Positions 1 through 64,000 of a stretch of DNA of 64,000 nt are shown here, one piece after another. Below the pieces are notes generated by a model. That model saw nothing but the letters and a program-made list of their open reading frames with translations, had not been told where the DNA came from and did not search any database. The number at the start of each line of letters is the position of its first letter. Within the stretch, counting starts at the first letter, position 1. The translations under genes and the position numbers were made by a program. This DNA is from an uncultured virus (IMG/VR IMGVR_UViG_3300032220_001209) (taxonomy: Duplodnaviria > Heunggongvirae > Uroviricota > Caudoviricetes): the IMG/VR virus record IMGVR_UViG_3300032220_001209; one strand, written 5' to 3'.

Positions 1-1
1 A

Positions 2-127
2 GTGAATGACTCATATGTGGAACTTAGAGCCACTGCAGCACAAGGCGCTGACAGCACCATATACTATGGTTCCAAATGCATATTTCAAGCCACCTATTTT
101 GAAACTTTGAATCCTATCACACGCTGA
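2..127 (+). CDS. 3' end of a probable structural protein (partial)
   Basis: Open frame VNDSYVELRATAAQGADSTI...NPITR* running in from the window edge, upstream of structural genes. Confidence 0.6.
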   Translation: MNDSYVELRATAAQGADSTIYYGSKCIFQATYFETLNPITR

Positions 128-171
128 AATACCAGCTGGCCTTAGATAAATACACTAAAAATTAGACATTT

Positions 172-885
172 ATGCCAGTAGTCAATAATCCATTTAAATC
201 GTTGTATGGCTTTCAAAGCCCTTCATTCAGTGTGAATGCTGCCGGCAATCTTGTGGCCAATAATATTGTAGTCAATAACATCACAGCCAATGATATCACT
301 GCTGCAGGTATTAGCACCTTGACAGATTTAGTGGTCACTGACACCACTGAATTACAAGGTACTTTTGCATTGGATGGTGCTGCAGTGTTCAATGACACTG
401 TGAACATCACTGATACCAGTGCTGCTGATTCACTGATTTCTGCTGCTCTAGTTGTGTCAGGAGGAGTGTCTATTCAAAACAATTTACGAGTCAACAACGA
501 CAGCATATTCAACAGCAATGTCAACATAGGTCAAAATTTATTAGTGCAGAACAACATTCAAACCAACAACTCATTGATCACCAACAGTATCACCAGTGTG
601 GACGATGGCAGCACTCTCAGCGATCTCACCATTGAACCTTTGGGTGATGTGATTTTTAAAACTGCCAGTCAAAGTGTGGAAGTGGGCAGAATAGATGCCA
701 CAGGTTCCAACTTGCCTGTGCAAAATACCATCATCAACAACACCACCATAGGATTGACTGTGGCCAGCACTGCTGCATTCATCAGCGGCACTGTGGTGAA
801 TACTCCCACTGCAGCAGCCAATATCACTAGAAAAGACTATGTGGATCGTACTGCTGTGGCTTTTGCTGTGGCCTTGGGAGCATAG
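172..885 (+). CDS. virion structural protein (tail/baseplate-associated)
   Basis: N/T/V-rich beta-type composition; C-terminal TRKDYVD...AVALG fibre-type motif; GATAAATA late motif at 145-152. Confidence 0.6.
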   Translation: MPVVNNPFKSLYGFQSPSFSVNAAGNLVANNIVVNNITANDITAAGISTLTDLVVTDTTELQGTFALDGAAVFNDTVNITDTSAADSLISAALVVSGGVSIQNNLRVNNDSIFNSNVNIGQNLLVQNNIQTNNSLITNSITSVDDGSTLSDLTIEPLGDVIFKTASQSVEVGRIDATGSNLPVQNTIINNTTIGLTVASTAAFISGTVVNTPTAAANITRKDYVDRTAVAFAVALGA

Positions 886-919
886 GTAAATACAATGTCT
901 AAACATAACTCTGTGAAAA

Positions 920-3900
920 ATGGCTAAAAAACAGTTAAAAAATTTTATATTTGAACCAGGCATCGGCAAAGATGATGGTTTATACACCAATGCTGCCGCA
1001 CTGGTTTTGGCCAACAAAGCATTTTTACAACAACAGGTTGTGGCGTTTATCAATTATAATATTGCCAACAGCATTGCACCTTATGTGGGATATACCTACG
1101 CTTCACAAAAATGTATCAGAGACGTGGGATATTTCATAGACGCAGTCACACACGATTTGCGATATGGCGGTAATGTTAAATCACGACAAGTGGCAGATTA
1201 TTTTTGGATAGACGGAGAACCTCAGATCCGAGGAGATGTCACACCTGAAACCACTGGTCAAGCATATCTGCGTGATATTATCAATCAATACATACTGACC
1301 AAGACTCCAGTGAGTCCTACCTACGGCAATACCACACCTCAGGTATTTCCAGCAGGTATTAGTACAGAAAGTGATGGACCCACTGCCAACACTGCATTAT
1401 GGAATATTTTCAGCACAGTTATTACCAATGGTCCCAGTGCAATGCCAGCCAAAGTTCCTGGAGTATCTTCCATCAGACTGTCAGGACAAATTGATGCATC
1501 ATCCATACTGTTGATTACCGATGTGGATTCAGGTAATATTCTTTACAGTTTTGCAGATCCAGCTAATTCGATTAGAGTCACTTACAAACAAGGACGCAGC
1601 AGCGGTGACGGCAATTTGTTAAGTGATTTAGATTTTCCCAGTTGGTGGCAGGTTAGTGATTCTATCACCACCATAGATTTGAGTGCAGACACCAGCACAC
1701 TCACAGCTTCAGCCAACATACAATTTTTTGTGGAAGAAGCCAGCACACAGATTAGACCTTGGGAGTTTGGCACAGATGCCATTGAACGTATGCGTGTGGC
1801 AGCACCACAGGCCATGTTGGATGCTGACTTTGAATATGGATTACAGCCAACCAAATGGCAAGCGTTGGGTACGTTGAGAATGTACCCTTCCACATATGAA
1901 ATACCCGGCAGTGATTTGACTGTTTTGAGTTGTACCACTGATGCATCAGTGAACACAGGATTTTTTGGAAGTTCATTCATCACAGTGCTCACGTCAGGAG
2001 TGCATGGATTCACCGTGGGTCAACCCATCACTGTGAAAGGATTGAACAACACAGTGAGTGGATTTGCTAGAGCAGAAGGATCTTTTTTGGTTTACAGCGT
2101 ACCTAGTTCTGTGAGTTTTACCTATTACGCCAGTGCCAAGGTGGGTACCACCAATGGAGAAAATTTATTGACTTCATTCATACAGATACGTCAGGCTCAA
2201 TTTTTCACAGGTGCTGCTATAGGTCAGCCCAGTTTTTCAGTATTCACCAACGGCACCACACTCAGCATAGTCACTGCATTATTGGCCACCACAGGAGCAA
2301 CCACATTTGTGTACATAGGATCAGCACCCACTGTGGGTTCCCCTGTGACAGGTCCTGCAGAAATTCCAGTGGGCACCAGTGTGTCAGGCACAGTGGGATC
2401 AGCTTCTGTGACCACCAATGTGTTATTGAACACTCTGGTCACTGACACTCTGATAAGTTTGACCAATTTGACAGGCATTCAGACCGGTATGGCTTTGGAT
2501 GTGGGTGGCACAGCTTCCACCATCAACACCATAGCGGGCAGTCAATTATCTTTGAGCAATCAATTGGGCACAGCATTCAAAGGCAGCAACAATACCAATA
2601 ATGCTGTGACAGGCACACTGGTGGCTCCAGCAGGAGTGGGAGCTCAGTTTGATGTGACTCGCAGTGCTGGAGTGTATACCTTGGTGCAAACTCCTGGAGC
2701 ATCACCCGCACCATACAATTATCAAAAAGGTGACAGATTAAAAATATTAGGTACTGCTTTGGGCGGAAGTACTCCTGCCAACGATGTGAATATTTTGATC
2801 ACTGCCACAGGTACAGGCAATGATATCGACTCATTCACATTCGCTGGCACTTCCATATTGGGTGGTGCTACCTATAGCAACGTGGGACACACCAGTTACA
2901 CCGGCAGCACAGGCAGTGGATTTCAAATCAATGTGACAAGAACAGGTGGCACTGGCACATATTCCATCAGTTTGATAGTTGCAGGATCTAATTACTTAGT
3001 GACTGAACAAGTTACATTTGCAGGCACTCTTTTTGGTGGCACATCACCAGCCAATGACATTGTGTTACAAATAGATTCTGTGGCTCCTGGAGGCGATGTA
3101 GTAACTTTCACACCAGTGGGCTCACCAGTGGGAGCTTCGGGAAACCAAACCTACAGCGGTACATCAGCTGCCAACGTGGCGCATCTAGGCAGTGGAGCAG
3201 AATTTAATATCACTAGAACCACAGGCACATATTCAGCCACCATCAACCAAGCAGGCACATTGTATGAAGAAGGCAACACAATCACAGTGTTGGGCACCAC
3301 TCTTGATGGAGCAACCACTGCCAACGATGCCACCATCACAGTGACTGGTATCACCGGTGGAGGTGTCATAGATACTATCTCTATCAGTGGTTTGGGTTAT
3401 GCAGGAGATTCCATCACTGTTTATCCCACCATGGCCATCAGCGAACCCATCACAGGCAACATACCTGCTGGCACTGCATTGAACGTGGGAGCCATTGCCA
3501 CTTTCCAAGTGGATTTTCAAGCTCCGCACGGATTGGTTCCAGGCACAACAATATTGAGTCAGGTCACTTCTCAACCCGCACCAGAACTGGCATCCACCTC
3601 AAGAACTTTTTCTGTGGGCAGTGGCACATGGGCAGTGGCTGGATCAGAAGGTATATTTGTGGCCATAAGAGCAGGATCCACAGCAACACAGCGTTCAACC
3701 AATGGACAAACTTGGGCAGCAGGCGGAGCATTGCCTTCATCGGTTTCATGGATTTCAATAGCAGCTGGTCAAGTGGGTGGCACAACTTATTGGGTGGCCA
3801 TCGCCAGTGGCAGCACTGATGCTGCTTGGTCAGTGAATGGTGGGGTCAGCTGGAGTATTGCCAGCACATTGATGCCCAGCAGTGCCAACTGGAGCAAGGT

Positions 3901-6900
3901 AACCTACGGAGACGGAAGATTTGTGGCTGTGTCCACTGGGGGCACTGCGGCAGCATACAGCACTGACGGTGGAGTTAACTGGGTATCCAGCACACTGCCC
4001 AGCAGCGGCACCTGGACTGGTGTGGCAGCAGGATTGATAGGAACTTCCACATATTTCGTGGCAGTGGCTTCAGGTGGCACTGCTGCTGCTTATTCACCAG
4101 ATGGTGGAGCCAACTGGATTGCCACAGGAGCATTGCCAGCTTCAGCCACATGGAGTGGAATTTCATACGGTAACAACAGGTTTGTGGCCATCAGCTCCGG
4201 CAGCACTAACGCAGCATTTTCCACCAACGGAACCACTTGGACACTGAGCACTCTGCCCAGCAGCAGCACATGGAATGAAATAATTTACGGCGATGATGTA
4301 TTTTTAATTGCTGCCACAGGTACCACTGATGCTCTCACTTCATTCACTGGTGAAACAGGATCATTCACTGCAAGAACTTTGGCCACATCATCCACATGGG
4401 ATTCATTAGCTTACAGTTATTATACAGGTCAAGGCTTTGGGAGATTTGTGTTGACAAATCAAAGCACCACTGCTTTGGAAATAAATTTAACTTCAGCCAA
4501 TCATCAATTGGGCACAGGTCCACACGTGGTATCTGCAGTGCCCAGCCGTTCAACTATAAGATTTGTGGCTAGAACCACAGGCATCGTGAACACCACCAAC
4601 AGTTCAGTCACAGGAGTGGTATATGCCAGACCAGATTCATTTTTCGTGCATAGACCATTTGATGGTGGAGTACAGTTGGGCACAGGAAATCCCAGTCATG
4701 GAGCACAGGCCATCAGACAGAGCAAGAAATATATCAGATATCAATCAGGCAAAGGCATCATGTACACCACTGGGGGATTATTTGCTCCCAGTTACAACTT
4801 GTCAGGAGCCACAGCTTCTGGCACAGCAGTGAACAGTCTCATTACTTTTGTGACAGATGACACAGACCACGGAGTGCAAGCAGGTGCTGTGGTAGAAACC
4901 ATAGGCTTTGTGAGTTTTGAATACAATGGTGAATTCACTGTGGAGAGTGTGATAGATGCACGCAGATTTACTGCCAGATCAGCAGTGGTACTCAGTACTA
5001 CCACAGCGCAGTTGGGCACTGATTGCAAAATGATTCTCAAACGTTGGCACGGAAGTTGTGTGCGTATTGGAGCTTTTGATGAACAGAATGGAATATTTTA
5101 TCAATATGATGGCAATGAAATGGCCGTGGTACGCCGAAGCAGCACCAATCAATTGACAGGCACTGTGGCCTGCAATGTGGACAGTAATGCTGTGCAAGGC
5201 ACAGGCACAAGATTCCAAGATCAATTGAAAGAAGGAGATAAAATTGTGATCAGAGGCATGAGTCACTTGGTCACTCAAATCACATCTCAGACTCAGATGT
5301 TTGTGACTCCAGACTGGCGAGGTGCCAACAATATCACAGGAGCCAGAGTGTGTATCACCGAAGAATTATACCTTCCACAAAGTCAATGGAATTTAGACAA
5401 ATTAGATGGCACAGGACCCAGCGGATATGACATATTACCATGGCGCATGCAGATGTTGGGCATGCAGTATTCATGGTATGCAGCAGGATTTATTGAATGG
5501 ATGCTGCGAGGTGCTGATGGTAAATTTGTGTTCTTACACAAGTTAAGAAACTCCAATACCAACACCGAAGCATACATGCGTACTGCCAATCTTCCTGTGA
5601 GATATGAAGTGGAAAATCGCACAGCAGTGAACAAACTGTACACCAGCATCAATGATTCAGTGACCACTGTAGAATTATATGATACCAGTAAATTTCCCAC
5701 CAACGGTGTGATCTATGTGGACAATGAAATGATATCTTACAATGGAAAATCAGGCAGGTCTTTGACAGGATGTACCAGAGCAGCCACGTTCCAATCATTC
5801 ACAGCAGGTATCAACAGATTATACACAGCTGGCGTGGCAGCATCACACACAGCAGGTACGGGAGTCACACTGATCAGTTGCACAGCCACTCCCACCATCA
5901 GTCACTGGGGATCGGCATTATTAACCGACGGATTATTTGATGAAGACCGAGGATACATTTTCAACTATGCTGCCACAGGATTGAGTGTGAGCACTGCCAA
6001 ACAAACAGCCTTCATGATCAGATTGGCTCCATCTGTTTCCAACGCATTAGTGGGAGATTTGGGTGAGCGAGATCTATTAAACAGAGCACAATTGCTGTTG
6101 AATGAAGTGGCAGTGACCACTGACACAGGCACAGGCACTGTGGTTGTAGAAGGAGTATTGAATCCAAGAAATTATCCAGCCAATCCTTCCAATATCACCT
6201 GGACTGGCTTGGCCAGCTCTGCTGCAGGAGGTCAACCCAGTTTTGCACAGATAGCTTTGGGAGGATCCATCAACTGGGGAGGAGTGCCTTCAACCACCAC
6301 CACTGCCACCATTCAAGGAGCACTGACCACCACTGTCACTGCCATAGGATTCACCACAGTCACACAGAATTTGACAGCCATTGCCAACACTTCATTTAGA
6401 ACAAGAGCATTTCAAACCACCAACAACGATTTCTTCATCACCAATGTGGCCTATGATGCACTCACCAGCACTCCTTTGAGAGTGGGAGATAGAATAGTGG
6501 TGGGCACTTATGTGACCGGTGGTCAGACCATATCCACCATCACTCGTGCTTATTTGGGATCTGTTTGGACTAGAATTGTGATGAGTTCAGTGGCCAATGC
6601 CAGCAGTCCTATAGGTGTCAACATTACTGCACCAATACAGAATAGTATCTCTGTGAACTACGCCAGTGCCTATGTGAACGGTAGAACAGACTTTTTAATC
6701 ACTGACACTGACGCAACCACATCCAATATCACATTGGGTGATGTGTTGAATGTGAGTACCTACGTGATCAGCAGTCAAACTATCTCCGGCATAACCTCTA
6801 CTTACGCCCGAGTGAATGGTGTGAATTACACCAGAATAGTGATGAGCTCAGCTGCCAATGCCACACAGGCAGTGAATACCAATACCAGTACCACTGTAAC

Positions 6901-7372
6901 TGCATCAGGCACTGGTGCTTCATACGCAGGTAACTTTATATTTTTTACACAGGCCACTTGGAACAACTCAGGTGCTGCCAATGGCACTAGAGTGGCCACT
7001 GCATTCACTCAATTTCCAGCCAACACTTCTGTGAGTGCTGTGAGCAATAGAAGATTAGGCACCACCACTGTGATCAGAGCCACATTCACACAAACTTTGA
7101 CCACTTCTGTGTCAGCAGCTGGCACAGTGACATTCCAGTTTGGTGATCCTCAATATGCACTGCCAGGTGAACAGGTATTTTCATTCTTGGTACAACCAGG
7201 TGCATTGAACGCATTGAGTTTGAGTGAATTGAAAGAATTGACCACCACTGCCATAGGTGGCAGAGGCACGTTCCCTAATGGTCCAGACGTGCTGGCCATC
7301 AATATCTACAAGATATCAGGTACTGCAGTGAGCGGATCTGTTATTTTACGTTGGGGTGAAGCTCAGGCGTAA
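920..7372 (+). CDS. giant tail-fibre/adhesin-like virion protein with internal repeats
   Basis: 2150 aa, T/G/S-rich; BNR-like S-x-D/N-G-G-x-x-W repeats and GTxLGGxTPAND repeats. Confidence 0.75.
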   Translation: MAKKQLKNFIFEPGIGKDDGLYTNAAALVLANKAFLQQQVVAFINYNIANSIAPYVGYTYASQKCIRDVGYFIDAVTHDLRYGGNVKSRQVADYFWIDGEPQIRGDVTPETTGQAYLRDIINQYILTKTPVSPTYGNTTPQVFPAGISTESDGPTANTALWNIFSTVITNGPSAMPAKVPGVSSIRLSGQIDASSILLITDVDSGNILYSFADPANSIRVTYKQGRSSGDGNLLSDLDFPSWWQVSDSITTIDLSADTSTLTASANIQFFVEEASTQIRPWEFGTDAIERMRVAAPQAMLDADFEYGLQPTKWQALGTLRMYPSTYEIPGSDLTVLSCTTDASVNTGFFGSSFITVLTSGVHGFTVGQPITVKGLNNTVSGFARAEGSFLVYSVPSSVSFTYYASAKVGTTNGENLLTSFIQIRQAQFFTGAAIGQPSFSVFTNGTTLSIVTALLATTGATTFVYIGSAPTVGSPVTGPAEIPVGTSVSGTVGSASVTTNVLLNTLVTDTLISLTNLTGIQTGMALDVGGTASTINTIAGSQLSLSNQLGTAFKGSNNTNNAVTGTLVAPAGVGAQFDVTRSAGVYTLVQTPGASPAPYNYQKGDRLKILGTALGGSTPANDVNILITATGTGNDIDSFTFAGTSILGGATYSNVGHTSYTGSTGSGFQINVTRTGGTGTYSISLIVAGSNYLVTEQVTFAGTLFGGTSPANDIVLQIDSVAPGGDVVTFTPVGSPVGASGNQTYSGTSAANVAHLGSGAEFNITRTTGTYSATINQAGTLYEEGNTITVLGTTLDGATTANDATITVTGITGGGVIDTISISGLGYAGDSITVYPTMAISEPITGNIPAGTALNVGAIATFQVDFQAPHGLVPGTTILSQVTSQPAPELASTSRTFSVGSGTWAVAGSEGIFVAIRAGSTATQRSTNGQTWAAGGALPSSVSWISIAAGQVGGTTYWVAIASGSTDAAWSVNGGVSWSIASTLMPSSANWSKVTYGDGRFVAVSTGGTAAAYSTDGGVNWVSSTLPSSGTWTGVAAGLIGTSTYFVAVASGGTAAAYSPDGGANWIATGALPASATWSGISYGNNRFVAISSGSTNAAFSTNGTTWTLSTLPSSSTWNEIIYGDDVFLIAATGTTDALTSFTGETGSFTARTLATSSTWDSLAYSYYTGQGFGRFVLTNQSTTALEINLTSANHQLGTGPHVVSAVPSRSTIRFVARTTGIVNTTNSSVTGVVYARPDSFFVHRPFDGGVQLGTGNPSHGAQAIRQSKKYIRYQSGKGIMYTTGGLFAPSYNLSGATASGTAVNSLITFVTDDTDHGVQAGAVVETIGFVSFEYNGEFTVESVIDARRFTARSAVVLSTTTAQLGTDCKMILKRWHGSCVRIGAFDEQNGIFYQYDGNEMAVVRRSSTNQLTGTVACNVDSNAVQGTGTRFQDQLKEGDKIVIRGMSHLVTQITSQTQMFVTPDWRGANNITGARVCITEELYLPQSQWNLDKLDGTGPSGYDILPWRMQMLGMQYSWYAAGFIEWMLRGADGKFVFLHKLRNSNTNTEAYMRTANLPVRYEVENRTAVNKLYTSINDSVTTVELYDTSKFPTNGVIYVDNEMISYNGKSGRSLTGCTRAATFQSFTAGINRLYTAGVAASHTAGTGVTLISCTATPTISHWGSALLTDGLFDEDRGYIFNYAATGLSVSTAKQTAFMIRLAPSVSNALVGDLGERDLLNRAQLLLNEVAVTTDTGTGTVVVEGVLNPRNYPANPSNITWTGLASSAAGGQPSFAQIALGGSINWGGVPSTTTTATIQGALTTTVTAIGFTTVTQNLTAIANTSFRTRAFQTTNNDFFITNVAYDALTSTPLRVGDRIVVGTYVTGGQTISTITRAYLGSVWTRIVMSSVANASSPIGVNITAPIQNSISVNYASAYVNGRTDFLITDTDATTSNITLGDVLNVSTYVISSQTISGITSTYARVNGVNYTRIVMSSAANATQAVNTNTSTTVTASGTGASYAGNFIFFTQATWNNSGAANGTRVATAFTQFPANTSVSAVSNRRLGTTTVIRATFTQTLTTSVSAAGTVTFQFGDPQYALPGEQVFSFLVQPGALNALSLSELKELTTTAIGGRGTFPNGPDVLAINIYKISGTAVSGSVILRWGEAQA
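3620..4460 (+). repeat. BNR/Asp-box-like beta-propeller repeats (coding)
   Basis: About six units of W..I.YG..RFVA..G.T.AA.S.(D/N)G..W...LPSS. Confidence 0.7.
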
Positions 7373-7751
7373 CAATCTTTTGACTGTCTCCAGGCACTAT
7401 TCTGTAATTGTCTTCCACGCTGTCTGCAGTGGAAACTTCTGTGATTGAACTGTTGTCCAACACTGCTTCTAATTGATGAGGTTGCAAAGGAGGATTTCTC
7501 CAAGTGTGTCCTTCCAGCAGTTCTTTTTGATAAATTTTACCATCTTTGGTGTCTATCCAACGCACCAAAAATTTTCCTGCATTCACAAACCAAGTTTCAT
7601 CTTTGATTTTGTGAAAATGCAATGAACATTTGTTGCCGGCTTTGGTGAACACCAGTATTTTTCCACAGTACTGATCATTGGTGGCCCATATCAATTCATA
7701 TCCCCACCCCTTGTCTATTTTGCCTTCAGATCTAGTTACAGTCATGTTCAA
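7341..7751 (-). CDS. cupin-domain protein (sugar-phosphate isomerase-like)
   Basis: KGWGYE, SLHFHKIKDETW and PHQL...EVST cupin metal motifs. Confidence 0.75.
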   Translation of the reverse strand: MNMTVTRSEGKIDKGWGYELIWATNDQYCGKILVFTKAGNKCSLHFHKIKDETWFVNAGKFLVRWIDTKDGKIYQKELLEGHTWRNPPLQPHQLEAVLDNSSITEVSTADSVEDNYRIVPGDSQKIVTPELHPNVK

Positions 7752-8550
7752 TGTATTCCTTTATGGTTTTGTATTGGATGTTCACATGAGTATTTAAAAG
7801 ACTATTGTTCGAACAGGTGTAACTTTGATATTGTGTTTTTAATTGATCTGGCATGGGTATCAATTGAATGTCAGCTTTGTATTTTTTGGCTATTAATTCT
7901 GCCACAGCAGCAAAACTCACAGGCATTCCTGTGCCCACATTAAAAATACCATTGATATTTTTGGTAAGCATTTGTTGATGTATTTCACAAACGTCTGTGA
8001 CACATACAAAATCTCTCTGATAATTTTCACTGTTTTCGAAAAGTTTAATTACTCCTGTTTGTTGAGCTTGTTGAATAAATTTTGAAATGGGAGATGCTTG
8101 GTTACCTTTGTGTTCTTCATGTGCTCCATATACATTGAAATATCTAAAACCTTGTACTGTAATTTTATATGTTTTGGATTCAACTGTTCTATCAAATAAA
8201 AACTTGCTCCAAGCATAAGCACTTTGTGGTGATTTTGCAGAATCTTCTTTAAAGTTTTTAGTATTACCATACACGCTGGCAGAACTAGCATATTGAAAAT
8301 TAATTTCTGATTTTTCACATGCTTGTAAAAGTTTTGTGCTGAAATCATAATTCATTAGCATTAATTTTTCCACATCGGTTTCAGTGGTGCTGCTGATAGC
8401 ACCCAAGTGTATCACTTGATCATACTTGGACACATCTGGAAACTCATTAGAAACATAATCATAACCTTCCACTGTGTGTCCTTTATGCACCAAATGTTTG
8501 AGCAGATTTTGACCGATAAATCCCTTGTGTCCTGTGATTAATATTTTCAT
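7732..8550 (-). CDS. hldD: ADP-L-glycero-D-manno-heptose 6-epimerase
   Basis: TGHKGFIG, HLGAISSTTE, YASSASVYG, YAWSK, RYFNVYGAHEEHKG; adjacent to hldE. Confidence 0.9.
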   Translation of the reverse strand: MKILITGHKGFIGQNLLKHLVHKGHTVEGYDYVSNEFPDVSKYDQVIHLGAISSTTETDVEKLMLMNYDFSTKLLQACEKSEINFQYASSASVYGNTKNFKEDSAKSPQSAYAWSKFLFDRTVESKTYKITVQGFRYFNVYGAHEEHKGNQASPISKFIQQAQQTGVIKLFENSENYQRDFVCVTDVCEIHQQMLTKNINGIFNVGTGMPVSFAAVAELIAKKYKADIQLIPMPDQLKTQYQSYTCSNNSLLNTHVNIQYKTIKEYIEHDCN

Positions 8551-9797
8551 GATTGTAATCTATCTATGATTTTTGTGGTGGAAAATCCTTCCACTGTGGG
8601 AAATATAATCACTTGTGCTAATTCATTGCCCACTGTGGTGGCCACTGTGTAGTCTCCACCTTTGACAATAATATCTGGTTTAATTTCTTCTATGACTTTT
8701 TGTGGAGTATCTTCGGAAAATATTATCACTTCGTCCACCCAAGGTAACATTTCCAATTGACGTTTTCTAATGTTGATATCATTTACTGGTCTGCCTTCAC
8801 CTTTTAATCTACGCACACTGTCATCATCATTGATGCCCACTATTAATTTTTTACCTTGATTTCTAGCAAATTTTAACAATTCCAAATGTCCTGTGTGTAG
8901 TATATCAAACACTCCGTTGGTCCATACCACTCCTTTGTTTAAATCTTCTTTAGTGACAGGTGCTACACCAAATTTTTCCACATTTCTTGCTGCTGCATAA
9001 CATGCCAATTCACAAGCACGTGGTACAGTCATGCCTCGTTTGATACCATACGCTATCACTGCCAACACAGTGTCTCCTGCTCCAGTGACATCTGCCACTT
9101 CTCTCACAGGTTCTTTCACATGTGAGTACGATCCTTCTTTGGAAACGATGTGAATACCTTTGGCTCCATCTGTGATCACCAGCCATTGCCAGCGGTGTGT
9201 TTGAGCAAATTTCACAGCTGAATCCACATCAAACTCACCATTCCAAGATTCATATTCTTTCATGTTGGGTTTTACTAAAAATGCTCCATCGTAATAGTCA
9301 GCACTTTGTTTGGGATCTACCAATACCCATTGAGTTTTTTCTAAAATACTTTTTACTGTGTGTGACTTGATAACTCCTTTGGCATAATCACTCACTAATA
9401 CCATGCTTTTTTCTGTGAGAGAAAATAATAATTGTGATAAACAACTGTCTTTGGTGTATTGTTTTTCTCTATCCCAACGCAGTATGTGTTGACCTCTTTG
9501 TTCAACCAATCTTATTTTTGTTGTGGTAATCACTGCATCTTCTGCTATGGATAAAAATATATTGCTGTTTTTTAATAAATTAACCAATCCATATCCATCT
9601 GTGTCTTTGCCCACTGCTCCATACAATTGTACATTATTGTAAATGGCAGCCACATTCACTGCTAAATTAGCAGCACCACCTGGAGAAACTTTTTGATTTT
9701 GTTCTAATAAAATAGGAATGGGTGCTTCAGGCGACATACGATCAGCAGTGCCCATGATCCAACGATCCAGCATTATATCACCGATTATTTTGATCAT
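8547..9797 (-). CDS. hldE: bifunctional heptose-7-phosphate kinase / heptose-1-phosphate adenylyltransferase
   Basis: GDIMLD..RMSPEAPIP, GGAANLA, DVTGAGDT (PfkB) fused to TNGVFDILHTGH..KGGDY; start trimmed to MIKIIG. Confidence 0.93.
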   Translation of the reverse strand: MIKIIGDIMLDRWIMGTADRMSPEAPIPILLEQNQKVSPGGAANLAVNVAAIYNNVQLYGAVGKDTDGYGLVNLLKNSNIFLSIAEDAVITTTKIRLVEQRGQHILRWDREKQYTKDSCLSQLLFSLTEKSMVLVSDYAKGVIKSHTVKSILEKTQWVLVDPKQSADYYDGAFLVKPNMKEYESWNGEFDVDSAVKFAQTHRWQWLVITDGAKGIHIVSKEGSYSHVKEPVREVADVTGAGDTVLAVIAYGIKRGMTVPRACELACYAAARNVEKFGVAPVTKEDLNKGVVWTNGVFDILHTGHLELLKFARNQGKKLIVGINDDDSVRRLKGEGRPVNDINIRKRQLEMLPWVDEVIIFSEDTPQKVIEEIKPDIIVKGGDYTVATTVGNELAQVIIFPTVEGFSTTKIIDRLQS

Positions 9798-10231
9798 TAT
9801 AGAAATTTTAACATCTTGAAAACTGTTTCCAGTTTGATTTGATTGGTACGATTCTGCAGTGTGTTTCTCAATCCTTGATGCAGAGGTTTGGGCCATTTGC
9901 CAAACTGTACCCAAGCATATCCATCATGTTCCTCATTCAATTTGGGTAAGAATTCTTGCTTGACCACACACAAATAAGTGTGATATAAAAAATTTTCATC
10001 ATTGCTCACAAAAGTTTCCAAAGGTATGGTTTTCAATATATCCACATGACCCACTTCCTCGCTGATTTCTCTTTTGAGAGATTCCCATGGTGTTTCACTC
10101 TCGATATTAGTGCCGCCCACTAACCCCCACACATTGGATTGTTTGCTCTGTGTTCTGTGCAGAAATAAGAATCTTTTGGTTTGGAGATTATAGAACAAGG
10201 CTCCGCAGCCAATTATTTTCTTCATGCTCAT
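9797..10231 (-). CDS. NUDIX hydrolase
   Basis: GG...ETPWESLKREISEEVG Nudix box; EHDGYAW. Confidence 0.85.
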   Translation of the reverse strand: MSMKKIIGCGALFYNLQTKRFLFLHRTQSKQSNVWGLVGGTNIESETPWESLKREISEEVGHVDILKTIPLETFVSNDENFLYHTYLCVVKQEFLPKLNEEHDGYAWVQFGKWPKPLHQGLRNTLQNRTNQIKLETVFKMLKFL

Positions 10232-10244
10232 ACTGATAATTATG

Positions 10245-11705
10245 TTATAGACTTAGGTTCCAGGTTCCTTTGCGATATTCGCCTTCAAAACTCAACAGCC
10301 AAGTTGCTCCATTCCATTTGTACTGCACACCTGTGTTAAGATTGGTAGTGTAAATTGTTGTCACTGTGGAATCATCAGAATTGGCATTGGCACTGGCATC
10401 AAACAATACATTCCATTGTGTGCCATTCCATTCTATAATGTCATTGGTCTGTGCCACTAGATCTGCACCACCAGTAGACTTCCAAGCATCTGCTCCATCC
10501 ACTTGACCAACAGCTCCTATGTCACTTAAAATTAATAATCTTAATCCTGCAATTTTGATGGCTGTAGGATTAAATGTTGAAGGATCTATAATGTAATCCA
10601 CAGTGCCTCTATTGGTCACTCCATTGATTAATGTGTTTGTAGGAATCGTGTCAGCGTCCCAATTTACTATGATTTGATTTTCATTGAGACTGTTCAAAGC
10701 AAATGTGCCTGACACAGTACTTTCCATGTCAGATCTTTCCAATAATATTCTGCTGATACCTGCTTGATAAATTCCTGGATATGCGTCTAATACTTTTCTC
10801 CAATTGGTGGTACCTACCACTCCTTTGTCTACAATTTGTACAATACTATTCAGTACCACAATGTCCCAATCGCTGATGGTAGTTCCTATCACAGCATCAG
10901 CATCAGTTCTGACAACTTTACTGGTGTCCACTGTTCCATCAGCAGTGGTATTAATGTCTGCTCTAGCAGTGTCAGTGGTCTCATCTGAATATGCTTTCAT
11001 TTCAGGCATACTCAATCCTAGATCAATATTGCCAGTCTGCTCATTAAAAATACTTGTAATAATTTTTGTAATCACTCCTAATTTTTTTACTTTGGTTGGT
11101 GGACTGATAAAAATTGGAGTGGTAAATTGTAGTGTGGCAATGTCTATTTCACTTTCAGTGCCTATGGGAATTCCTCTGGAACTAAAAGTCACACCATTAA
11201 GATCCAACACTGTTAAACTGGTCCAATCTACATAATTGTCAGTGGTTTGTATCTCAAGACTGGGATTGAACAACATCAATATTTGTTCTAATATTTGTAA
11301 TTTTTGATCTGTGTTGGTGGACCATATATCCACGTTGATGCCTAATGTGTAAGGAGTGGGCATCAATCTTTCCACAGTATAATTGGCTCCTTGCACGTTT
11401 AAATATTCTTCATTGTTTTCGTCAAATGCTCTTTCTCTCACATGCAATTTGCTCACATAAGAAGCGTCAGCAGTACGAGATCTATCCATTTCTAATGAGG
11501 TTATGTACACTGCCATTCGTGGAGCACTGGGAATTTTATTTTCGCTATTGTCTCTGATAATGTGTGCTACTTGTCTGGTAAGATCACCATACATCACTGG
11601 TATGGTTTTTAATTCACCCTTGCCATCTTTGTAGGAAAAATTGCTCATTAATCTCACAATTTGAGTGATATATCTGCGTATTTGACCGTCGTAAAAAAAT
11701 TGCAT
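10245..11705 (-). CDS. tail sheath stabilizer/terminator (T4 gp15-like) with C-terminal extension
   Basis: MQFFYD..IRRY, IPVMYG, PRM, PTPY..QILEQIL..FNP; neck gene cluster. Confidence 0.75.
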   Translation of the reverse strand: MQFFYDGQIRRYITQIVRLMSNFSYKDGKGELKTIPVMYGDLTRQVAHIIRDNSENKIPSAPRMAVYITSLEMDRSRTADASYVSKLHVRERAFDENNEEYLNVQGANYTVERLMPTPYTLGINVDIWSTNTDQKLQILEQILMLFNPSLEIQTTDNYVDWTSLTVLDLNGVTFSSRGIPIGTESEIDIATLQFTTPIFISPPTKVKKLGVITKIITSIFNEQTGNIDLGLSMPEMKAYSDETTDTARADINTTADGTVDTSKVVRTDADAVIGTTISDWDIVVLNSIVQIVDKGVVGTTNWRKVLDAYPGIYQAGISRILLERSDMESTVSGTFALNSLNENQIIVNWDADTIPTNTLINGVTNRGTVDYIIDPSTFNPTAIKIAGLRLLILSDIGAVGQVDGADAWKSTGGADLVAQTNDIIEWNGTQWNVLFDASANANSDDSTVTTIYTTNLNTGVQYKWNGATWLLSFEGEYRKGTWNLSL

Positions 11706-11707
11706 GT

Positions 11708-12865
11708 TTAATTGTCCGCTTTAGGTTTAAGTGCTTGTGATAAACTCTGTCTTTGTTCGATGGTTTGTCCAGCCACTGTGGTGGTGTTTGTGTTGTTCAC
11801 AAATCCCATTTTTTGTGTGTTTCTAGTATCTGTATTGGTCAAAGTCATACGCACTGCGTCTTCCATTTTGATCCAACGTGATCCGTCATATCTAAACAAT
11901 CTATTGGGTAAGAAATCTGTTCTTAAAAAATAATCACCTTTGGCAGAACCTATTGGGAAGCCTATGCCATGACCAAACACTTCGCCATTGGGAGCAAATC
12001 CGTCGCCTAATAGATAACCATCATAACCGTTTCTGTCTGGTGTTTGATTGATTCTATCTGCCATTTCATTGGCAGTGCTGGCATCCAATGTGTTGATATC
12101 TGTGGTAACCAATTCTGGTTTACCTTTGTCATCCACTTGTAATGTATAAAGATGTTTGGTATTGTATCCGCTTTTGCCTGAATCTGCTTCTGCTTGTGCC
12201 ACCACTGCTGCATTGATCTGCATTTCTTTTTCGTATGTGCTTAACACATCTCTCAGTGTGTTGCTGCTGCCTTCTTCTGCTGGCAAGTCCAGTATCTCTT
12301 TGAATTCTTGACTGTCTACTATTTGTTTAAGTTTTAATCTATAAAGATGTGGATACCAAGTGGGCGAAAATCCTTCTGCTGCTCTGTTTATATCTTGTAT
12401 CACATAAAATCTTTTTAAAGCAACCTGATAATCATTTAATGCGTGTTGGTCTTTGAGATGGGGTAATTCTATCACGTCTCCAGACATCAATTTTCTACCA
12501 ATGGTTTTTACAGAACTGTTGATGTGTACTGTGAGGAATATTGTGTCATTCTGTAAGAATAGGCCAAACTGACTCATGTCAAAATCAACATCATTCACAT
12601 TGTAGATACCTCTGATCTGATAGATGTTGGGATCATACTTTCTATCTCTATTTTCTAAGAATAATAGGTCTTGAATGTTGGTTTCTTTCACTGCATTGTA
12701 ATTGGGCTGAGTGGCTGTGGCATCGCCCTCGCTGGTATTCACAGGTCCAAGGTATTTGTGTACAAACACATCGGTACCGCCCACAGTGAACATTTCTGCT
12801 ATGGTCTGGTCTAAAAATGTGTAATCTTGACCCTTTTCTGGCTTGTACAAACTCAATCTTGGCAT
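11708..12865 (-). CDS. neck/head-closure protein (T4 gp14-like)
   Basis: DLLFLEN..SQFGL..GDVIELP; lies between gp15-like and gp13-like genes. Confidence 0.65.
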   Translation of the reverse strand: MPRLSLYKPEKGQDYTFLDQTIAEMFTVGGTDVFVHKYLGPVNTSEGDATATQPNYNAVKETNIQDLLFLENRDRKYDPNIYQIRGIYNVNDVDFDMSQFGLFLQNDTIFLTVHINSSVKTIGRKLMSGDVIELPHLKDQHALNDYQVALKRFYVIQDINRAAEGFSPTWYPHLYRLKLKQIVDSQEFKEILDLPAEEGSSNTLRDVLSTYEKEMQINAAVVAQAEADSGKSGYNTKHLYTLQVDDKGKPELVTTDINTLDASTANEMADRINQTPDRNGYDGYLLGDGFAPNGEVFGHGIGFPIGSAKGDYFLRTDFLPNRLFRYDGSRWIKMEDAVRMTLTNTDTRNTQKMGFVNNTNTTTVAGQTIEQRQSLSQALKPKADN

Positions 12866-12919
12866 GCGTATATTTATTCATGCATCATCCATTGATAAAT
12901 ATGTTATAGGATACACACA

Positions 12920-13678
12920 ATGAGCGATTTGCAAACACAACGTCAGGAGATATACGATTTCGTCAAAAACATGCTGGGCGGTGGCATGGTTGAAGTGGAA
13001 TTAGATCCCAGTCATTATGAAACTGCACTCGTAAGAACTTTGGGCAGATATCGTCAAAGATCCGACAATTCAGTGGAAGAAAGTTACATATTTTTAAACA
13101 CAGTATTGGATCAGAACAGTTACACACTGGCCAATGAAATCATGGAAGTGAGACAGTTATTCAGAAGATCAGTGGGATCACGTTCTGGTGGTGGAGATGG
13201 TGGCACATTGTTTGAACCTTTCAATCTAGCCTATACAAATACCTATCTATTGTCCAGTACCAATCTTGGCGGAATTGCCACCTACAACATGTTTTCACAA
13301 TATCAAGAATTAGTGGGCAGAATGTTTGGAAGTTTTATTGAATTCAAATGGAATCCAACCACCAAAGTATTGACACTGTTACAAAGACCCAGAGCCAATG
13401 AAACATTGCTGTTGCACGCCTATAATTATAGACCCGAAAGTCAGTTACTGCAGGATTACAAAGCTAGAGAATGGATCAAGAGTTATACTTTGGCCAATTG
13501 CAAATATATGCTGGGAGAAGCCAGATCCAAATTCAACACTGTGGCAGGCCCACAGGGAGGAACCACGCTGAACGGCGACACTTTGAAATCAGAAGCACAA
13601 GCTGAAATGGATAGATTGGATGCTGAATTGGCTACACAAATGGCTGGTGGTGTGGGTTATCATTTCACAATAGGTTAA
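12920..13678 (+). CDS. neck protein (T4 gp13-like)
   Basis: LGGGMVEVEL, WIKSYTLA..K..LGEARSKF..GPQGGTTLNG. Confidence 0.8.
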   Translation: MSDLQTQRQEIYDFVKNMLGGGMVEVELDPSHYETALVRTLGRYRQRSDNSVEESYIFLNTVLDQNSYTLANEIMEVRQLFRRSVGSRSGGGDGGTLFEPFNLAYTNTYLLSSTNLGGIATYNMFSQYQELVGRMFGSFIEFKWNPTTKVLTLLQRPRANETLLLHAYNYRPESQLLQDYKAREWIKSYTLANCKYMLGEARSKFNTVAGPQGGTTLNGDTLKSEAQAEMDRLDAELATQMAGGVGYHFTIG

Positions 13679-13685
13679 TATTTCA

Positions 13686-13714
13686 TTGACAATTGGTTAA
13701 ATTTAAAGTACAAT
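13686..13714 (+). promoter_or_regulatory. sigma70-type promoter
   Basis: TTGACA-17nt-TACAAT upstream of the dNMP kinase. Confidence 0.7.
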
Positions 13715-13728
13715 TAGTGTACTTTAAT

Positions 13729-14322
13729 ATGATTATCGGAATTTGCGGATTGATAGGCAGTGGCAAAGATACCATTGCTGACTGCCTGGTTGAACAACAC
13801 AATTTTCAAAAAATGTCTTTTGCTGACAAGCTCAAAGATGCAGTGGCCCAGATGTTTGAATGGGATAGACAGTTGCTGGATGGTAAAACAGATGAGAGTA
13901 GAATATGGCGTGAACAGCCAGATGCATATTGGAGCAAAGAAGTGGGCAGCACAGTAACTCCTAGATTGGCTTTACAAAAGTTTGGCACAGAATGCATGCG
14001 CAATGGATTCTACGATGGTATATGGGTCAGTTTGGCCAAAAAGAAAATCATGGATAATCCTCAAATAAACTGGGTGATTCCAGATGTGCGTTTTGTGAAT
14101 GAAGCTGACATGATCAAAACAGTGGGTGGCAAAGTATGGTGGGTTAAGAGAGGCACACTGCCATTATGGTTCAAAATATATCAAGATGTGGGAGTAGAAC
14201 CCAAAGAAATACATGCCAGTGAATGGGCTTGGGCTAGGTGTCAGTTTGACGCAGAGTTAACCAACAACAGCACTGTGCAGGATCTTAGAAATCAGGTACA
14301 AGGTCTCCTTGCACCCATTTAA
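13729..14322 (+). CDS. deoxynucleoside monophosphate kinase (T4 gp1-like)
   Basis: GLIGSGKDT, SFADKLK, TPRLALQKFGTE, DVRFVNE, HASE. Confidence 0.9.
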   Translation: MIIGICGLIGSGKDTIADCLVEQHNFQKMSFADKLKDAVAQMFEWDRQLLDGKTDESRIWREQPDAYWSKEVGSTVTPRLALQKFGTECMRNGFYDGIWVSLAKKKIMDNPQINWVIPDVRFVNEADMIKTVGGKVWWVKRGTLPLWFKIYQDVGVEPKEIHASEWAWARCQFDAELTNNSTVQDLRNQVQGLLAPI

Positions 14323-14626
14323 TGCCTTGTGCTTGTAGCACTCGTTGACAATTAGCACATATTGTTTTTAAATTATTGAATCTACAATTGTTGAGATTGC
14401 CATCCACATGAAACACATTGAATTGCTGAGGATGTCGGCTTTTATGTGAGCATTTATCACACTCATTTTTTTTGACATATCCTGATTGTTGCCATTTGGG
14501 CTGACCCATGGGCTTACCTTTGTAACGCACACACAACTCACACTGACTTCTGTAAAATACCTTGTTTGCTTTGTGATAATTCACAGCACAAGGGCGTTGT
14601 TTACAGGCTTTGCACAAAGGTCTCAT
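14285..14626 (-). CDS. Zn-binding HNH-like protein
   Basis: CxxC pairs; FHVDGNLNNC..NLKTICANC. Confidence 0.7.
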   Translation of the reverse strand: MRPLCKACKQRPCAVNYHKANKVFYRSQCELCVRYKGKPMGQPKWQQSGYVKKNECDKCSHKSRHPQQFNVFHVDGNLNNCRFNNLKTICANCQRVLQAQGIKWVQGDLVPDF

Positions 14627-14735
14627 ACCGTATTTAGCTGCCCTTTTTAGGCCCTTTTTGTTGGGATTAATGAGGTGTATTTTTGAGCTATCTGAATAAA
14701 TATATTCAAATAAGTCATAGATAGGAGAAAATAAT

Positions 14736-17700
14736 ATGGCATTAGTATCACCGGGCGTACAAGTTACAGTAATAGACGAAAGTTTTTATACACCAGCGGA
14801 ACCAGGTACGGTTCCAATGATTTTTATTACTACTGCTCAGGACAAAGCCAATTCATCTGGCACTGGCACTGCACAAGGTACTTTAGCAGCCAACGCTGGT
14901 AAACCTTATCTAATAACTTCTCAAAGAGATTTAAGTGAAACATTTGGTGATGCTGTTTTCTACACAGATTCAAACAATAATCCAATTCATGGTGGAGAAT
15001 TAAACGAATACGGTTTACAAGCTGCTTATTCTTTCTTAGGAGTCAGCAACAGAGCGTATGTGGTAAGAGCAGATGTTGATCTAGCTCAATTGACAGCTTC
15101 AGCTGAAGCTCCAGCTGGCACACCAGCCACTGGCACTTACTGGTTCGACACAGCCAATACCTTATTTGGAATATTTGAATGGAATTCAAATCCTATAACA
15201 TCTGTAGGTGGTCAAACATTTACAAACCAAGTACCCACAGTGATCACATTAGAAACTGTTGATCAATTAGTGGGAGAAACTGCTGGCAATGCTCCCAAAG
15301 GATCAGTAGGTCAAATCGGAGATTATCTAATCAATGCCACCACAACTTTCAATGATTTATACTACAAAAATTACTTAGGTAGTTGGGTTCAAGTGGGATC
15401 AACTGCTTGGAAGGCCAGTCATCCAACAGCATTAGCATCTAATCAAAACGTAAATTCTACTTCAGGTAGTTTTACTATTAACGGAACTCCTATCACAGGA
15501 ACTTCTTACACTCAAGTAATTTCCAACATTAACTCAGCAGGTATCGCTGGAGTTACTGCTGCTGCTATTGATAGTGCTGTGGCAATTTTTTCAACTACTA
15601 GTAATTTGACTTTTGTTAACACTAGTGGAACTTTGTTATCAGATTTAGGATTAGTTGCTAAAACTTATTATATTCCTTCAGTAGTAGTTCAACCTCATAC
15701 TTCGATTCCAGCATTTAAGTCTTCAGATGCTAATCCAAGACCAACAGGTTCTTTATGGATTAAAATCACATCTCCAAATCTTGGTGCAAAATTCAAAGTA
15801 AAAAAATTTAACGGAACCACTAATTTATGGGAAGACATTTCTGCTCCATTGTACAACAGCAATGAATCTGCACTGTATAATTTAGACAGAACAGGTGGTG
15901 GAACAAATATTCCAGTGGGATCATTGTATGTTAATTCCAACAACAGCAGTGACGAAGTTGACTTTATCATTAGAAGAAAAGAAAATAGTGGAGCAACTAT
16001 TATTAAATCTAGCGTGATAACCACTCAGTGCGTGGCAGGAACTTACAGTTTCACTATGCAAGAATCATTGGCTGGTTCAGAAACATTAGGCTCTGCACAA
16101 ACAATCACAGTAACAACTGTTGGAGCTTCAGGAGACAAAGACACCATTGCAAATGCTATCAATGCCAAAGGATTTACCAACATTGAAGCAAGTGTAGATT
16201 CTTCAAATAGAATTGTGATATCACACAATGCTAGCGGTGACATCAAAATCACTGACACTGATGATCTATTGAGCTTGGCTGGATTTGTGGGCGAAGTAAC
16301 TACCAATTTATACAACGACGATGCCACTGATGGATCAACAAATCCTGTGGTATTAAGAGCCAGCAATTGGAAAATTTTATCTTACACAGCTGGAAACAAT
16401 GCTCCGACCAGTTTAACTGCTGATGGTGAACTATGGTACAATTCAGTGGTTGACGAAGTGGACATTATGTATCATAACGGAACCACATGGAAAGGTTATA
16501 GAGATGCAGCAGCATTACCAAACACTGATCCACTGGGACCTATCGTATCAGCCACCAAACCAACTTTACAATCTGATGAGACAGCGTTAGTGACTGGTGA
16601 TTTATGGATTGATACCAGCGACTTAGAAAACTATCCTCAGATTTACAGATACAACGCTGCTACAGCAGCATGGACATTGATCGATAATTCAGATCAAACC
16701 ACTGAAGATGGAATCATATTTGCTGATGCAAGATACAGCACCACAGGTGCATTGAGCGAAACAGCAGCCAGCATTGAAGACTTGTTGACTTCTAACTTTG
16801 TTGATTTTGATGCTCCAGATCCAGCATTATATCCCAAAGGCATGTTGTTGTTCAACACACGTAGAAGTGGTTACAATGTGAAAAAATTTGTGAGAAATTA
16901 CATTGATATCAATGACGACAACACAAGATTTGGCGATGAAGCCATGACCAACTACTATCCACACAGATGGACCACTGAATCAGGCAACCAAGAAAATGGT
17001 GCAGGTTCATTTGGTAGAAAAGCACAGCGAAAAGTAGTGGTTCAAAAATTACAAGCAGTGGTCAACAGCAATGATGAAATCAGAGATGATGCTTCAAGAA
17101 TATTCAATCTTATAGCATGTCCTGGTTATCCAGAATTGATTGCTGAGATGATCAATTTAAACTATGACAGAGGATTAAGTGCTTTTGTTATTGGAGATTC
17201 ACCATTCAGATTGACTCCAGATGCCACTTCATTGAATGAATGGGCAACTAACGTTAATCTTGCAGTGCAAGACAGCGATGCTGGATTAGTTTCATACGAT
17301 GAATACATGGGTGTGTTTTATCCATCAGGATTCACCAGTGACAACTTCGGCAATGACATTGTGGTACCAGCCAGTCATATGATATTAAGAACTTTTGCTC
17401 TAAGTGATCAAGTTTCTTATCCATGGTTTGCTCCAGCAGGAACCAGACGTGGAGGCATAACCAACGCTTCAGCAGCAGGATATATCAGCTCAGAAGGCGA
17501 ATTTATTTCTGTGGCTCTTAACGAAGGTCAAAGAGATACTCTTTACAGTTCAAATGTTAACCCAATCACGTTCATCACAGGAGCTGGTTTGGTCAACTAC
17601 GGACAAAAAACTAGAGCTAGAAATGCTTCAGCATTGGACAGAATCAATGTGGCAAGATTGGTGATTTACTTAAGAAGTCAATTGAACAGATTGGCTAAAC

Positions 17701-17954
17701 CTTATGTGTTTGAACCCAATGATAAAATCACTAGAGATGAAATTAAACAACAAGCAGAAAGTTTATTGCTAGAGCTAGTGGGACAAAGAGCACTGTACGA
17801 CTTTATCGTAGTGTGCGACGAATCCAACAATACTCCAGCCAGAATAGATCGTAATGAATTGTACTTGGACATAGCAATTGAACCAGTCAAAGCAGTTGAG
17901 TTCATTTACATACCGTTACGTTTGAAAAACACAGGAGAAATATCAGGTTTATAA
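14736..17954 (+). CDS. tail sheath protein (gp18-like) with large inserted domains
   Basis: MALVSPGV, WFAPAGTRRG, RINVARL, FEPND, CDESNNTP..IDRNEL; SD AGGAGA. Confidence 0.93.
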   Translation: MALVSPGVQVTVIDESFYTPAEPGTVPMIFITTAQDKANSSGTGTAQGTLAANAGKPYLITSQRDLSETFGDAVFYTDSNNNPIHGGELNEYGLQAAYSFLGVSNRAYVVRADVDLAQLTASAEAPAGTPATGTYWFDTANTLFGIFEWNSNPITSVGGQTFTNQVPTVITLETVDQLVGETAGNAPKGSVGQIGDYLINATTTFNDLYYKNYLGSWVQVGSTAWKASHPTALASNQNVNSTSGSFTINGTPITGTSYTQVISNINSAGIAGVTAAAIDSAVAIFSTTSNLTFVNTSGTLLSDLGLVAKTYYIPSVVVQPHTSIPAFKSSDANPRPTGSLWIKITSPNLGAKFKVKKFNGTTNLWEDISAPLYNSNESALYNLDRTGGGTNIPVGSLYVNSNNSSDEVDFIIRRKENSGATIIKSSVITTQCVAGTYSFTMQESLAGSETLGSAQTITVTTVGASGDKDTIANAINAKGFTNIEASVDSSNRIVISHNASGDIKITDTDDLLSLAGFVGEVTTNLYNDDATDGSTNPVVLRASNWKILSYTAGNNAPTSLTADGELWYNSVVDEVDIMYHNGTTWKGYRDAAALPNTDPLGPIVSATKPTLQSDETALVTGDLWIDTSDLENYPQIYRYNAATAAWTLIDNSDQTTEDGIIFADARYSTTGALSETAASIEDLLTSNFVDFDAPDPALYPKGMLLFNTRRSGYNVKKFVRNYIDINDDNTRFGDEAMTNYYPHRWTTESGNQENGAGSFGRKAQRKVVVQKLQAVVNSNDEIRDDASRIFNLIACPGYPELIAEMINLNYDRGLSAFVIGDSPFRLTPDATSLNEWATNVNLAVQDSDAGLVSYDEYMGVFYPSGFTSDNFGNDIVVPASHMILRTFALSDQVSYPWFAPAGTRRGGITNASAAGYISSEGEFISVALNEGQRDTLYSSNVNPITFITGAGLVNYGQKTRARNASALDRINVARLVIYLRSQLNRLAKPYVFEPNDKITRDEIKQQAESLLLELVGQRALYDFIVVCDESNNTPARIDRNELYLDIAIEPVKAVEFIYIPLRLKNTGEISGL

Positions 17955-17960
17955 TAACTT

Positions 17961-17968
17961 TATAAATA
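17961..17968 (+). promoter_or_regulatory. T4-type late promoter TATAAATA
   Basis: Perfect consensus upstream of the tail tube gene. Confidence 0.8.
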
Positions 17969-17986
17969 CTAGCAATAGGAGAAACA

Positions 17987-18613
17987 ATGAGTATATCTAC
18001 ACTATCTAAATTGACAGTACCTTTGGCCAGCAACGCAAGTGCAGGCAATCAAGGTCTATTGATGCCAAAACTACAATATCGTTTCAGAGTATCTTTAGAA
18101 AACTTTGGTGTGTCAACTCCCACCACAGAATTAACCAAACAAGTGATGGATGTGACCAGACCCAATGTAAGTTTTGAAAACATCACTTTGGATGTGTACA
18201 ATTCAAAAGTTTATCTAGCTGGCAAACACACTTGGGAGCCAATCACATTAAATTTAAGAGAAGATGTCAACAACAACGTACAGAAATTAGTGGGCGAACA
18301 ATTACAGAAACAATTTGATTTCTATGAACAATCAGCTGCTGCTTCAGGATCTGATTATAAATTTGTTACCCGAATTGAAATATTAGATGGCGGTAATGGA
18401 GCAAATGCTGCCAACATATTGGAAACTTTCGAACTGTATGGTTGCTTCATTGAAACAGCCAATTACAATACACTGGCATATGAAACCAATTTGCCAGTCA
18501 CAGTGGCTTTGACTATCAGATATGACAATGCTATCCAAACACCACAAGGCACAGGCATTGGCACAGCAGTGGGCAGAACAATCAACACATTGGCCACAGG
18601 CGGCGGACAGTAA
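17987..18613 (+). CDS. tail tube protein (gp19-like)
   Basis: PKLQYRFRV, AGKHTWEPI, L..RYDNA; follows the sheath gene. Confidence 0.85.
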   Translation: MSISTLSKLTVPLASNASAGNQGLLMPKLQYRFRVSLENFGVSTPTTELTKQVMDVTRPNVSFENITLDVYNSKVYLAGKHTWEPITLNLREDVNNNVQKLVGEQLQKQFDFYEQSAAASGSDYKFVTRIEILDGGNGANAANILETFELYGCFIETANYNTLAYETNLPVTVALTIRYDNAIQTPQGTGIGTAVGRTINTLATGGGQ

Positions 18614-18635
18614 TCGCAACATCATAAATTGATTC

Positions 18636-18665
18636 AAAAAAGGGGTCTAAATGGCCCCTTTTTTT
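18636..18665 (+). terminator. intrinsic terminator (possibly bidirectional)
   Basis: A6-GGGGTC-taaat-GGCCCC-T7. Confidence 0.8.
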
Positions 18666-18703
18666 ATTTTAACAGCATAGATTTCACACACATAAATATT
18701 AGT

Positions 18704-19822
18704 ATGGCAAATTTGTTAAAAGGATTCCTAGATAATCTATTCAAAGGTACTCTTAATCCCAAAGGTAATCTTGCAGATTATCAACATGCAGCACGATTAT
18801 TTACGGATGATAGTTTTAGACTGTCACCCAAACAAAAATTTCTTTATCATGTATCATTCAATATCAATTCGGCTTCGGCAGTGACCATTCCTAATTTTAA
18901 TTCCACAGTGGGTGAAGAATTAAACATGCTGGTCAAGTCTGTGGATTTGCCCAAATACAGTATTGATACCATAACAAAAAATCAATACAATAAAAAAAGA
19001 AAATTACAGACCAGAATAAATTATGATCCCATAACCATAGTTTTTCACGATGACAATTATGGTATCACCACAGCCATGTGGCAGATGTATTATCAATATT
19101 ATTTTAGAGATGGAACCTATGGAAAAAAAGATCCCACCAATACCATGTCCAGCACTGTGCCAAAAGAATACAACAGAGGCAATGCTTTGAGTGGAGAAGA
19201 TGCCAACAAATACAAATATGGTATGGACTCTGACGTGAGCGCTCCTTTTTTTACCAGTATTCAAATCTATCAAATGGCTAGAAAAAGATATACCTGTTAC
19301 ACACTGATTAATCCCATAATAACTGCTTGGCAAGGAGACACATTGGCCTATGGTAATAATGACACTGTGGCAAACAGTATGACCATAGAATATGAGACAG
19401 TGTTTATGAGCAGAGGACCAGTCACAGCAGGAGCAGCTCCCAAAGGATTCGCCACTAGACATTACGACAAGACTCCCAGTCCTCTGTCGTTGGCAGGTGG
19501 TGGTACTACAAGTGTGTTTGGTGTAGGAGGAGTTTTAAGTGGACTGTTTGGTCTAGGTGGAGATAAGAGTGCTTTCAGTGATATCGAATCTGGTGGTAGT
19601 GGATCAGGTAGTTTGTTAAAAAAAGCCATTCAATCAGCCAATCGTATTAGAAATTTAAAAAAATTAAACAAAGAAGGATTAAGACAAGAAGGATATCAAA
19701 TATTAAAAGATGGTATTGGTGCTATCGGACAAACCAATGTGAGTGGTGTGGCCAACACAGTATTTCCTAAAAATACTCCAGCGGCCAATAATACAACTAA
19801 TGCTTTATTAAAAAAAATATAA
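18704..19822 (+). CDS. tube-fold baseplate/tube initiator protein (gp54/gp48-like)
   Basis: VKSVDLPKY..YDPITIVFHDD..MTIEYE; start trimmed to MANLL after CATAAATA. Confidence 0.6.
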   Translation: MANLLKGFLDNLFKGTLNPKGNLADYQHAARLFTDDSFRLSPKQKFLYHVSFNINSASAVTIPNFNSTVGEELNMLVKSVDLPKYSIDTITKNQYNKKRKLQTRINYDPITIVFHDDNYGITTAMWQMYYQYYFRDGTYGKKDPTNTMSSTVPKEYNRGNALSGEDANKYKYGMDSDVSAPFFTSIQIYQMARKRYTCYTLINPIITAWQGDTLAYGNNDTVANSMTIEYETVFMSRGPVTAGAAPKGFATRHYDKTPSPLSLAGGGTTSVFGVGGVLSGLFGLGGDKSAFSDIESGGSGSGSLLKKAIQSANRIRNLKKLNKEGLRQEGYQILKDGIGAIGQTNVSGVANTVFPKNTPAANNTTNALLKKI

Positions 19823-19825
19823 TTT

Positions 19826-20191
19826 ATGACTAATAATATTCCAGTTTCAAACAATGACAGCGCTGAACCAGTAAAAACTTTTTTTGACAAATATTTTACT
19901 GAACCAGTTAGTCTTCCAGCAGGTGAAATAGATGCTGTGATTGGATTTTTTGAAAAAAGAAAATTTGATAAAACCGCAGCAGTGAGTGTTGCTACAATCT
20001 TATTACAACAAGCTAAATTGGACAGTGTGAATGTGTTTGAATTGTTGGACACATTAAAAGGTTTAACTGAATTACAATTGAGCAATGTTGTTACTGAAAT
20101 ATTAAACGTGAACAGATCAAAAATTTCCACTTTAGGATTTAAAATTGCAGATCTAAGAAATCAATTTGAAAAACGCAACATAGTGGTATAA
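19826..20191 (+). CDS. hypothetical phage protein
   Basis: Co-oriented ORF tiling between its neighbours. Confidence 0.6.
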   Translation: MTNNIPVSNNDSAEPVKTFFDKYFTEPVSLPAGEIDAVIGFFEKRKFDKTAAVSVATILLQQAKLDSVNVFELLDTLKGLTELQLSNVVTEILNVNRSKISTLGFKIADLRNQFEKRNIVV

Positions 20192-20195
20192 TCCA

Positions 20196-20639
20196 ATGCC
20201 TAGACGTTTTGCTCAAGGCAAATTTACTTTAAAAAATCCTGACAAGTATATGGGCACCAAAGATCCTTTGTACAGATCCAGTTGGGAATTTGCTTTTATG
20301 AAATTTTGTGATGAAAGTCCTGCCATTGCCAAATGGGCCAGTGAAGCAGTGAGAATACCTTATAGAAATCCTCTCACAGGAAGATACACCATATATGTGC
20401 CAGATTTTTTTATCAACTATGTGGACAAAGGTGGACAAACACACGCTGAGATAGTGGAGATCAAACCACAGAATCAATCATTGAAGGAGAAGGTGGGAAA
20501 AAATTTAAACAATCAAGCCAGTTACATTTTGAACCGTGCCAAATGGGAAGCTGCCACTGTGTGGTGCCGTCAAAAAGGTTTAAGATTCAGAGTGATCAAC
20601 GAAACCGATATTTTTCACCAAGGCAACAAACGCCGATAA
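20196..20639 (+). CDS. head completion nuclease (T4 gp4-like, TnsA N-terminal fold)
   Basis: YRSSWE, WASE..IPY, YVPDF, EIKP. Confidence 0.85.
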   Translation: MPRRFAQGKFTLKNPDKYMGTKDPLYRSSWEFAFMKFCDESPAIAKWASEAVRIPYRNPLTGRYTIYVPDFFINYVDKGGQTHAEIVEIKPQNQSLKEKVGKNLNNQASYILNRAKWEAATVWCRQKGLRFRVINETDIFHQGNKRR

Positions 20640-20650
20640 ATAATACTATC

Positions 20651-21142
20651 ATGACCAAAAAATTAGAAGATCTATTGAATCTACCAGAATCCAAAGACAT
20701 TGTGATGGAAGAAAAAAACAAACAAGAACGTGACAAGTCATTGGAAGTTCAAAAAGAAACCATGAGAGACATTGCTGAATTTGACAAGATCACAGCAGCA
20801 CTGCCCATGGTGAAAGATCTGGGAGCCATAGCTGATGAAGAATTAGACGAGATTGCCAAAAAAGCCATGACTGCCTATGATGACTTGATGGACTTGGGCA
20901 TGAACGTGGAAAGTAGATACAGCGGCAGAGTGTTTGAAGTGGCTGGCAATATGTTAAAAACCACACTGGAAGCCAAAGCTGCCAAAATCGACAAAAAGCT
21001 CAAAATGATAGACCTACAAATCCGCAAGCAAAAGATGGATAGAGAGGGTGGAATAGACGATTCCAACATGGTACAGGGCGAAGGATACGTGGTCACTGAT
21101 CGCAATAGTTTAATTGAAAAACTCAAAAATATGGATAAATAA
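20651..21142 (+). CDS. terminase small subunit (gp16-like)
   Basis: Helical protein with RVFEVAGNMLK; upstream of the large terminase. Confidence 0.6.
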   Translation: MTKKLEDLLNLPESKDIVMEEKNKQERDKSLEVQKETMRDIAEFDKITAALPMVKDLGAIADEELDEIAKKAMTAYDDLMDLGMNVESRYSGRVFEVAGNMLKTTLEAKAAKIDKKLKMIDLQIRKQKMDREGGIDDSNMVQGEGYVVTDRNSLIEKLKNMDK

Positions 21143-21148
21143 ACACAT

Positions 21149-21727
21149 ATGGAATCAGAATTCAAAAAGATACTAGCAGAAAGCAAAAAAACCTACAAAT
21201 TTAAACTGGGTTTAGCAGGTAACTTGCCTGAAAACATCAATGACACTTTGAAAACAGCTCTCAGCAAGTATGAAATAGTGAGCTTATCCAAAGGCAAAAA
21301 AACTCCCATTCAAGAAAGACCATTGGATTTTCCAAAGTTACAAAACATGGAAGTCACATATTTTGATGTAGAATTAGCCTACCCAACCACTCCAGAAATT
21401 TTAGAACAGTATGTGAGCTTGATCACAAAAATGTCCAACAGTCATGTGATAGCAAGAACAACATCACAACACGAAGATTATCCCACAGATAAAAAAGAAG
21501 AACCTTATGTGGCCAAATTAGAATCACCATTGGAACAAGTTGAAAAGAAAGCACAGGATCATGTGGGACAAAAAAGAGTGATTGAAATTTTAAAACAGAT
21601 GGAAAAAGATAGACAACAAATTACCATGGCCAAAGAAGATTCCAAAAACAAGAAAGAAAAACAATTGCAAGATAGAGAAGAGAAATCCTCTCCATCACCT
21701 TTAACTAAAGTCAAAAACAATAAATAG
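21149..21727 (+). CDS. hypothetical late protein
   Basis: ORF preceded by GATAAATA. Confidence 0.6.
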   Translation: MESEFKKILAESKKTYKFKLGLAGNLPENINDTLKTALSKYEIVSLSKGKKTPIQERPLDFPKLQNMEVTYFDVELAYPTTPEILEQYVSLITKMSNSHVIARTTSQHEDYPTDKKEEPYVAKLESPLEQVEKKAQDHVGQKRVIEILKQMEKDRQQITMAKEDSKNKKEKQLQDREEKSSPSPLTKVKNNK

Positions 21728-21731
21728 AGCT

Positions 21732-22343
21732 ATGGACATCAGAGATATTTTACAAAAAATTGATCAAGTACAGAATCCTAAAGAACTCACCAGTGAGATA
21801 GTTAAATCTAATCTCACAGAAGCAGCAGCCATCAGTGTGAACATGTACGGTAACAATCCAGATGAAGTTCAAGCATTGTATCAAATTTTTAAAAACGCTG
21901 GATTACAATCACCAGTGCCAGCAGTAGTTGGTCCGGTGAACGCTGAAGAAAAATCAGTGGGTGAGGATGACAGATATCAAGCTAACACTACTCCAGATCC
22001 TAAATATGCTACCATTCCAGACACAGTAGATCCCACAGGTGATGACCTTCATAAAAAGAAAAAAATGTATGCTAGAAGTCATCCAGGAGACAATCCAATG
22101 GGAGTGAAAGAAGAAGAAATTTCATTGGCAGAAAAAATTAAATCACAACTCACTCAAGACTATGCTGCTTTCAAAGAAGGCGCTGTCAAAGGTTGGTTGA
22201 TGGACATGGAACAAGATGCTGCTGAAATGACCAAAGATGAATTCATCAAAAAACATGGTCAGAAAAATGCTAATATCTGGGACCGAGTGAATTCAGAAGA
22301 AGATCAATTTGATGGCAATACCGAAGACATCGAATTAGAATAG
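21732..22343 (+). CDS. hypothetical late protein (possibly head-internal)
   Basis: Acidic, modular; AATAAATA upstream. Confidence 0.55.
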   Translation: MDIRDILQKIDQVQNPKELTSEIVKSNLTEAAAISVNMYGNNPDEVQALYQIFKNAGLQSPVPAVVGPVNAEEKSVGEDDRYQANTTPDPKYATIPDTVDPTGDDLHKKKKMYARSHPGDNPMGVKEEEISLAEKIKSQLTQDYAAFKEGAVKGWLMDMEQDAAEMTKDEFIKKHGQKNANIWDRVNSEEDQFDGNTEDIELE

Positions 22344-22390
22344 TCAATCATTATAAAATCTCACAACTGCTACAAAGATAAGTACTACAT

Positions 22391-23992
22391 ATGAGTACCA
22401 AAAGTCTAGACGGTGTTCTTACCAAAAAAGCACACACTAGAGAGAAATACACTGAATCACAACTGAATGAGTTGGCTGCTTGTGCAGATGCTACTCTGGG
22501 TTATCTTTATTTTGCCAAAAATTTTTTTAATATTCAACATCCTGTGAGAGGCAAACTGCTGTTTGAACCTTATGCGTATCAAACCAAACTGTTGGAAACC
22601 TATCACAAATATAGATTTAACATAAACATGTTGCCACGTCAAAGTGGTAAAACCACTTGTGCTTCATCATACCTATTGTGGTATGCCATGTTTCATCCAG
22701 ATCAAACCATATTGATTGCTGCTCACAAATACACAGGAGCTCAAGAGATCATGCAGCGTATTCGTTATGGATATGAATTGTGTCCAGATCATATTAGAGC
22801 AGGCGTGGTAAACTACAACAAAGGATCTATGGAATTTGAAAATGGATCTAGAATTGTTTCGGCCACTACTACTGCCAACACTGGTAGAGGTATGTCCATA
22901 TCATTGTTATACTGTGATGAGTTTGCATTCGTTAATCCTACCATTGCTAGAGAATTTTGGACTTCAATATCTCCAACATTAGCGACAGGAGGTCGAGCAA
23001 TTATAACTTCCACTCCTAATTCAGACGAGGATGAATTTGCTGTGATATGGAAAGAATCACAAAATAAATTTGACGAACACGGCAATGAAACTGAAATGGG
23101 AATAAACGGATTCTATGGTTACACAGCATCTTGGAGTGAACATCCAGAACGAGATGAAAAATGGAAAGAAAGTGAATTAGCACGTATTGGAGAAGAAAGA
23201 TTTAGAAGAGAATATGGTTGTGAATTTTTAGTTTACGACGAAACATTAGTGAATAGTATTGTACTTGCAGCATTGGAAGGCAAGCAACCTACATTAACCA
23301 TGGGTCAAACCAGATGGTATGAAAAAATAAATCCTGCTGCCACGTATGTGATAGCATTGGACCCTGCCATGGGTACTGGTGGAGATTACGCTGCTATTCA
23401 AGTGTTCGAAGTGCCATCATTTCGTCAAGTGGCTGAATGGCGACACAATCAAACACCCATACCTCAACAAGTAAAAATATTAAAAGATATTGCAACATTT
23501 ATTAAAGAAGAATGCAAGAGTCCATCAGCCAGCAACATCTATTGGAGTGTGGAAAACAATACCATAGGTGAAGCAGCACTATTAGTAATCAGCGATTTTG
23601 GAGAAGAAAACATTCCAGGATTGTTTGTGAGTGAACCTATAAGAAAAGGTCACATAAGAAAATTTAGAAAAGGATTTAATACCACACACAGAACTAAAAT
23701 CAGTGCTTGTAGTAGATTGAAAGGCATGGTTGAAAATAATAAAATGACCATTAATAGCAAAGCACTGATCAGCGAATTAAAAACTTATGTAGCAGTGGGG
23801 TCTGGATTCAAAGCCAAGTCAGGAGAAACTGATGATTTAATCAGTGCTGTACTGTTGATTTTAAGAATAGTATCCATATTAAAAGATTGGGATCCTAGAA
23901 TTTATAATTCATTTTTACAGGTGGAAAATGATGAGGATGGCGGAGAACGCATACTGCCCATGCCAGTATTCATCAGCAGCACAAACAACTAA
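22391..23992 (+). CDS. terL: terminase large subunit (gp17-like)
   Basis: PRQSGKTT Walker A, LLYCDEFAF Walker B, TSTPN, LDPAMG, ENN, DDL nuclease motifs. Confidence 0.95.
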   Translation: MSTKSLDGVLTKKAHTREKYTESQLNELAACADATLGYLYFAKNFFNIQHPVRGKLLFEPYAYQTKLLETYHKYRFNINMLPRQSGKTTCASSYLLWYAMFHPDQTILIAAHKYTGAQEIMQRIRYGYELCPDHIRAGVVNYNKGSMEFENGSRIVSATTTANTGRGMSISLLYCDEFAFVNPTIAREFWTSISPTLATGGRAIITSTPNSDEDEFAVIWKESQNKFDEHGNETEMGINGFYGYTASWSEHPERDEKWKESELARIGEERFRREYGCEFLVYDETLVNSIVLAALEGKQPTLTMGQTRWYEKINPAATYVIALDPAMGTGGDYAAIQVFEVPSFRQVAEWRHNQTPIPQQVKILKDIATFIKEECKSPSASNIYWSVENNTIGEAALLVISDFGEENIPGLFVSEPIRKGHIRKFRKGFNTTHRTKISACSRLKGMVENNKMTINSKALISELKTYVAVGSGFKAKSGETDDLISAVLLILRIVSILKDWDPRIYNSFLQVENDEDGGERILPMPVFISSTNN

Positions 23993-24000
23993 ATACTAGC

Positions 24001-26541
24001 ATGAACCTAAATGACACGTCTAAAGAGCTATTTGCCAAGATAAGAGGCCGTTTTCCTTCGGTTACTATAGGCAATCAAGCAGCAGAAGTGACCAATGATC
24101 CACATGCAGCAAGATTTTTTGACTTTGATTTCAAAGCAGGAGACAAGGTTTTGGGCAAAGTCAGCATAAGTATTAGTGAGCAAGACGGACTAGTGGTGAT
24201 ACACAGTGCTGATTTGAGTCAAACTGAAGATTTGGTGGCTCGTGAAAATTGGTTCAGTTTTTTAAAAGAATTGAGACAGTTTGCCAAGTCAAGAATGATG
24301 ACATTTGACACCAGAGACATCACCAAGAGCAACTTAGAAAAAAGAGATTATAATTTTTTGAGCAATATGAGTCAACCCAAAGAAGTCACAGAAGCAGCAT
24401 TAACTGGCACCAATAAAACCAGTTTTCAAAACATCGGCAACAGCAAATTAATCATCAAACATTCAGCTCCAGTGGATGAAGATTTTGCAGCTGGTCGCAC
24501 ACACAAGATTCATGCCATATACGTGGAAAACACTGAAGGCGAAAGATTCAAATATCCTTTCAAACACATCAATGGTGCTAGAGCAATGGCACGTCACGTG
24601 AGCGAAGGTGGAAAACCCTACGATGATTTCGGTAAACACATTGTGGGATTGAGTGAAGAACTTGCAAAATTAAGAAAATTTAAAAATTACGTGAACAGAT
24701 CTGCTGTGATGGCTGAAACATTAAAAGAATATTCACAAGTGATCAATGACAGAATTGAAGAGATCAAAGAAACCATTCAAGGATTACAAAAAGAAAGCTT
24801 CTACAAGTTGACCAAAGAAAACTTCAAAGCTAATGAAACTTTAACAGTGCCAGAAGATGTGAAAGAAAATTGGATTGATGAATTAACAATCAAAACTTTC
24901 AATGATGAATTACAAGAAGTATTTCCTTACATCTACAAATTGGTCACACAAAAACCTATCAAAGAAATCACTGCTGAAGATTTTAACACAGAAGCAACTG
25001 GTTATCAAGGCAGCACAGAAACAAGAAATTTAAAATACAATGTGAATGGTGATTTTGACAGAAGCAGGCCAGTGTCAGACAAAGATGCTTTCACCATACA
25101 GGATTTATTGAAAAAGAATGGCATTGAATCAGAAGTTACTCCCGATGAAGGCAACTATCAAGGTATAGTGATTTACACCAATGCTGCTCCACAAAGTGTG
25201 GAAAAAGTTCTGGGCAATATGATCGAAACCACTCAAGATCCCATTGAACAATTTGAAAAAATTTTAGACTCCATCATCGATGAAGGAGAAAATACTTTGT
25301 TTTCCTCTGATTCTGAAGAACAAAAACAAGCATTAGAAAAATTAAATCTATTAATGAAAAATCATTTTCCCGCAGGTGTAAATGGAGTGAATGGTTTAGA
25401 AAGTTTAGAAGGAATTATAGATGATCCAAATCTCAATGACCAAATCAGAGAGATTGGCAAGAAAAACAGCGACACTTGTATTAGACCTTTGATTATGGCT
25501 TACATACAGGATAAGAAACCTAATATGGTAAAAAGAATCAACACTGGTGACATGAAGATGTCTACAGAAGGCAATCAGTTTGCACAAGCAGTAAGAAAAG
25601 CCAAAGCAGCAGGAATGAAACCAGGAGACAAATTCAAAGTGGGTGATAAAGAATACACACTGAAAGATGCTATGGATATGGCAGGCATCAACGACACATC
25701 ATTGCAAGATGACGCTGACATGGATCCAAACCAATCACCTCAGGCTCAAGCCTATGCAGGCAAATCTTCTGCATCTCAAGAAAAAGAAGAAGTGCAAAAA
25801 ATATTGAACAAACATCCAAATGCTTACAAACAATTTAAGGCAGGAGATGATTTATACAATCACAAAGAGTTGTATTCAGAATTGGCAAACTATTACCACG
25901 ATAATGGAGATATGCCCTATGGTACATATACTGCTAAAGATGGCGATCCTATCAATTGGCTCACAACTAGATTGGCCGATATGGGATTGATAGAAACAGC
26001 TCAAAAAGAAGCTGAAGCCAGCATAGATGATCAGTATAGATTTCGTGATTGGTTAAAAAAAACACATAATAAACAAGTGCATGAATTAAAACCACAAGAA
26101 TACGCAATCATTTCAAAACAGTATAGAGACGAAATAGGAAAAAAAGAATCCTATCATCCTGGGGAAGGATCTGCAGAAGAATTGGCCAAAGAGATTTGGA
26201 ACAACACTCCAGCATATCATGATGAATACAAAGACTGGAAAGAATACATGGATTCAGAAGATTTTCAAATGGACTCAGACAAATTAAGAAGCAAATTTGA
26301 AAACAAAAAAGAAGATCTGCACAAAGGCACCACAAAAGTAGAAGAATTAGTTAAGAGTTTTTATGACTACACTACCAATAAATTTCCCAAAGGAGAAACA
26401 GCAGTGATCACAGCAGTGCAAAAACAATATGGAGATGCTGCTGCCAAAACTGCTATCGAAACCATCAAAACATTACAGAGCGGTCAGGACAAAGAAATTG
26501 AACGCATCAAACAACTGGCAGGCTATTCTACCAAAAAATAA
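24001..26541 (+). CDS. large hypothetical late protein with mosaic C-terminal half
   Basis: 846 aa, charged; ends EIERIKQLAG. Confidence 0.6.
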   Translation: MNLNDTSKELFAKIRGRFPSVTIGNQAAEVTNDPHAARFFDFDFKAGDKVLGKVSISISEQDGLVVIHSADLSQTEDLVARENWFSFLKELRQFAKSRMMTFDTRDITKSNLEKRDYNFLSNMSQPKEVTEAALTGTNKTSFQNIGNSKLIIKHSAPVDEDFAAGRTHKIHAIYVENTEGERFKYPFKHINGARAMARHVSEGGKPYDDFGKHIVGLSEELAKLRKFKNYVNRSAVMAETLKEYSQVINDRIEEIKETIQGLQKESFYKLTKENFKANETLTVPEDVKENWIDELTIKTFNDELQEVFPYIYKLVTQKPIKEITAEDFNTEATGYQGSTETRNLKYNVNGDFDRSRPVSDKDAFTIQDLLKKNGIESEVTPDEGNYQGIVIYTNAAPQSVEKVLGNMIETTQDPIEQFEKILDSIIDEGENTLFSSDSEEQKQALEKLNLLMKNHFPAGVNGVNGLESLEGIIDDPNLNDQIREIGKKNSDTCIRPLIMAYIQDKKPNMVKRINTGDMKMSTEGNQFAQAVRKAKAAGMKPGDKFKVGDKEYTLKDAMDMAGINDTSLQDDADMDPNQSPQAQAYAGKSSASQEKEEVQKILNKHPNAYKQFKAGDDLYNHKELYSELANYYHDNGDMPYGTYTAKDGDPINWLTTRLADMGLIETAQKEAEASIDDQYRFRDWLKKTHNKQVHELKPQEYAIISKQYRDEIGKKESYHPGEGSAEELAKEIWNNTPAYHDEYKDWKEYMDSEDFQMDSDKLRSKFENKKEDLHKGTTKVEELVKSFYDYTTNKFPKGETAVITAVQKQYGDAAAKTAIETIKTLQSGQDKEIERIKQLAGYSTKK

Positions 26542-26560
26542 TATTTCATTAACTACACAC

Positions 26561-26589
26561 TTGACTAAATACACATATTAATATAGTAT
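26561..26589 (+). promoter_or_regulatory. sigma70-type promoter overlapping a CTAAATA late-like motif
   Basis: TTGACT-17nt-TAGTAT upstream of the gp32-like gene. Confidence 0.55.
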
Positions 26590-26655
26590 GTAGAAATATG
26601 TGCTATATTATAGTGAGGCACAAATACAAACAGGCAAACAATAAGGAGGCTTATA

Positions 26656-27624
26656 ATGGCTACACTAGCAGAAATCCGCAACAAACTGAAAGAACAAGAA
26701 GTTCGTTCAGGCGGTAACACAAAAACAAGCGGCGGCGACAACGCAATCTATCCATTCTGGAATCTAAAAGAAGGCGAACAATCAACTGTTCGATTCTTGC
26801 CAGATGGCGATTCAAACAACACTTTCTTCTGGAGAGAGCGTTTGATGATCAAACTTCCATTCAATGGTATCAAAGGAGAAACTGATTCAAAACCAGTTCA
26901 AGTACAAGTGCCATGTATGGAAATGTACGGAGAATCTTGTCCTATTCTATCCGAAGTTAGAGGATGGTTTAAAGATCCTAACTTGGAAGACATGGGAAGA
27001 AAATATTGGAAAAAAAGATCATACATTTTCCAAGGTTTTGTCAAAGAAGATCCACTGAATGAAGAAACCAAACCAGCAAATCCAATTAGAAGATTTATTA
27101 TTGGACCACAAATATTCCAAATAATAAAAGGAGCTCTAATGGATCCTGAAATGGAAGATCTTCCTACAGACAAAATCAACGGAGTTGATTTTAAAATTAT
27201 CAAAACCAGCAAAGGTGGATACGCAGACTATTCAACTTCTGCTTGGTCAAGAAAATCCAGACCATTAACTGAAGATGAAAACAAAGCAGTGGAAACACAC
27301 GGCTTGTACAACATGAGCGATTACTTGCCTAAAAAACCAACTGAAGTTGAGTTGAAAGTAATGAAAGAAATGTTTGAAGCATCTGTGGATGGTGAAGCAT
27401 ATGATATGGAAAGATTTGGACAATACTTCCGTCCAGCTGGCATGTCATCCAAAACTGGAGACCCGGTTATTAACACTAATGTTAAAGCTGAAACACCAAA
27501 GCCAATTGAAACTGCAACAGCAAAAGTTGAAGTTAAAACAGAATCTGTCACTGCTCCAAAAGCAGAGAGCAAAAGCAGAGCTGAAGATATTTTGGCAATG
27601 ATTAGGTCTAGACAAAAACAATAA
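26656..27624 (+). CDS. single-stranded DNA-binding protein (gp32-like)
   Basis: VRFLPD, C..YGE.CPI, GYADYSTS; strong SD AAGGAGG. Confidence 0.85.
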   Translation: MATLAEIRNKLKEQEVRSGGNTKTSGGDNAIYPFWNLKEGEQSTVRFLPDGDSNNTFFWRERLMIKLPFNGIKGETDSKPVQVQVPCMEMYGESCPILSEVRGWFKDPNLEDMGRKYWKKRSYIFQGFVKEDPLNEETKPANPIRRFIIGPQIFQIIKGALMDPEMEDLPTDKINGVDFKIIKTSKGGYADYSTSAWSRKSRPLTEDENKAVETHGLYNMSDYLPKKPTEVELKVMKEMFEASVDGEAYDMERFGQYFRPAGMSSKTGDPVINTNVKAETPKPIETATAKVEVKTESVTAPKAESKSRAEDILAMIRSRQKQ

Positions 27625-27637
27625 AGAGTGGTATATT

Positions 27638-27667
27638 GTAGTGGAGAGTTTGAATATTCTCCACTAC
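27638..27667 (+). other. intergenic RNA hairpin between gp32 and uvsX
   Basis: GTAGTGGAGAG-N8-TTCTCCACTAC; no U tract. Confidence 0.65.
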
Positions 27668-27689
27668 GAATTAACAAAAGGAAAAATTT

Positions 27690-28772
27690 ATGGCTACTAA
27701 GGCTTTCGACATATCGAAATTTAGAAAAACATTAACTAAATCCATTGATGGATTGGGATTGGGATTCAATGATCCAACAGATTGGATCTCCACAGGCAAC
27801 TACGCACTGAACTATTTGATGTCAGGTGATTTTGAAAAAGGAATTCCCTTGGGTAAAGTAACAGTGTTTGCTGGTGAATCAGGATCAGGCAAATCATACA
27901 TTGCTTCAGGCAACTTGGTGAGACACGCACAAAAGCAAGGCATATTTGTAGTGTTGGTGGACACAGAAAACGCACTGGACCAAAATTGGTTGGAAGCATT
28001 GGGTGTGGACTGTGACGAGAAAAAATTATTAAAATTAAATCTTAGCATGATTGATGATGTGGCCAAAACCATATCAGCATTCATGAAGGAATACAAAGCA
28101 GAACACGGAGACAACAAAGAAACTGCTCCTAAAATATTATTCATCATAGACAGTTTGGGTATGTTATTAACTCCTACTGACGTAAATCAATTTGAAGCAG
28201 GAGATATGAAAGGTGACATGGGTCGTAAACCCAAAGCACTCACAGCATTGGTTCGTAATTGTGTGAACATGTTTGGTAGCTGGAATGTGGGATTAGTAGC
28301 AACCAATCACACGTATGCTTCACAAGATATGTTTGATCCAGATGATAAAATATCGGGTGGTCAAGGATTTGTGTACGCCAGTTCAGTGGTGGTAGCAATG
28401 AAAAAATTAAAATTAAAAGAAGACGAAGATGGTAACAAAGTAACAGATGTGAGAGGTATTAGAGCTGCTTGTAAGATAATGAAAACAAGATTTGCCAAAC
28501 CTTTTGAAACTGTGCAAGTTAAAATTCCTTATGAAACAGGCATGGATCCTTACAGTGGATTGGTAGAACTGTTCGAAAAAGAAGGTATCCTTACTCAATC
28601 TGGTAACCGACTTAAATATGTGGACCTTAAAGGCGTGGAACACTTGGAGTATAGAAAAGGTTGGACAGGTGAAAAGTTGGATATGGTTATGAAAGAATAT
28701 CACAAGATCAAACCTAAATCTGTTACAGAAATAGAAACAGAAGCAGCAGTAGTGAAAGAAGAGAAAAAATAA
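27690..28772 (+). CDS. uvsX: RecA-like recombinase
   Basis: GESGSGKS, DTENA, IIDSLG, NHTY, SGG. Confidence 0.92.
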   Translation: MATKAFDISKFRKTLTKSIDGLGLGFNDPTDWISTGNYALNYLMSGDFEKGIPLGKVTVFAGESGSGKSYIASGNLVRHAQKQGIFVVLVDTENALDQNWLEALGVDCDEKKLLKLNLSMIDDVAKTISAFMKEYKAEHGDNKETAPKILFIIDSLGMLLTPTDVNQFEAGDMKGDMGRKPKALTALVRNCVNMFGSWNVGLVATNHTYASQDMFDPDDKISGGQGFVYASSVVVAMKKLKLKEDEDGNKVTDVRGIRAACKIMKTRFAKPFETVQVKIPYETGMDPYSGLVELFEKEGILTQSGNRLKYVDLKGVEHLEYRKGWTGEKLDMVMKEYHKIKPKSVTEIETEAAVVKEEKK

Positions 28773-28984
28773 TGCGAGAAGCTGATCAATTAATAGAAAC
28801 TTGGCAATTTTTTAAAGAATATATCGATAAGAAACAGATCGATATAGTGGCTGAGAAGTATGTGGAAATGTGCGCCGACTATGGCGCTGATGATGAGGTT
28901 TTTAAAGAATCCATGGGCAATGACCAAGACTTGGACAAGGCCATCATGTACTATCTGGACATTGAGGAAGACGAGGACAACTAA
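28772..28984 (+). CDS. small acidic hypothetical protein
   Basis: Translationally coupled (TAATG) on both sides. Confidence 0.65.
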   Translation: MREADQLIETWQFFKEYIDKKQIDIVAEKYVEMCADYGADDEVFKESMGNDQDLDKAIMYYLDIEEDEDN

Positions 28985-29442
28985 TGTCTGGATGGTATCA
29001 AAAGATATCCAAAGACATCAGTACTATTCCTGAGGCTTTGGAATATTTTGAAAATCAATTGCAAGAAGCCAAACTGGAAATCAAAATCAGAGGCAATGTG
29101 GAAAAACAAGCAGCAGATATGCCTGGCATTGTGGAACACAGATTCAATCAATTACAAGAATTAGAAGCAGTATTAGAATATCTTAACATTGAATTGCGTA
29201 GACTACGCAGTTCTTATTTTAAAAAATACTTTGAAAGCTACAACAGAGCACTCACCAGCAGAGAAGTGGAGAAGTATGTGGATGGTGAAGCAGATGTGGT
29301 AGACTATGAAAAGATCATCAATGATTTTGCACTGATGCGCAACAAATGGTTGGGAATTTGCAAAGGACTAGACCAAAAGCAATGGCAGATGACCAACATA
29401 GTCAAACTGCGTGTGGCTGGTATGGAAGACGCCAGCATCTAA
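28984..29442 (+). CDS. uvsY: recombination mediator (UvsY-like)
   Basis: Helical; KYVDGEAD, KGLDQKQWQ; follows uvsX. Confidence 0.75.
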   Translation: MSGWYQKISKDISTIPEALEYFENQLQEAKLEIKIRGNVEKQAADMPGIVEHRFNQLQELEAVLEYLNIELRRLRSSYFKKYFESYNRALTSREVEKYVDGEADVVDYEKIINDFALMRNKWLGICKGLDQKQWQMTNIVKLRVAGMEDASI

Positions 29443-29501
29443 TCGCCAGATCCACTTTTAATCCAACAATTTCTATTTAAATACCACACAGAAACATCAT
29501 C

Positions 29502-30650
29502 ATGAAACTACTGATTAATAATAAAGAATTGGCACACTTTCTCAACAGTATCATCAATCACTTTCAAGTGGCCAAAGATTCGGTAACATATGAACACGGC
29601 GAAAGTTGGAAACACCTTAGACAGATCAAAACAAATATTAGACAGCACAGACGCTGGCTGAGAAAGATGCGCAATTCAGGAGAAGCAGAACAGGTGCTGG
29701 AAGCCAACAATGCCAGATGGAGTTGGGGCAAATGGCCCAGCAAATTGGAAAAAATTTTACACAAAGAGTTGACTGATTATGTGGGAAAAATATGGCAACT
29801 GATGGATCAAAATAAAGAAAAATATTTTCAAGTCATACATGAGAACATGGATCAGGTGTTGGAGGCATTGGGCACTGAGCGTGTGCTGAGCATGTACAAA
29901 AAAAGTAAGATGCAAAATTTTATTAAGAGCACAGGACTGACCATACACAAAAATGCTGAGTTAGTGCGTAGACAGGACTTCACTGATTATAAACAGGATT
30001 GTGTGATTAGAAATACCACAGGCAATGAACAGTTGTTGACTGAAAAAATAGATAAAAAATATCCCATGTGGTTCATAGACAGCGGCTACACCAACTTCTT
30101 AGAACCCAATAAAAAATGGCACAGATTAGTGCGCAATCACATACATCATGATCAGATGTTTGAAGCGCCTGTGGATAGATTATCTAACTTCACCAGTTTT
30201 CCCAAACCATGGCGACCGTCAGGAGAGAAAATACTGATCATAGAACCAGGCCCGTTTGCTGCTGGTATATTTCATGTGGATCTAAAAACTTGGAAATATG
30301 ATGTGGAGCGTGAACTGAAAAAATACACAGACAAGAAGATTGTGTTTAGAGAAAAAGCCAATAAAAAAGTACGCACCAGTCTTGTAGAAGAACTCAACAA
30401 TGAGGACTATTACTGTCTTGTGAATATCAATTCCAATGCTGCCACAGAAGCCATTTGGTGTGGTATTCCTGTGATCACTTTGGACAAGCACATCACCAAT
30501 CCCGTGAGCAGCAACAAGCTGTCAGACATAGAAAATTTACAGAGGCCACATCTAGCACGTTGGTTGTGTGCTTTAAGTTACAGTCAATTCACTGCGCAAG
30601 AATTATTTGACGGCACTGCCATCAAAATTGTTAGGAAATATCATGTCTAA
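29502..30650 (+). CDS. putative glycosyltransferase (capsule-synthesis KpsC/KpsS-like paralog 1)
   Basis: DSGY, GEKILIIEP, NSNAATEA..GIPV, W..ALSYSQFT..E..G. Confidence 0.55.
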   Translation: MKLLINNKELAHFLNSIINHFQVAKDSVTYEHGESWKHLRQIKTNIRQHRRWLRKMRNSGEAEQVLEANNARWSWGKWPSKLEKILHKELTDYVGKIWQLMDQNKEKYFQVIHENMDQVLEALGTERVLSMYKKSKMQNFIKSTGLTIHKNAELVRRQDFTDYKQDCVIRNTTGNEQLLTEKIDKKYPMWFIDSGYTNFLEPNKKWHRLVRNHIHHDQMFEAPVDRLSNFTSFPKPWRPSGEKILIIEPGPFAAGIFHVDLKTWKYDVERELKKYTDKKIVFREKANKKVRTSLVEELNNEDYYCLVNINSNAATEAIWCGIPVITLDKHITNPVSSNKLSDIENLQRPHLARWLCALSYSQFTAQELFDGTAIKIVRKYHV

Positions 30651-31452
30651 AGTCACGTTGTTTGCAGAACCCTTTGTACGTAGCACCAAAAATGCAGTGA
30701 CTTTGGACAGCATGGACACGTCCAAACCTTTGGTTGTGGTTGGAGTTACCTCAAAAAAGTATGTGAATCAATGCAGAGCTATCCAGCGTGATTTTTATTA
30801 CATGGACTCTGGATACTTTGGAAATTTTCGCAATGAATCCAACCCCAAAGGCAAGAAACATTTTATAAGGATAGTAAAAAATGATGTGCAAAAAAATATT
30901 CTAGAAGAATATCCGTCTGATCGATGGAAAGAAATTTGTAAAATTGATCCTAAATATCAATGGAATGGCTGGAAGAAAAAAGGCAACAAACTCTTAATAG
31001 TTGTGCCAAATAGAAAAGCGTGTGTGTTTTATGGTTACGAAGAAGGCAAGAAACAAGATCGAGATCCAAATAAACCTACCTGGCTAATGAACACAATAGA
31101 AACTATAAAGAAACACACAGATATGGAGATTGTTGTTAGAGAAAAAGGTAGTAGGCCAGAACGACATAACCATTCAATATTTGATGCTCTAGATGAAGGA
31201 ATATTTGCCACTGTGGCGTTTAACAGTATTGCAGCCATAGAATCCATAGTATATGGAGTGCCTGCATTTGTGACCGTACCTTGTGCTGCTAGCCCATTAG
31301 CTCTGATGGATTTAACACAAATCAATACTCCATACTATCCCTGTGACCAGTTGATTAAAAAACATTGTTCATCATTGGCATATGGTCAGTTTACCTCAGA
31401 AGAAATAGAAAACGGTTATGCTTGGGATATACTACAGGGACAAAAAAAATGA
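30643..31452 (+). CDS. putative glycosyltransferase (paralog 2)
   Basis: DSGYFGN, NSIAAIES..GVP, LAYGQFT..E..GYAW. Confidence 0.55.
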   Translation: MSKVTLFAEPFVRSTKNAVTLDSMDTSKPLVVVGVTSKKYVNQCRAIQRDFYYMDSGYFGNFRNESNPKGKKHFIRIVKNDVQKNILEEYPSDRWKEICKIDPKYQWNGWKKKGNKLLIVVPNRKACVFYGYEEGKKQDRDPNKPTWLMNTIETIKKHTDMEIVVREKGSRPERHNHSIFDALDEGIFATVAFNSIAAIESIVYGVPAFVTVPCAASPLALMDLTQINTPYYPCDQLIKKHCSSLAYGQFTSEEIENGYAWDILQGQKK

Positions 31453-32372
31453 ACAGATTCACTGTGGCAGCATATTACAAAGGCATACCACCTCAAAATA
31501 GAAACATTGAAAAGCAATTGATTCTTGATAATTTTTTACAAGGTGTGCGTACTGTGGGAGATATTGCCGTAGCACATCAGCAGTTTAATCCGGTCGCATG
31601 TGATGTGGCATTGATTCAAGGATATGTGCATTCTCATGGCAAGGATGCTCCTCATCTAAGATTGCGACAGGCAGCTATTGATCTACAACATCAAAACAAA
31701 AAACGTGCATTGATTGTGGACAGCAGTCTGTTTCTGTATGTGAACAACACCAATCCACACCATTATTTGAGATACAGTTTTGATGGAGTATTCCCTACCA
31801 CAGGATTTTATTTTGACAAAGACGTTGATCCTGACAGGTGGAAAAAAATCAGTTTGAATTTAAACATCAACATGAAACCATACAGAACACAAGGAACACA
31901 TATCCTTATCTGTTTGCAAAGAAATGGTGGATGGAGCATGACTGGATTGAATGTGATAGATTGGTTGGATGCCACAATAAAAAAAATTCAACAGGTTTCT
32001 AATAGACCCATAATTGTAAGACCACATCCAGGTGATAAAAAAATCATGCATACTTTAAAATTAAAATACAAGAATGTTTCATTAAGCAACAAAGCCGATC
32101 TGATTGAAGATCTGCGCAACGCTTGGGCCACAGTGGTATACAACAGTTCTCCCAGCGTGGCCAGTATTATAGAAGGAGTTCCTGCATTCTTAACAGATCC
32201 TGAACCTGCACACAGTCAGAGTTATACAATGGCTCACACTGATCTGAATCACATAGAAAATCCTATATTGCCCGATAGGCAACATTGGATTGAACGCTTG
32301 GCCATGTGCCATTGGAATTTTGCAGAATTAAAATCTGGAGAGGCTTGGAATTTTTTAAGGAAGTATATATGA
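31449..32372 (+). CDS. putative glycosyltransferase (paralog 3)
   Basis: GTHILICLQ, VRPHP, NSSP..GVP, W..LA..W..E..GEAW. Confidence 0.55.
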   Translation: MNRFTVAAYYKGIPPQNRNIEKQLILDNFLQGVRTVGDIAVAHQQFNPVACDVALIQGYVHSHGKDAPHLRLRQAAIDLQHQNKKRALIVDSSLFLYVNNTNPHHYLRYSFDGVFPTTGFYFDKDVDPDRWKKISLNLNINMKPYRTQGTHILICLQRNGGWSMTGLNVIDWLDATIKKIQQVSNRPIIVRPHPGDKKIMHTLKLKYKNVSLSNKADLIEDLRNAWATVVYNSSPSVASIIEGVPAFLTDPEPAHSQSYTMAHTDLNHIENPILPDRQHWIERLAMCHWNFAELKSGEAWNFLRKYI

Positions 32373-32959
32373 AAGATTACAAATGGAATGCGGTTTTTAA
32401 ACCGTTGATAGAAAAATATAAACCAAAAACATTCTGTGAAATTGGGTGTCATGAGGGATTAACATTAAAGTCTCTAACGCCACTTACAAAAGAACTTGGA
32501 TATAAAATTGATTACTTTGGTTATGATGCATTCGAGATGGCCGAAAGACCCACATTTGAATATCCAAAAAATCCTATTACAGGGGAAATGGAACACAATG
32601 GAAAAGAATCTGCATCGTACGACACTATCAAAGAACGATGCGATAAGTATGTTAAGAATGAATTATTAGAATCTTACAAATTAATCAAGGGGTGGACGCA
32701 CAATACATTACTTGGACCGCTAATATTTGATATGGTTTTTATTGATGGTGGCCACTCATATTCCACAGTGAAATGGGATTATGAACAAGTCAAAGACAGC
32801 AAAGTTATAATATTTGATGACACCTATCCGGCAAAGTTTCCAGGAGTAGCTAAATTTATAGAAGAATTGAAGTCTACATCAATCAATATAACAGAAATGA
32901 TTGAAAAAAATGATACAGGTAAAGTTATCATGCAGTGTGCGATAATTATAAATGAATAG
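32369..32959 (+). CDS. class I SAM methyltransferase (Methyltransf_24-like)
   Basis: EIGCHEG, FIDGGHSY, IFDD. Confidence 0.75.
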   Translation: MKDYKWNAVFKPLIEKYKPKTFCEIGCHEGLTLKSLTPLTKELGYKIDYFGYDAFEMAERPTFEYPKNPITGEMEHNGKESASYDTIKERCDKYVKNELLESYKLIKGWTHNTLLGPLIFDMVFIDGGHSYSTVKWDYEQVKDSKVIIFDDTYPAKFPGVAKFIEELKSTSINITEMIEKNDTGKVIMQCAIIINE

Positions 32960-32969
32960 GAAAACATAA

Positions 32970-33683
32970 ATGAGACAATTAAAAAACGGGTGGATGGTGC
33001 CAGAAGACGATCAAAAAATGTCTAGGCATTTGGAATCTGACACTAACATGCTGGAACCCAGTTATGAAGGCAAGTATCGCACACACATTTTGGAACATCT
33101 TCCCAATCGTAGAACATTTGTGGACGTGGGTGCCAACGTAGGAGTGTGGAGTCTACCGTTTGTGAAACAATTTAAAAAAGTTGTGGGCTATGAACCTTCC
33201 AAACAAAACATAGAATGTCTTAGACACAATGTGGGCGATCTCATGGAGATTAGAACCAAGGCAGTAGCTAATTTTGAAGGCACAGCTGATTTCCGTCAAG
33301 GAGGAAAAAATTGCGGAGATGGCAAATTGTCCAGACCAGGTGCAAGAACTGACTATACTGTGCCTGTGGTTAAATTGGACCACGAGAATCTTATGGATGT
33401 GGATCTAATTAAGATAGATGTGCAGGGTTGGGAATTGGAAGTGCTGCAAGGAGCAATGGATTTAATTAAACAGCAGAGACCTTGGGTGGTTTTTGAGGTC
33501 AATCAAGACATTGATGTGTGCTGCACACTGATGGAACAGGTAAAGTATGAAACCATAAGATTAAAAAGTAAAAGATTATTTTGTTGGGCACCCGTATCTG
33601 GTCATAACTCTCCACATGATCGCACCCAGTTTGGAAGACACTTAGGCCCCGGACCGTATGCTGCTAGGTTCGGAGGTAAGTAA
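32970..33683 (+). CDS. FkbM-family methyltransferase
   Basis: DVGANVG, YEP, KIDVQGWE..VL.G. Confidence 0.85.
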   Translation: MRQLKNGWMVPEDDQKMSRHLESDTNMLEPSYEGKYRTHILEHLPNRRTFVDVGANVGVWSLPFVKQFKKVVGYEPSKQNIECLRHNVGDLMEIRTKAVANFEGTADFRQGGKNCGDGKLSRPGARTDYTVPVVKLDHENLMDVDLIKIDVQGWELEVLQGAMDLIKQQRPWVVFEVNQDIDVCCTLMEQVKYETIRLKSKRLFCWAPVSGHNSPHDRTQFGRHLGPGPYAARFGGK

Positions 33684-34439
33684 TTTCCAAGCCTTTCCAG
33701 ACAACAACTCGTCTCTAGTAAATTGAGAATAAGCCAAATGATTTAGCCAAGCCTGTTTTAATTTTTGATCTGCAGGTTTAATATTTTCTATGTCTTCTAA
33801 TTGATACTTGTATAGACTTTTTGTAGCAGAATGTCCTAGAGATATTACTGGTATGTCATGCATGGCTGCTTCAACTAATGCATTTGACGCATATCCTACC
33901 ACGCAAAAAGTATCGTCTTTGATAAAATTTTTAAAATTGTTTGAAACTATTCTATCAGTTCGAGGTTCTGGACGTTTTCTTACTTTGATAGGACGGTCTG
34001 TAAAACTTTTTATTTTAAGAACTGTGTTGTTGATCCATTGATCTTCCGACCCCAAACTAAGTGTATGAGCTATTTTTCTGTCAGGGGGCACAACGACAAT
34101 TGAAGATCCTTGCTCAAAAGAATACTGATCAAGACCCAGTTGTTTCCATCTATCTGCCGGTCTGTCTATGATAGGATTAACATTTTGAAAATTATTAACG
34201 CTTAACCTAAAAATTGTTTTCTTTTTCTTGTTGCCAAAATAACCACTATCTAGATTATAAAATTTTAAACTGTGCTTTTTGCAAATTTCTAACCATTGAG
34301 GTTTAAAAAATCCTGCCCAACACATCGGTAATGTGGTATTTGCATACATTTCTTCTGGAGTGACAAATTTTCCACCGCTGCCTTGAGTAAATTCACTGAC
34401 ACCGTAATCTGTGCCCTCTACAGATATAAAATTGATCAT
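33642..34439 (-). CDS. putative glycosyltransferase (paralog 4)
   Basis: DSGYFGN, SNALVEA..IPV, WLNHLAYSQFT..E..GKAW. Confidence 0.55.
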   Translation of the reverse strand: MINFISVEGTDYGVSEFTQGSGGKFVTPEEMYANTTLPMCWAGFFKPQWLEICKKHSLKFYNLDSGYFGNKKKKTIFRLSVNNFQNVNPIIDRPADRWKQLGLDQYSFEQGSSIVVVPPDRKIAHTLSLGSEDQWINNTVLKIKSFTDRPIKVRKRPEPRTDRIVSNNFKNFIKDDTFCVVGYASNALVEAAMHDIPVISLGHSATKSLYKYQLEDIENIKPADQKLKQAWLNHLAYSQFTRDELLSGKAWKLLTSEPSSIRSGA

Positions 34440-35275
34440 TTCCAGTAAGATTCTGTTCTTTGAACTTTGAGATCTTCAGGCTTGCTGCGACCTAGTGTTT
34501 TTCTACTGCCTTTGAGATGATCAAGATAGGCTCCCCAAGCACTATTGATCAAAGGATGTCCTTCGCCTAAGGTTGCGCCAGCACGCGGTCTCAAATCATA
34601 CAGATGTGCTGACCAATCCAGCTGTCTCATCTGTGGAAATTTATTTTTGATCTGCTCAAACACATAGCTGTCATGCCATTCTTCCATGAGGAATATTCCA
34701 TTTTCGGCCTCATCATACACACGTTGGAATTCTTTCAAAAAGTTTTTGATTATATCAGATTTTAAATTCATAGCATACAGCCCACATTCTGGATACTTGC
34801 CTTTTCTTCCTAGATAGCCAAGATCCATGTTGGGTGTGATCATGGTGGCAATATTTTGCATGGAGATGGCGCTGTGACAATACATATCAGCATCCATCCA
34901 TATTAAAAAATCTGCATCGGCTTCTCTAGCACAGTCAAATATTGCATAGACTTTGTGAGCAAACCTCACAGCATGCCATTTGAATCCTTTACCAGCATCT
35001 CGTCTCTTGCTGCGCACAGGATCCTTGCTCACATCGCCGTTGGCTTTGGGCACATCTTTCCATGTGTGTTTAAATTTTACCAAAGCTGGAGAACTTTGAT
35101 GCAGATCCTTCACAATTATGTTTGGTGCTGATTCTTTCACCACACAATCTTCTGTGTACACATGCAGTTGCACTTCCACGGGCCAATTCTTAATGAATGA
35201 TTGAATCATTTTGTGACCGTATGTGTCATACCCTGATTGATTGAATGTGGTCACTGCAGAATATTTTTGAGACAT
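34436..35275 (-). CDS. GT-A fold glycosyltransferase
   Basis: RFAHKV, WMDAD (DxD), ECG, WHDS. Confidence 0.7.
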   Translation of the reverse strand: MSQKYSAVTTFNQSGYDTYGHKMIQSFIKNWPVEVQLHVYTEDCVVKESAPNIIVKDLHQSSPALVKFKHTWKDVPKANGDVSKDPVRSKRRDAGKGFKWHAVRFAHKVYAIFDCAREADADFLIWMDADMYCHSAISMQNIATMITPNMDLGYLGRKGKYPECGLYAMNLKSDIIKNFLKEFQRVYDEAENGIFLMEEWHDSYVFEQIKNKFPQMRQLDWSAHLYDLRPRAGATLGEGHPLINSAWGAYLDHLKGSRKTLGRSKPEDLKVQRTESYWK

Positions 35276-35285
35276 GATTTAAATT

Positions 35286-35963
35286 TTAATTTATTTTAAG
35301 CATGTTGGCTAGATATTTTTTCCAAACACCGTTGTATTCGCAATCTCGGTATTCTTTGAACCAAGGACCACCTTCTGTGTAATGCAACACTTTGGGCTCA
35401 CCGTCTTTGGGTTCTTTGTACCAACCCACTAACCAATTCCAACTGTGATCCACACTGCCAATCTCCTCATCTTTTAACCAACTGAATCTGTGTAGATACT
35501 GTCCTGTTTCTTTGTTGACCATTTCAGGAGTGACTGCTCTGTTGGCAGGATGAGCACAATTCCACAGTATCATGGAACTCCAATTCTTTCTAGGATAGGG
35601 CATCTGTTTTTGATTGTCCATCTTGACTCCTGGTGGTGGTGTGTAATCATGTTTGACCACCATCACTGCATAACGTTCATCTGCTTGAGCAAACAATTCA
35701 GCCACATCCGCAGTCCACACAAAGTCACAGTCACAGAACACTGCCCACCCTTTGTAGTTGGTCATGTAGGGAATGAGAAATCTACTAAAAGTAAATTCAG
35801 TAGTGCTGAGTGGATCGATGGGGCGTGTGTACAGTCCTGCCTCACGCAACTCTTTCATTTTGAGTGGTAGAACTTCGGCGTTGGGTTGGTGCTGTTTGAT
35901 TGAATGCTCACACACTTGATATGTGATGTCTTCTCTAGTATCATAACCCACAAATATCTTCAT
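35286..35963 (-). CDS. GT8-like glycosyltransferase (CDI-like)
   Basis: IFVGYD.RE, STTEFTFSRF, DCD, YPRKNWSS, HYTEGGPWF. Confidence 0.8.
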   Translation of the reverse strand: MKIFVGYDTREDITYQVCEHSIKQHQPNAEVLPLKMKELREAGLYTRPIDPLSTTEFTFSRFLIPYMTNYKGWAVFCDCDFVWTADVAELFAQADERYAVMVVKHDYTPPPGVKMDNQKQMPYPRKNWSSMILWNCAHPANRAVTPEMVNKETGQYLHRFSWLKDEEIGSVDHSWNWLVGWYKEPKDGEPKVLHYTEGGPWFKEYRDCEYNGVWKKYLANMLKIN

Positions 35964-36017
35964 ATGTGTACTTATTGCAATATCTTTTAAGACATTGATA
36001 TTATGATGTGTAAATTT

Positions 36018-36551
36018 TTATTTTTCCAATACTAAAAAACCACAGTCATCATTGTCATGGTATTTTATACGCCACTGAGGATTGTTAGCCCACCATTTTC
36101 TTACACCTGCATAAGTTCCAAATCTAGGCTCTGCCACATCATGAAATACCAAATATTTTGAAACTTTATCTGCGTGTAATCTCAATTCATTATAGGTGTG
36201 TTCTTCGGTGTGCATAGTGTCTATGAATAATAATTCACAAGGTTCTATTTCTATTTCTAAATCATTACCTAACACAAATTGAAATTCGACGCCAGCTTCT
36301 TCTGCTGCTCTTTGAAATAGCTCTTTGTCTAATGTTGTACCTTGATCAACTGTGACGAATTTTTTTGGTTTTAACATTAACCAGGCAGATGTTGAGCATC
36401 CTTGGAATGGTCCAAATTCTGTAATAGTCTGTACGCCCTGAAATGTCTGTTGTATGTAATCCATTCTACGATGCATATCGCCTACCATTTTCCAGCGAAC
36501 ACCCTCTCTGGTTTTGTTTTTAAAACTGTTAAAAATTTCTTCAATTATCAT
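36018..36551 (-). CDS. class I SAM methyltransferase
   Basis: EFG..G.ST, LFIDTMH, FHD. Confidence 0.7.
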   Translation of the reverse strand: MIIEEIFNSFKNKTREGVRWKMVGDMHRRMDYIQQTFQGVQTITEFGPFQGCSTSAWLMLKPKKFVTVDQGTTLDKELFQRAAEEAGVEFQFVLGNDLEIEIEPCELLFIDTMHTEEHTYNELRLHADKVSKYLVFHDVAEPRFGTYAGVRKWWANNPQWRIKYHDNDDCGFLVLEK

Positions 36552-37195
36552 AAATTTGCCTGTGATTTAGCTTTGAGTATACATTCCATATTTGGTTTTT
36601 TTCCTTTGCCTAATCCCCAAGTATGACTGAAATAACAATCAGTGGCATTTTTTGCATTAAATCTTGCATCCATAACTGTGACATCTACTCCTGAGTTGTT
36701 GACACAATTAACTAGTGCTTCGTTATCGTGTGAACGGAATGGCGGAGAAACTCTGTAGATTAGATGGGGTAGCATTATGTCTCTTGAAATTTTATTTAAC
36801 ATAAAGACTCCTGCATTAAACCCCTGTGGTGGCCCACCCCGTAAAAATTCTTGATAGTGTCGACACACTTTAAATGTTGTAGTATCTGGATAGCACTCAA
36901 ATATATTTGGAGCATCGTTGAATATAAACACATCAGAATCAATATATAAAACATTGTCATAGTTGTCGGTCCAATACGGATCTTCAAACAATCTAAATCG
37001 TTCATAGGTAGGATGGATGAAATTAATAAGCGGTTCAGTTATCAACACATGCTCTGCTCCTATCTTGTTGCAATATTTTTTTGCAAGACTAATTGATATT
37101 TTGCTTAGTTCATCAAAGGCTGGAAGAATAGGAGCAGTATTTGAAGATTTATCTAAACTGATATAAATCTGTACTATTATTTTTCTTTCGCTCAT
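36548..37195 (-). CDS. GT-A glycosyltransferase
   Basis: YIDSD, FNAGVF, DNEAL. Confidence 0.7.
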   Translation of the reverse strand: MSERKIIVQIYISLDKSSNTAPILPAFDELSKISISLAKKYCNKIGAEHVLITEPLINFIHPTYERFRLFEDPYWTDNYDNVLYIDSDVFIFNDAPNIFECYPDTTTFKVCRHYQEFLRGGPPQGFNAGVFMLNKISRDIMLPHLIYRVSPPFRSHDNEALVNCVNNSGVDVTVMDARFNAKNATDCYFSHTWGLGKGKKPNMECILKAKSQANL

Positions 37196-37198
37196 ATA

Positions 37199-37933
37199 CT
37201 ACCTCTTCAATATTTCTTGAGCAATATCTGTGAACCAACGTTTTCTGCTGTTGCCTTTGAAATCTAAAAATATTGCAGTTTTGCTATATCCTGCCGAACT
37301 TTTTTTCACACCAAAAACAAATTCTTCTGAATAGTTAAAAAATTTAAATTTTAATCCGCAGGATTCGTGTAAACGTGATTCTCCAGGAGCTAATCTTGGT
37401 ATTTGATAATTCTTTTCTAAAACTGATTGAAGACTTGTTTGATCCCCTAACCAAGATTTTTCTAAGAGGGTCAGATCATAAAATGCATCGGTTCTTTCTT
37501 GAAAGAAAGATACAATCTTTTCTTTCTTCCCTAATTCTGTATTGACCAACACCACGGTATTGTTCACCTTTCCACCACTCCATAGTATACCAACATCAAA
37601 ATCTTCTTTAAAGAAATTATCAAGATTACCGGTTACTAAATGGTCAGCGCCGCAGAGAATTATTTTTCCTTCCAGTTGTTTGATAAGATCTAAATTAGAC
37701 AATACCAGCGATTCCATGAGGTCGCAAGAATCTAAATCAGTTCTAAAAATCTTACCAAATTCTAATTTTATATTTGTAACCGTATCAGTGGCAAGAATAA
37801 ATTTCCCTTTTGGATTATATTTTTTAAATGTTTTTTCTAGAGAAGAGAGTGCGCTCTCATAGTTAAACTCTTGCGTTAGATTAGGATTCGCAGATTCTAA
37901 AATATTTTTATAAAAGGCAGCTAGAATTGTCAT
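37199..37933 (-). CDS. nucleotide-diphospho-sugar transferase-like protein
   Basis: GAD, VNN, WLGDQ, FKG..K motifs. Confidence 0.55.
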   Translation of the reverse strand: MTILAAFYKNILESANPNLTQEFNYESALSSLEKTFKKYNPKGKFILATDTVTNIKLEFGKIFRTDLDSCDLMESLVLSNLDLIKQLEGKIILCGADHLVTGNLDNFFKEDFDVGILWSGGKVNNTVVLVNTELGKKEKIVSFFQERTDAFYDLTLLEKSWLGDQTSLQSVLEKNYQIPRLAPGESRLHESCGLKFKFFNYSEEFVFGVKKSSAGYSKTAIFLDFKGNSRKRWFTDIAQEILKR

Positions 37934-38948
37934 AAATTATCTCTATAACGGATTTATAATCTACGCCTGGATAGATGGGCAGACTTACTTGTCTGCTAGA
38001 CACCCAGTCGGTTACTGGTAAAGAATAAGGTGCTCGATATGCTGTTAGCTTATGTACTGGAACCGGATAATGCATTTTTAGATCAAGTTTAGATTTAACA
38101 TCTGCAATTAATTTTTCTCTATCATTAACTAAGATAGGATAGATATGATAGCTATGGTTTGAATTCTTAGTTTTTACATATGAAAAATGTTTGTTGTATT
38201 CGTTGGCAATTTTTCTTTTTTCTTCTAAAACAGAATTAAAATTCTTTAATTTTATTCTTAAAAATTCAGCTTGTATATTGGCCATTCTATAATTATAACC
38301 AACGTCGTTATCGTCCCATTGTCTTACCTTACACATGAATTTGTATAAATTTTTATCGTCTGTAACTACACACCCGGCATCACCTAGTGCTCCAAGTCCT
38401 TTGCCTGGGTAGAAACTAAAAGTTCCTAGATTGCCAAATGTTCCAACATGTTTATTGTTTAATGTGGTGCCGTGTGCTTGGCTGCAATCTTCAATGACTG
38501 GAATATTCTTTTCAGCAGCAATATCATTTATTAAATCCATCGGAGCAGCATTGCCGTAGATATGCACTGGCAATATACATTTTGTTTTTGATGTAATGGC
38601 TTTACGCAGACTATAGGGATCCATGGTAAATGTTTCTCGATCAATGTCAACATACACAGGAATCGCTCCACAATATTTGATTGCTGCTGCAGTAGCTCTA
38701 AAAGTATGCGACACAGTGATGACTTCGTCTCCTGGTCCTACTCCCAACGATAACAGTGCTAGATGTATTGCAGATGTTCCGTTCGACACTGCCACACAAT
38801 ACTTTGCACCAACATAATTGGCAAATTCTTCTTCAAATTTTTCAGTACCAAACACGTAGTTACCACTCCTGATAACAGATTCTGATTTTTGAATTAACTC
38901 ATCTAATACACTCTTGTGTATTTCTTCAAAACTGTAAAAAGGAATCAT
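37908..38948 (-). CDS. DegT/DnrJ/EryC1/StrS sugar aminotransferase
   Basis: SNGTSA, PVHIYG, EDCSQAHG, SFYPGKGLG..GDAG. Confidence 0.92.
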   Translation of the reverse strand: MIPFYSFEEIHKSVLDELIQKSESVIRSGNYVFGTEKFEEEFANYVGAKYCVAVSNGTSAIHLALLSLGVGPGDEVITVSHTFRATAAAIKYCGAIPVYVDIDRETFTMDPYSLRKAITSKTKCILPVHIYGNAAPMDLINDIAAEKNIPVIEDCSQAHGTTLNNKHVGTFGNLGTFSFYPGKGLGALGDAGCVVTDDKNLYKFMCKVRQWDDNDVGYNYRMANIQAEFLRIKLKNFNSVLEEKRKIANEYNKHFSYVKTKNSNHSYHIYPILVNDREKLIADVKSKLDLKMHYPVPVHKLTAYRAPYSLPVTDWVSSRQVSLPIYPGVDYKSVIEIIYDNSSCLL

Positions 38949-39850
38949 AATACCCACTCCATAATTTTTTTGGCTGTATAAATGCTAGTTAACGGTTGTG
39001 ATCTAGATTCTATGCATTTTAGAAAATGTGTTCTTCCGGTATACAATGCTTCTGCGGTTCCAACTTTTGGAGCCAACATATCACCTAGTTGATTAGTATT
39101 AAAATCCGAATTTATTTCTCCTGTAGAATAAATTTTAATTTTGTCAAGATCAATATCATCGTAGACAACACTGTTCTTGTCGCCAGTTAAAATAATTTGT
39201 CTCTTTTTTACTGGACTGACCCAATTACAATTTATTGTAGTGGTAAATCCGTTGGTAAACTTTAGATTAACGATCACTTGATTTGCTTTATCATTAATGT
39301 GATTGTTTTTAATAATTGTTCTATCTTTCAATTCTAGATCAGGATAAAGATAATTCACAATACTTAAATCATGTATTGCAAGATCCAGCAGAGCATCAAC
39401 ATCACTTTGAAATAATCCTAGACTAATTCTGGTGCTATCGTAATATATTGGTTTGCCAATATCAATGCTTTTTAATTGTTCTACCGCAGGATTATAGCAA
39501 AATGTATGATCAACAAAAATAATATTTTTTGTTTTTTCAGAGTCTTTAATAAGATTGTTGATTTGATCCAACGTTTCGCAAGCTGGTTTTTCAATCCAAA
39601 GATCTTTTCCTTTTGCTAGAGTCTGTAAAGCAATATCGTAATGTGTGTTGGCTTTGGTTGCAATCACAACTGCCTTAATTTTTGGGTTTTCCAACGCAGC
39701 TTCTAAAGAAGTGTATGTTGTAATTGCAGGATATAAAGATTTTGCAATTTCCAATTTTTTAACATCCGAATCACACACTGCTGTTAATTCTTTGTTAAAG
39801 TTCCTAGCTAAATTTTTACCCCAGTAGCCGTAGCCAACTAATAATATCAT
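38945..39850 (-). CDS. Gfo/Idh/MocA oxidoreductase (sugar 3-dehydrogenase-like)
   Basis: GYGYWG, EKP, DLAIHD. Confidence 0.88.
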   Translation of the reverse strand: MILLVGYGYWGKNLARNFNKELTAVCDSDVKKLEIAKSLYPAITTYTSLEAALENPKIKAVVIATKANTHYDIALQTLAKGKDLWIEKPACETLDQINNLIKDSEKTKNIIFVDHTFCYNPAVEQLKSIDIGKPIYYDSTRISLGLFQSDVDALLDLAIHDLSIVNYLYPDLELKDRTIIKNNHINDKANQVIVNLKFTNGFTTTINCNWVSPVKKRQIILTGDKNSVVYDDIDLDKIKIYSTGEINSDFNTNQLGDMLAPKVGTAEALYTGRTHFLKCIESRSQPLTSIYTAKKIMEWVL

Positions 39851-40542
39851 AGGTATTTTCCTTGAGTTGGCCATACCCAGTCTTTTATTGTGGTGCGTTT
39901 TGCAATTGTTGTTACCGCTGTTCTTATTGGTAGGTTTTTCCAGTTAATTTTTTCAGGTGCCACAATGTCATTTTTACATGAATAGGTGGTTTTTAAAATT
40001 TCAAATCCATTTTGTTCGAATCCGTCCTTATGCACAATGGTTCCAAAATTCCAGTATCCATGATTCAACTTGCTTACTGGCGCAGCAGTCATAAACACTC
40101 CGTCTTTTTTAACAGTCGAACAAATATTTTTAAATGCTTGTCCCACATTAAAACAATGCTCTAATGTGCCTGTATCTATGATCAAATCAAATTGTTCAAC
40201 ATGCACATCCGATATTGGTTCATTTAAATCTATTAATGTTTCAACACCCCTGTGTGAGATAAGATCAAAAATTACAACATCAAAATTAAAATATTTGAGT
40301 ATCCATACTGGATCATACACTTTTGGCAAAGTTGATTTATGCCAGGCTCGAACTGCATCTGACATGGGCTCTTCTGGAATATTATTCACAAACTCTTGAC
40401 CAAATATTGAGATCAGATGTTGTTCGTCAACTAGAAGATCAGGATACCCTAAGCACAAAACTTTTCGATCTTCTCCAGTAGAGGGTAAATGATCTTTTAT
40501 GACCTCTATCATATCACTGAAATAACGTTTGTCTATCCCCAT
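39847..40542 (-). CDS. class I SAM methyltransferase
   Basis: DLN, FDLIIDTGTLEHCFN. Confidence 0.7.
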   Translation of the reverse strand: MGIDKRYFSDMIEVIKDHLPSTGEDRKVLCLGYPDLLVDEQHLISIFGQEFVNNIPEEPMSDAVRAWHKSTLPKVYDPVWILKYFNFDVVIFDLISHRGVETLIDLNEPISDVHVEQFDLIIDTGTLEHCFNVGQAFKNICSTVKKDGVFMTAAPVSKLNHGYWNFGTIVHKDGFEQNGFEILKTTYSCKNDIVAPEKINWKNLPIRTAVTTIAKRTTIKDWVWPTQGKYL

Positions 40543-40543
40543 T

Positions 40544-40963
40544 TTATTTTAACCTCGCGGCAGGATTACCTGCATAAGTGCCGGATTCTGTAATATTTTT
40601 AGTAACAACAGAACCTGCTCCAATAACAACATCATCACAAATAGATATAGGTAGTATGGTTGAATTAGATCCAACATACACTTTATTACCTAACTTTGTT
40701 GGTGAAAAATCTTTAGATAGTTCTCTATCAACAAACTTATCATTAATAAACATAACACCGTGGCCAATAAAACAATCAGATCCTATTTTAGTATTTGAAC
40801 ATATAAAACTATGACTTTGAATCCTAGTTCGTTCCCCAATTGTTACATTGTTTTGTATTTCGACAAATGGACCCACAAACGCATTGTCTTGCAACGTGCA
40901 TCCATATAAATTTACAGGTTCAATAATCTTAACACCTGCCCCTTTAATAATATTATTTTCCAT
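40544..40963 (-). CDS. hexapeptide-repeat sugar N-acetyltransferase
   Basis: Left-handed beta-helix repeats; GHGVMFIND, GAGSVVTK, GNPAA. Confidence 0.88.
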   Translation of the reverse strand: MENNIIKGAGVKIIEPVNLYGCTLQDNAFVGPFVEIQNNVTIGERTRIQSHSFICSNTKIGSDCFIGHGVMFINDKFVDRELSKDFSPTKLGNKVYVGSNSTILPISICDDVVIGAGSVVTKNITESGTYAGNPAARLK

Positions 40964-40964
40964 C

Positions 40965-41615
40965 TTATACCTTTCTTAGTGATACATATGTTTCAGGATC
41001 GTGTCCTTGAAATTTTTTTAATTTAGCATTATCAAATTTAAAATTGTCCATATCGTTAATAATAACTGCTTGTCTATGATAGGCCATTTTGGGCGATCTA
41101 TCAGTTTCATAGAGACTGTAGATATTATATTGATCCTTTATTTCCCAAAGGTATCTATTCACCCCGGGTAAGTCCGAATCATCAAACACAATAACTCTAG
41201 AATTTTTTAATTGCTCATGATCCCATTTGACTGTTTCATAGCTGTGTCCTCCATCTATGTAAGCCCAATCTACTTTTGTTGGTTGTAAAGTGTCTTTGGT
41301 ATAACCTTTCACTAGATCAAAACTAATATTTGGATTTGAAGTTGACAGTTGAGTTAAATTATTAAAACATTCGTTAAAATTTCCACCGAGCATACCATTA
41401 TCCTCTTGAAGATGGAAATTGTCAGTTTCTAAATCGAAAACATCATAGCCTATCAAATGTAGTTTTTTTACCTTGGTTATTAAGTTGTCTGCAAAAAAGA
41501 TCATACTTCTTCCTTTGTGGACACCAGTTTCTAGGTATGTGCCGGTATCAGATTTTATATCTAAAGCTAGGCAGGCTGATGTTGCAGCACCTAGATAAGC
41601 GAACATTTTTCCCAT
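40965..41615 (-). CDS. class I SAM methyltransferase
   Basis: ETGVHKG, YIDGGHSYETV, FDD; paralog of the 32369 ORF. Confidence 0.75.
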   Translation of the reverse strand: MGKMFAYLGAATSACLALDIKSDTGTYLETGVHKGRSMIFFADNLITKVKKLHLIGYDVFDLETDNFHLQEDNGMLGGNFNECFNNLTQLSTSNPNISFDLVKGYTKDTLQPTKVDWAYIDGGHSYETVKWDHEQLKNSRVIVFDDSDLPGVNRYLWEIKDQYNIYSLYETDRSPKMAYHRQAVIINDMDNFKFDNAKLKKFQGHDPETYVSLRKV

Positions 41616-42410
41616 TTATTCTCTCATTCCATTGAACACTGTTTTTTTAAATTTAGAATTATCCTGATCAATTGACGATATTAAATTTAGATTTAAATCT
41701 AATTTTTCCATTAACCTTGCTAAAGCTCTAGTGTCTTTAGGTAAACACATTCCACCATATCCTCGTAGACCATCAGACACATCCAAGTACATGTCTACAG
41801 CTTTACCAGTTTTAATATATGAATTCTTTATAGTTGTATAATCACAATTTAATTTTTCGCATATTTCGTACATGATATTTGCAAAAGTTACTCTAAGACT
41901 AGCATAAACATTATTGTAGTATTTTAGTACCTCTGCTTCTGTTGGTGTTAAGTGTTCAGTATTCTCTGGAAGATTGCCATGTGCTTTAACTACTTTTCTA
42001 AAAACCCAAATATCAAAAGTTCCCACGGCTAATAATTTATGATTGTTTATAAAGTCGTCGGCTGCACATCGTTCTCTTAAAAATTCAGGAACAAAACAAA
42101 TTGCTAGATTTTTATGTTTCTCTATCATGCTTTGTGTGAAGCCGGGCACAGCCGTACTTCTTATAGCAATGATTCCTTTGTAACTATTATCATCCAATTC
42201 TTGTATAACTGATTCTAAAATATTAGTATCGCACTGTCCGTCAGCTGCACTGGGCGTTGGCACACATAGAAAATTAATTTCTGTTGATAACACGTCTCGT
42301 ATTGTCGTATCGAGTTTTATGTCATGCACTAGTACTTCATGACCTAGATGTTCGAATCCCTGTTTGTTTGCAGAACCAACTGCTCCTACTCCTATAATTC
42401 CAATTTTCAT
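41616..42410 (-). CDS. UDP-glucose/GDP-mannose dehydrogenase family protein (lacks the C-terminal domain)
   Basis: GVGAVG, CVPTP, RST..PG, PEFLRE, GYGGMCLPKD. Confidence 0.88.
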   Translation of the reverse strand: MKIGIIGVGAVGSANKQGFEHLGHEVLVHDIKLDTTIRDVLSTEINFLCVPTPSAADGQCDTNILESVIQELDDNSYKGIIAIRSTAVPGFTQSMIEKHKNLAICFVPEFLRERCAADDFINNHKLLAVGTFDIWVFRKVVKAHGNLPENTEHLTPTEAEVLKYYNNVYASLRVTFANIMYEICEKLNCDYTTIKNSYIKTGKAVDMYLDVSDGLRGYGGMCLPKDTRALARLMEKLDLNLNLISSIDQDNSKFKKTVFNGMRE

Positions 42411-43264
42411 AATAATGAGTCCACTGTAAGTTTCAATCCGTCTTTTAAATTAAACAGATACTCGTAGTTTGTTAATCTTAACATTTTAGAAGTATCGGGA
42501 CAACGTCTTTTTGCACTCCCAACAGGTCCTGACATTATTTCAAGTTTGTTGGGATCAACTCCCATAATGTCCATTATAATTCTTGCAACATCACCGATTG
42601 TTACTTCTTCTTGTTTGCCAACATTAACTATTTCGTTGTTAGCATGTTTAACCAAGTGATGAGTGATATTAACTGCATCTTGCACATAACAAAATGATCT
42701 AGTATCATCGCCTTTGAGATAGTATTCTCCTTTGGCTACACGTTCTACAAACTCTGATATGAAATGGTCTTTTTGTCCAGGACCGTATATGTTAAAATAT
42801 CGTATAACCAGCCAAGACAGTCCACTGTTTGCTACTAAGTTTTCACCAAGAGCTTTTGGTAAGCTGTAACTCCATCGAGGATTAGTTATATCTTTAAACA
42901 TCACAGGAACATTTTCGTCTGTGGGAACAGGATACAATCCGTCGTCTATGGCTCCATTGAAAATTTCACATGTGCTAGTGAATACAAATTTTGTATTAGT
43001 TTTGTTGTAACGTTCAATAAGATTAAATGTTGGAATGGTGTTATTAAAAGAAACTTCTGTAGGAATTTCATAAAATAATTTAGTTCCGTTGGTTGCTGCC
43101 ATGTGAATTACCACATCCACATCGGGTAGATTTTTTGTTATTGATTTATCGCAAAGATCCTCACCTAATATTTTATCAACTACGAAAACTTCGTTGTTTT
43201 TTTTAATTAGATTATGGTAATGGCTTCCTATAAAGCCTTTGTGACCAGTTAACAATAGTTTCAT
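42407..43264 (-). CDS. NAD-dependent epimerase/dehydratase (UDP-glucuronate decarboxylase-like)
   Basis: TGHKGFIG, STCE, RWSYSLPK, RYFNIYGP, TRSFCYV, RRCPD. Confidence 0.85.
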   Translation of the reverse strand: MKLLLTGHKGFIGSHYHNLIKKNNEVFVVDKILGEDLCDKSITKNLPDVDVVIHMAATNGTKLFYEIPTEVSFNNTIPTFNLIERYNKTNTKFVFTSTCEIFNGAIDDGLYPVPTDENVPVMFKDITNPRWSYSLPKALGENLVANSGLSWLVIRYFNIYGPGQKDHFISEFVERVAKGEYYLKGDDTRSFCYVQDAVNITHHLVKHANNEIVNVGKQEEVTIGDVARIIMDIMGVDPNKLEIMSGPVGSAKRRCPDTSKMLRLTNYEYLFNLKDGLKLTVDSLL

Positions 43265-43266
43265 TG

Positions 43267-44049
43267 TTATTTTATAATCCTTTGTTGTATCATTTTTTTT
43301 CTTACTTTCTGGCCAGCGTGATCCGATCGTTCTGCCTTGCCAGCTGCTCCTATCCAATGAGTAATATATTCATCTAAAAAAGAAATAGATATTGGCAAAC
43401 TCGTAGGAGGCAAATGCCCAGTGATATCGTGAAAATGTTCTTTACCGGTACGAACCATTGATTCTTCAAAAACTCCAGTATCAGACCAGTCATACAATTT
43501 AAAAGCTTCATTGGTTAAATAAATATTTTTTTGTATTTCAAAAAACTTTTTAGCAACGGGATGATCCAGATTATACACTATTATTCCGGTTTCTACATTC
43601 AGTCGATTGTATTTTGTTTTATTTGGTGATACCCTATCTATTCCAAAGTATCCGCAAAACTTTCCATTCAATGCACAAGTTATTACAGACTCGTCGAGTT
43701 GTTTTTTTATAAGCACATCGGAATCCATCCATACTAAAATGCCAGTGGGATCAGTTTCGTATGCTTCCCATTGAGCAAAAGACTTATGGCTAAATTTTTT
43801 CCATTCTCTGTAATATCCAGGTGGTTGCAAATCTCTAGGTATTGAACTGGGAATTTTTTCAGCTTCGGCAAACCATGAATACTTGTCTTTGGTTGGAATT
43901 GATTTGGTATACTTTATTCCCAACTCCGGAGTGTCGTGCAACCATAATTCCCAATCACTGGGAATAAATTTTTCCCAAAACTTTACGGTGTATTGTCCTG
44001 TGTAATCCCAATATTCTTGACTTAATGTTGTTAAAATTTTTATTTTCAT
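43267..44049 (-). CDS. GT-A glycosyltransferase (paralog of the 34436 ORF)
   Basis: KFSHKS, WMDSD, ETG, WSD. Confidence 0.65.
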   Translation of the reverse strand: MKIKILTTLSQEYWDYTGQYTVKFWEKFIPSDWELWLHDTPELGIKYTKSIPTKDKYSWFAEAEKIPSSIPRDLQPPGYYREWKKFSHKSFAQWEAYETDPTGILVWMDSDVLIKKQLDESVITCALNGKFCGYFGIDRVSPNKTKYNRLNVETGIIVYNLDHPVAKKFFEIQKNIYLTNEAFKLYDWSDTGVFEESMVRTGKEHFHDITGHLPPTSLPISISFLDEYITHWIGAAGKAERSDHAGQKVRKKMIQQRIIK

Positions 44050-44640
44050 TTATACGACCCTTATTTCTGCACTGATATGTTTTTTATGTTTGCTTAAAAT
44101 TTTTAATATTTCAATACTATTATCGTTGTAAAAGATTTCTTTAGTTTTTAAATGTAGCCTAATGTCTAAAAATATTCTTGTATTTTCATGCGAATGCTCC
44201 AATATCAAATCTTTATATGTGCTGGCTGGATAATGAAATCCACACGATAGCCAGGAAGTAATTACATCAAATTTTTTATCTTTTGGAATTGAAATATTAT
44301 TAACATCGATTAAATTATAATTTTTAGTTTCTTTAGCATCGAGTTGTTCTTTAAGCCAGGATATTGGATGATAAAATAAAAACTCATTAGGATTAACATG
44401 ATAGCCGTCTTCGCTAACTAGCTCTGATGTATTTGTATTCAAAGATGTGTCACCGTCTAACAACCATAACTCTGTTCCGTATTTGTTGTTAAACATTCTA
44501 GATTCCCATGCTAGTCCACACCCAATATCTAATATTGAGATCGGCGGATTTTTTAATTCGGTATCGAGCAGATCAAAATTTAATTTTTTTACTGCTTGAT
44601 ATTCCGGTGTACTCCACTCCCCCGATAACCATTTTGACAT
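44050..44640 (-). CDS. class I SAM methyltransferase
   Basis: ILDIGCG, FDVITS..SCGFHYP. Confidence 0.75.
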   Translation of the reverse strand: MSKWLSGEWSTPEYQAVKKLNFDLLDTELKNPPISILDIGCGLAWESRMFNNKYGTELWLLDGDTSLNTNTSELVSEDGYHVNPNEFLFYHPISWLKEQLDAKETKNYNLIDVNNISIPKDKKFDVITSWLSCGFHYPASTYKDLILEHSHENTRIFLDIRLHLKTKEIFYNDNSIEILKILSKHKKHISAEIRVV

Positions 44641-44643
44641 GCC

Positions 44644-44994
44644 TTATTTGCTCCCTATATATCCAACAGTTTCTCTTTTAATGTCGTCATGGTCAAATTC
44701 TGCCCAATATAGTTCAAAGGCCACTGTGTCTTCCACTGCCTCAAATTGATGATATTCACCGGGAGCAACTTTGGTATACTGACCCGCTGTCAATACCGTT
44801 TCGTCTATGAGATCATAATTGTTCTTCCACACTCGGATAATCATCTTGCCGGACTCCACAAAGAATCCGTTCCACTTGTATTTGTGAGTGTGTTTGGAAC
44901 ACGTGCCTCCGGCTTTGGCCTCAATGCGATGAAATTCCAGTACTCCATTGGCCTCCAGCAATTCTGTTTTGCCCCATACTTTTCCTGCTATCAT
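44644..44994 (-). CDS. cupin-domain protein
   Basis: KVWG, CSKHTH, PGEYHQF; SD AGGAG. Confidence 0.75.
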   Translation of the reverse strand: MIAGKVWGKTELLEANGVLEFHRIEAKAGGTCSKHTHKYKWNGFFVESGKMIIRVWKNNYDLIDETVLTAGQYTKVAPGEYHQFEAVEDTVAFELYWAEFDHDDIKRETVGYIGSK

Positions 44995-45045
44995 GATGTA
45001 TTCACTCCTGTTGATTTGGTATTAAATACTCACATATTTATCCAT

Positions 45046-45888
45046 ATGAAATTTGGTTTGTTTAAAAAACACGGTGCACTTAACAGTGCAGATATTTTCT
45101 ACTATGTGGCAGACGGTTTGCAACAGCTGGGTCACACTGTGACATATGACACTGTGGAAGACGTGGATGTGCCTGTGATATGGTCACTGTTGTGGCATGG
45201 TAGAATGCAAGGCAATCACGCCATCTATCAATCATTCAGAAGTCGTGGTAAGAATGTGCTGGTATTGGAAGTGGGCGGCATACAAAGAAATGTCACTTGG
45301 AAAGTGGCACTGAATGGCATCAATCGTGCTGCTGATTTTGGTTCAGGTGAGATGGATTCCGATAGACCCAACAAATTAAAATTAAAATTAAAACCTTGGC
45401 GCACTGATGGTGAACACATTTTAATTTGTGCTCAACACAATAAAAGTGAGCAGTGGCGAGATATGCCTACATTGGAACGTTGGTTGCACAACACCATAAT
45501 GGAAATCCGTAAACATTCCCAAAGACCCATTGTGATCAGACCGCATCCGCGTTGTCCCGTTAGAGACAATTTTAAAATGTTTGGTGATGTGAGTATCCAG
45601 AATCCTGTGCAATTGGACAACACCTATGACGATTTCAATTTGAATTTTCGAAATTGTTGGGCAGTGATCAGTTGGAGCAGTAATCCTGGACCACAAGCAG
45701 TGATTGCAGGCATACCAGCTTTTGTGGGCGCTGATAGTTTGGCTTATGATGTGGCCAATCATGATTTGGCAAACATTGAAACACCCCTCATGCCTGATCG
45801 TGAGAATTGGTTGGTGAATTATGCTCACACTGAGTGGACTGTGGATGAAATCAGATCTGGTATTCCGTTTAAACGCTTGACTTTCTAA
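45046..45888 (+). CDS. putative glycosyltransferase (paralog 5)
   Basis: GEHILICAQ, IRPHP, SSNP..AGIP, W..YA..EWT..E..G. Confidence 0.55.
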   Translation: MKFGLFKKHGALNSADIFYYVADGLQQLGHTVTYDTVEDVDVPVIWSLLWHGRMQGNHAIYQSFRSRGKNVLVLEVGGIQRNVTWKVALNGINRAADFGSGEMDSDRPNKLKLKLKPWRTDGEHILICAQHNKSEQWRDMPTLERWLHNTIMEIRKHSQRPIVIRPHPRCPVRDNFKMFGDVSIQNPVQLDNTYDDFNLNFRNCWAVISWSSNPGPQAVIAGIPAFVGADSLAYDVANHDLANIETPLMPDRENWLVNYAHTEWTVDEIRSGIPFKRLTF

Positions 45889-45905
45889 TATCTGCCGCAT
45901 ATAAT
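45877..45905 (+). promoter_or_regulatory. sigma70-type promoter
   Basis: TTGACT-17nt-TATAAT. Confidence 0.8.
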
Positions 45906-45911
45906 TAGCGT

Positions 45912-47213
45912 ATGCTAATTTCTGAAAAATTACCCATGATATACACAGTGGAAGACTGTCTGGAAATCATGACAGGTTACAGTGAAATTTTGGTATCTCC
46001 TCCCTTTGAGTTATTGGAGCGTGATAAAAAAATATTACAAAGTATTGCTTCCAAAACTTTTAAAGGTGTGGGTTTGACTGACAGACAATTGGCTGTGGTG
46101 AAAAAAATACTCTTATCCAATTACGCTTTACAATTTGCGGACAAAGGCATTGATCTGTTTAAATCTTTGGAACAATTGAGAGGTCCTTTGCGTGAGTTGG
46201 ATCGATCTACCTTTATAAAAATTAAAAAAGTCAGCGATGTACCTCAATTGAACGAAGTGATCAATCGCGGTAACTTTGGCAGTGAGCATAAAGTGATCAT
46301 TCTACGTTTTCCTTTTAATATGTCCTATGCACGTTTGGTGAACGATATAAAGAAAAAATTCAGCTATGACAGTAGATATCTTAACTACGATAATCATTAT
46401 CTTTTTCCTTATGAAGAAAAATATGTGTATCACCTGGTGCACAGTTTTCAAAGTAAAATTAAAGACATTGATCCTGAACTGATCACTGCGTATGACAAGA
46501 TCTGTAAAATCAAAGAGAATTCCAATCAATATATTCCTGGCATCTATGATTATGAGATACGCAATGTACCTAAAGAATTCGTAAACTTTTTACATCAAGA
46601 CATTGGTGTGCCCAGCAAAGAAAATTTGTATCTGTACAAAGATCGCTGCAAGGCGTTATCATTGGAACATTTGGATCAAACTGCTGTGCAGGAATCTTTG
46701 AAAAGCATAGACATCCTCAGTCAAAAGATTGCATCTAGGAACTCATTCATAGTGAATATCAACAGAGAAAAATGGACATTGGATCAGGTCATAAGATCCT
46801 TGCACACACTACATAGATTTCCTCTATTGGTAGTGTTGAACGAAAAAAACGCATTGGATGATTATCATGAAATATTTGTCAAATTAAGATTGTTATATCC
46901 TTCATCTGCACATGCTGTGATGTTTAGATTGCCCAATCAAGGTGTAAAAAATATTGAGTTCAATCAGCGTGTAACTGAAGATCGTACCAATAATTCGATT
47001 GATGAAAACACAAAAATAGTTTATATTAATCATAAACGTGTGCCCAAACCACTGATCAAATCCCGTTGGCAAGCTAGAGCTGTTATCAGTGTAAGAAGTG
47101 AAAGAGAACACAATCAAGTGCAGAATTTTCTTGAACCGTATGATCTGATCATACAGTATGACAGAGAAGAAAGTCCTTGGAACATGTGGCATCACGAAAT
47201 GGAAATCATATAA
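45912..47213 (+). CDS. hypothetical protein
   Basis: 433-aa ORF directly after the promoter, upstream of uvsW. Confidence 0.6.
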   Translation: MLISEKLPMIYTVEDCLEIMTGYSEILVSPPFELLERDKKILQSIASKTFKGVGLTDRQLAVVKKILLSNYALQFADKGIDLFKSLEQLRGPLRELDRSTFIKIKKVSDVPQLNEVINRGNFGSEHKVIILRFPFNMSYARLVNDIKKKFSYDSRYLNYDNHYLFPYEEKYVYHLVHSFQSKIKDIDPELITAYDKICKIKENSNQYIPGIYDYEIRNVPKEFVNFLHQDIGVPSKENLYLYKDRCKALSLEHLDQTAVQESLKSIDILSQKIASRNSFIVNINREKWTLDQVIRSLHTLHRFPLLVVLNEKNALDDYHEIFVKLRLLYPSSAHAVMFRLPNQGVKNIEFNQRVTEDRTNNSIDENTKIVYINHKRVPKPLIKSRWQARAVISVRSEREHNQVQNFLEPYDLIIQYDREESPWNMWHHEMEII

Positions 47214-47214
47214 T

Positions 47215-48672
47215 ATGAGCAGATGTAAAATTATAATCCAGGACGAAGTGAATGTAAAAATTGATGGACTAGATGTGGACATCAGAAGAAAGATTGCCAA
47301 CAAATTAAAATGGGCAGTGCCATATGCTAGATATCTACCACAATACAAATTAGGCAGATGGGATGGCAAAGTGGGATTCTTTGGATTGGGTGGCAATGGC
47401 TATGTGAACCATTTGGATGTGATCATACAATTGTTGAATGATTATGGCATAGAAATTGAAGAAATTGTTGATAACAGAAAAAAAGTAGATCTCAAGTTCA
47501 ACAAGATAGACAAGAACTTTTTTGGAGACAAGACTTGGCCCAAAGGACACATTATGGAAGGTCAAAAAATTGAATTGAGAGATTATCAAGTAGAGGTAGT
47601 GAATAATTTTTTAGAAAATCCACAATCATTGCAAGAAGTAGCCACTGGAGCAGGTAAGACCATTATCACTGCTTGTTTGTCCAAGTTGTGTGAACCATTT
47701 GGCAGAACCATAGTAGTGGTGCCCAACAAAGGATTGGTCACGCAAACAGAAGAAGATTATATCAATTGTGGATTGGATGTGGGAGTGTATTTCGGAGACA
47801 GAAAAGAACTGAATCACACACATACCATTTGTACTTGGCAATCATTGAATGTGTTGGATAAGAAAACCAAAGATGGTGATGCTGTGGTCACACTGGCTGA
47901 GTTTCTAGATGGAGTTAATACCATTATTATAGATGAAGTGCATCAAGCCAAAGCAGAAGTTTTAAAAAAACTGCTCACACACAATTTAAGAAATGCTGCC
48001 ATACGTTGGGGACTCACGGGTACTATTCCCAAAGAACAGTTTGAGTTTCAATCCATATTGGCCAGCATTGGTCCTGTGATCAATCAAATATCTGCCAAAG
48101 AGTTACAAGACAAAGGAGTACTGTCACAGTGTCATGTGAACGTGGTACAGCTGGTGGACACAGTGGTACATAGAAATTATCAAGAAGAATTAAAATATCT
48201 TATGACCCATGAACCACGTATGAAATTTTTATCCAAGATGTTGTTGAGAATCAAAGAATCCGGCAACACATTAATATTGGTGGATAGATTGGCAGCAGGT
48301 GAAATGTTACAAAAATTAATACCAGATTCAGTGTTCATACAAGGGGAAATGAAACTGGCTGAGCGTAAAGAGGAGTATGATCAGATATCCAATTCAACCA
48401 ATAAAGTTTTAATTGCCACCTATGGTGTGGCTTCTGTGGGGATCAATATCCCAAGAATCTTTAATCTAGTTTTAATTGAACCTGGCAAGAGCTTTGTGAG
48501 AGTGATACAGAGCATTGGCAGAGGCATCCGTAAGGCACAAGACAAAGACTTTGTACAGATTTGGGACATAACGTCCAGCTGTAAATTTGCCAAAAGGCAC
48601 TTAACCCAAAGGAAAAAGTTTTACAAAGAAGCAAACTATCCTTTCACAATGGAAAAAATGGAGTGGAATTAA
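47215..48672 (+). CDS. uvsW: SF2 DNA helicase
   Basis: LRDYQ, ATGAGKT, DEVH, GLTGT, QSIGRGIR. Confidence 0.9.
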   Translation: MSRCKIIIQDEVNVKIDGLDVDIRRKIANKLKWAVPYARYLPQYKLGRWDGKVGFFGLGGNGYVNHLDVIIQLLNDYGIEIEEIVDNRKKVDLKFNKIDKNFFGDKTWPKGHIMEGQKIELRDYQVEVVNNFLENPQSLQEVATGAGKTIITACLSKLCEPFGRTIVVVPNKGLVTQTEEDYINCGLDVGVYFGDRKELNHTHTICTWQSLNVLDKKTKDGDAVVTLAEFLDGVNTIIIDEVHQAKAEVLKKLLTHNLRNAAIRWGLTGTIPKEQFEFQSILASIGPVINQISAKELQDKGVLSQCHVNVVQLVDTVVHRNYQEELKYLMTHEPRMKFLSKMLLRIKESGNTLILVDRLAAGEMLQKLIPDSVFIQGEMKLAERKEEYDQISNSTNKVLIATYGVASVGINIPRIFNLVLIEPGKSFVRVIQSIGRGIRKAQDKDFVQIWDITSSCKFAKRHLTQRKKFYKEANYPFTMEKMEWN

Positions 48673-48676
48673 AATT

Positions 48677-49183
48677 ATGAGAATATTAACAGTGGATAAT
48701 AATACTTTCTTGCTATCCAAAATGCCTAATCAAATCACCGAAGACATCAGTTTCAGTGTGCTGGACAACAGCAATCCCAAAGAGCCTGATTTCTTTTTTA
48801 TGCCTTTGATTTTTATTGAAAGTTTTTCAAGCCCAGCCATAGTGTTGGAAATTGGAGGGCACGAAATCAGTATGCCTTTGGACTGGAGTGTGGCCGTGGG
48901 AGATTCAGAAAGCGGTTATGATCTACAGATCATTCCTCTGACCAGTCTCAGCGACAGAGGTTTCGAAGCATTCAGCCTTAATCCATTATCGGGATTCAGA
49001 CCTGAATTTTTAAATATCAATGTGATTAATTTTTACAATGATGTGAAATGGTACTTTCCCAAGGTTAAAAACAATCAATTGATCACAACTCCTTTGACTG
49101 ATTTGCCCAAATCCAAATGCGTATTTTTTATCAAAGACGTGAGTAGACAATGCGAAAGTATTGATCATTCGTTGTTATACTAA
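48677..49183 (+). CDS. hypothetical protein
   Basis: ORF tiling within the operon. Confidence 0.6.
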   Translation: MRILTVDNNTFLLSKMPNQITEDISFSVLDNSNPKEPDFFFMPLIFIESFSSPAIVLEIGGHEISMPLDWSVAVGDSESGYDLQIIPLTSLSDRGFEAFSLNPLSGFRPEFLNINVINFYNDVKWYFPKVKNNQLITTPLTDLPKSKCVFFIKDVSRQCESIDHSLLY

Positions 49184-49335
49184 TGACCAAAGTTAAAAAG
49201 AGAAAAACAAAAGAAATAGAAAAGGAAGAACCAATCATATTGTTGCCCAAACATGACGAAGAAGAGCAGCGAGATCTGTCATGGATGATACAAGATAATG
49301 ATATAAAAGAAGATAAAGATGGAAAAAAGATTTAG
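49183..49335 (+). CDS. small charged hypothetical protein (50 aa; not in ORF track)
   Basis: MTKVKKRKTKEIE...DGKKI*; TAATG-coupled and fills the gap. Confidence 0.5.
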   Translation: MTKVKKRKTKEIEKEEPIILLPKHDEEEQRDLSWMIQDNDIKEDKDGKKI

Positions 49336-49585
49336 ATATAAACCAGGAATAGCTTATTCACATGAATCCCCCGATGGCGGAGCCACTGTGTATGCTAGAG
49401 AAATTGGCAAACAAAACAGACATTTGGTTTACAGAAGTGAGGATTCTTTGATTGATGAAGAAAGTCAAATTAGAAGTCAATACATCACTCCTGACGCCGT
49501 CAAGTTGTGTAGGCAAAACAAAGGATTGCAAAAAGCATGGGAAAAGTATATAGTGCTATTGAGATTATCAGGATTCGATGACTAA
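49319..49585 (+). CDS. hypothetical protein
   Basis: ESPDGGATVYAR motif; operon tiling. Confidence 0.6.
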   Translation: MEKRFRYKPGIAYSHESPDGGATVYAREIGKQNRHLVYRSEDSLIDEESQIRSQYITPDAVKLCRQNKGLQKAWEKYIVLLRLSGFDD

Positions 49586-50048
49586 CAAATTACCATTAAA
49601 AGACATACTGGCAGCCATAGATATGAATGCCAAAAATGTTTGGGATGAGCTGTCTGATGATGAACAGAAACAGGTGAGTTTCTTTTTGTTGAACAGATAT
49701 GCCAGTGCCGTGAAAGGCAACAATACTCAAAAAGAATTGGCCATATTCAAAACCAACGAGTATTACAATAAAAACTTTTTCACCATACAAAAACACAAAA
49801 AGTTATTATGGTTTTTACTTTGCATGACAGCCAATGAAAAGAAAGAAATTAGATATCACGAATGGATAGGTTACAAACTCAAAGATGCTGGTGCTCAAAA
49901 CAAAGCAGTAAAGTTCTTAAAAGCATTATATCCCAACATGAAAGAAGATGAGATTGAAATGTTAGCCAAGATCAACAGCAAAGAAGAACTGAAAGAATTG
50001 GCTGAATCATATGGCATGGACAAAACAGAAATTAAAAAAACATTATGA
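49578..50048 (+). CDS. clamp-loader small subunit (gp62-like), putative
   Basis: ILAAID..K, FLLNRYAS, N..F, H..L.W; replication-gene context. Confidence 0.5.
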   Translation: MTNKLPLKDILAAIDMNAKNVWDELSDDEQKQVSFFLLNRYASAVKGNNTQKELAIFKTNEYYNKNFFTIQKHKKLLWFLLCMTANEKKEIRYHEWIGYKLKDAGAQNKAVKFLKALYPNMKEDEIEMLAKINSKEELKELAESYGMDKTEIKKTL

Positions 50049-50728
50049 TTGAACGACCTTATACATGTCAATACTGTGATACCAGTTATACCAAAGAAAA
50101 AACATTGGCAGTGCATCTGTGTGAACAGAAAAGAAGACATTTGCAAAAAGATGAACGCCGAGTTCAATTGGGTTACATGACATTTGTAAGATTCTATCAA
50201 ATATCTCAAAAATTAGATGGCACAAAAACATATGAAGAATTTTGTAAATCTCCTTACTACAACGCATTTGTTAAATTTGGATCATTTGTGTCCAATGTGA
50301 AACCATTGTATCCAGAAAATTATATTGATTATGTGATCAAGAGTGGAGTCAAATTGGATCATTGGTGTAGAGAAGAACTGTATGAAAAGTATGTGTTGGA
50401 ATTAATATTGAAAGAATCCATGGAACCTGCTGTGGAAAGGTCCATTAAAAATATGATGGATTGGGCTGACAATCACAGTGCTGATTGGAAAGACTATTTT
50501 AGATACGTGAGTTTGCCCCGAGCAGTGTATGATATCAAAGACGGCAAAATTTCTCCTTGGTTAATATTAAACAGTAACTCAGGCAAAGAAATGATGAGCA
50601 AATTTAGCAATGAACAACTGACCATGTTGTATCATGTGATAAACCCTGAGCATTGGTCACTTAAATTCAAAAGACATCCAGCAGATGTGGAAATGATCAA
50701 AGAAATAATCAAAGAAGCCAAACTTTAA
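50045..50728 (+). CDS. hypothetical protein with an N-terminal Zn finger
   Basis: YTCQYC...LAVHLC. Confidence 0.6.
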   Translation: MIERPYTCQYCDTSYTKEKTLAVHLCEQKRRHLQKDERRVQLGYMTFVRFYQISQKLDGTKTYEEFCKSPYYNAFVKFGSFVSNVKPLYPENYIDYVIKSGVKLDHWCREELYEKYVLELILKESMEPAVERSIKNMMDWADNHSADWKDYFRYVSLPRAVYDIKDGKISPWLILNSNSGKEMMSKFSNEQLTMLYHVINPEHWSLKFKRHPADVEMIKEIIKEAKL

Positions 50729-50914
50729 ATGAAATCAAAAAAAGTTGATTATAAATCAAAAAGATTTTGTCATGTGTGTAAAAAGATTACTCCACACGAG
50801 CCAGATGCCAGCACAGCTATCACTTATTACGGAAAAACTCCGCATGTTCCTTGGCAATGTACCATTTGTTATCCTACCTCTCTTGACAAACTGTACCCTA
50901 AGGAGTTAAAATAA
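50729..50914 (+). CDS. small Zn-ribbon protein
   Basis: CHVC...H...CTIC. Confidence 0.55.
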   Translation: MKSKKVDYKSKRFCHVCKKITPHEPDASTAITYYGKTPHVPWQCTICYPTSLDKLYPKELK

Positions 50915-50917
50915 ACT

Positions 50918-51481
50918 ATGCCCGATATTGATATAGACTTTGCTGATAGAACTGTAGTGTTGGAAAAATTCAAACACAGAGTTGCTAAATTGGAAACTGG
51001 TAAGAAACACAACACTGGAATTTACTTCACAGAAGTACCTCACAATCCTGTGGATAATATGTCCACGCTCAATTATGAAGAAGCTGAAAACAGAGGATAT
51101 TTTAAAATAGATTTTTTAAATGTAAACATTTATAAAAACATAAAGAATGAAGAACATTTGAAAGAACTAATGAATAAAGAACCCATTTGGGAATTATTAG
51201 AAGAAAAAGATTTTGTGGATCAATTGTTTCATGTGAATGGACATGTGGAAATTTTACAAAAATTAAAACCTAAAAATATAGAACAACTAGCAGCAGTGTT
51301 GGCTATTATAAGACCAGCCAAAAGATATCTGTTAAATAACAGTTGGAAAGAAATCATGGAACAAGTATGGGTTAAACCATCTGATGATTCTTATTTTTTT
51401 AAAAAATCTCATGCAACATCATACGCAGTAGCGGTGATAGTACACATGAATTTAATTTGTGAAAACTTGCATTCAGAATGA
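50918..51481 (+). CDS. miniature DNA polymerase III alpha (DnaE)-like catalytic core
   Basis: MPDIDIDF, KHNTG, FKIDFL, IIRP, FKKSHATSYA. Confidence 0.8.
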   Translation: MPDIDIDFADRTVVLEKFKHRVAKLETGKKHNTGIYFTEVPHNPVDNMSTLNYEEAENRGYFKIDFLNVNIYKNIKNEEHLKELMNKEPIWELLEEKDFVDQLFHVNGHVEILQKLKPKNIEQLAAVLAIIRPAKRYLLNNSWKEIMEQVWVKPSDDSYFFKKSHATSYAVAVIVHMNLICENLHSE

Positions 51482-51972
51482 AAACTAATAGATTAAATGT
51501 TCCTGTGACTATTCAATGGGAAGGAAAAACCAATAGAAAACATTTTTTAAAATATCTAATTGAAAAAAATAATTTTAAAACAATAGCTGAAGTGGGAGTA
51601 CGAGATGGTCGAACTACTTTTCATCTATTGGATCATATTCCAGATTTAACCATTTACGCTATTGATATGAGTATTAAAGAATTTTACAACAAAGAAGTTG
51701 CTGATCGATACAAGAATAGATTAATACCTATAGAAGCCATAAGTGAAGTAGCAGCAGACAGAATAGCTGATAACAGTTTGGATTTAGTTTTTATAGATGC
51801 TAATCATAGTTATGAATATGTTAAAAAAGATATTATTAAATACACTCCTAAACTTAAACAAAATGGTCTGTTGACTGGACATGACATTGATTATCCTGGT
51901 GTAAATCGAGCAGTGAATGAAATGATCGTGAACTATGATGTAGGACCTAATTATGTGTGGATTAAAAAATGA
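51478..51972 (+). CDS. class I SAM methyltransferase (Methyltransf_24-like)
   Basis: EVGVRDG, FIDANHSY, GHD. Confidence 0.8.
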   Translation: MKTNRLNVPVTIQWEGKTNRKHFLKYLIEKNNFKTIAEVGVRDGRTTFHLLDHIPDLTIYAIDMSIKEFYNKEVADRYKNRLIPIEAISEVAADRIADNSLDLVFIDANHSYEYVKKDIIKYTPKLKQNGLLTGHDIDYPGVNRAVNEMIVNYDVGPNYVWIKK

Positions 51973-52181
51973 AATATAAAAACCCTGTAAAACAAACTGA
52001 ATTTGTGAAACGTCCAAATGTGAAACAAACCGTTGAAAAAGTACGCTCACGAGATGTTAAATGTTTTGGAAACGATGAATGGGGAGGACATCCTACAGTG
52101 TTTTACAGCATAGACGAGACCAACGAAGTTACCTGCGGTTACTGCGATAAAAAATTTATATATGAGGGAGAAGATGCGTAA
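51969..52181 (+). CDS. zf-CHCC zinc-finger protein
   Basis: C.G...GGHPTVF...CGYC. Confidence 0.8.
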   Translation: MKYKNPVKQTEFVKRPNVKQTVEKVRSRDVKCFGNDEWGGHPTVFYSIDETNEVTCGYCDKKFIYEGEDA

Positions 52182-52446
52182 ACTGATTGATGGCACAGAA
52201 GCATCTGAATTGAACGAACCAATTTCGTTGATTATTAAAACAAAATGTCCCAAAAAATATTTACTGTTGGATCTTGAAACAGATGAAACCTATCGCGGCA
52301 CAGACAACAATCAACCAGGATCACACTGGACAAAAATAGACAACTCTTTTGTGAATGAATTTAAAAAATTAAATCCTAAGCCTGCTGCCACAGCAGTTAA
52401 TGTGCAAGAAATTTTAGATGCTGTGGATGCTTTGTTAAAACTTTAG
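52174..52446 (+). CDS. hypothetical protein
   Basis: TKCPKKY.L.DLET motif; overlaps the upstream stop codon. Confidence 0.55.
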   Translation: MRKLIDGTEASELNEPISLIIKTKCPKKYLLLDLETDETYRGTDNNQPGSHWTKIDNSFVNEFKKLNPKPAATAVNVQEILDAVDALLKL

Positions 52447-52814
52447 CTTTTGGGTTTTCTTACCCATTGCACTGATTTACGTTTGGTTCTTTTCACTGCT
52501 AGATTATAGAGATTTACTGTGGGACCTATCACTATTCTTACATCTTTGGTGTTCATCATCATCAAAATACCTTTGAAATATTCTATTTCTCTACGTAAGA
52601 AGATGCCTATGGGAATCATTCTATTGCTTTCCCACCACCATGATTCGCACAGATCCAAGAATTGTTTCTTTTCTTCGTCCGTGTGTATCTGAGTGTAAAT
52701 GTACATGCTGGTGATGTTATGATCTTGATTGTTGATTACGCCCACATATTCTTTGTCGCCATAGTTGACCACACTGATAAAAGGGAAGTTTTCTTCTATA
52801 TCTTTACGTAACAT
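52443..52814 (-). CDS. hypothetical protein
   Basis: WWWESNRMIPI motif; SD AGGA. Confidence 0.6.
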   Translation of the reverse strand: MLRKDIEENFPFISVVNYGDKEYVGVINNQDHNITSMYIYTQIHTDEEKKQFLDLCESWWWESNRMIPIGIFLRREIEYFKGILMMMNTKDVRIVIGPTVNLYNLAVKRTKRKSVQWVRKPKS

Positions 52815-52819
52815 TTTCC

Positions 52820-52827
52820 TATAAATA
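52820..52827 (+). promoter_or_regulatory. T4-type late promoter TATAAATA
   Basis: Perfect consensus upstream of the 52853 ORF. Confidence 0.7.
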
Positions 52828-52852
52828 CATCATAAATTGAGATTATACAACT

Positions 52853-53650
52853 ATGCAGCTAATTTACCGATATTTAGTAAATAACAAAGTGCTTCTGACA
52901 GTGGATCTGGCAGGAGAAATAACGGAGTATAAGTCAGTGTATCAAAGAAACATTAAAATTTACAGGGGCATAGACAATTTAATCACATTTCAGCTCAACA
53001 ATGCTGATCAGAAAGCTATCTCTATTGATACTGAGTACACTCCTACTTTTTACATGTATGATGAAAACAACACTTTAGTGGTGACCAAACAGGGCACTAT
53101 CATTGAAACCCAAGACAGTTCAGTGTACACCAACAAAGGTCAATTCACAATCACTCTAACAGAAAATGATCTATTAGATTTAAAATCACAATATCTCAGT
53201 TACAGTGTATGGTTGACCAACAATACAGACAACACCAGAACACTCACTTATGCCAATACTCATTTTGAAAACAAAGGCGTGATATTCCTAGACCATACAG
53301 CATTTCCAGGTCCTCTCAATTCTTATTCAGTCACCCAGTTCAGCGAAACAGGAGTGGGCACTGATATCTATGTGTCAGAAACTATTAGTGGACAACCTAG
53401 TATTAATGGCAACGCCGCATTGCACACTGCTGCCATATACAACAATGATTCCACAGCCACTCTCACAGTGCAGGGCACTTTGGACAACACAGTAACCAAC
53501 AGCACTGATTGGGCTGATATTACCACTGTGTCTCTCGCATCCACAGACGAAATCAAATATGCCAATTTCAATGGTGTGTTCAATCACATCAGATTCAAAT
53601 TTGATCCTACCAATTCTGGAACTATTTCAAAAATACTAGTACGCAATTAA
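52853..53650 (+). CDS. probable virion structural protein
   Basis: T/N-rich beta composition; late promoter upstream. Confidence 0.5.
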   Translation: MQLIYRYLVNNKVLLTVDLAGEITEYKSVYQRNIKIYRGIDNLITFQLNNADQKAISIDTEYTPTFYMYDENNTLVVTKQGTIIETQDSSVYTNKGQFTITLTENDLLDLKSQYLSYSVWLTNNTDNTRTLTYANTHFENKGVIFLDHTAFPGPLNSYSVTQFSETGVGTDIYVSETISGQPSINGNAALHTAAIYNNDSTATLTVQGTLDNTVTNSTDWADITTVSLASTDEIKYANFNGVFNHIRFKFDPTNSGTISKILVRN

Positions 53651-53679
53651 TTGACTTTTGCCAAACCATAAGTTATAAT
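53651..53679 (+). promoter_or_regulatory. sigma70-type promoter
   Basis: TTGACT-17nt-TATAAT. Confidence 0.8.
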
Positions 53680-53685
53680 AGCACA

Positions 53686-54690
53686 ATGAGTATTGTGTTT
53701 GATACAGTTGTTCAATATCTTCCGGCCAAAAGAAAACAGACTCCCAGCGGATGGTTGTCTTTCAATGCTCCTTGCTGTCAGCACAATGGCACCACAGCAG
53801 ACACTCGGAGTAGAGCAGGTCTGATACAGAACGCTGACCAAGGCTTGAGTTATCACTGTTTTAATTGTGGCTACAAAGCCAGTTGGGTAGCAGGAAGAAA
53901 TCTCACTTTCAAATTGAAACGTCTTATGCAGTGGTTGAACATGCCTGATGATGTGATCACAAAACTGGCACTAAATGTTCTACAACAGACAGATGAAAAA
54001 AGTATTCATAAAAATCTTTCACAATTTCCTAAATTTAAAACTGTGGAATTACCCAAACGTTCCAAAACAATCTTTGAATGGCACAAAGACTTTGAACAAC
54101 GCAATGTGGAACCAGATTCAAACTATATTAAAGTTTTAGAATACATCAACGGTAGAAATCTCAACATCAACGATTATGATTTTTATTGGACTCCTGAGAT
54201 GGGTTATAGAGATCGTATGATTGTGCCTTTTTATTATCAAGACAAGGTAGTAGGTTGGACTGCAAGAAAAATTGTGGATGACAAAGTAAAATATCTATCT
54301 GAACAGCAACCAGGATATGTGTTTAATTTAGACGCACAGGATGATGATAGATTATTTGTGATAGCAGTGGAAGGTCCTATTGATGCAATATTACTGGATG
54401 GTGTAGCGTTCTTAGGCAGCGAAGTAAAACAACAACAGAGTATGTTAATCAAAAGTTTAAATAAAAAAATTATTGTGGTACCAGATAGAGATTCAGCAGG
54501 TGAAAAGTTGATCTATGATGCTATGGATTTAGGATGGAGTGTGAGTATGCCTGAATGGGATCAGGATGTCAAAGACATCAATGATGCTGTTATTAAATAT
54601 GGTAGACTGCACACTTTATATTCAATAGTGAAGCATGCTGAAAATCAAGAACTAAAAATAAAACTGAGGATGAAAAAATGGCTGTCATAA
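53686..54690 (+). CDS. DNA primase (gp61-like)
   Basis: PCC..YHCFNC Zn finger; VEGPIDA, PDRD, KDIND TOPRIM motifs. Confidence 0.88.
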   Translation: MSIVFDTVVQYLPAKRKQTPSGWLSFNAPCCQHNGTTADTRSRAGLIQNADQGLSYHCFNCGYKASWVAGRNLTFKLKRLMQWLNMPDDVITKLALNVLQQTDEKSIHKNLSQFPKFKTVELPKRSKTIFEWHKDFEQRNVEPDSNYIKVLEYINGRNLNINDYDFYWTPEMGYRDRMIVPFYYQDKVVGWTARKIVDDKVKYLSEQQPGYVFNLDAQDDDRLFVIAVEGPIDAILLDGVAFLGSEVKQQQSMLIKSLNKKIIVVPDRDSAGEKLIYDAMDLGWSVSMPEWDQDVKDINDAVIKYGRLHTLYSIVKHAENQELKIKLRMKKWLS

Positions 54691-54800
54691 AAACAATATT
54701 AAGATTTATATTTGCTCCTGTGATCAAATATTACCAATACAGACAATACAAAAAGAAAGTGAAAGAATTACAAAAGAGAGATCCTTTCATCTACAAATAA
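54678..54800 (+). CDS. 40-aa peptide ending RDPFIYK (not in ORF track)
   Basis: MAVIKTILRFIFAPVIKYYQYRQYKKKVKELQKRDPFIYK*; fills the primase-carbamoyltransferase gap. Confidence 0.6.
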   Translation: MAVIKTILRFIFAPVIKYYQYRQYKKKVKELQKRDPFIYK

Positions 54801-54801
54801 A

Positions 54802-55797
54802 ATGATAATTTGGGGAATCACTGCTAACAATCACGATGCTAGTATTGCCGTTTTTGAATACAAAGTAGCAGGATTAACCAACAATAAAAAACTTAAATTA
54901 CTTTGGGCTGGTTTAACCAGAGATTTTTCTGATGTGCCCAATGATCCGGATCTTAATAGAAGAATCATTGAGTTTTTAAAAAATCAATTTGGCACTCCTA
55001 CAGAGATAGTATTTTATGAAAAACCTATTTTAAAAAGTTTAAGACAACTGTGGGCTGGTCAAGGATTCAAGTTTGGAGAAAACAATATTAAAAACTATTT
55101 GAAAAAATACGGTTTGAATGTGCCTATCAAATACACCAAACATCACGAAAGTCATGCTGCCTATGGATATTACACCAGCGGATTAAAAAATGCTGTGATC
55201 ATTGTGTTGGACAGTATAGGAGAATTTGAAACCATTAGTATTTGGTCTGGTTTGGGAAATAAAATTCAAAAAAGATATTCTCAATCATATCCTCACAGTG
55301 TGGGATTATTTTACAGTGCTATGGCACAACGATGTGGTTTTCAAGCCAATGCTGAAGAAAACAAATTGGAACAATTGGCCAAACAAGGAGATTGGAAAGT
55401 ATTATACAATTTGTTCAACGAAGAACTAATCAAAAACAGAATGCCGTTTGAAACTCACATTAATTTACATCGTGGATGTCGTTGGTGGAGACCAGAATTA
55501 AATTCTGAAAATGATATTGCTAATATTGCTGCTACCACCCAAAAAATATTTGAAGAAGTTATTTTGGAACATTGCAGTTGGGCTAGAATGTTTGTCCAAA
55601 GTAGAAATTTAATTTTGGTTGGTGGATGTGCTTTGAATCGAACGGCCACAGATAAAATCAAAAATTTATGGAACAGTTTTTGGGTGCCAAAAAATCCAGG
55701 TGATCCAGGATCATGTGTGGGTGCTGTGCTTGCCCGATATGAGAAACACATTGACTTTAATGAAAAATTATGGTATAATAAGAGTTGGAAATTTTAA
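54802..55797 (+). CDS. carbamoyltransferase (NodU/CmcH) N-terminal domain only
   Basis: HDAS, HHESHAA..YYTS, DSIGE, SVGLFY, GGCALN, PGDPG. Confidence 0.85.
   Translation: MIIWGITANNHDASIAVFEYKVAGLTNNKKLKLLWAGLTRDFSDVPNDPDLNRRIIEFLKNQFGTPTEIVFYEKPILKSLRQLWAGQGFKFGENNIKNYLKKYGLNVPIKYTKHHESHAAYGYYTSGLKNAVIIVLDSIGEFETISIWSGLGNKIQKRYSQSYPHSVGLFYSAMAQRCGFQANAEENKLEQLAKQGDWKVLYNLFNEELIKNRMPFETHINLHRGCRWWRPELNSENDIANIAATTQKIFEEVILEHCSWARMFVQSRNLILVGGCALNRTATDKIKNLWNSFWVPKNPGDPGSCVGAVLARYEKHIDFNEKLWYNKSWKF
55751..55779 (+). promoter_or_regulatory. sigma70-type promoter
   Basis: TTGACT-17nt-TATAAT upstream of the helicase. Confidence 0.75.
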
Positions 55798-55799
55798 AT

Positions 55800-57248
55800 A
55801 TGCCTGACGATATTAAACAAAACACAGACTATGGATATGATATACAGAAAGTATATCTAGAAATGATGCTGAGTGATGCACAAACATTTGTGCGTTGTCA
55901 AAACATATTTGATCACACTCTGTTTGATCGCAGACTTCAAACAGCAGCAGAATTCATTTACAATTATGTGAGCAAGTATAATGCATTGCCCACAGAAGAA
56001 ATGGTAAATTCCAGTTGCAAAACTGAATTAAAAGTTCCCAGCAATCTTAATGAACAACACTTTGATTGGTTGTTGGATGATTTTGAAACATTTATTAGAC
56101 ACAAAGGATTAGAACGTGCTATATTAAAATCAGCAGACATGTTGGAAAAAGGTGAATATGGTCCTGTGGAGGATTTGGTTAAGAAAGCAGTGCAAGTAGG
56201 ATTGAACAAAGACTTAGGAATCAACTATTGGGAAGATCCCAAAGGTAGATTAAAATCACTCAAAGATAACAATGGTCAGGTCAGCACTGGTTGGAAAACA
56301 TTGGATAAGAAATTGTTTGGTGGATTCAACAGAGGTGAGTTGAATATATTTGCTGGAGGATCAGGAGCAGGTAAATCTTTATTCTTAGCCAACCTAGGTT
56401 GTAACTGGGCATTGTCTGGATTGAATGTGCTGTATTTAACTTTTGAATTGGGAGAAGGATTGGTAGCAATGAGATTGGACAGTATGATGACCAATATACC
56501 TTCTAGAGAAATTTTTAAAGATTTGGATGGTGTGGAAATGAAAGTTAAATTGTTAGGTAAAAAGTCTGGCAGTTTTCAAATCAAATACATGTCTAGTGGT
56601 AAGAATGCCAACGATATTAGAAGTTATATCAAAGAATTTGAAATTAAAAACAATAAAAAATTTGATGTGATATTGGTGGATTATTTGGATCTTATGATGC
56701 CAATCAGTAGAAAAGTTAGCCCCAGTGATTTGTTTGTTAAAGATAAATTTGTATCGGAAGAATTGAGAAATTTGTCCATGGACTTACAAACTATATTTGT
56801 AACAGCTTCTCAATTGAACAGAGGTGCTGTGGAAGAGATTGAATTTGATCATTCACACATAGCTGGTGGATTATCCAAAATACAAACAGCAGACAATGTG
56901 TTTGGTATATTCACATCCAGAGCAATGAGAGAACGTGGTAGATATCAAATACAATTGATGAAAACTAGATCATCCAGCGGTGTAGGTCAAAAGATTGATT
57001 TAGAATTTGATCTTGATTCTTTAAGAATTAGAGACTTGCCAGAAGACGAAGAATATAAAGAATTTGACAATAGAAAATCCAAAATATTTGACACATTAAA
57101 AAAGACCAGCACAGTGACAGATGAAATTCAATCTGAATCAATGCCTGTAGATCCCACACAAGGAGTTAATATCACTAAAACCAAAGTGGAAGCAGACTCT
57201 ACCAAACTGAGACAATTTCTAAATAATTTAGGACAAGACAAAGAATAA
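55800..57248 (+). CDS. replicative DnaB-like helicase (gp41-like)
   Basis: STGW, GGSGAGKS, VDYLDL, TASQLNR, KTR. Confidence 0.92.
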   Translation: MPDDIKQNTDYGYDIQKVYLEMMLSDAQTFVRCQNIFDHTLFDRRLQTAAEFIYNYVSKYNALPTEEMVNSSCKTELKVPSNLNEQHFDWLLDDFETFIRHKGLERAILKSADMLEKGEYGPVEDLVKKAVQVGLNKDLGINYWEDPKGRLKSLKDNNGQVSTGWKTLDKKLFGGFNRGELNIFAGGSGAGKSLFLANLGCNWALSGLNVLYLTFELGEGLVAMRLDSMMTNIPSREIFKDLDGVEMKVKLLGKKSGSFQIKYMSSGKNANDIRSYIKEFEIKNNKKFDVILVDYLDLMMPISRKVSPSDLFVKDKFVSEELRNLSMDLQTIFVTASQLNRGAVEEIEFDHSHIAGGLSKIQTADNVFGIFTSRAMRERGRYQIQLMKTRSSSGVGQKIDLEFDLDSLRIRDLPEDEEYKEFDNRKSKIFDTLKKTSTVTDEIQSESMPVDPTQGVNITKTKVEADSTKLRQFLNNLGQDKE

Positions 57249-57251
57249 TAC

Positions 57252-57277
57252 CTGCGCAGAAGTTGAATCTGCGCAGA
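57252..57277. terminator. inverted repeat between convergent genes
   Basis: CTGCGCAGA-agttgaa-TCTGCGCAG. Confidence 0.55.
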
Positions 57278-57330
57278 TATTGATGGCTGACTTCAGAATG
57301 AAGCAGACATTGATTGATGTTGGGTTTATA

Positions 57331-57444
57331 TTATTTGTTGATTACAACTTTTTTTACAATCACCTTAACACTTACTACCTTGCTGGAAATAAATTGTTTG
57401 ATTGTGTCAATCACCCCTGTGATTGTATTGATGATAGCCTTCAT
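57331..57444 (-). CDS. 37-aa cationic amphipathic peptide (not in ORF track)
   Basis: MKAIINTITGVIDTIKQFISSKVVSVKVIVKKVVINK*; SD GGGAGA; TATAAATA at 57498-57505 on the minus strand. Confidence 0.7.
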   Translation of the reverse strand: MKAIINTITGVIDTIKQFISSKVVSVKVIVKKVVINK

Positions 57445-57621
57445 AGCCTATTCTCCCTTGTTTGAGTTAAGACATCATTCTGTGAATGATGACTAGATAT
57501 TTATAAATCAGAATGTAAATGTAAAACGCTCTTAGATTAAATTGCACGCAGTGCCAGCGCAGAAAAAACTGCAGTTAATTTACTTGCCGCTCGACGGCAT
57601 GCAGCACGATTTTTTTTTGAT

Positions 57622-58161
57622 TTAAACTACTGTGTAATTGTATGTGATCACAATGCGCTTCTCATTCTCTATGGGAGACTGACTGCTGTGAAAATGTGTG
57701 CCGTCAAAAGAGTGCCAACTGTTGGCCACTGGTGACACAGATTCCATCACAGTGTATTTGGCAGATTCACTGCGCTCGTTGTAGATCAATGTGTCACCAT
57801 CTGAATCCACCACATAGAACAGTCCGGTTCGGTGTGGACGTCCATCATCTATGTGTGGGTCATGTGTGACGCGATAGGGAGTGCGTGTGACCATGCCCAA
57901 ACGTATGCGATACAATTGATTCAACTGTTGACCTTCTGCATCCAGTGCAGCACTCAGCACAGCAAAAGCAGTGTCGAACAGATTGCTCACAGGTCCTGAA
58001 TCATCTTTGAAAATCAAATGGCTGAAACTGCCCACGTATTCACCTTTGTCGGTGGGCAGAGCTGTGTGACTGAGATAGTACCAATTCACTGAAGGACCTG
58101 CCAACTGTTGCTGAGTCAATTTCAAAAAGTTTGGTCCCAATACATTGATCAAATGCGCCAT
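57622..58161 (-). CDS. 2OG-Fe(II) oxygenase-like protein
   Basis: PHID (HxD), DSDGDT, FDG..FHSS..P...R...N. Confidence 0.75.
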   Translation of the reverse strand: MAHLINVLGPNFLKLTQQQLAGPSVNWYYLSHTALPTDKGEYVGSFSHLIFKDDSGPVSNLFDTAFAVLSAALDAEGQQLNQLYRIRLGMVTRTPYRVTHDPHIDDGRPHRTGLFYVVDSDGDTLIYNERSESAKYTVMESVSPVANSWHSFDGTHFHSSQSPIENEKRIVITYNYTVV

Positions 58162-58265
58162 GCAAATACTTATGGTTTTGGGTGGTTCACTCTGATATTT
58201 TTGACTGTGTGTGCAAAGGAGTGTGCTGTGGCATAGACCCCTTTAAAAAGACGTCTGTGTGGGAA

Positions 58266-59201
58266 TTACTGGGTGTTTTTTGGGGGGTTTTGGGTGGTGT
58301 GTGCCCACAGTTTTTGCACCACTTGATTCACACATGTTTTCCAATCTTTCACTGCGGATTCTGCATCTGCCTGCCACCAAATATCTTGATCCCACCAGCC
58401 TGCTTGTATTCTCACTGTGTGATTGTTCACCTGAGCCACCACTCCTGCTGCTGTGTCACAATCGCCATTGATGCCAGCCAACACTGCTCGCTCACACCAC
58501 AACTCCACTGTCTCTTTGGGCAGCAGCAGTGGTTGCCATAAATCCCAACTTCTTTGATCTCGCTCTCTGATTTGAACCACCACACAACCAGCACCTGCTG
58601 CTGGCAGCATCAGTTGAGGATCCAAACACCAGTGTTGACCACTCCAAGTGGGATGATTCCAATTGTTCACAGTGTCCAACAGATGCAATCTCTGCACAGC
58701 ACACTCCGCCATGATGATGGCAGAATATTCGCCATTGATTAATTTTTTTAATCGTGTGCCAATGTTGCCTCTCAATGTGACCACATCCACGTCTGGTCGC
58801 AACAATTTGAATTGTGCAGCACGACGAGCACTGCTGGTACCCACTCTGCTGTAACTGGGAATTTGTGAGATGTGACCGTATGCACTCAACACACAATCTC
58901 TGCGATCACCTCTCTGCCACACACAGCCCAACAGTGTGGTGCCTGGTTCAATTTGCGTGGGCACATCTTTGGCACTGTGAACCACACAGTCCACTTCACC
59001 TGCCAACAGTGCTTGTTCTAACTCTCTGCAGAATGCACCTTTGCCTCCCACTTCACTCAAGGGTCGATCCAGCACACGATCTCCGGTGCTGATAATCTGA
59101 CGAATTGATGTGGGAATTTGTAAACCTTGCAAGGCCCACTGTGTTTGCACCATGGCCAGGTCTGACTGACGACTGCCCACAGTGTACACAGAATTTTTCA
59201 T
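58266..59201 (-). CDS. hemC: hydroxymethylbilane synthase (porphobilinogen deaminase)
   Basis: GSRQSDLA, TGD..GGKGAF..ELE, VHSAKDVP, GTSSARR, LRGNIGTRL, ER...GDC (cofactor Cys). Confidence 0.92.
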   Translation of the reverse strand: MKNSVYTVGSRQSDLAMVQTQWALQGLQIPTSIRQIISTGDRVLDRPLSEVGGKGAFCRELEQALLAGEVDCVVHSAKDVPTQIEPGTTLLGCVWQRGDRRDCVLSAYGHISQIPSYSRVGTSSARRAAQFKLLRPDVDVVTLRGNIGTRLKKLINGEYSAIIMAECAVQRLHLLDTVNNWNHPTWSGQHWCLDPQLMLPAAGAGCVVVQIRERDQRSWDLWQPLLLPKETVELWCERAVLAGINGDCDTAAGVVAQVNNHTVRIQAGWWDQDIWWQADAESAVKDWKTCVNQVVQKLWAHTTQNPPKNTQ

Positions 59202-59207
59202 GATAGA

Positions 59208-59462
59208 TTAACGTCTACCCAACTTGCCTTTTTTCTTAGGTTTTTTATCCAATCCTAATTTTCTTTTGCGACCAATAGGCAAACTCATCCAGTAGCTCAT
59301 GGGTTCACCACGTTTGGTCTGATAGGTTACTTGAACATCAGGCACTTTGACTTTGGCTTGAAATTGTTTCACTGCTCTCTTCCAACTGGTAGCATCGATG
59401 GAATCTTTTTTGACTGAACCTTCTTCAAGGTAATCAAATTGATATGTTTTCATTTTTGGCAT
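59208..59462 (-). CDS. small basic hypothetical protein
   Basis: K/R-rich ORF with SD AAGGA. Confidence 0.6.
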   Translation of the reverse strand: MPKMKTYQFDYLEEGSVKKDSIDATSWKRAVKQFQAKVKVPDVQVTYQTKRGEPMSYWMSLPIGRKRKLGLDKKPKKKGKLGRR

Positions 59463-59533
59463 TATTGAATCCTTTGTTTTTGAATATTTATGTATTATAT
59501 TTTACACTAATTAAAATTTGATAAGTACAAGTG

Positions 59534-60004
59534 ATGGCTATTTTATATCAATTACGCTGCTCTAATCAACATCAATTTGAAGGTTGGTTTCCCAGCATAG
59601 CACAATTTGACACACAAAAAGAAAAAGGACAATTGCAATGTCCCATGTGCGGTATCAAAGAAGTGGATCGTGCCATCATGGCTCCTATGTTGGGTAAAAA
59701 TAAAAAAACCAAAACCAAAAAACTCACACGTCAAGAACGCTTGGATGCATTAAAAGATCAAGTGCAGTCTCCCACAGAAATGATGATGGGCACTCGAGTC
59801 AAAGAAATGATGCGTACCATACGTGATCATGTCAAACGTGAATATGAATTTGTGGGTGATCGCTTTGTGAAAGAAGTTAAAAAATACGAACATGGTGAAC
59901 GTGATGATCGTTTTTATGGAACTCCTAGCGAGGAAGAAGCACGCAAATTGATAGAAGAAGGTGTGGATCTGTTTGTGGTGCCTGATGTTAAGGACGATGC
60001 CTAA
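59534..60004 (+). CDS. DUF1178 family protein
   Basis: Y.L.C...H.FEGWF, CPMCG..V.RAIMAP, VGDRF..E. Confidence 0.85.
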   Translation: MAILYQLRCSNQHQFEGWFPSIAQFDTQKEKGQLQCPMCGIKEVDRAIMAPMLGKNKKTKTKKLTRQERLDALKDQVQSPTEMMMGTRVKEMMRTIRDHVKREYEFVGDRFVKEVKKYEHGERDDRFYGTPSEEEARKLIEEGVDLFVVPDVKDDA

Positions 60005-60063
60005 ACACATTAAGTGCAAATATAATAAATTTTTTAAGTGATCTATTCACGATAAATAATTGC

Positions 60064-60255
60064 ATGCACACACACGGATACAACGATAAAATTGGGCCCA
60101 ACGCTGGCAATTTCCAAGAATACACCTACGAATTGGAATGGATAGAATGTGTGTGGAACAACACCTATCAGATCACAGACATGGTCACTGCCTACTGGTA
60201 TCCATGGATACGCAATGCTGTGCTGGAGTCAATACCTCACACCAATTTAAATTAA
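60064..60255 (+). CDS. hypothetical protein
   Basis: GATAAATA 5 nt upstream of the ATG. Confidence 0.55.
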   Translation: MHTHGYNDKIGPNAGNFQEYTYELEWIECVWNNTYQITDMVTAYWYPWIRNAVLESIPHTNLN

Positions 60256-60258
60256 TTT

Positions 60259-60399
60259 ATGATAGAATGTGTTTGTTCTAAGTGCTTTTGTGAACACCAT
60301 TGTGAACAAGATTGTGCTGAATGTCAAAGATGTGACACATGTGATTGTGAACACTGTGAAAAAGATAAAGAAAACAAATCAGACATCTATCTAACCTAA
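60259..60399 (+). CDS. metallothionein-like Cys-rich protein (46 aa; not in ORF track)
   Basis: MIECVCSKCFCEHHCEQDCAECQRCDTCDCEHCEK...; 11 Cys and 3 His. Confidence 0.7.
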   Translation: MIECVCSKCFCEHHCEQDCAECQRCDTCDCEHCEKDKENKSDIYLT

Positions 60400-60400
60400 A

Positions 60401-60823
60401 ATGAAAATATCTGAATTCATATCTGAGGGTGCTGGTTTATCGGGATTTTTTAAAGACGAAGAACTGAAAGCATGGAATTTTCCTCAAGGATATGCTTCTG
60501 ACGAAGACGTAAAAGGTCCTTATTTGAGCAATAGCACTGCTAGAGAAGTTTTGACTGTGTTGGGAATGAATCCAGATTTTGAAAATTCTGAACCTGTTAA
60601 AATAGAAGTTTTTATCAATCTTGCCACTCAATGGTTACAAAAACACATTGGCAAACCCAGCACAACCAAAACTGCTACTGTGAATAAAACAGACACAGGA
60701 GCCACTGTGTATGACATGGGTAAACCTCAAGGTCGTCTCAATGATTTAATATTACAATTAAGTCAACAAGCAAGAAAGATCAAACAAAAATATCCCAGTA
60801 TCACTCACGTGGCATTCGTTTAA
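60401..60823 (+). CDS. putative head-internal protein
   Basis: N-terminus MKISEFISE resembles the T4 capsid-targeting sequence. Confidence 0.5.
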   Translation: MKISEFISEGAGLSGFFKDEELKAWNFPQGYASDEDVKGPYLSNSTAREVLTVLGMNPDFENSEPVKIEVFINLATQWLQKHIGKPSTTKTATVNKTDTGATVYDMGKPQGRLNDLILQLSQQARKIKQKYPSITHVAFV

Positions 60824-60832
60824 TATTTTTTA

Positions 60833-61003
60833 TTATCTATTTTTTAATTTTTTAACAAGTTCTATTTTTTCTTCTGGAGTCATTAGGAACCAGTTGTTGA
60901 TTTCTTCTGCTGTTCGTGAGCAGCCCATGCACAATCCACTGTCCGAATCTATGGTGCATATCTGAATGCAAGGATCTATCACCTGCTCGTGTTTCTTTTC
61001 CAT
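60833..61003 (-). CDS. DUF1289 family Cys-rich protein
   Basis: PCIQIC..D..GLCMGCSRT.EEI..W. Confidence 0.85.
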   Translation of the reverse strand: MEKKHEQVIDPCIQICTIDSDSGLCMGCSRTAEEINNWFLMTPEEKIELVKKLKNR

Positions 61004-61019
61004 GCTGTTATTTAATGTT

Positions 61020-62081
61020 TTATTTGTCGGCGGGTATGTGTGGCAGCACAAATTGTATGCCCAGCCAACGGAAGTTTTTTGGACTGTCAGCAAAACTACA
61101 ATTAATTCTCGCAGTTCTTACTTTGTAAGGATTCAATGGCTCAATAACTATTTTAGTTTCTGTTATAAACCTAATAGGCACTGTGGGCCAGCTGTCTCCA
61201 TCGTTGGTGGTACACACTATATTTTTTAAATTTTTTAATCCTGGTACAAACTCTATCTCCAACTGTGGAGGATTTTTGAATTCTGTGATTTTTTTATCTG
61301 CAGGTAAAAATTCCTTGTAAGGCATAGGTAGTGTGTTCAACACCATTTCAAATCGTTCGGCTTTGCCCCAATTCTCATTGATGGGAAATCGTGGCAGCTC
61401 AAACCGATCTTTGCGACTGTCCACCACTCCTGAATGCTGTCCAAATGCCAATCTGAATCCCATGTCTTTGACCAGTTCTTTGAATTCTAGGCTGTATTCT
61501 CCAAATGGGTATGAGAAGTATTCAGGTATGGAACCCAACTCTCTCATGAAATCTTGCGACGCTCTTTCCATGTCCTTGCGCAGTGTGTCTTGATCCCAAC
61601 CCACCATGTAGTCGTGACTGTAAGAGTGATGTCCTATCACTCCCAAACCTGACTCGTGTATCTCTCGAATTTGAGTCCAGGACATGTAATTACGATTCTT
61701 GGAATTGATCTCTCTAGTATTGATGAACAGCACAAAAGGTATACCTTCTTTTTTTAAGATAGGCCATGCATGTCGATAAAAACTGGCCCAGGCATCATCC
61801 ACAGTTAATAGCACTCTTTTATTGTACAGTTCTCTGTGCCCATGCATGTAGTCATCAAACTCTTCTATGGAGATAAAGTCCAGATTCATCTTGCGTATCA
61901 TCTTGATCTGCTTTTCAAACTCTTTGACTTTAACATTGGTTGAGGGATATTTGTTTTCGTCAAACTTGTGATACATCAAACCGATCACGCCGGGTTCTTG
62001 ATGAGGCTGCATGGAAAAAGTTGGAACCGTAAACGAAAGTATTAATAATAAGGAAATAATTAATTTGTTAAATTGGGCCAT
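61020..62081 (-). CDS. polysaccharide deacetylase (CE4) with signal peptide
   Basis: LMYH, LTVDDA, HHSYSH, FSYPFGE, LPRF. Confidence 0.88.
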   Translation of the reverse strand: MAQFNKLIISLLLILSFTVPTFSMQPHQEPGVIGLMYHKFDENKYPSTNVKVKEFEKQIKMIRKMNLDFISIEEFDDYMHGHRELYNKRVLLTVDDAWASFYRHAWPILKKEGIPFVLFINTREINSKNRNYMSWTQIREIHESGLGVIGHHSYSHDYMVGWDQDTLRKDMERASQDFMRELGSIPEYFSYPFGEYSLEFKELVKDMGFRLAFGQHSGVVDSRKDRFELPRFPINENWGKAERFEMVLNTLPMPYKEFLPADKKITEFKNPPQLEIEFVPGLKNLKNIVCTTNDGDSWPTVPIRFITETKIVIEPLNPYKVRTARINCSFADSPKNFRWLGIQFVLPHIPADK

Positions 62082-62836
62082 TTTTTAAGATCTAGAGTTT
62101 TTTCCACTTGACTTTTGGCTTTGGGAAGTTTGGGCATAAAATTGATGCCAGTGGATTTTTCAACAGTTTCCACTGTGGTGGCGTAGTTGGGTAAATCTGC
62201 TACAGGTAATGCAGCATTGGGAAATAAAAATGCGATTGCTTTGCCTTCCTGACGGTCCACAATTACTTTCCATAGATGTGTGGGTACTCCTACTTTGTTG
62301 TCACCAATGGTGAGATGTCCGGATTGATAAATGGTACCACTGATCACATAGATATCCATGTTGTGATCCACCACCCAATCTCTCACATATTCTTCCAATT
62401 GTTTCCAAATGCCTCTGTTGTGATTGGGCACTTGTGGAACCATGTTGGATAAAAAGAAACTTTCACTCATCACTTGGTCATTTTGTGTATTATTGCCAGC
62501 CGGAGCCAGATGTCCTCTGTCGTAAGGATGTCCAGCATAATCTTTCAATGTAGCATTGTATTGGGCAGGTATTGCAGGGTCTGGTCTAAAATCATCTTTG
62601 CGTTTGGCAGGACCTGTGGTGTTTTCTTTGGTCACATGCTCTACCACATATTCCGCTGTGCGAGTGTCATATCTGTAATGAATAGCATAATTGATCTTGC
62701 AGATATACTGAGTATTCTGTTTGATCTTACTCACAGGTGCGCCTAACAGCACGTGTTGAGGACATTGGTCGTCGATGGGATTGGCCCAAACTCCTGTGAT
62801 TGATAAAATTAAAATTAATAATATTTTATAGTACAT
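62060..62836 (-). CDS. DNA/RNA non-specific endonuclease (NucA/EndoG type) with signal peptide
   Basis: YDRGHLAPA, SNMVPQ..NRGIW..LE, VP..WKV. Confidence 0.92.
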   Translation of the reverse strand: MYYKILLILILSITGVWANPIDDQCPQHVLLGAPVSKIKQNTQYICKINYAIHYRYDTRTAEYVVEHVTKENTTGPAKRKDDFRPDPAIPAQYNATLKDYAGHPYDRGHLAPAGNNTQNDQVMSESFFLSNMVPQVPNHNRGIWKQLEEYVRDWVVDHNMDIYVISGTIYQSGHLTIGDNKVGVPTHLWKVIVDRQEGKAIAFLFPNAALPVADLPNYATTVETVEKSTGINFMPKLPKAKSQVEKTLDLKKWPNLTN

Positions 62837-62880
62837 ATTGAATGTACTTATATTATACTATATTATGTGTGTTTGGAAAA

Positions 62881-62913
62881 GGCTTCACAGTGCCAAAAAA
62901 GCACTGTGAGCCC
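62881..62913 (-). terminator. intrinsic terminator of the acidic-protein gene
   Basis: CACAGTGC-N7-GCACTGTG stem followed by TTTT on the minus strand. Confidence 0.65.
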
Positions 62914-62924
62914 AGGAATCAAAT

Positions 62925-63236
62925 TTATTTTTTCTTTTTTTTGGCAGGTTTTTCGTCTTCGTCTTCAAAATCTACGTCTATTTCTTCGTCAAGATCTTCT
63001 ATATCTTCTTCAGACTCGTCTTCACTGTCTTCACTGTCTTCGCTGTCTTCATCAGTATCATCCTCATCTTCAAAATAAGAATCATCAGAATCAGTATCTT
63101 CTTCGTCTGAATCTATTTCGTAAATGTAGTTTTCAATGATTGATTTAATCTCAGTTTGTTTTTCTTGTATTTTTTCTATAGAGTCGTCAATTTGTTCAAA
63201 CAGTTTGTCAATTTTCTTTTGATTAAGTTTAGCCAT
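62925..63236 (-). CDS. highly acidic D/E-rich protein
   Basis: Coiled-coil N-terminus, long D/E tract, KKKKK tail; SD GGGAGG. Confidence 0.7.
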   Translation of the reverse strand: MAKLNQKKIDKLFEQIDDSIEKIQEKQTEIKSIIENYIYEIDSDEEDTDSDDSYFEDEDDTDEDSEDSEDSEDESEEDIEDLDEEIDVDFEDEDEKPAKKKKK

Positions 63237-63356
63237 AGTGATCCTCCCATTGTGTGGTGATGTTATTTAATTTATAATTGAAAAATTTTAAATGACCATT
63301 TAAAACAAATTATATACCTAGATAACTGCGTACATTATTGCTGTAAATATTAAGTC

Positions 63357-63827
63357 ATGACAATATCAAACATACTTAAACCTATCAGTGTGGCTCTAGC
63401 TATATTCTTAGCTGCAGACTACTCCCTTGCTGGACCATTGCCTGACTACTCGTTCAAAAGCCCTGCTTTTAATGGCAATGGTTACAGCACTCACGAGTTG
63501 ACCAAGTATAACCTGGAACAAACTCGTGCCAAGGAGATTCAACAGGCCTTGGAATCCAAAGCTGCGGCTGCCAAAGCAGAGGCCAAGAACACTCCAATCA
63601 ATCAGTTCATGGTCAATTTGGAATCAAGAATTTATGCACAGATCAGTCAAAATCTAGCCACTGCCATGTTTGCGGATGGGGCAGCCACCACTGGCAGCAT
63701 GACCTTCCAGGGCAACACCATATACTGGAACAAGAACGGCACCACGAGCATCACGTTGATGGTGACAGATACTCTGGGCAACAACACAACCATAGAAGTG
63801 CCATTGGGACAATTTACATTTAATTAA
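63357..63827 (+). CDS. csgF: curli assembly protein CsgF-like
   Basis: Signal peptide; YSFKSPAFNG, NLESRIYAQ.S, TTIEVP; precedes csgG. Confidence 0.75.
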   Translation: MTISNILKPISVALAIFLAADYSLAGPLPDYSFKSPAFNGNGYSTHELTKYNLEQTRAKEIQQALESKAAAAKAEAKNTPINQFMVNLESRIYAQISQNLATAMFADGAATTGSMTFQGNTIYWNKNGTTSITLMVTDTLGNNTTIEVPLGQFTFN

Positions 63828-63828
63828 T

Positions 63829-64000
63829 ATGATAAAAATTGCTTTGACATTGGGATTATTATTGCTGAGTAATTGTGCAGTGATGCAGAAGGCCGGCATG
63901 GAAAGCAAACCTGAAATCACTGAGATGAAAATGCAAAAAGAATTTGACACAGTACCTACACCAGCACAGAAGAAGATCACTGTGGCAGTGTACAGTTTTC
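63829..64000 (+). CDS. csgG: curli secretion channel CsgG-like lipoprotein (5' partial)
   Basis: MIKIALTLGLLLLSNC lipobox; P...KITVAVYSF motif. Confidence 0.75.
   Translation, partial: MIKIALTLGLLLLSNCAVMQKAGMESKPEITEMKMQKEFDTVPTPAQKKITVAVYSF

Follow-up and report, generated by a model that had tools for sequence, protein, structure and literature searches.

A 187-residue protein of an uncultured, probably T4-like jumbo phage, itself probably the C-terminal unit of a split minimal DNA polymerase III alpha

The locus and its neighbours

The window, by which we mean the whole 64,000-nucleotide (64-kb) stretch of DNA that was analysed, derives from an uncultured phage with a GC content of 38 %. 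It carries genes for a T4-like sheath and tube, TerL, a gp32-like SSB, UvsX, UvsY, a UvsW-like helicase, a primase and a DnaB-like helicase, and no family B polymerase was identified within it. The ORF of interest (Table 1) is intact and encodes 187 amino acids, starting with ATG and opening with the residues MPDIDIDF. Reading the translation directly bears out the original prediction of a compact, undamaged ORF in which motifs of Pol III alpha follow one another in a defined order: D3/D5/D7, H31..G34, K63-I-D65-F-L, R132-P133 and F161-K-K-S-H165..Y169.

The UvsW-like helicase gene lies upstream of the ORF in the same replication module. The product of the conserved upstream neighbour has a weak C2H2 zinc-finger-like motif near its N terminus (zf-C2H2, E 0.0086, below the cut-off), and an Atlas search with this product returned unnamed viral clusters only, with no known function. 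Homologues of the conserved downstream neighbour are always encoded on the strand opposite to that of the homologue of our ORF, as they are in phages PA5oct and Phosso; the order of the primase gene relative to the ORF is also the same in these two phages.

Table 1. Features of the locus, with positions in the 64-kb window; counts refer to 80 related loci
Feature	Position	Strand	Remarks
Promoter-like site TTGACT-17-TATAAT	45877..45905	+	11/12 matches; the better placed of the two sites
UvsW-like superfamily-2 DNA helicase	47158..48672	+	ResIII E 5.8e-19, Helicase_C E 2.9e-9, phrog_16 E 6.3e-80
Conserved upstream neighbour, 227 aa	50045..50728	+	phrog_11058 (E 2.8e-64); homologue upstream on the same strand in 79/80 loci
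Sigma-70-like hexamers TTGACA-18-TAAAAT	50883..50912	+	11/12 matches
Putative Shine-Dalgarno sequence AAGGAG	50901..50906	+	11 nt upstream of the ATG; read directly, function presumed
Probable C-terminal unit of split minimal DNA polymerase III alpha	50918..51481	+	phrog_11778, DnaE alignment, model, fold match
D3-I4-D5 codons, metal-binding DxD strand	50924..50932	+	Corresponds to E. coli D401, D403
K63-I64-D65 codons, third catalytic carboxylate	51104..51112	+	Corresponds to E. coli K553, D555 (HMMER, hhalign)
R132-P133 codons, fingers motif	51311..51316	+	Corresponds to E. coli R639-P640 (alignments)
K162-K163-S164-H165 codons, fingers motif	51401..51412	+	Corresponds to E. coli N757-K758-S759-H760 (second aligned domain, family profile)
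Conserved downstream neighbour, 123 aa	52443..52814	-	Homologue in 78/80 loci
DnaG-type DNA primase	53686..54690	+	phrog_47 E 7.5e-36; downstream in 71/80 loci
DnaB-like replicative helicase	55800..57248	+	phrog_19 E 4.6e-72; in 55/80 loci, a count limited by the 6-kb flank

The gene had also been credited with a promoter of its own. The sigma-70-like hexamers are indeed present, but they overlap both the Shine-Dalgarno sequence and the codon that terminates the preceding ORF, ending 5 nt before the ATG, an implausible position, and sites of this kind occur between 44600 and 53000 at the level of chance (35 found, compared with 32.1 +/- 6.2 in shuffled sequences); the site is probably not functional as a promoter for this gene. 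The better-placed site lies in the gap before the gene that starts at 45912, which is the first of a tightly packed plus-strand block containing the ORF, and we infer that the ORF belongs to an operon led by that gene. Of four sequencing runs compared with the window, all in the form of contigs, one was a true RNA run; it gave a single contig of 237 nt, at 52015-52251, which leaves the ORF uncovered and has no bearing either way on its transcription.

Relationship to cellular Pol III alpha and conservation of the family

Residues of the ORF were mapped onto E. coli Pol III alpha with numbers read from the translated dnaE gene, and deletions were placed by the domain names and boundaries of that protein, in which D401, D403 and D555 are catalytic. 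A search of the PDB with the single sequence gave spurious matches to designed propellers only (E 0.013), so that a profile of the family was needed; this matches E. coli Pol III alpha (2hnh) with an E value of 2.2e-5, and alignments by HMMER and hhalign pair the motifs of the ORF with K553/D555, R639-P640 and K758-S759-H760. The structure predicted for the ORF folded alone has a pLDDT of 96.9, and when it is compared with known structures the best 15 rows are all C-family polymerases, either Pol III alpha or PolC. The model superposes on the Thermus aquaticus (Taq) enzyme 3e0d_A with Z 9.9 and an rmsd of 3.4 A (185 residues aligned over chain residues 461-841) and on E. coli 2hnh with Z 9.1 over residues 400-781, the first unrelated row having Z 4.3. 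The resemblance to C-family polymerases is far above chance, and the comparison with the DnaE palm that had been proposed as a check comes out in favour of a C-family fold. By alignment and superposition the ORF has a Pol-beta-like palm fold with three carboxylates, as in C-family catalytic subunits, and carries the second half of the palm and a cut-down fingers domain.

On the E. coli structures the first residue of the model falls at position 400 or 401 of the chain, and the 187 residues of the ORF span approximately 381 residues of the cellular enzymes, with some 195 residues deleted relative to E. coli alpha. No PHP, thumb, full fingers, clamp-binding or OB domain is matched in the ORF by Pfam, and the superposition likewise shows no PHP, clamp-binding or OB region, in keeping with the earlier proposal that these regions and most of the thumb and fingers are missing. 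The ORF does not reach the Pfam gathering score for either DNA_pol3_alpha or DNA_pol3_finger, the match to the latter (PF17657) scoring 18.2 bits where 22 are required and PF07733 not being reported. The GRGS nucleotide-binding motif, at residues 361-364 in E. coli, is also absent from the polypeptide, which starts after this element.

The ORF belongs to a very large family. It matches phrog_11778 with an E value of 4.5e-63, residues 3-184 aligning with positions 8-195 of the 197 in the profile, and the matching phages include PA5oct, Atu_ph07, Phosso and phages like 121Q/PBECO4; members from cultured phages are only 37-50 % identical to it. At least 8000 candidates were recovered at E <= 0.001, and clustering at 50 % gives 431 clusters at the same threshold. 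Close relatives of the phage are frequent in metagenome records from fresh and marine waters. Among 79 aligned sequences D3, D5, K63, D65 and P133 are invariant, and R132, K162 and H165 are conserved in at least 90 %; the three catalytic aspartates, D3, D5 and D65, are therefore retained throughout, as had been claimed for this ORF.

Could the ORF nevertheless be a decayed fragment, or a recent truncation of a full-length dnaE gene of phage or host? Other phages do carry full-length DnaE genes, and the Pfam match is no more than the sub-threshold one to the fingers. The length of family members, on the other hand, is fixed at about 185-205 aa (183-205 aa in the best 120 of the at least 8000 candidates), 96 of 96 matching records in a phage collection align with 80 % of the query or more, and no flanking DnaE remnants were found in the 64-kb window. 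Values of dN/dS are 0.061-0.147 in ten of 13 hand-picked pairs, the remaining three being saturated at silent sites, which indicates that the family is under strong purifying selection. A search for fused or full-length forms, with a minimum length above 328 aa, retained just two of its 1032 candidates, and each of these is an odd join on a contig of 2-2.8 kb. One runs into the C terminus of a UvsW-like helicase and the other has an unrelated N terminus, and we judged them to be probable chimeras of assembly or gene calling. We therefore consider decay or truncation extremely unlikely, and the view of the ORF as a streamlined C-family core holds.

The N-terminal unit and its predicted assembly with the C-unit

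In relatives of this phage the half of the palm that contains GRGS is encoded by a separate gene, whose product of about 185 aa we call the N-unit, at a distance of 31-224 kb from the gene for the C-unit, the counterpart of our ORF (about 31 kb in PBECO4, about 43 kb in PA5oct and 224 kb in Phosso). The N-unit family has at least 8000 matching clusters in environmental phage records. In a related record, G001, the N-unit accounts for positions 20-95 of PF07733 (E 2.0e-10) and the C-unit for positions 96-196, the two genes being 122 kb apart, and in Phosso the N-unit ends ...GRGS...FDEFLN and the C-unit opens at the DIDIDF motif. On the E. coli protein the split point lies between the positions of N393 and M399. 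The two units also occur as a natural fusion, P0249, of 375 aa, of which residues 15-180 correspond to the N-unit (E 9e-23) and residues 189-370 to our ORF (E 2e-33), with a linker of about 8 residues between them. MAFFT stacked the N-units on the C-terminal half when the fusion and both unit families were aligned jointly, and that alignment was not used.

We looked for an N-unit gene in the 64-kb window with a motif regular expression applied to all six frames, which gave nothing relevant, with tblastn using the Phosso N-unit (best E 0.88), and with an HMM built from 30 N-units and run on pieces of all six frames (best E 0.34). Because no partner was found in the window, the split partnership is attributed to this phage on the basis of relatives whose C-units are at most 69 % identical to the ORF. 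A search for PF07733 in three further related records that are 26-73 % complete (G002, G003 and G005) gave no match, which is uninformative given that the records are incomplete and that C-units known to be present were missed as well. Neither an N-unit nor a family B polymerase was found in the most complete of these (G002, 73 %), and this counts as weak evidence since the same Pfam search overlooked its known C-unit.

Closer relatives with both halves were not found: exact matching of 40-mers to viral contigs turned up contigs of 5-7 kb only, and a metagenome scan gave at most 71 % identity. The N-unit of G001, the C-unit of which is 69 % identical to our ORF, therefore served as a stand-in for co-folding. 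The pair scored 0.91, the best control scoring 0.00, and passed a mark that 116 of 157 solved complexes attained, as did two of 215 mismatched pairs; contacts agreed to at least 97 % between runs, and the partner had a pLDDT of at least 87. Folded alone, from a shallow alignment of 30 sequences with 71-93 % identity, the N-unit had a pLDDT of 57.7, with residues 149-185 below 50. In the predicted complex residues 2-9 of the ORF form a strand that pairs with residues 148-152 of the partner, and residues of the K162-H165 motif touch partner residues 159 and 176-178. The co-fold result may reflect likeness to solved single-chain Pol III alpha structures.

These observations alter the picture of a miniature nucleotidyltransferase: the C-family core is there, but since the GRGS half of the palm resides on a separate protein of about 185 aa, the ORF holds only half of the catalytic core. 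A self-sufficient enzyme, a single chain that would need no partner to bind metals, nucleotide and DNA or to carry out priming, extension or end processing, is favoured by the fact that the ORF chain carries the fingers motifs together with each of the three carboxylates, and the confidence with which this chain folds alone leaves some room for a stand-alone role. We nonetheless regard it as quite unlikely, given that the triphosphate-binding GRGS element and the adjoining palm strand sit on a separate conserved protein, that the C-unit starts at PF07733 position 96, exactly where the N-unit stops, that the natural fusion joins both units, and that the co-fold with the N-unit stands so far from its best control. 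The suggestion that the ORF might act as a subunit fares better in kind than in detail: the co-fold and the fusion point to a subunit that works with another protein, but the partner is neither the 50045 nor the 45912 product and in relatives is encoded at a distance.

Two distant genes for one polymerase also call to mind protein splicing. In cyanobacteria the halves of DnaE, encoded by split genes, are rejoined in trans by a split intein, and the phage halves might be joined post-translationally in the same way. The end of the N-unit and the start of the C-unit abut, however, at PF07733 positions 95 and 96, which leaves no extra sequence for intein halves; the linker of the fused form is short; and the C-unit starts M-P-D, whereas splicing needs Cys, Ser or Thr at the +1 position. 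Joining by a split intein has next to no chance of being correct.

Interpretation and comparison with known systems

We conclude, with a probability of roughly 0.85, that the ORF is the C-terminal unit of the minimal, two-gene Pol III alpha found in T4-like jumbo phages of group 2.2, and that with the N-unit it would act as a templated auxiliary polymerase. This reading draws on what is shown here of the homology and fold of the ORF, its conserved residues and the selection on the family, the place where the two units part, their occurrence as a fusion, and the gene order shared with primase and DnaB. The C-unit would contribute the metal-binding strand with D3 and D5, the strand with K63 and D65, and shortened fingers with R132-P133 and K162-H165, elements that would hold the template and the nucleotide to be added as well as the metal ions. 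The N-unit would contribute the triphosphate-binding part, a strand-GRGS-helix element, its strand before GRGS pairing with the DxD strand of the C-unit. Structure prediction suggests that the two form a heterodimer, most likely by non-covalent assembly, to give one active site of the Pol-beta fold. The assembled enzyme is presumed to be catalytically active and to carry out templated DNA synthesis in the cell beside the family B replicase of the phage, working without a proofreading PHP domain, a thumb, a clamp-binding part or an OB domain.

The complex could also be real and yet not a templated polymerase, serving instead as a template-independent terminal transferase, as an enzyme that makes a nucleotide signal, or as a non-catalytic scaffold of the replisome. 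Consistent with this are the loss of the thumb, clamp-binding, OB and proofreading domains together, the possession of a family B replicase by such phages (one is present in both G001 and Phosso), and the lack of any report of polymerase activity, or of an assay, for a family member in the literature searched. Against it, the family conserves those fingers motifs which can be aligned with cellular Pol III alpha, the invariant carboxylates argue against a purely structural role, and the gene lies within the primase-DnaB-UvsW replication module in most relatives; we consider such a role unlikely. A more specific form of the auxiliary polymerase can be put forward only tentatively, as possible but doubtful, namely that the two pieces make up the smallest functional C-family polymerase, which performs primase-coupled primer extension at the fork, passing short stretches of DNA to the family B replicase, much as B. 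subtilis DnaE hands over to PolC or as eukaryotic Pol alpha does. Such a role would explain the fixed place of the gene by primase and DnaB, as well as the loss of the thumb, clamp-binding and proofreading parts.

Iyer et al. (2021; Viruses 13:63, PMC7824862) describe the same arrangement as a split minimal Pol III alpha in group 2.2 jumbo phages, so that both the family of this ORF and the split architecture were already published, from sequence, in 2021, and this single gene adds little to them. The family is worth a test at the bench, being abundant in environmental phage records and apparently under strong purifying selection, and such a test is made easier by the exact split point and by the natural fusion. 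Should the pair prove active, its two chains, together about 370 residues, would constitute the minimal C-family polymerase core, which would bear on whether Pol III alpha evolved by reduction or from an ancestral minimal form, the latter being suggested by Iyer et al., and on the question why giant phages of the T4 type retain another polymerase in addition to the family B replicase.

With the cellular DnaE and PolC enzymes (E. coli 2hnh, T. aquaticus 3e0d and Geobacillus PolC 3f2b) the ORF shares the palm, the three carboxylates, the K-x-D strand and the RP and KSH motifs, superposing with Z 9.1-9.9 over 181-185 residues. It differs from them in having no thumb, PHP, beta-clamp-binding, OB or tau-binding parts and only about half of the fingers, and in that the phage catalytic core is, as seen in relatives, divided over two genes. 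Cyanobacterial split-intein DnaE resembles the phage system as a C-family polymerase made from two distant genes, but the phage units have no intein halves, are split at another site and presumably assemble non-covalently. The closest likeness is to the C-units of split minimal Pol III alpha, such as PA5oct PQE65_gp264 and Phosso XYS97594.1, which have the same length, the same start at the DxD strand and the same invariant residues, and come from what is probably the same kind of T4-like jumbo phage. The synteny is also shared, with a UvsW-like helicase, the C-unit and then primase and DnaB. Our ORF is set apart from the cultured members by its 37-50 % identity to them and its origin in an uncultured phage of 38 % GC, and from related loci by a methyltransferase gene and small ORFs inserted downstream of it.

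The C-unit gene and its family

The window encodes the C-terminal unit (C-unit) of a split minimal Pol III alpha, a new member, abundant in the environment, of a published family for which catalysis is predicted; passages of Iyer et al. (2021; PMC7824862) already describe this family and how it is split. Reading the translation bore out the original prediction of an intact ORF that starts at MPDIDIDF and carries Pol III alpha motifs in sequence order (D3/D5/D7, H31..G34, K63-I-D65-F-L, R132-P133 and F161-K-K-S-H165). The protein scores below threshold with the Pfam profile DNA_pol3_finger (18.2 bits, cut-off 22, E 0.0017), and phrog_11778, labelled 'DNA polymerase', matches it nearly end to end (E 4.5e-63).

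A tblastn search of 50,697 phage records matched 96, every one at below 60% identity and across at least 80% of the query; the matches listed come from jumbo phages 284-490 kb in size (the PA5oct group, Phosso, Atu_ph07, 121Q/PBECO4-like phages, SCTP-2 and Xanthomonas phages) and from one unannotated 94-kb record. At least 8000 homologues at E <= 0.001 were found in a collection of 5.8 billion proteins, with lengths of 183-205 aa in the best 120 of 8000 matches, and HMMER, run exhaustively over the 50%-identity clusters, gave 431 at E <= 0.001, 274 at <= 1e-10 and 76 at <= 1e-30. Against 13 relatives hand-picked out of 80 related loci, Nei-Gojobori dN/dS was 0.061-0.147 with finite dS in ten pairs, silent sites being saturated in the remaining three. 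The C-unit is a real gene of fixed length under purifying selection, and relative lengths and dN/dS uphold the view of it as streamlined rather than decayed. Recent truncation of a full-length homologue is ruled out by the span of the 96 phage matches and by the scarcity of longer forms, just two of 1032 candidates exceeding 328 aa, both odd joins. In these two proteins (P0123 and P0124), on contigs of 2-2.8 kb, a partial C-unit is joined to the C-terminus of a UvsW-like helicase or to an unrelated N-terminus, both probably being chimeras that arose in assembly or gene calling.

In a sequencing-run search, the near copies of this stretch that were listed came chiefly from freshwater and lake metagenomes of several studies; one contig of a subsurface metagenome (X2) covers 49514-51591, the entire ORF included, with 22 letters different.

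Genomic neighbourhood and transcription

The window (GC 38%) comes from a T4-like giant myovirus and encodes tail sheath, tail tube, large terminase, a gp32-like SSB, UvsX and UvsY, and the C-unit gene lies in its replication module. Across the 80 best related viral loci (identity at least 65%) homologues of the window genes keep their order and orientation, and the gene order in the cultured jumbo phages PA5oct and Phosso equals that of the window. The phrog_11058 and phrog_11758 proteins are candidates for an accessory role with the mini polymerase or in the replisome. A methyltransferase at 51478 and a 61-aa zinc-ribbon-like ORF at 50729 recur in just 6 and 2 of the 80 loci. A divergent gene pair separates the C-unit from the primase; the PA5oct homologue of its plus-strand member has been detected by MS, and a structural-like gene is odd inside a replication module. 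Farther away, the long minus-strand run and the sugar-nucleotide enzymes may form a glycan or modification cluster.

Features of the window, with recurrence among the 80 related loci
Feature	Position	Strand	Remarks
Virion structural protein	920-7372	+	2150 aa; phrog_5838, E 2.8e-229
Sugar-nucleotide enzymes	7341-9896		epimerase, heptose kinase/adenylyltransferase, cysteine-dioxygenase-like
Minus-strand run	33642-44994	-	about 15 genes in a row; by eye methyltransferase-like and cupin-like products
TTGACT-17-TATAAT	45877-45905	+	as good as the 50883-50912 site; in the gap preceding the first gene of the packed block
UvsW-like helicase	47158-48672	+
phrog_11758 protein	49578-50048	+	upstream of C-unit in 78/80
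phrog_11058 protein	50045-50728	+	weak C2H2-like zinc finger; upstream of C-unit in 79/80
TTGACA-18-TAAAAT	50883-50912	+	11/12 matches; overlaps Shine-Dalgarno and stop codon of upstream ORF
Shine-Dalgarno AAGGAG	50901-50906	+	ahead of C-unit ATG
C-unit ORF	50918..51481	+	intact; 187 codons; ATG start; N-terminus MPDIDIDF
ORF between C-unit and primase	52443-52814	-	78/80
265-aa product, virion-structural-like	52853-53650	+	phrog_14467; 75/80
DnaG-type primase	53686-54690	+	71/80
Nol-like carbamoyltransferase	54802-55797	+	phrog_1601, E 4.2e-31; between primase and DnaB-like helicase; 54/80
DnaB-like helicase	55800-57248	+	55/80, count limited by 6-kb flank

The gene had also been credited with its own promoter. 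The hexamers are indeed present, but comparable sites occur at chance level in 44600-53000 (35 observed, 32.1 +/- 6.2 in shuffles) and this one overlaps neighbouring translational signals; its -10 element ends 5 nt ahead of the ATG, so that a transcript from there would be without a ribosome-binding site. Plus-strand genes from 45912 to 52446 are packed tightly or overlap, and on the gene arrangement co-transcription of the C-unit with this block appears more likely. The RNA data consist of assembled contigs whose span lies outside the ORF.

The two halves of the catalytic core

The ORF is only half of a catalytic core. It had been read as a miniature DnaE, and the three carboxylates are on this chain, but in relatives the GRGS half lies on a separate N-unit. 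In Phosso the N-unit is a 177-aa ORF at 97210-97743 (PF07733 positions 21-96, E 7.9e-13) with the C-terminal sequence ...VGRGSSVASY...FDEFLN, and the C-unit is at 321328-321903. In G001, a related viral record of 237 kb whose C-unit is 69% identical to that of the window, a 185-aa N-unit (L087:1174-1728) covers PF07733 positions 20-95 (E 2.0e-10) and the C-unit, 122 kb away, positions 96-196. Mapped onto E. coli Pol III alpha, the break falls between about N393, the last N-unit position, and about M399, the first of the C-unit. The N-unit family is as large as that of the C-unit (at least 7993 members at E <= 0.001, among 8000 candidates scored), is found in the same cultured phages, and is 182-187 aa long in nearly all of the best 120, with three exceptions of 156-183 aa.

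The halves also occur as a natural single-chain fusion, P0249 (375 aa), the sole case among 150 representatives listed; its residues 15-180 match the N-unit (31% identity, E 9e-23) and residues 189-370 the window protein (30%, E 2e-33), some 8 linker residues lying between them. Joining of the halves by a split intein is ruled out: the termini abut, there is no surplus sequence and the C-unit begins M-P-D.

Within the 64-kb window no N-unit was found by motif search, by tblastn (best E 0.88) or with the N-unit HMM on six frames (best E 0.34); the C-unit HMM on the six frames found its own ORF alone (E 2.1e-82). The products at 45912 and 50045, once suggested as partners, are not the missing half, the window-wide N-unit searches having matched nothing.

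Co-folding the window protein (alignment A1) with the G001 N-unit (alignment A2), a stand-in from another phage, scored 0.91 against 0.00 for the best of three controls, passing a mark that 116 of 157 complexes of solved structure attain, as do 2 of 215 mismatched pairs. The halves of a split protein can also pass through resemblance to single-chain Pol III alpha structures already solved, and the score shows that resemblance, not binding. Contact agreement between runs was at least 97% and partner pLDDT at least 87. In the prediction, C-unit residues 2-9 (the DxD strand) lie paired with the N-unit strand directly before GRGS (residues 148-152), and the KKSH motif contacts N-unit residues 159 and 176-178; this modelled layout is that expected of a Pol-beta-like nucleotidyltransferase palm. 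Folded alone from a shallow alignment, the N-unit had a pLDDT of 57.7, with the GRGS region (149-185) below 50. The co-fold value was 87-90, by a method and alignment depth that differ. The models give only a hint that the N-unit may fold on its partner.

Predicted active site, probable role and comparison with cellular enzymes

Conservation was assessed on the window protein and 78 others, three from the protein collection and 75 from the HMMER cluster scan, the latter being the near-full-length proteins (179-219 aa) among 150 matches listed, with fragments and P0249 left out. The aspartates D3, D5 and D65, the predicted metal ligands, are invariant, as are K63 and P133, and conservation is 90% or higher at D7, H31, G34, W91, P118, A125, I131, R132, K135, K162, H165 and A170.

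The N- and C-units would join non-covalently as one active site and would synthesize DNA on a template, with neither proofreading nor a thumb nor clamp contacts; such an enzyme would therefore probably be distributive and auxiliary to a family B replicase. G001 encodes a family B polymerase (892-aa frame, E 8.1e-33), as does Phosso; none was found in a second, incomplete related record (G002). The split polymerase would probably fill gaps, take part in repair or serve a single step of lagging-strand synthesis, and a passage of Iyer et al. (PMC7824862) likewise suggests such an auxiliary role. A literature search, mainly at abstract level, found no published assay of any split mini Pol III alpha.

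The family profile matches E. coli Pol III alpha (2hnh, E 2.2e-5) and the Thermus and Mycobacterium enzymes, pairing K-I-D with V-K553-F-D555, R-P with R639-P640 and the fingers motif K-K-S-H with N757-K758-S759-H760 (numbering verified against the translated E. coli gene); D401, D403 and D555 are the catalytic carboxylates of the E. coli enzyme. An AlphaFold2 model built from the family alignment (pLDDT 96.9, pTM 0.89) agrees with the proposed likeness to DnaE. The best 15 Foldseek matches in the PDB are all C-family polymerases (top 4iqj_A, E 1.2e-4), and VIA-align superposes the model on Thermus alpha (3e0d_A; Z 9.9, rmsd 3.4 A, 185 aligned, chain 461-841), PolC (3f2b_A; Z 9.7, 3.5 A, 185 aligned, chain 971-1299) and E. 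coli 2hnh (Z 9.1, 4.1 A, 181 aligned, chain 400-781), the first unrelated row having Z 4.3 (3.5 A, 65 aligned). From these spans, the 187 residues of the C-unit stand for about 381 of the cellular enzymes. The DxD strand and third aspartate are 152 residues apart in E. coli, an interval that by the domain boundaries of the enzyme holds the thumb, but only 60 apart in the C-unit, and the distance from RP to KSH is likewise 118 residues in the E. coli enzyme as against 29 here.
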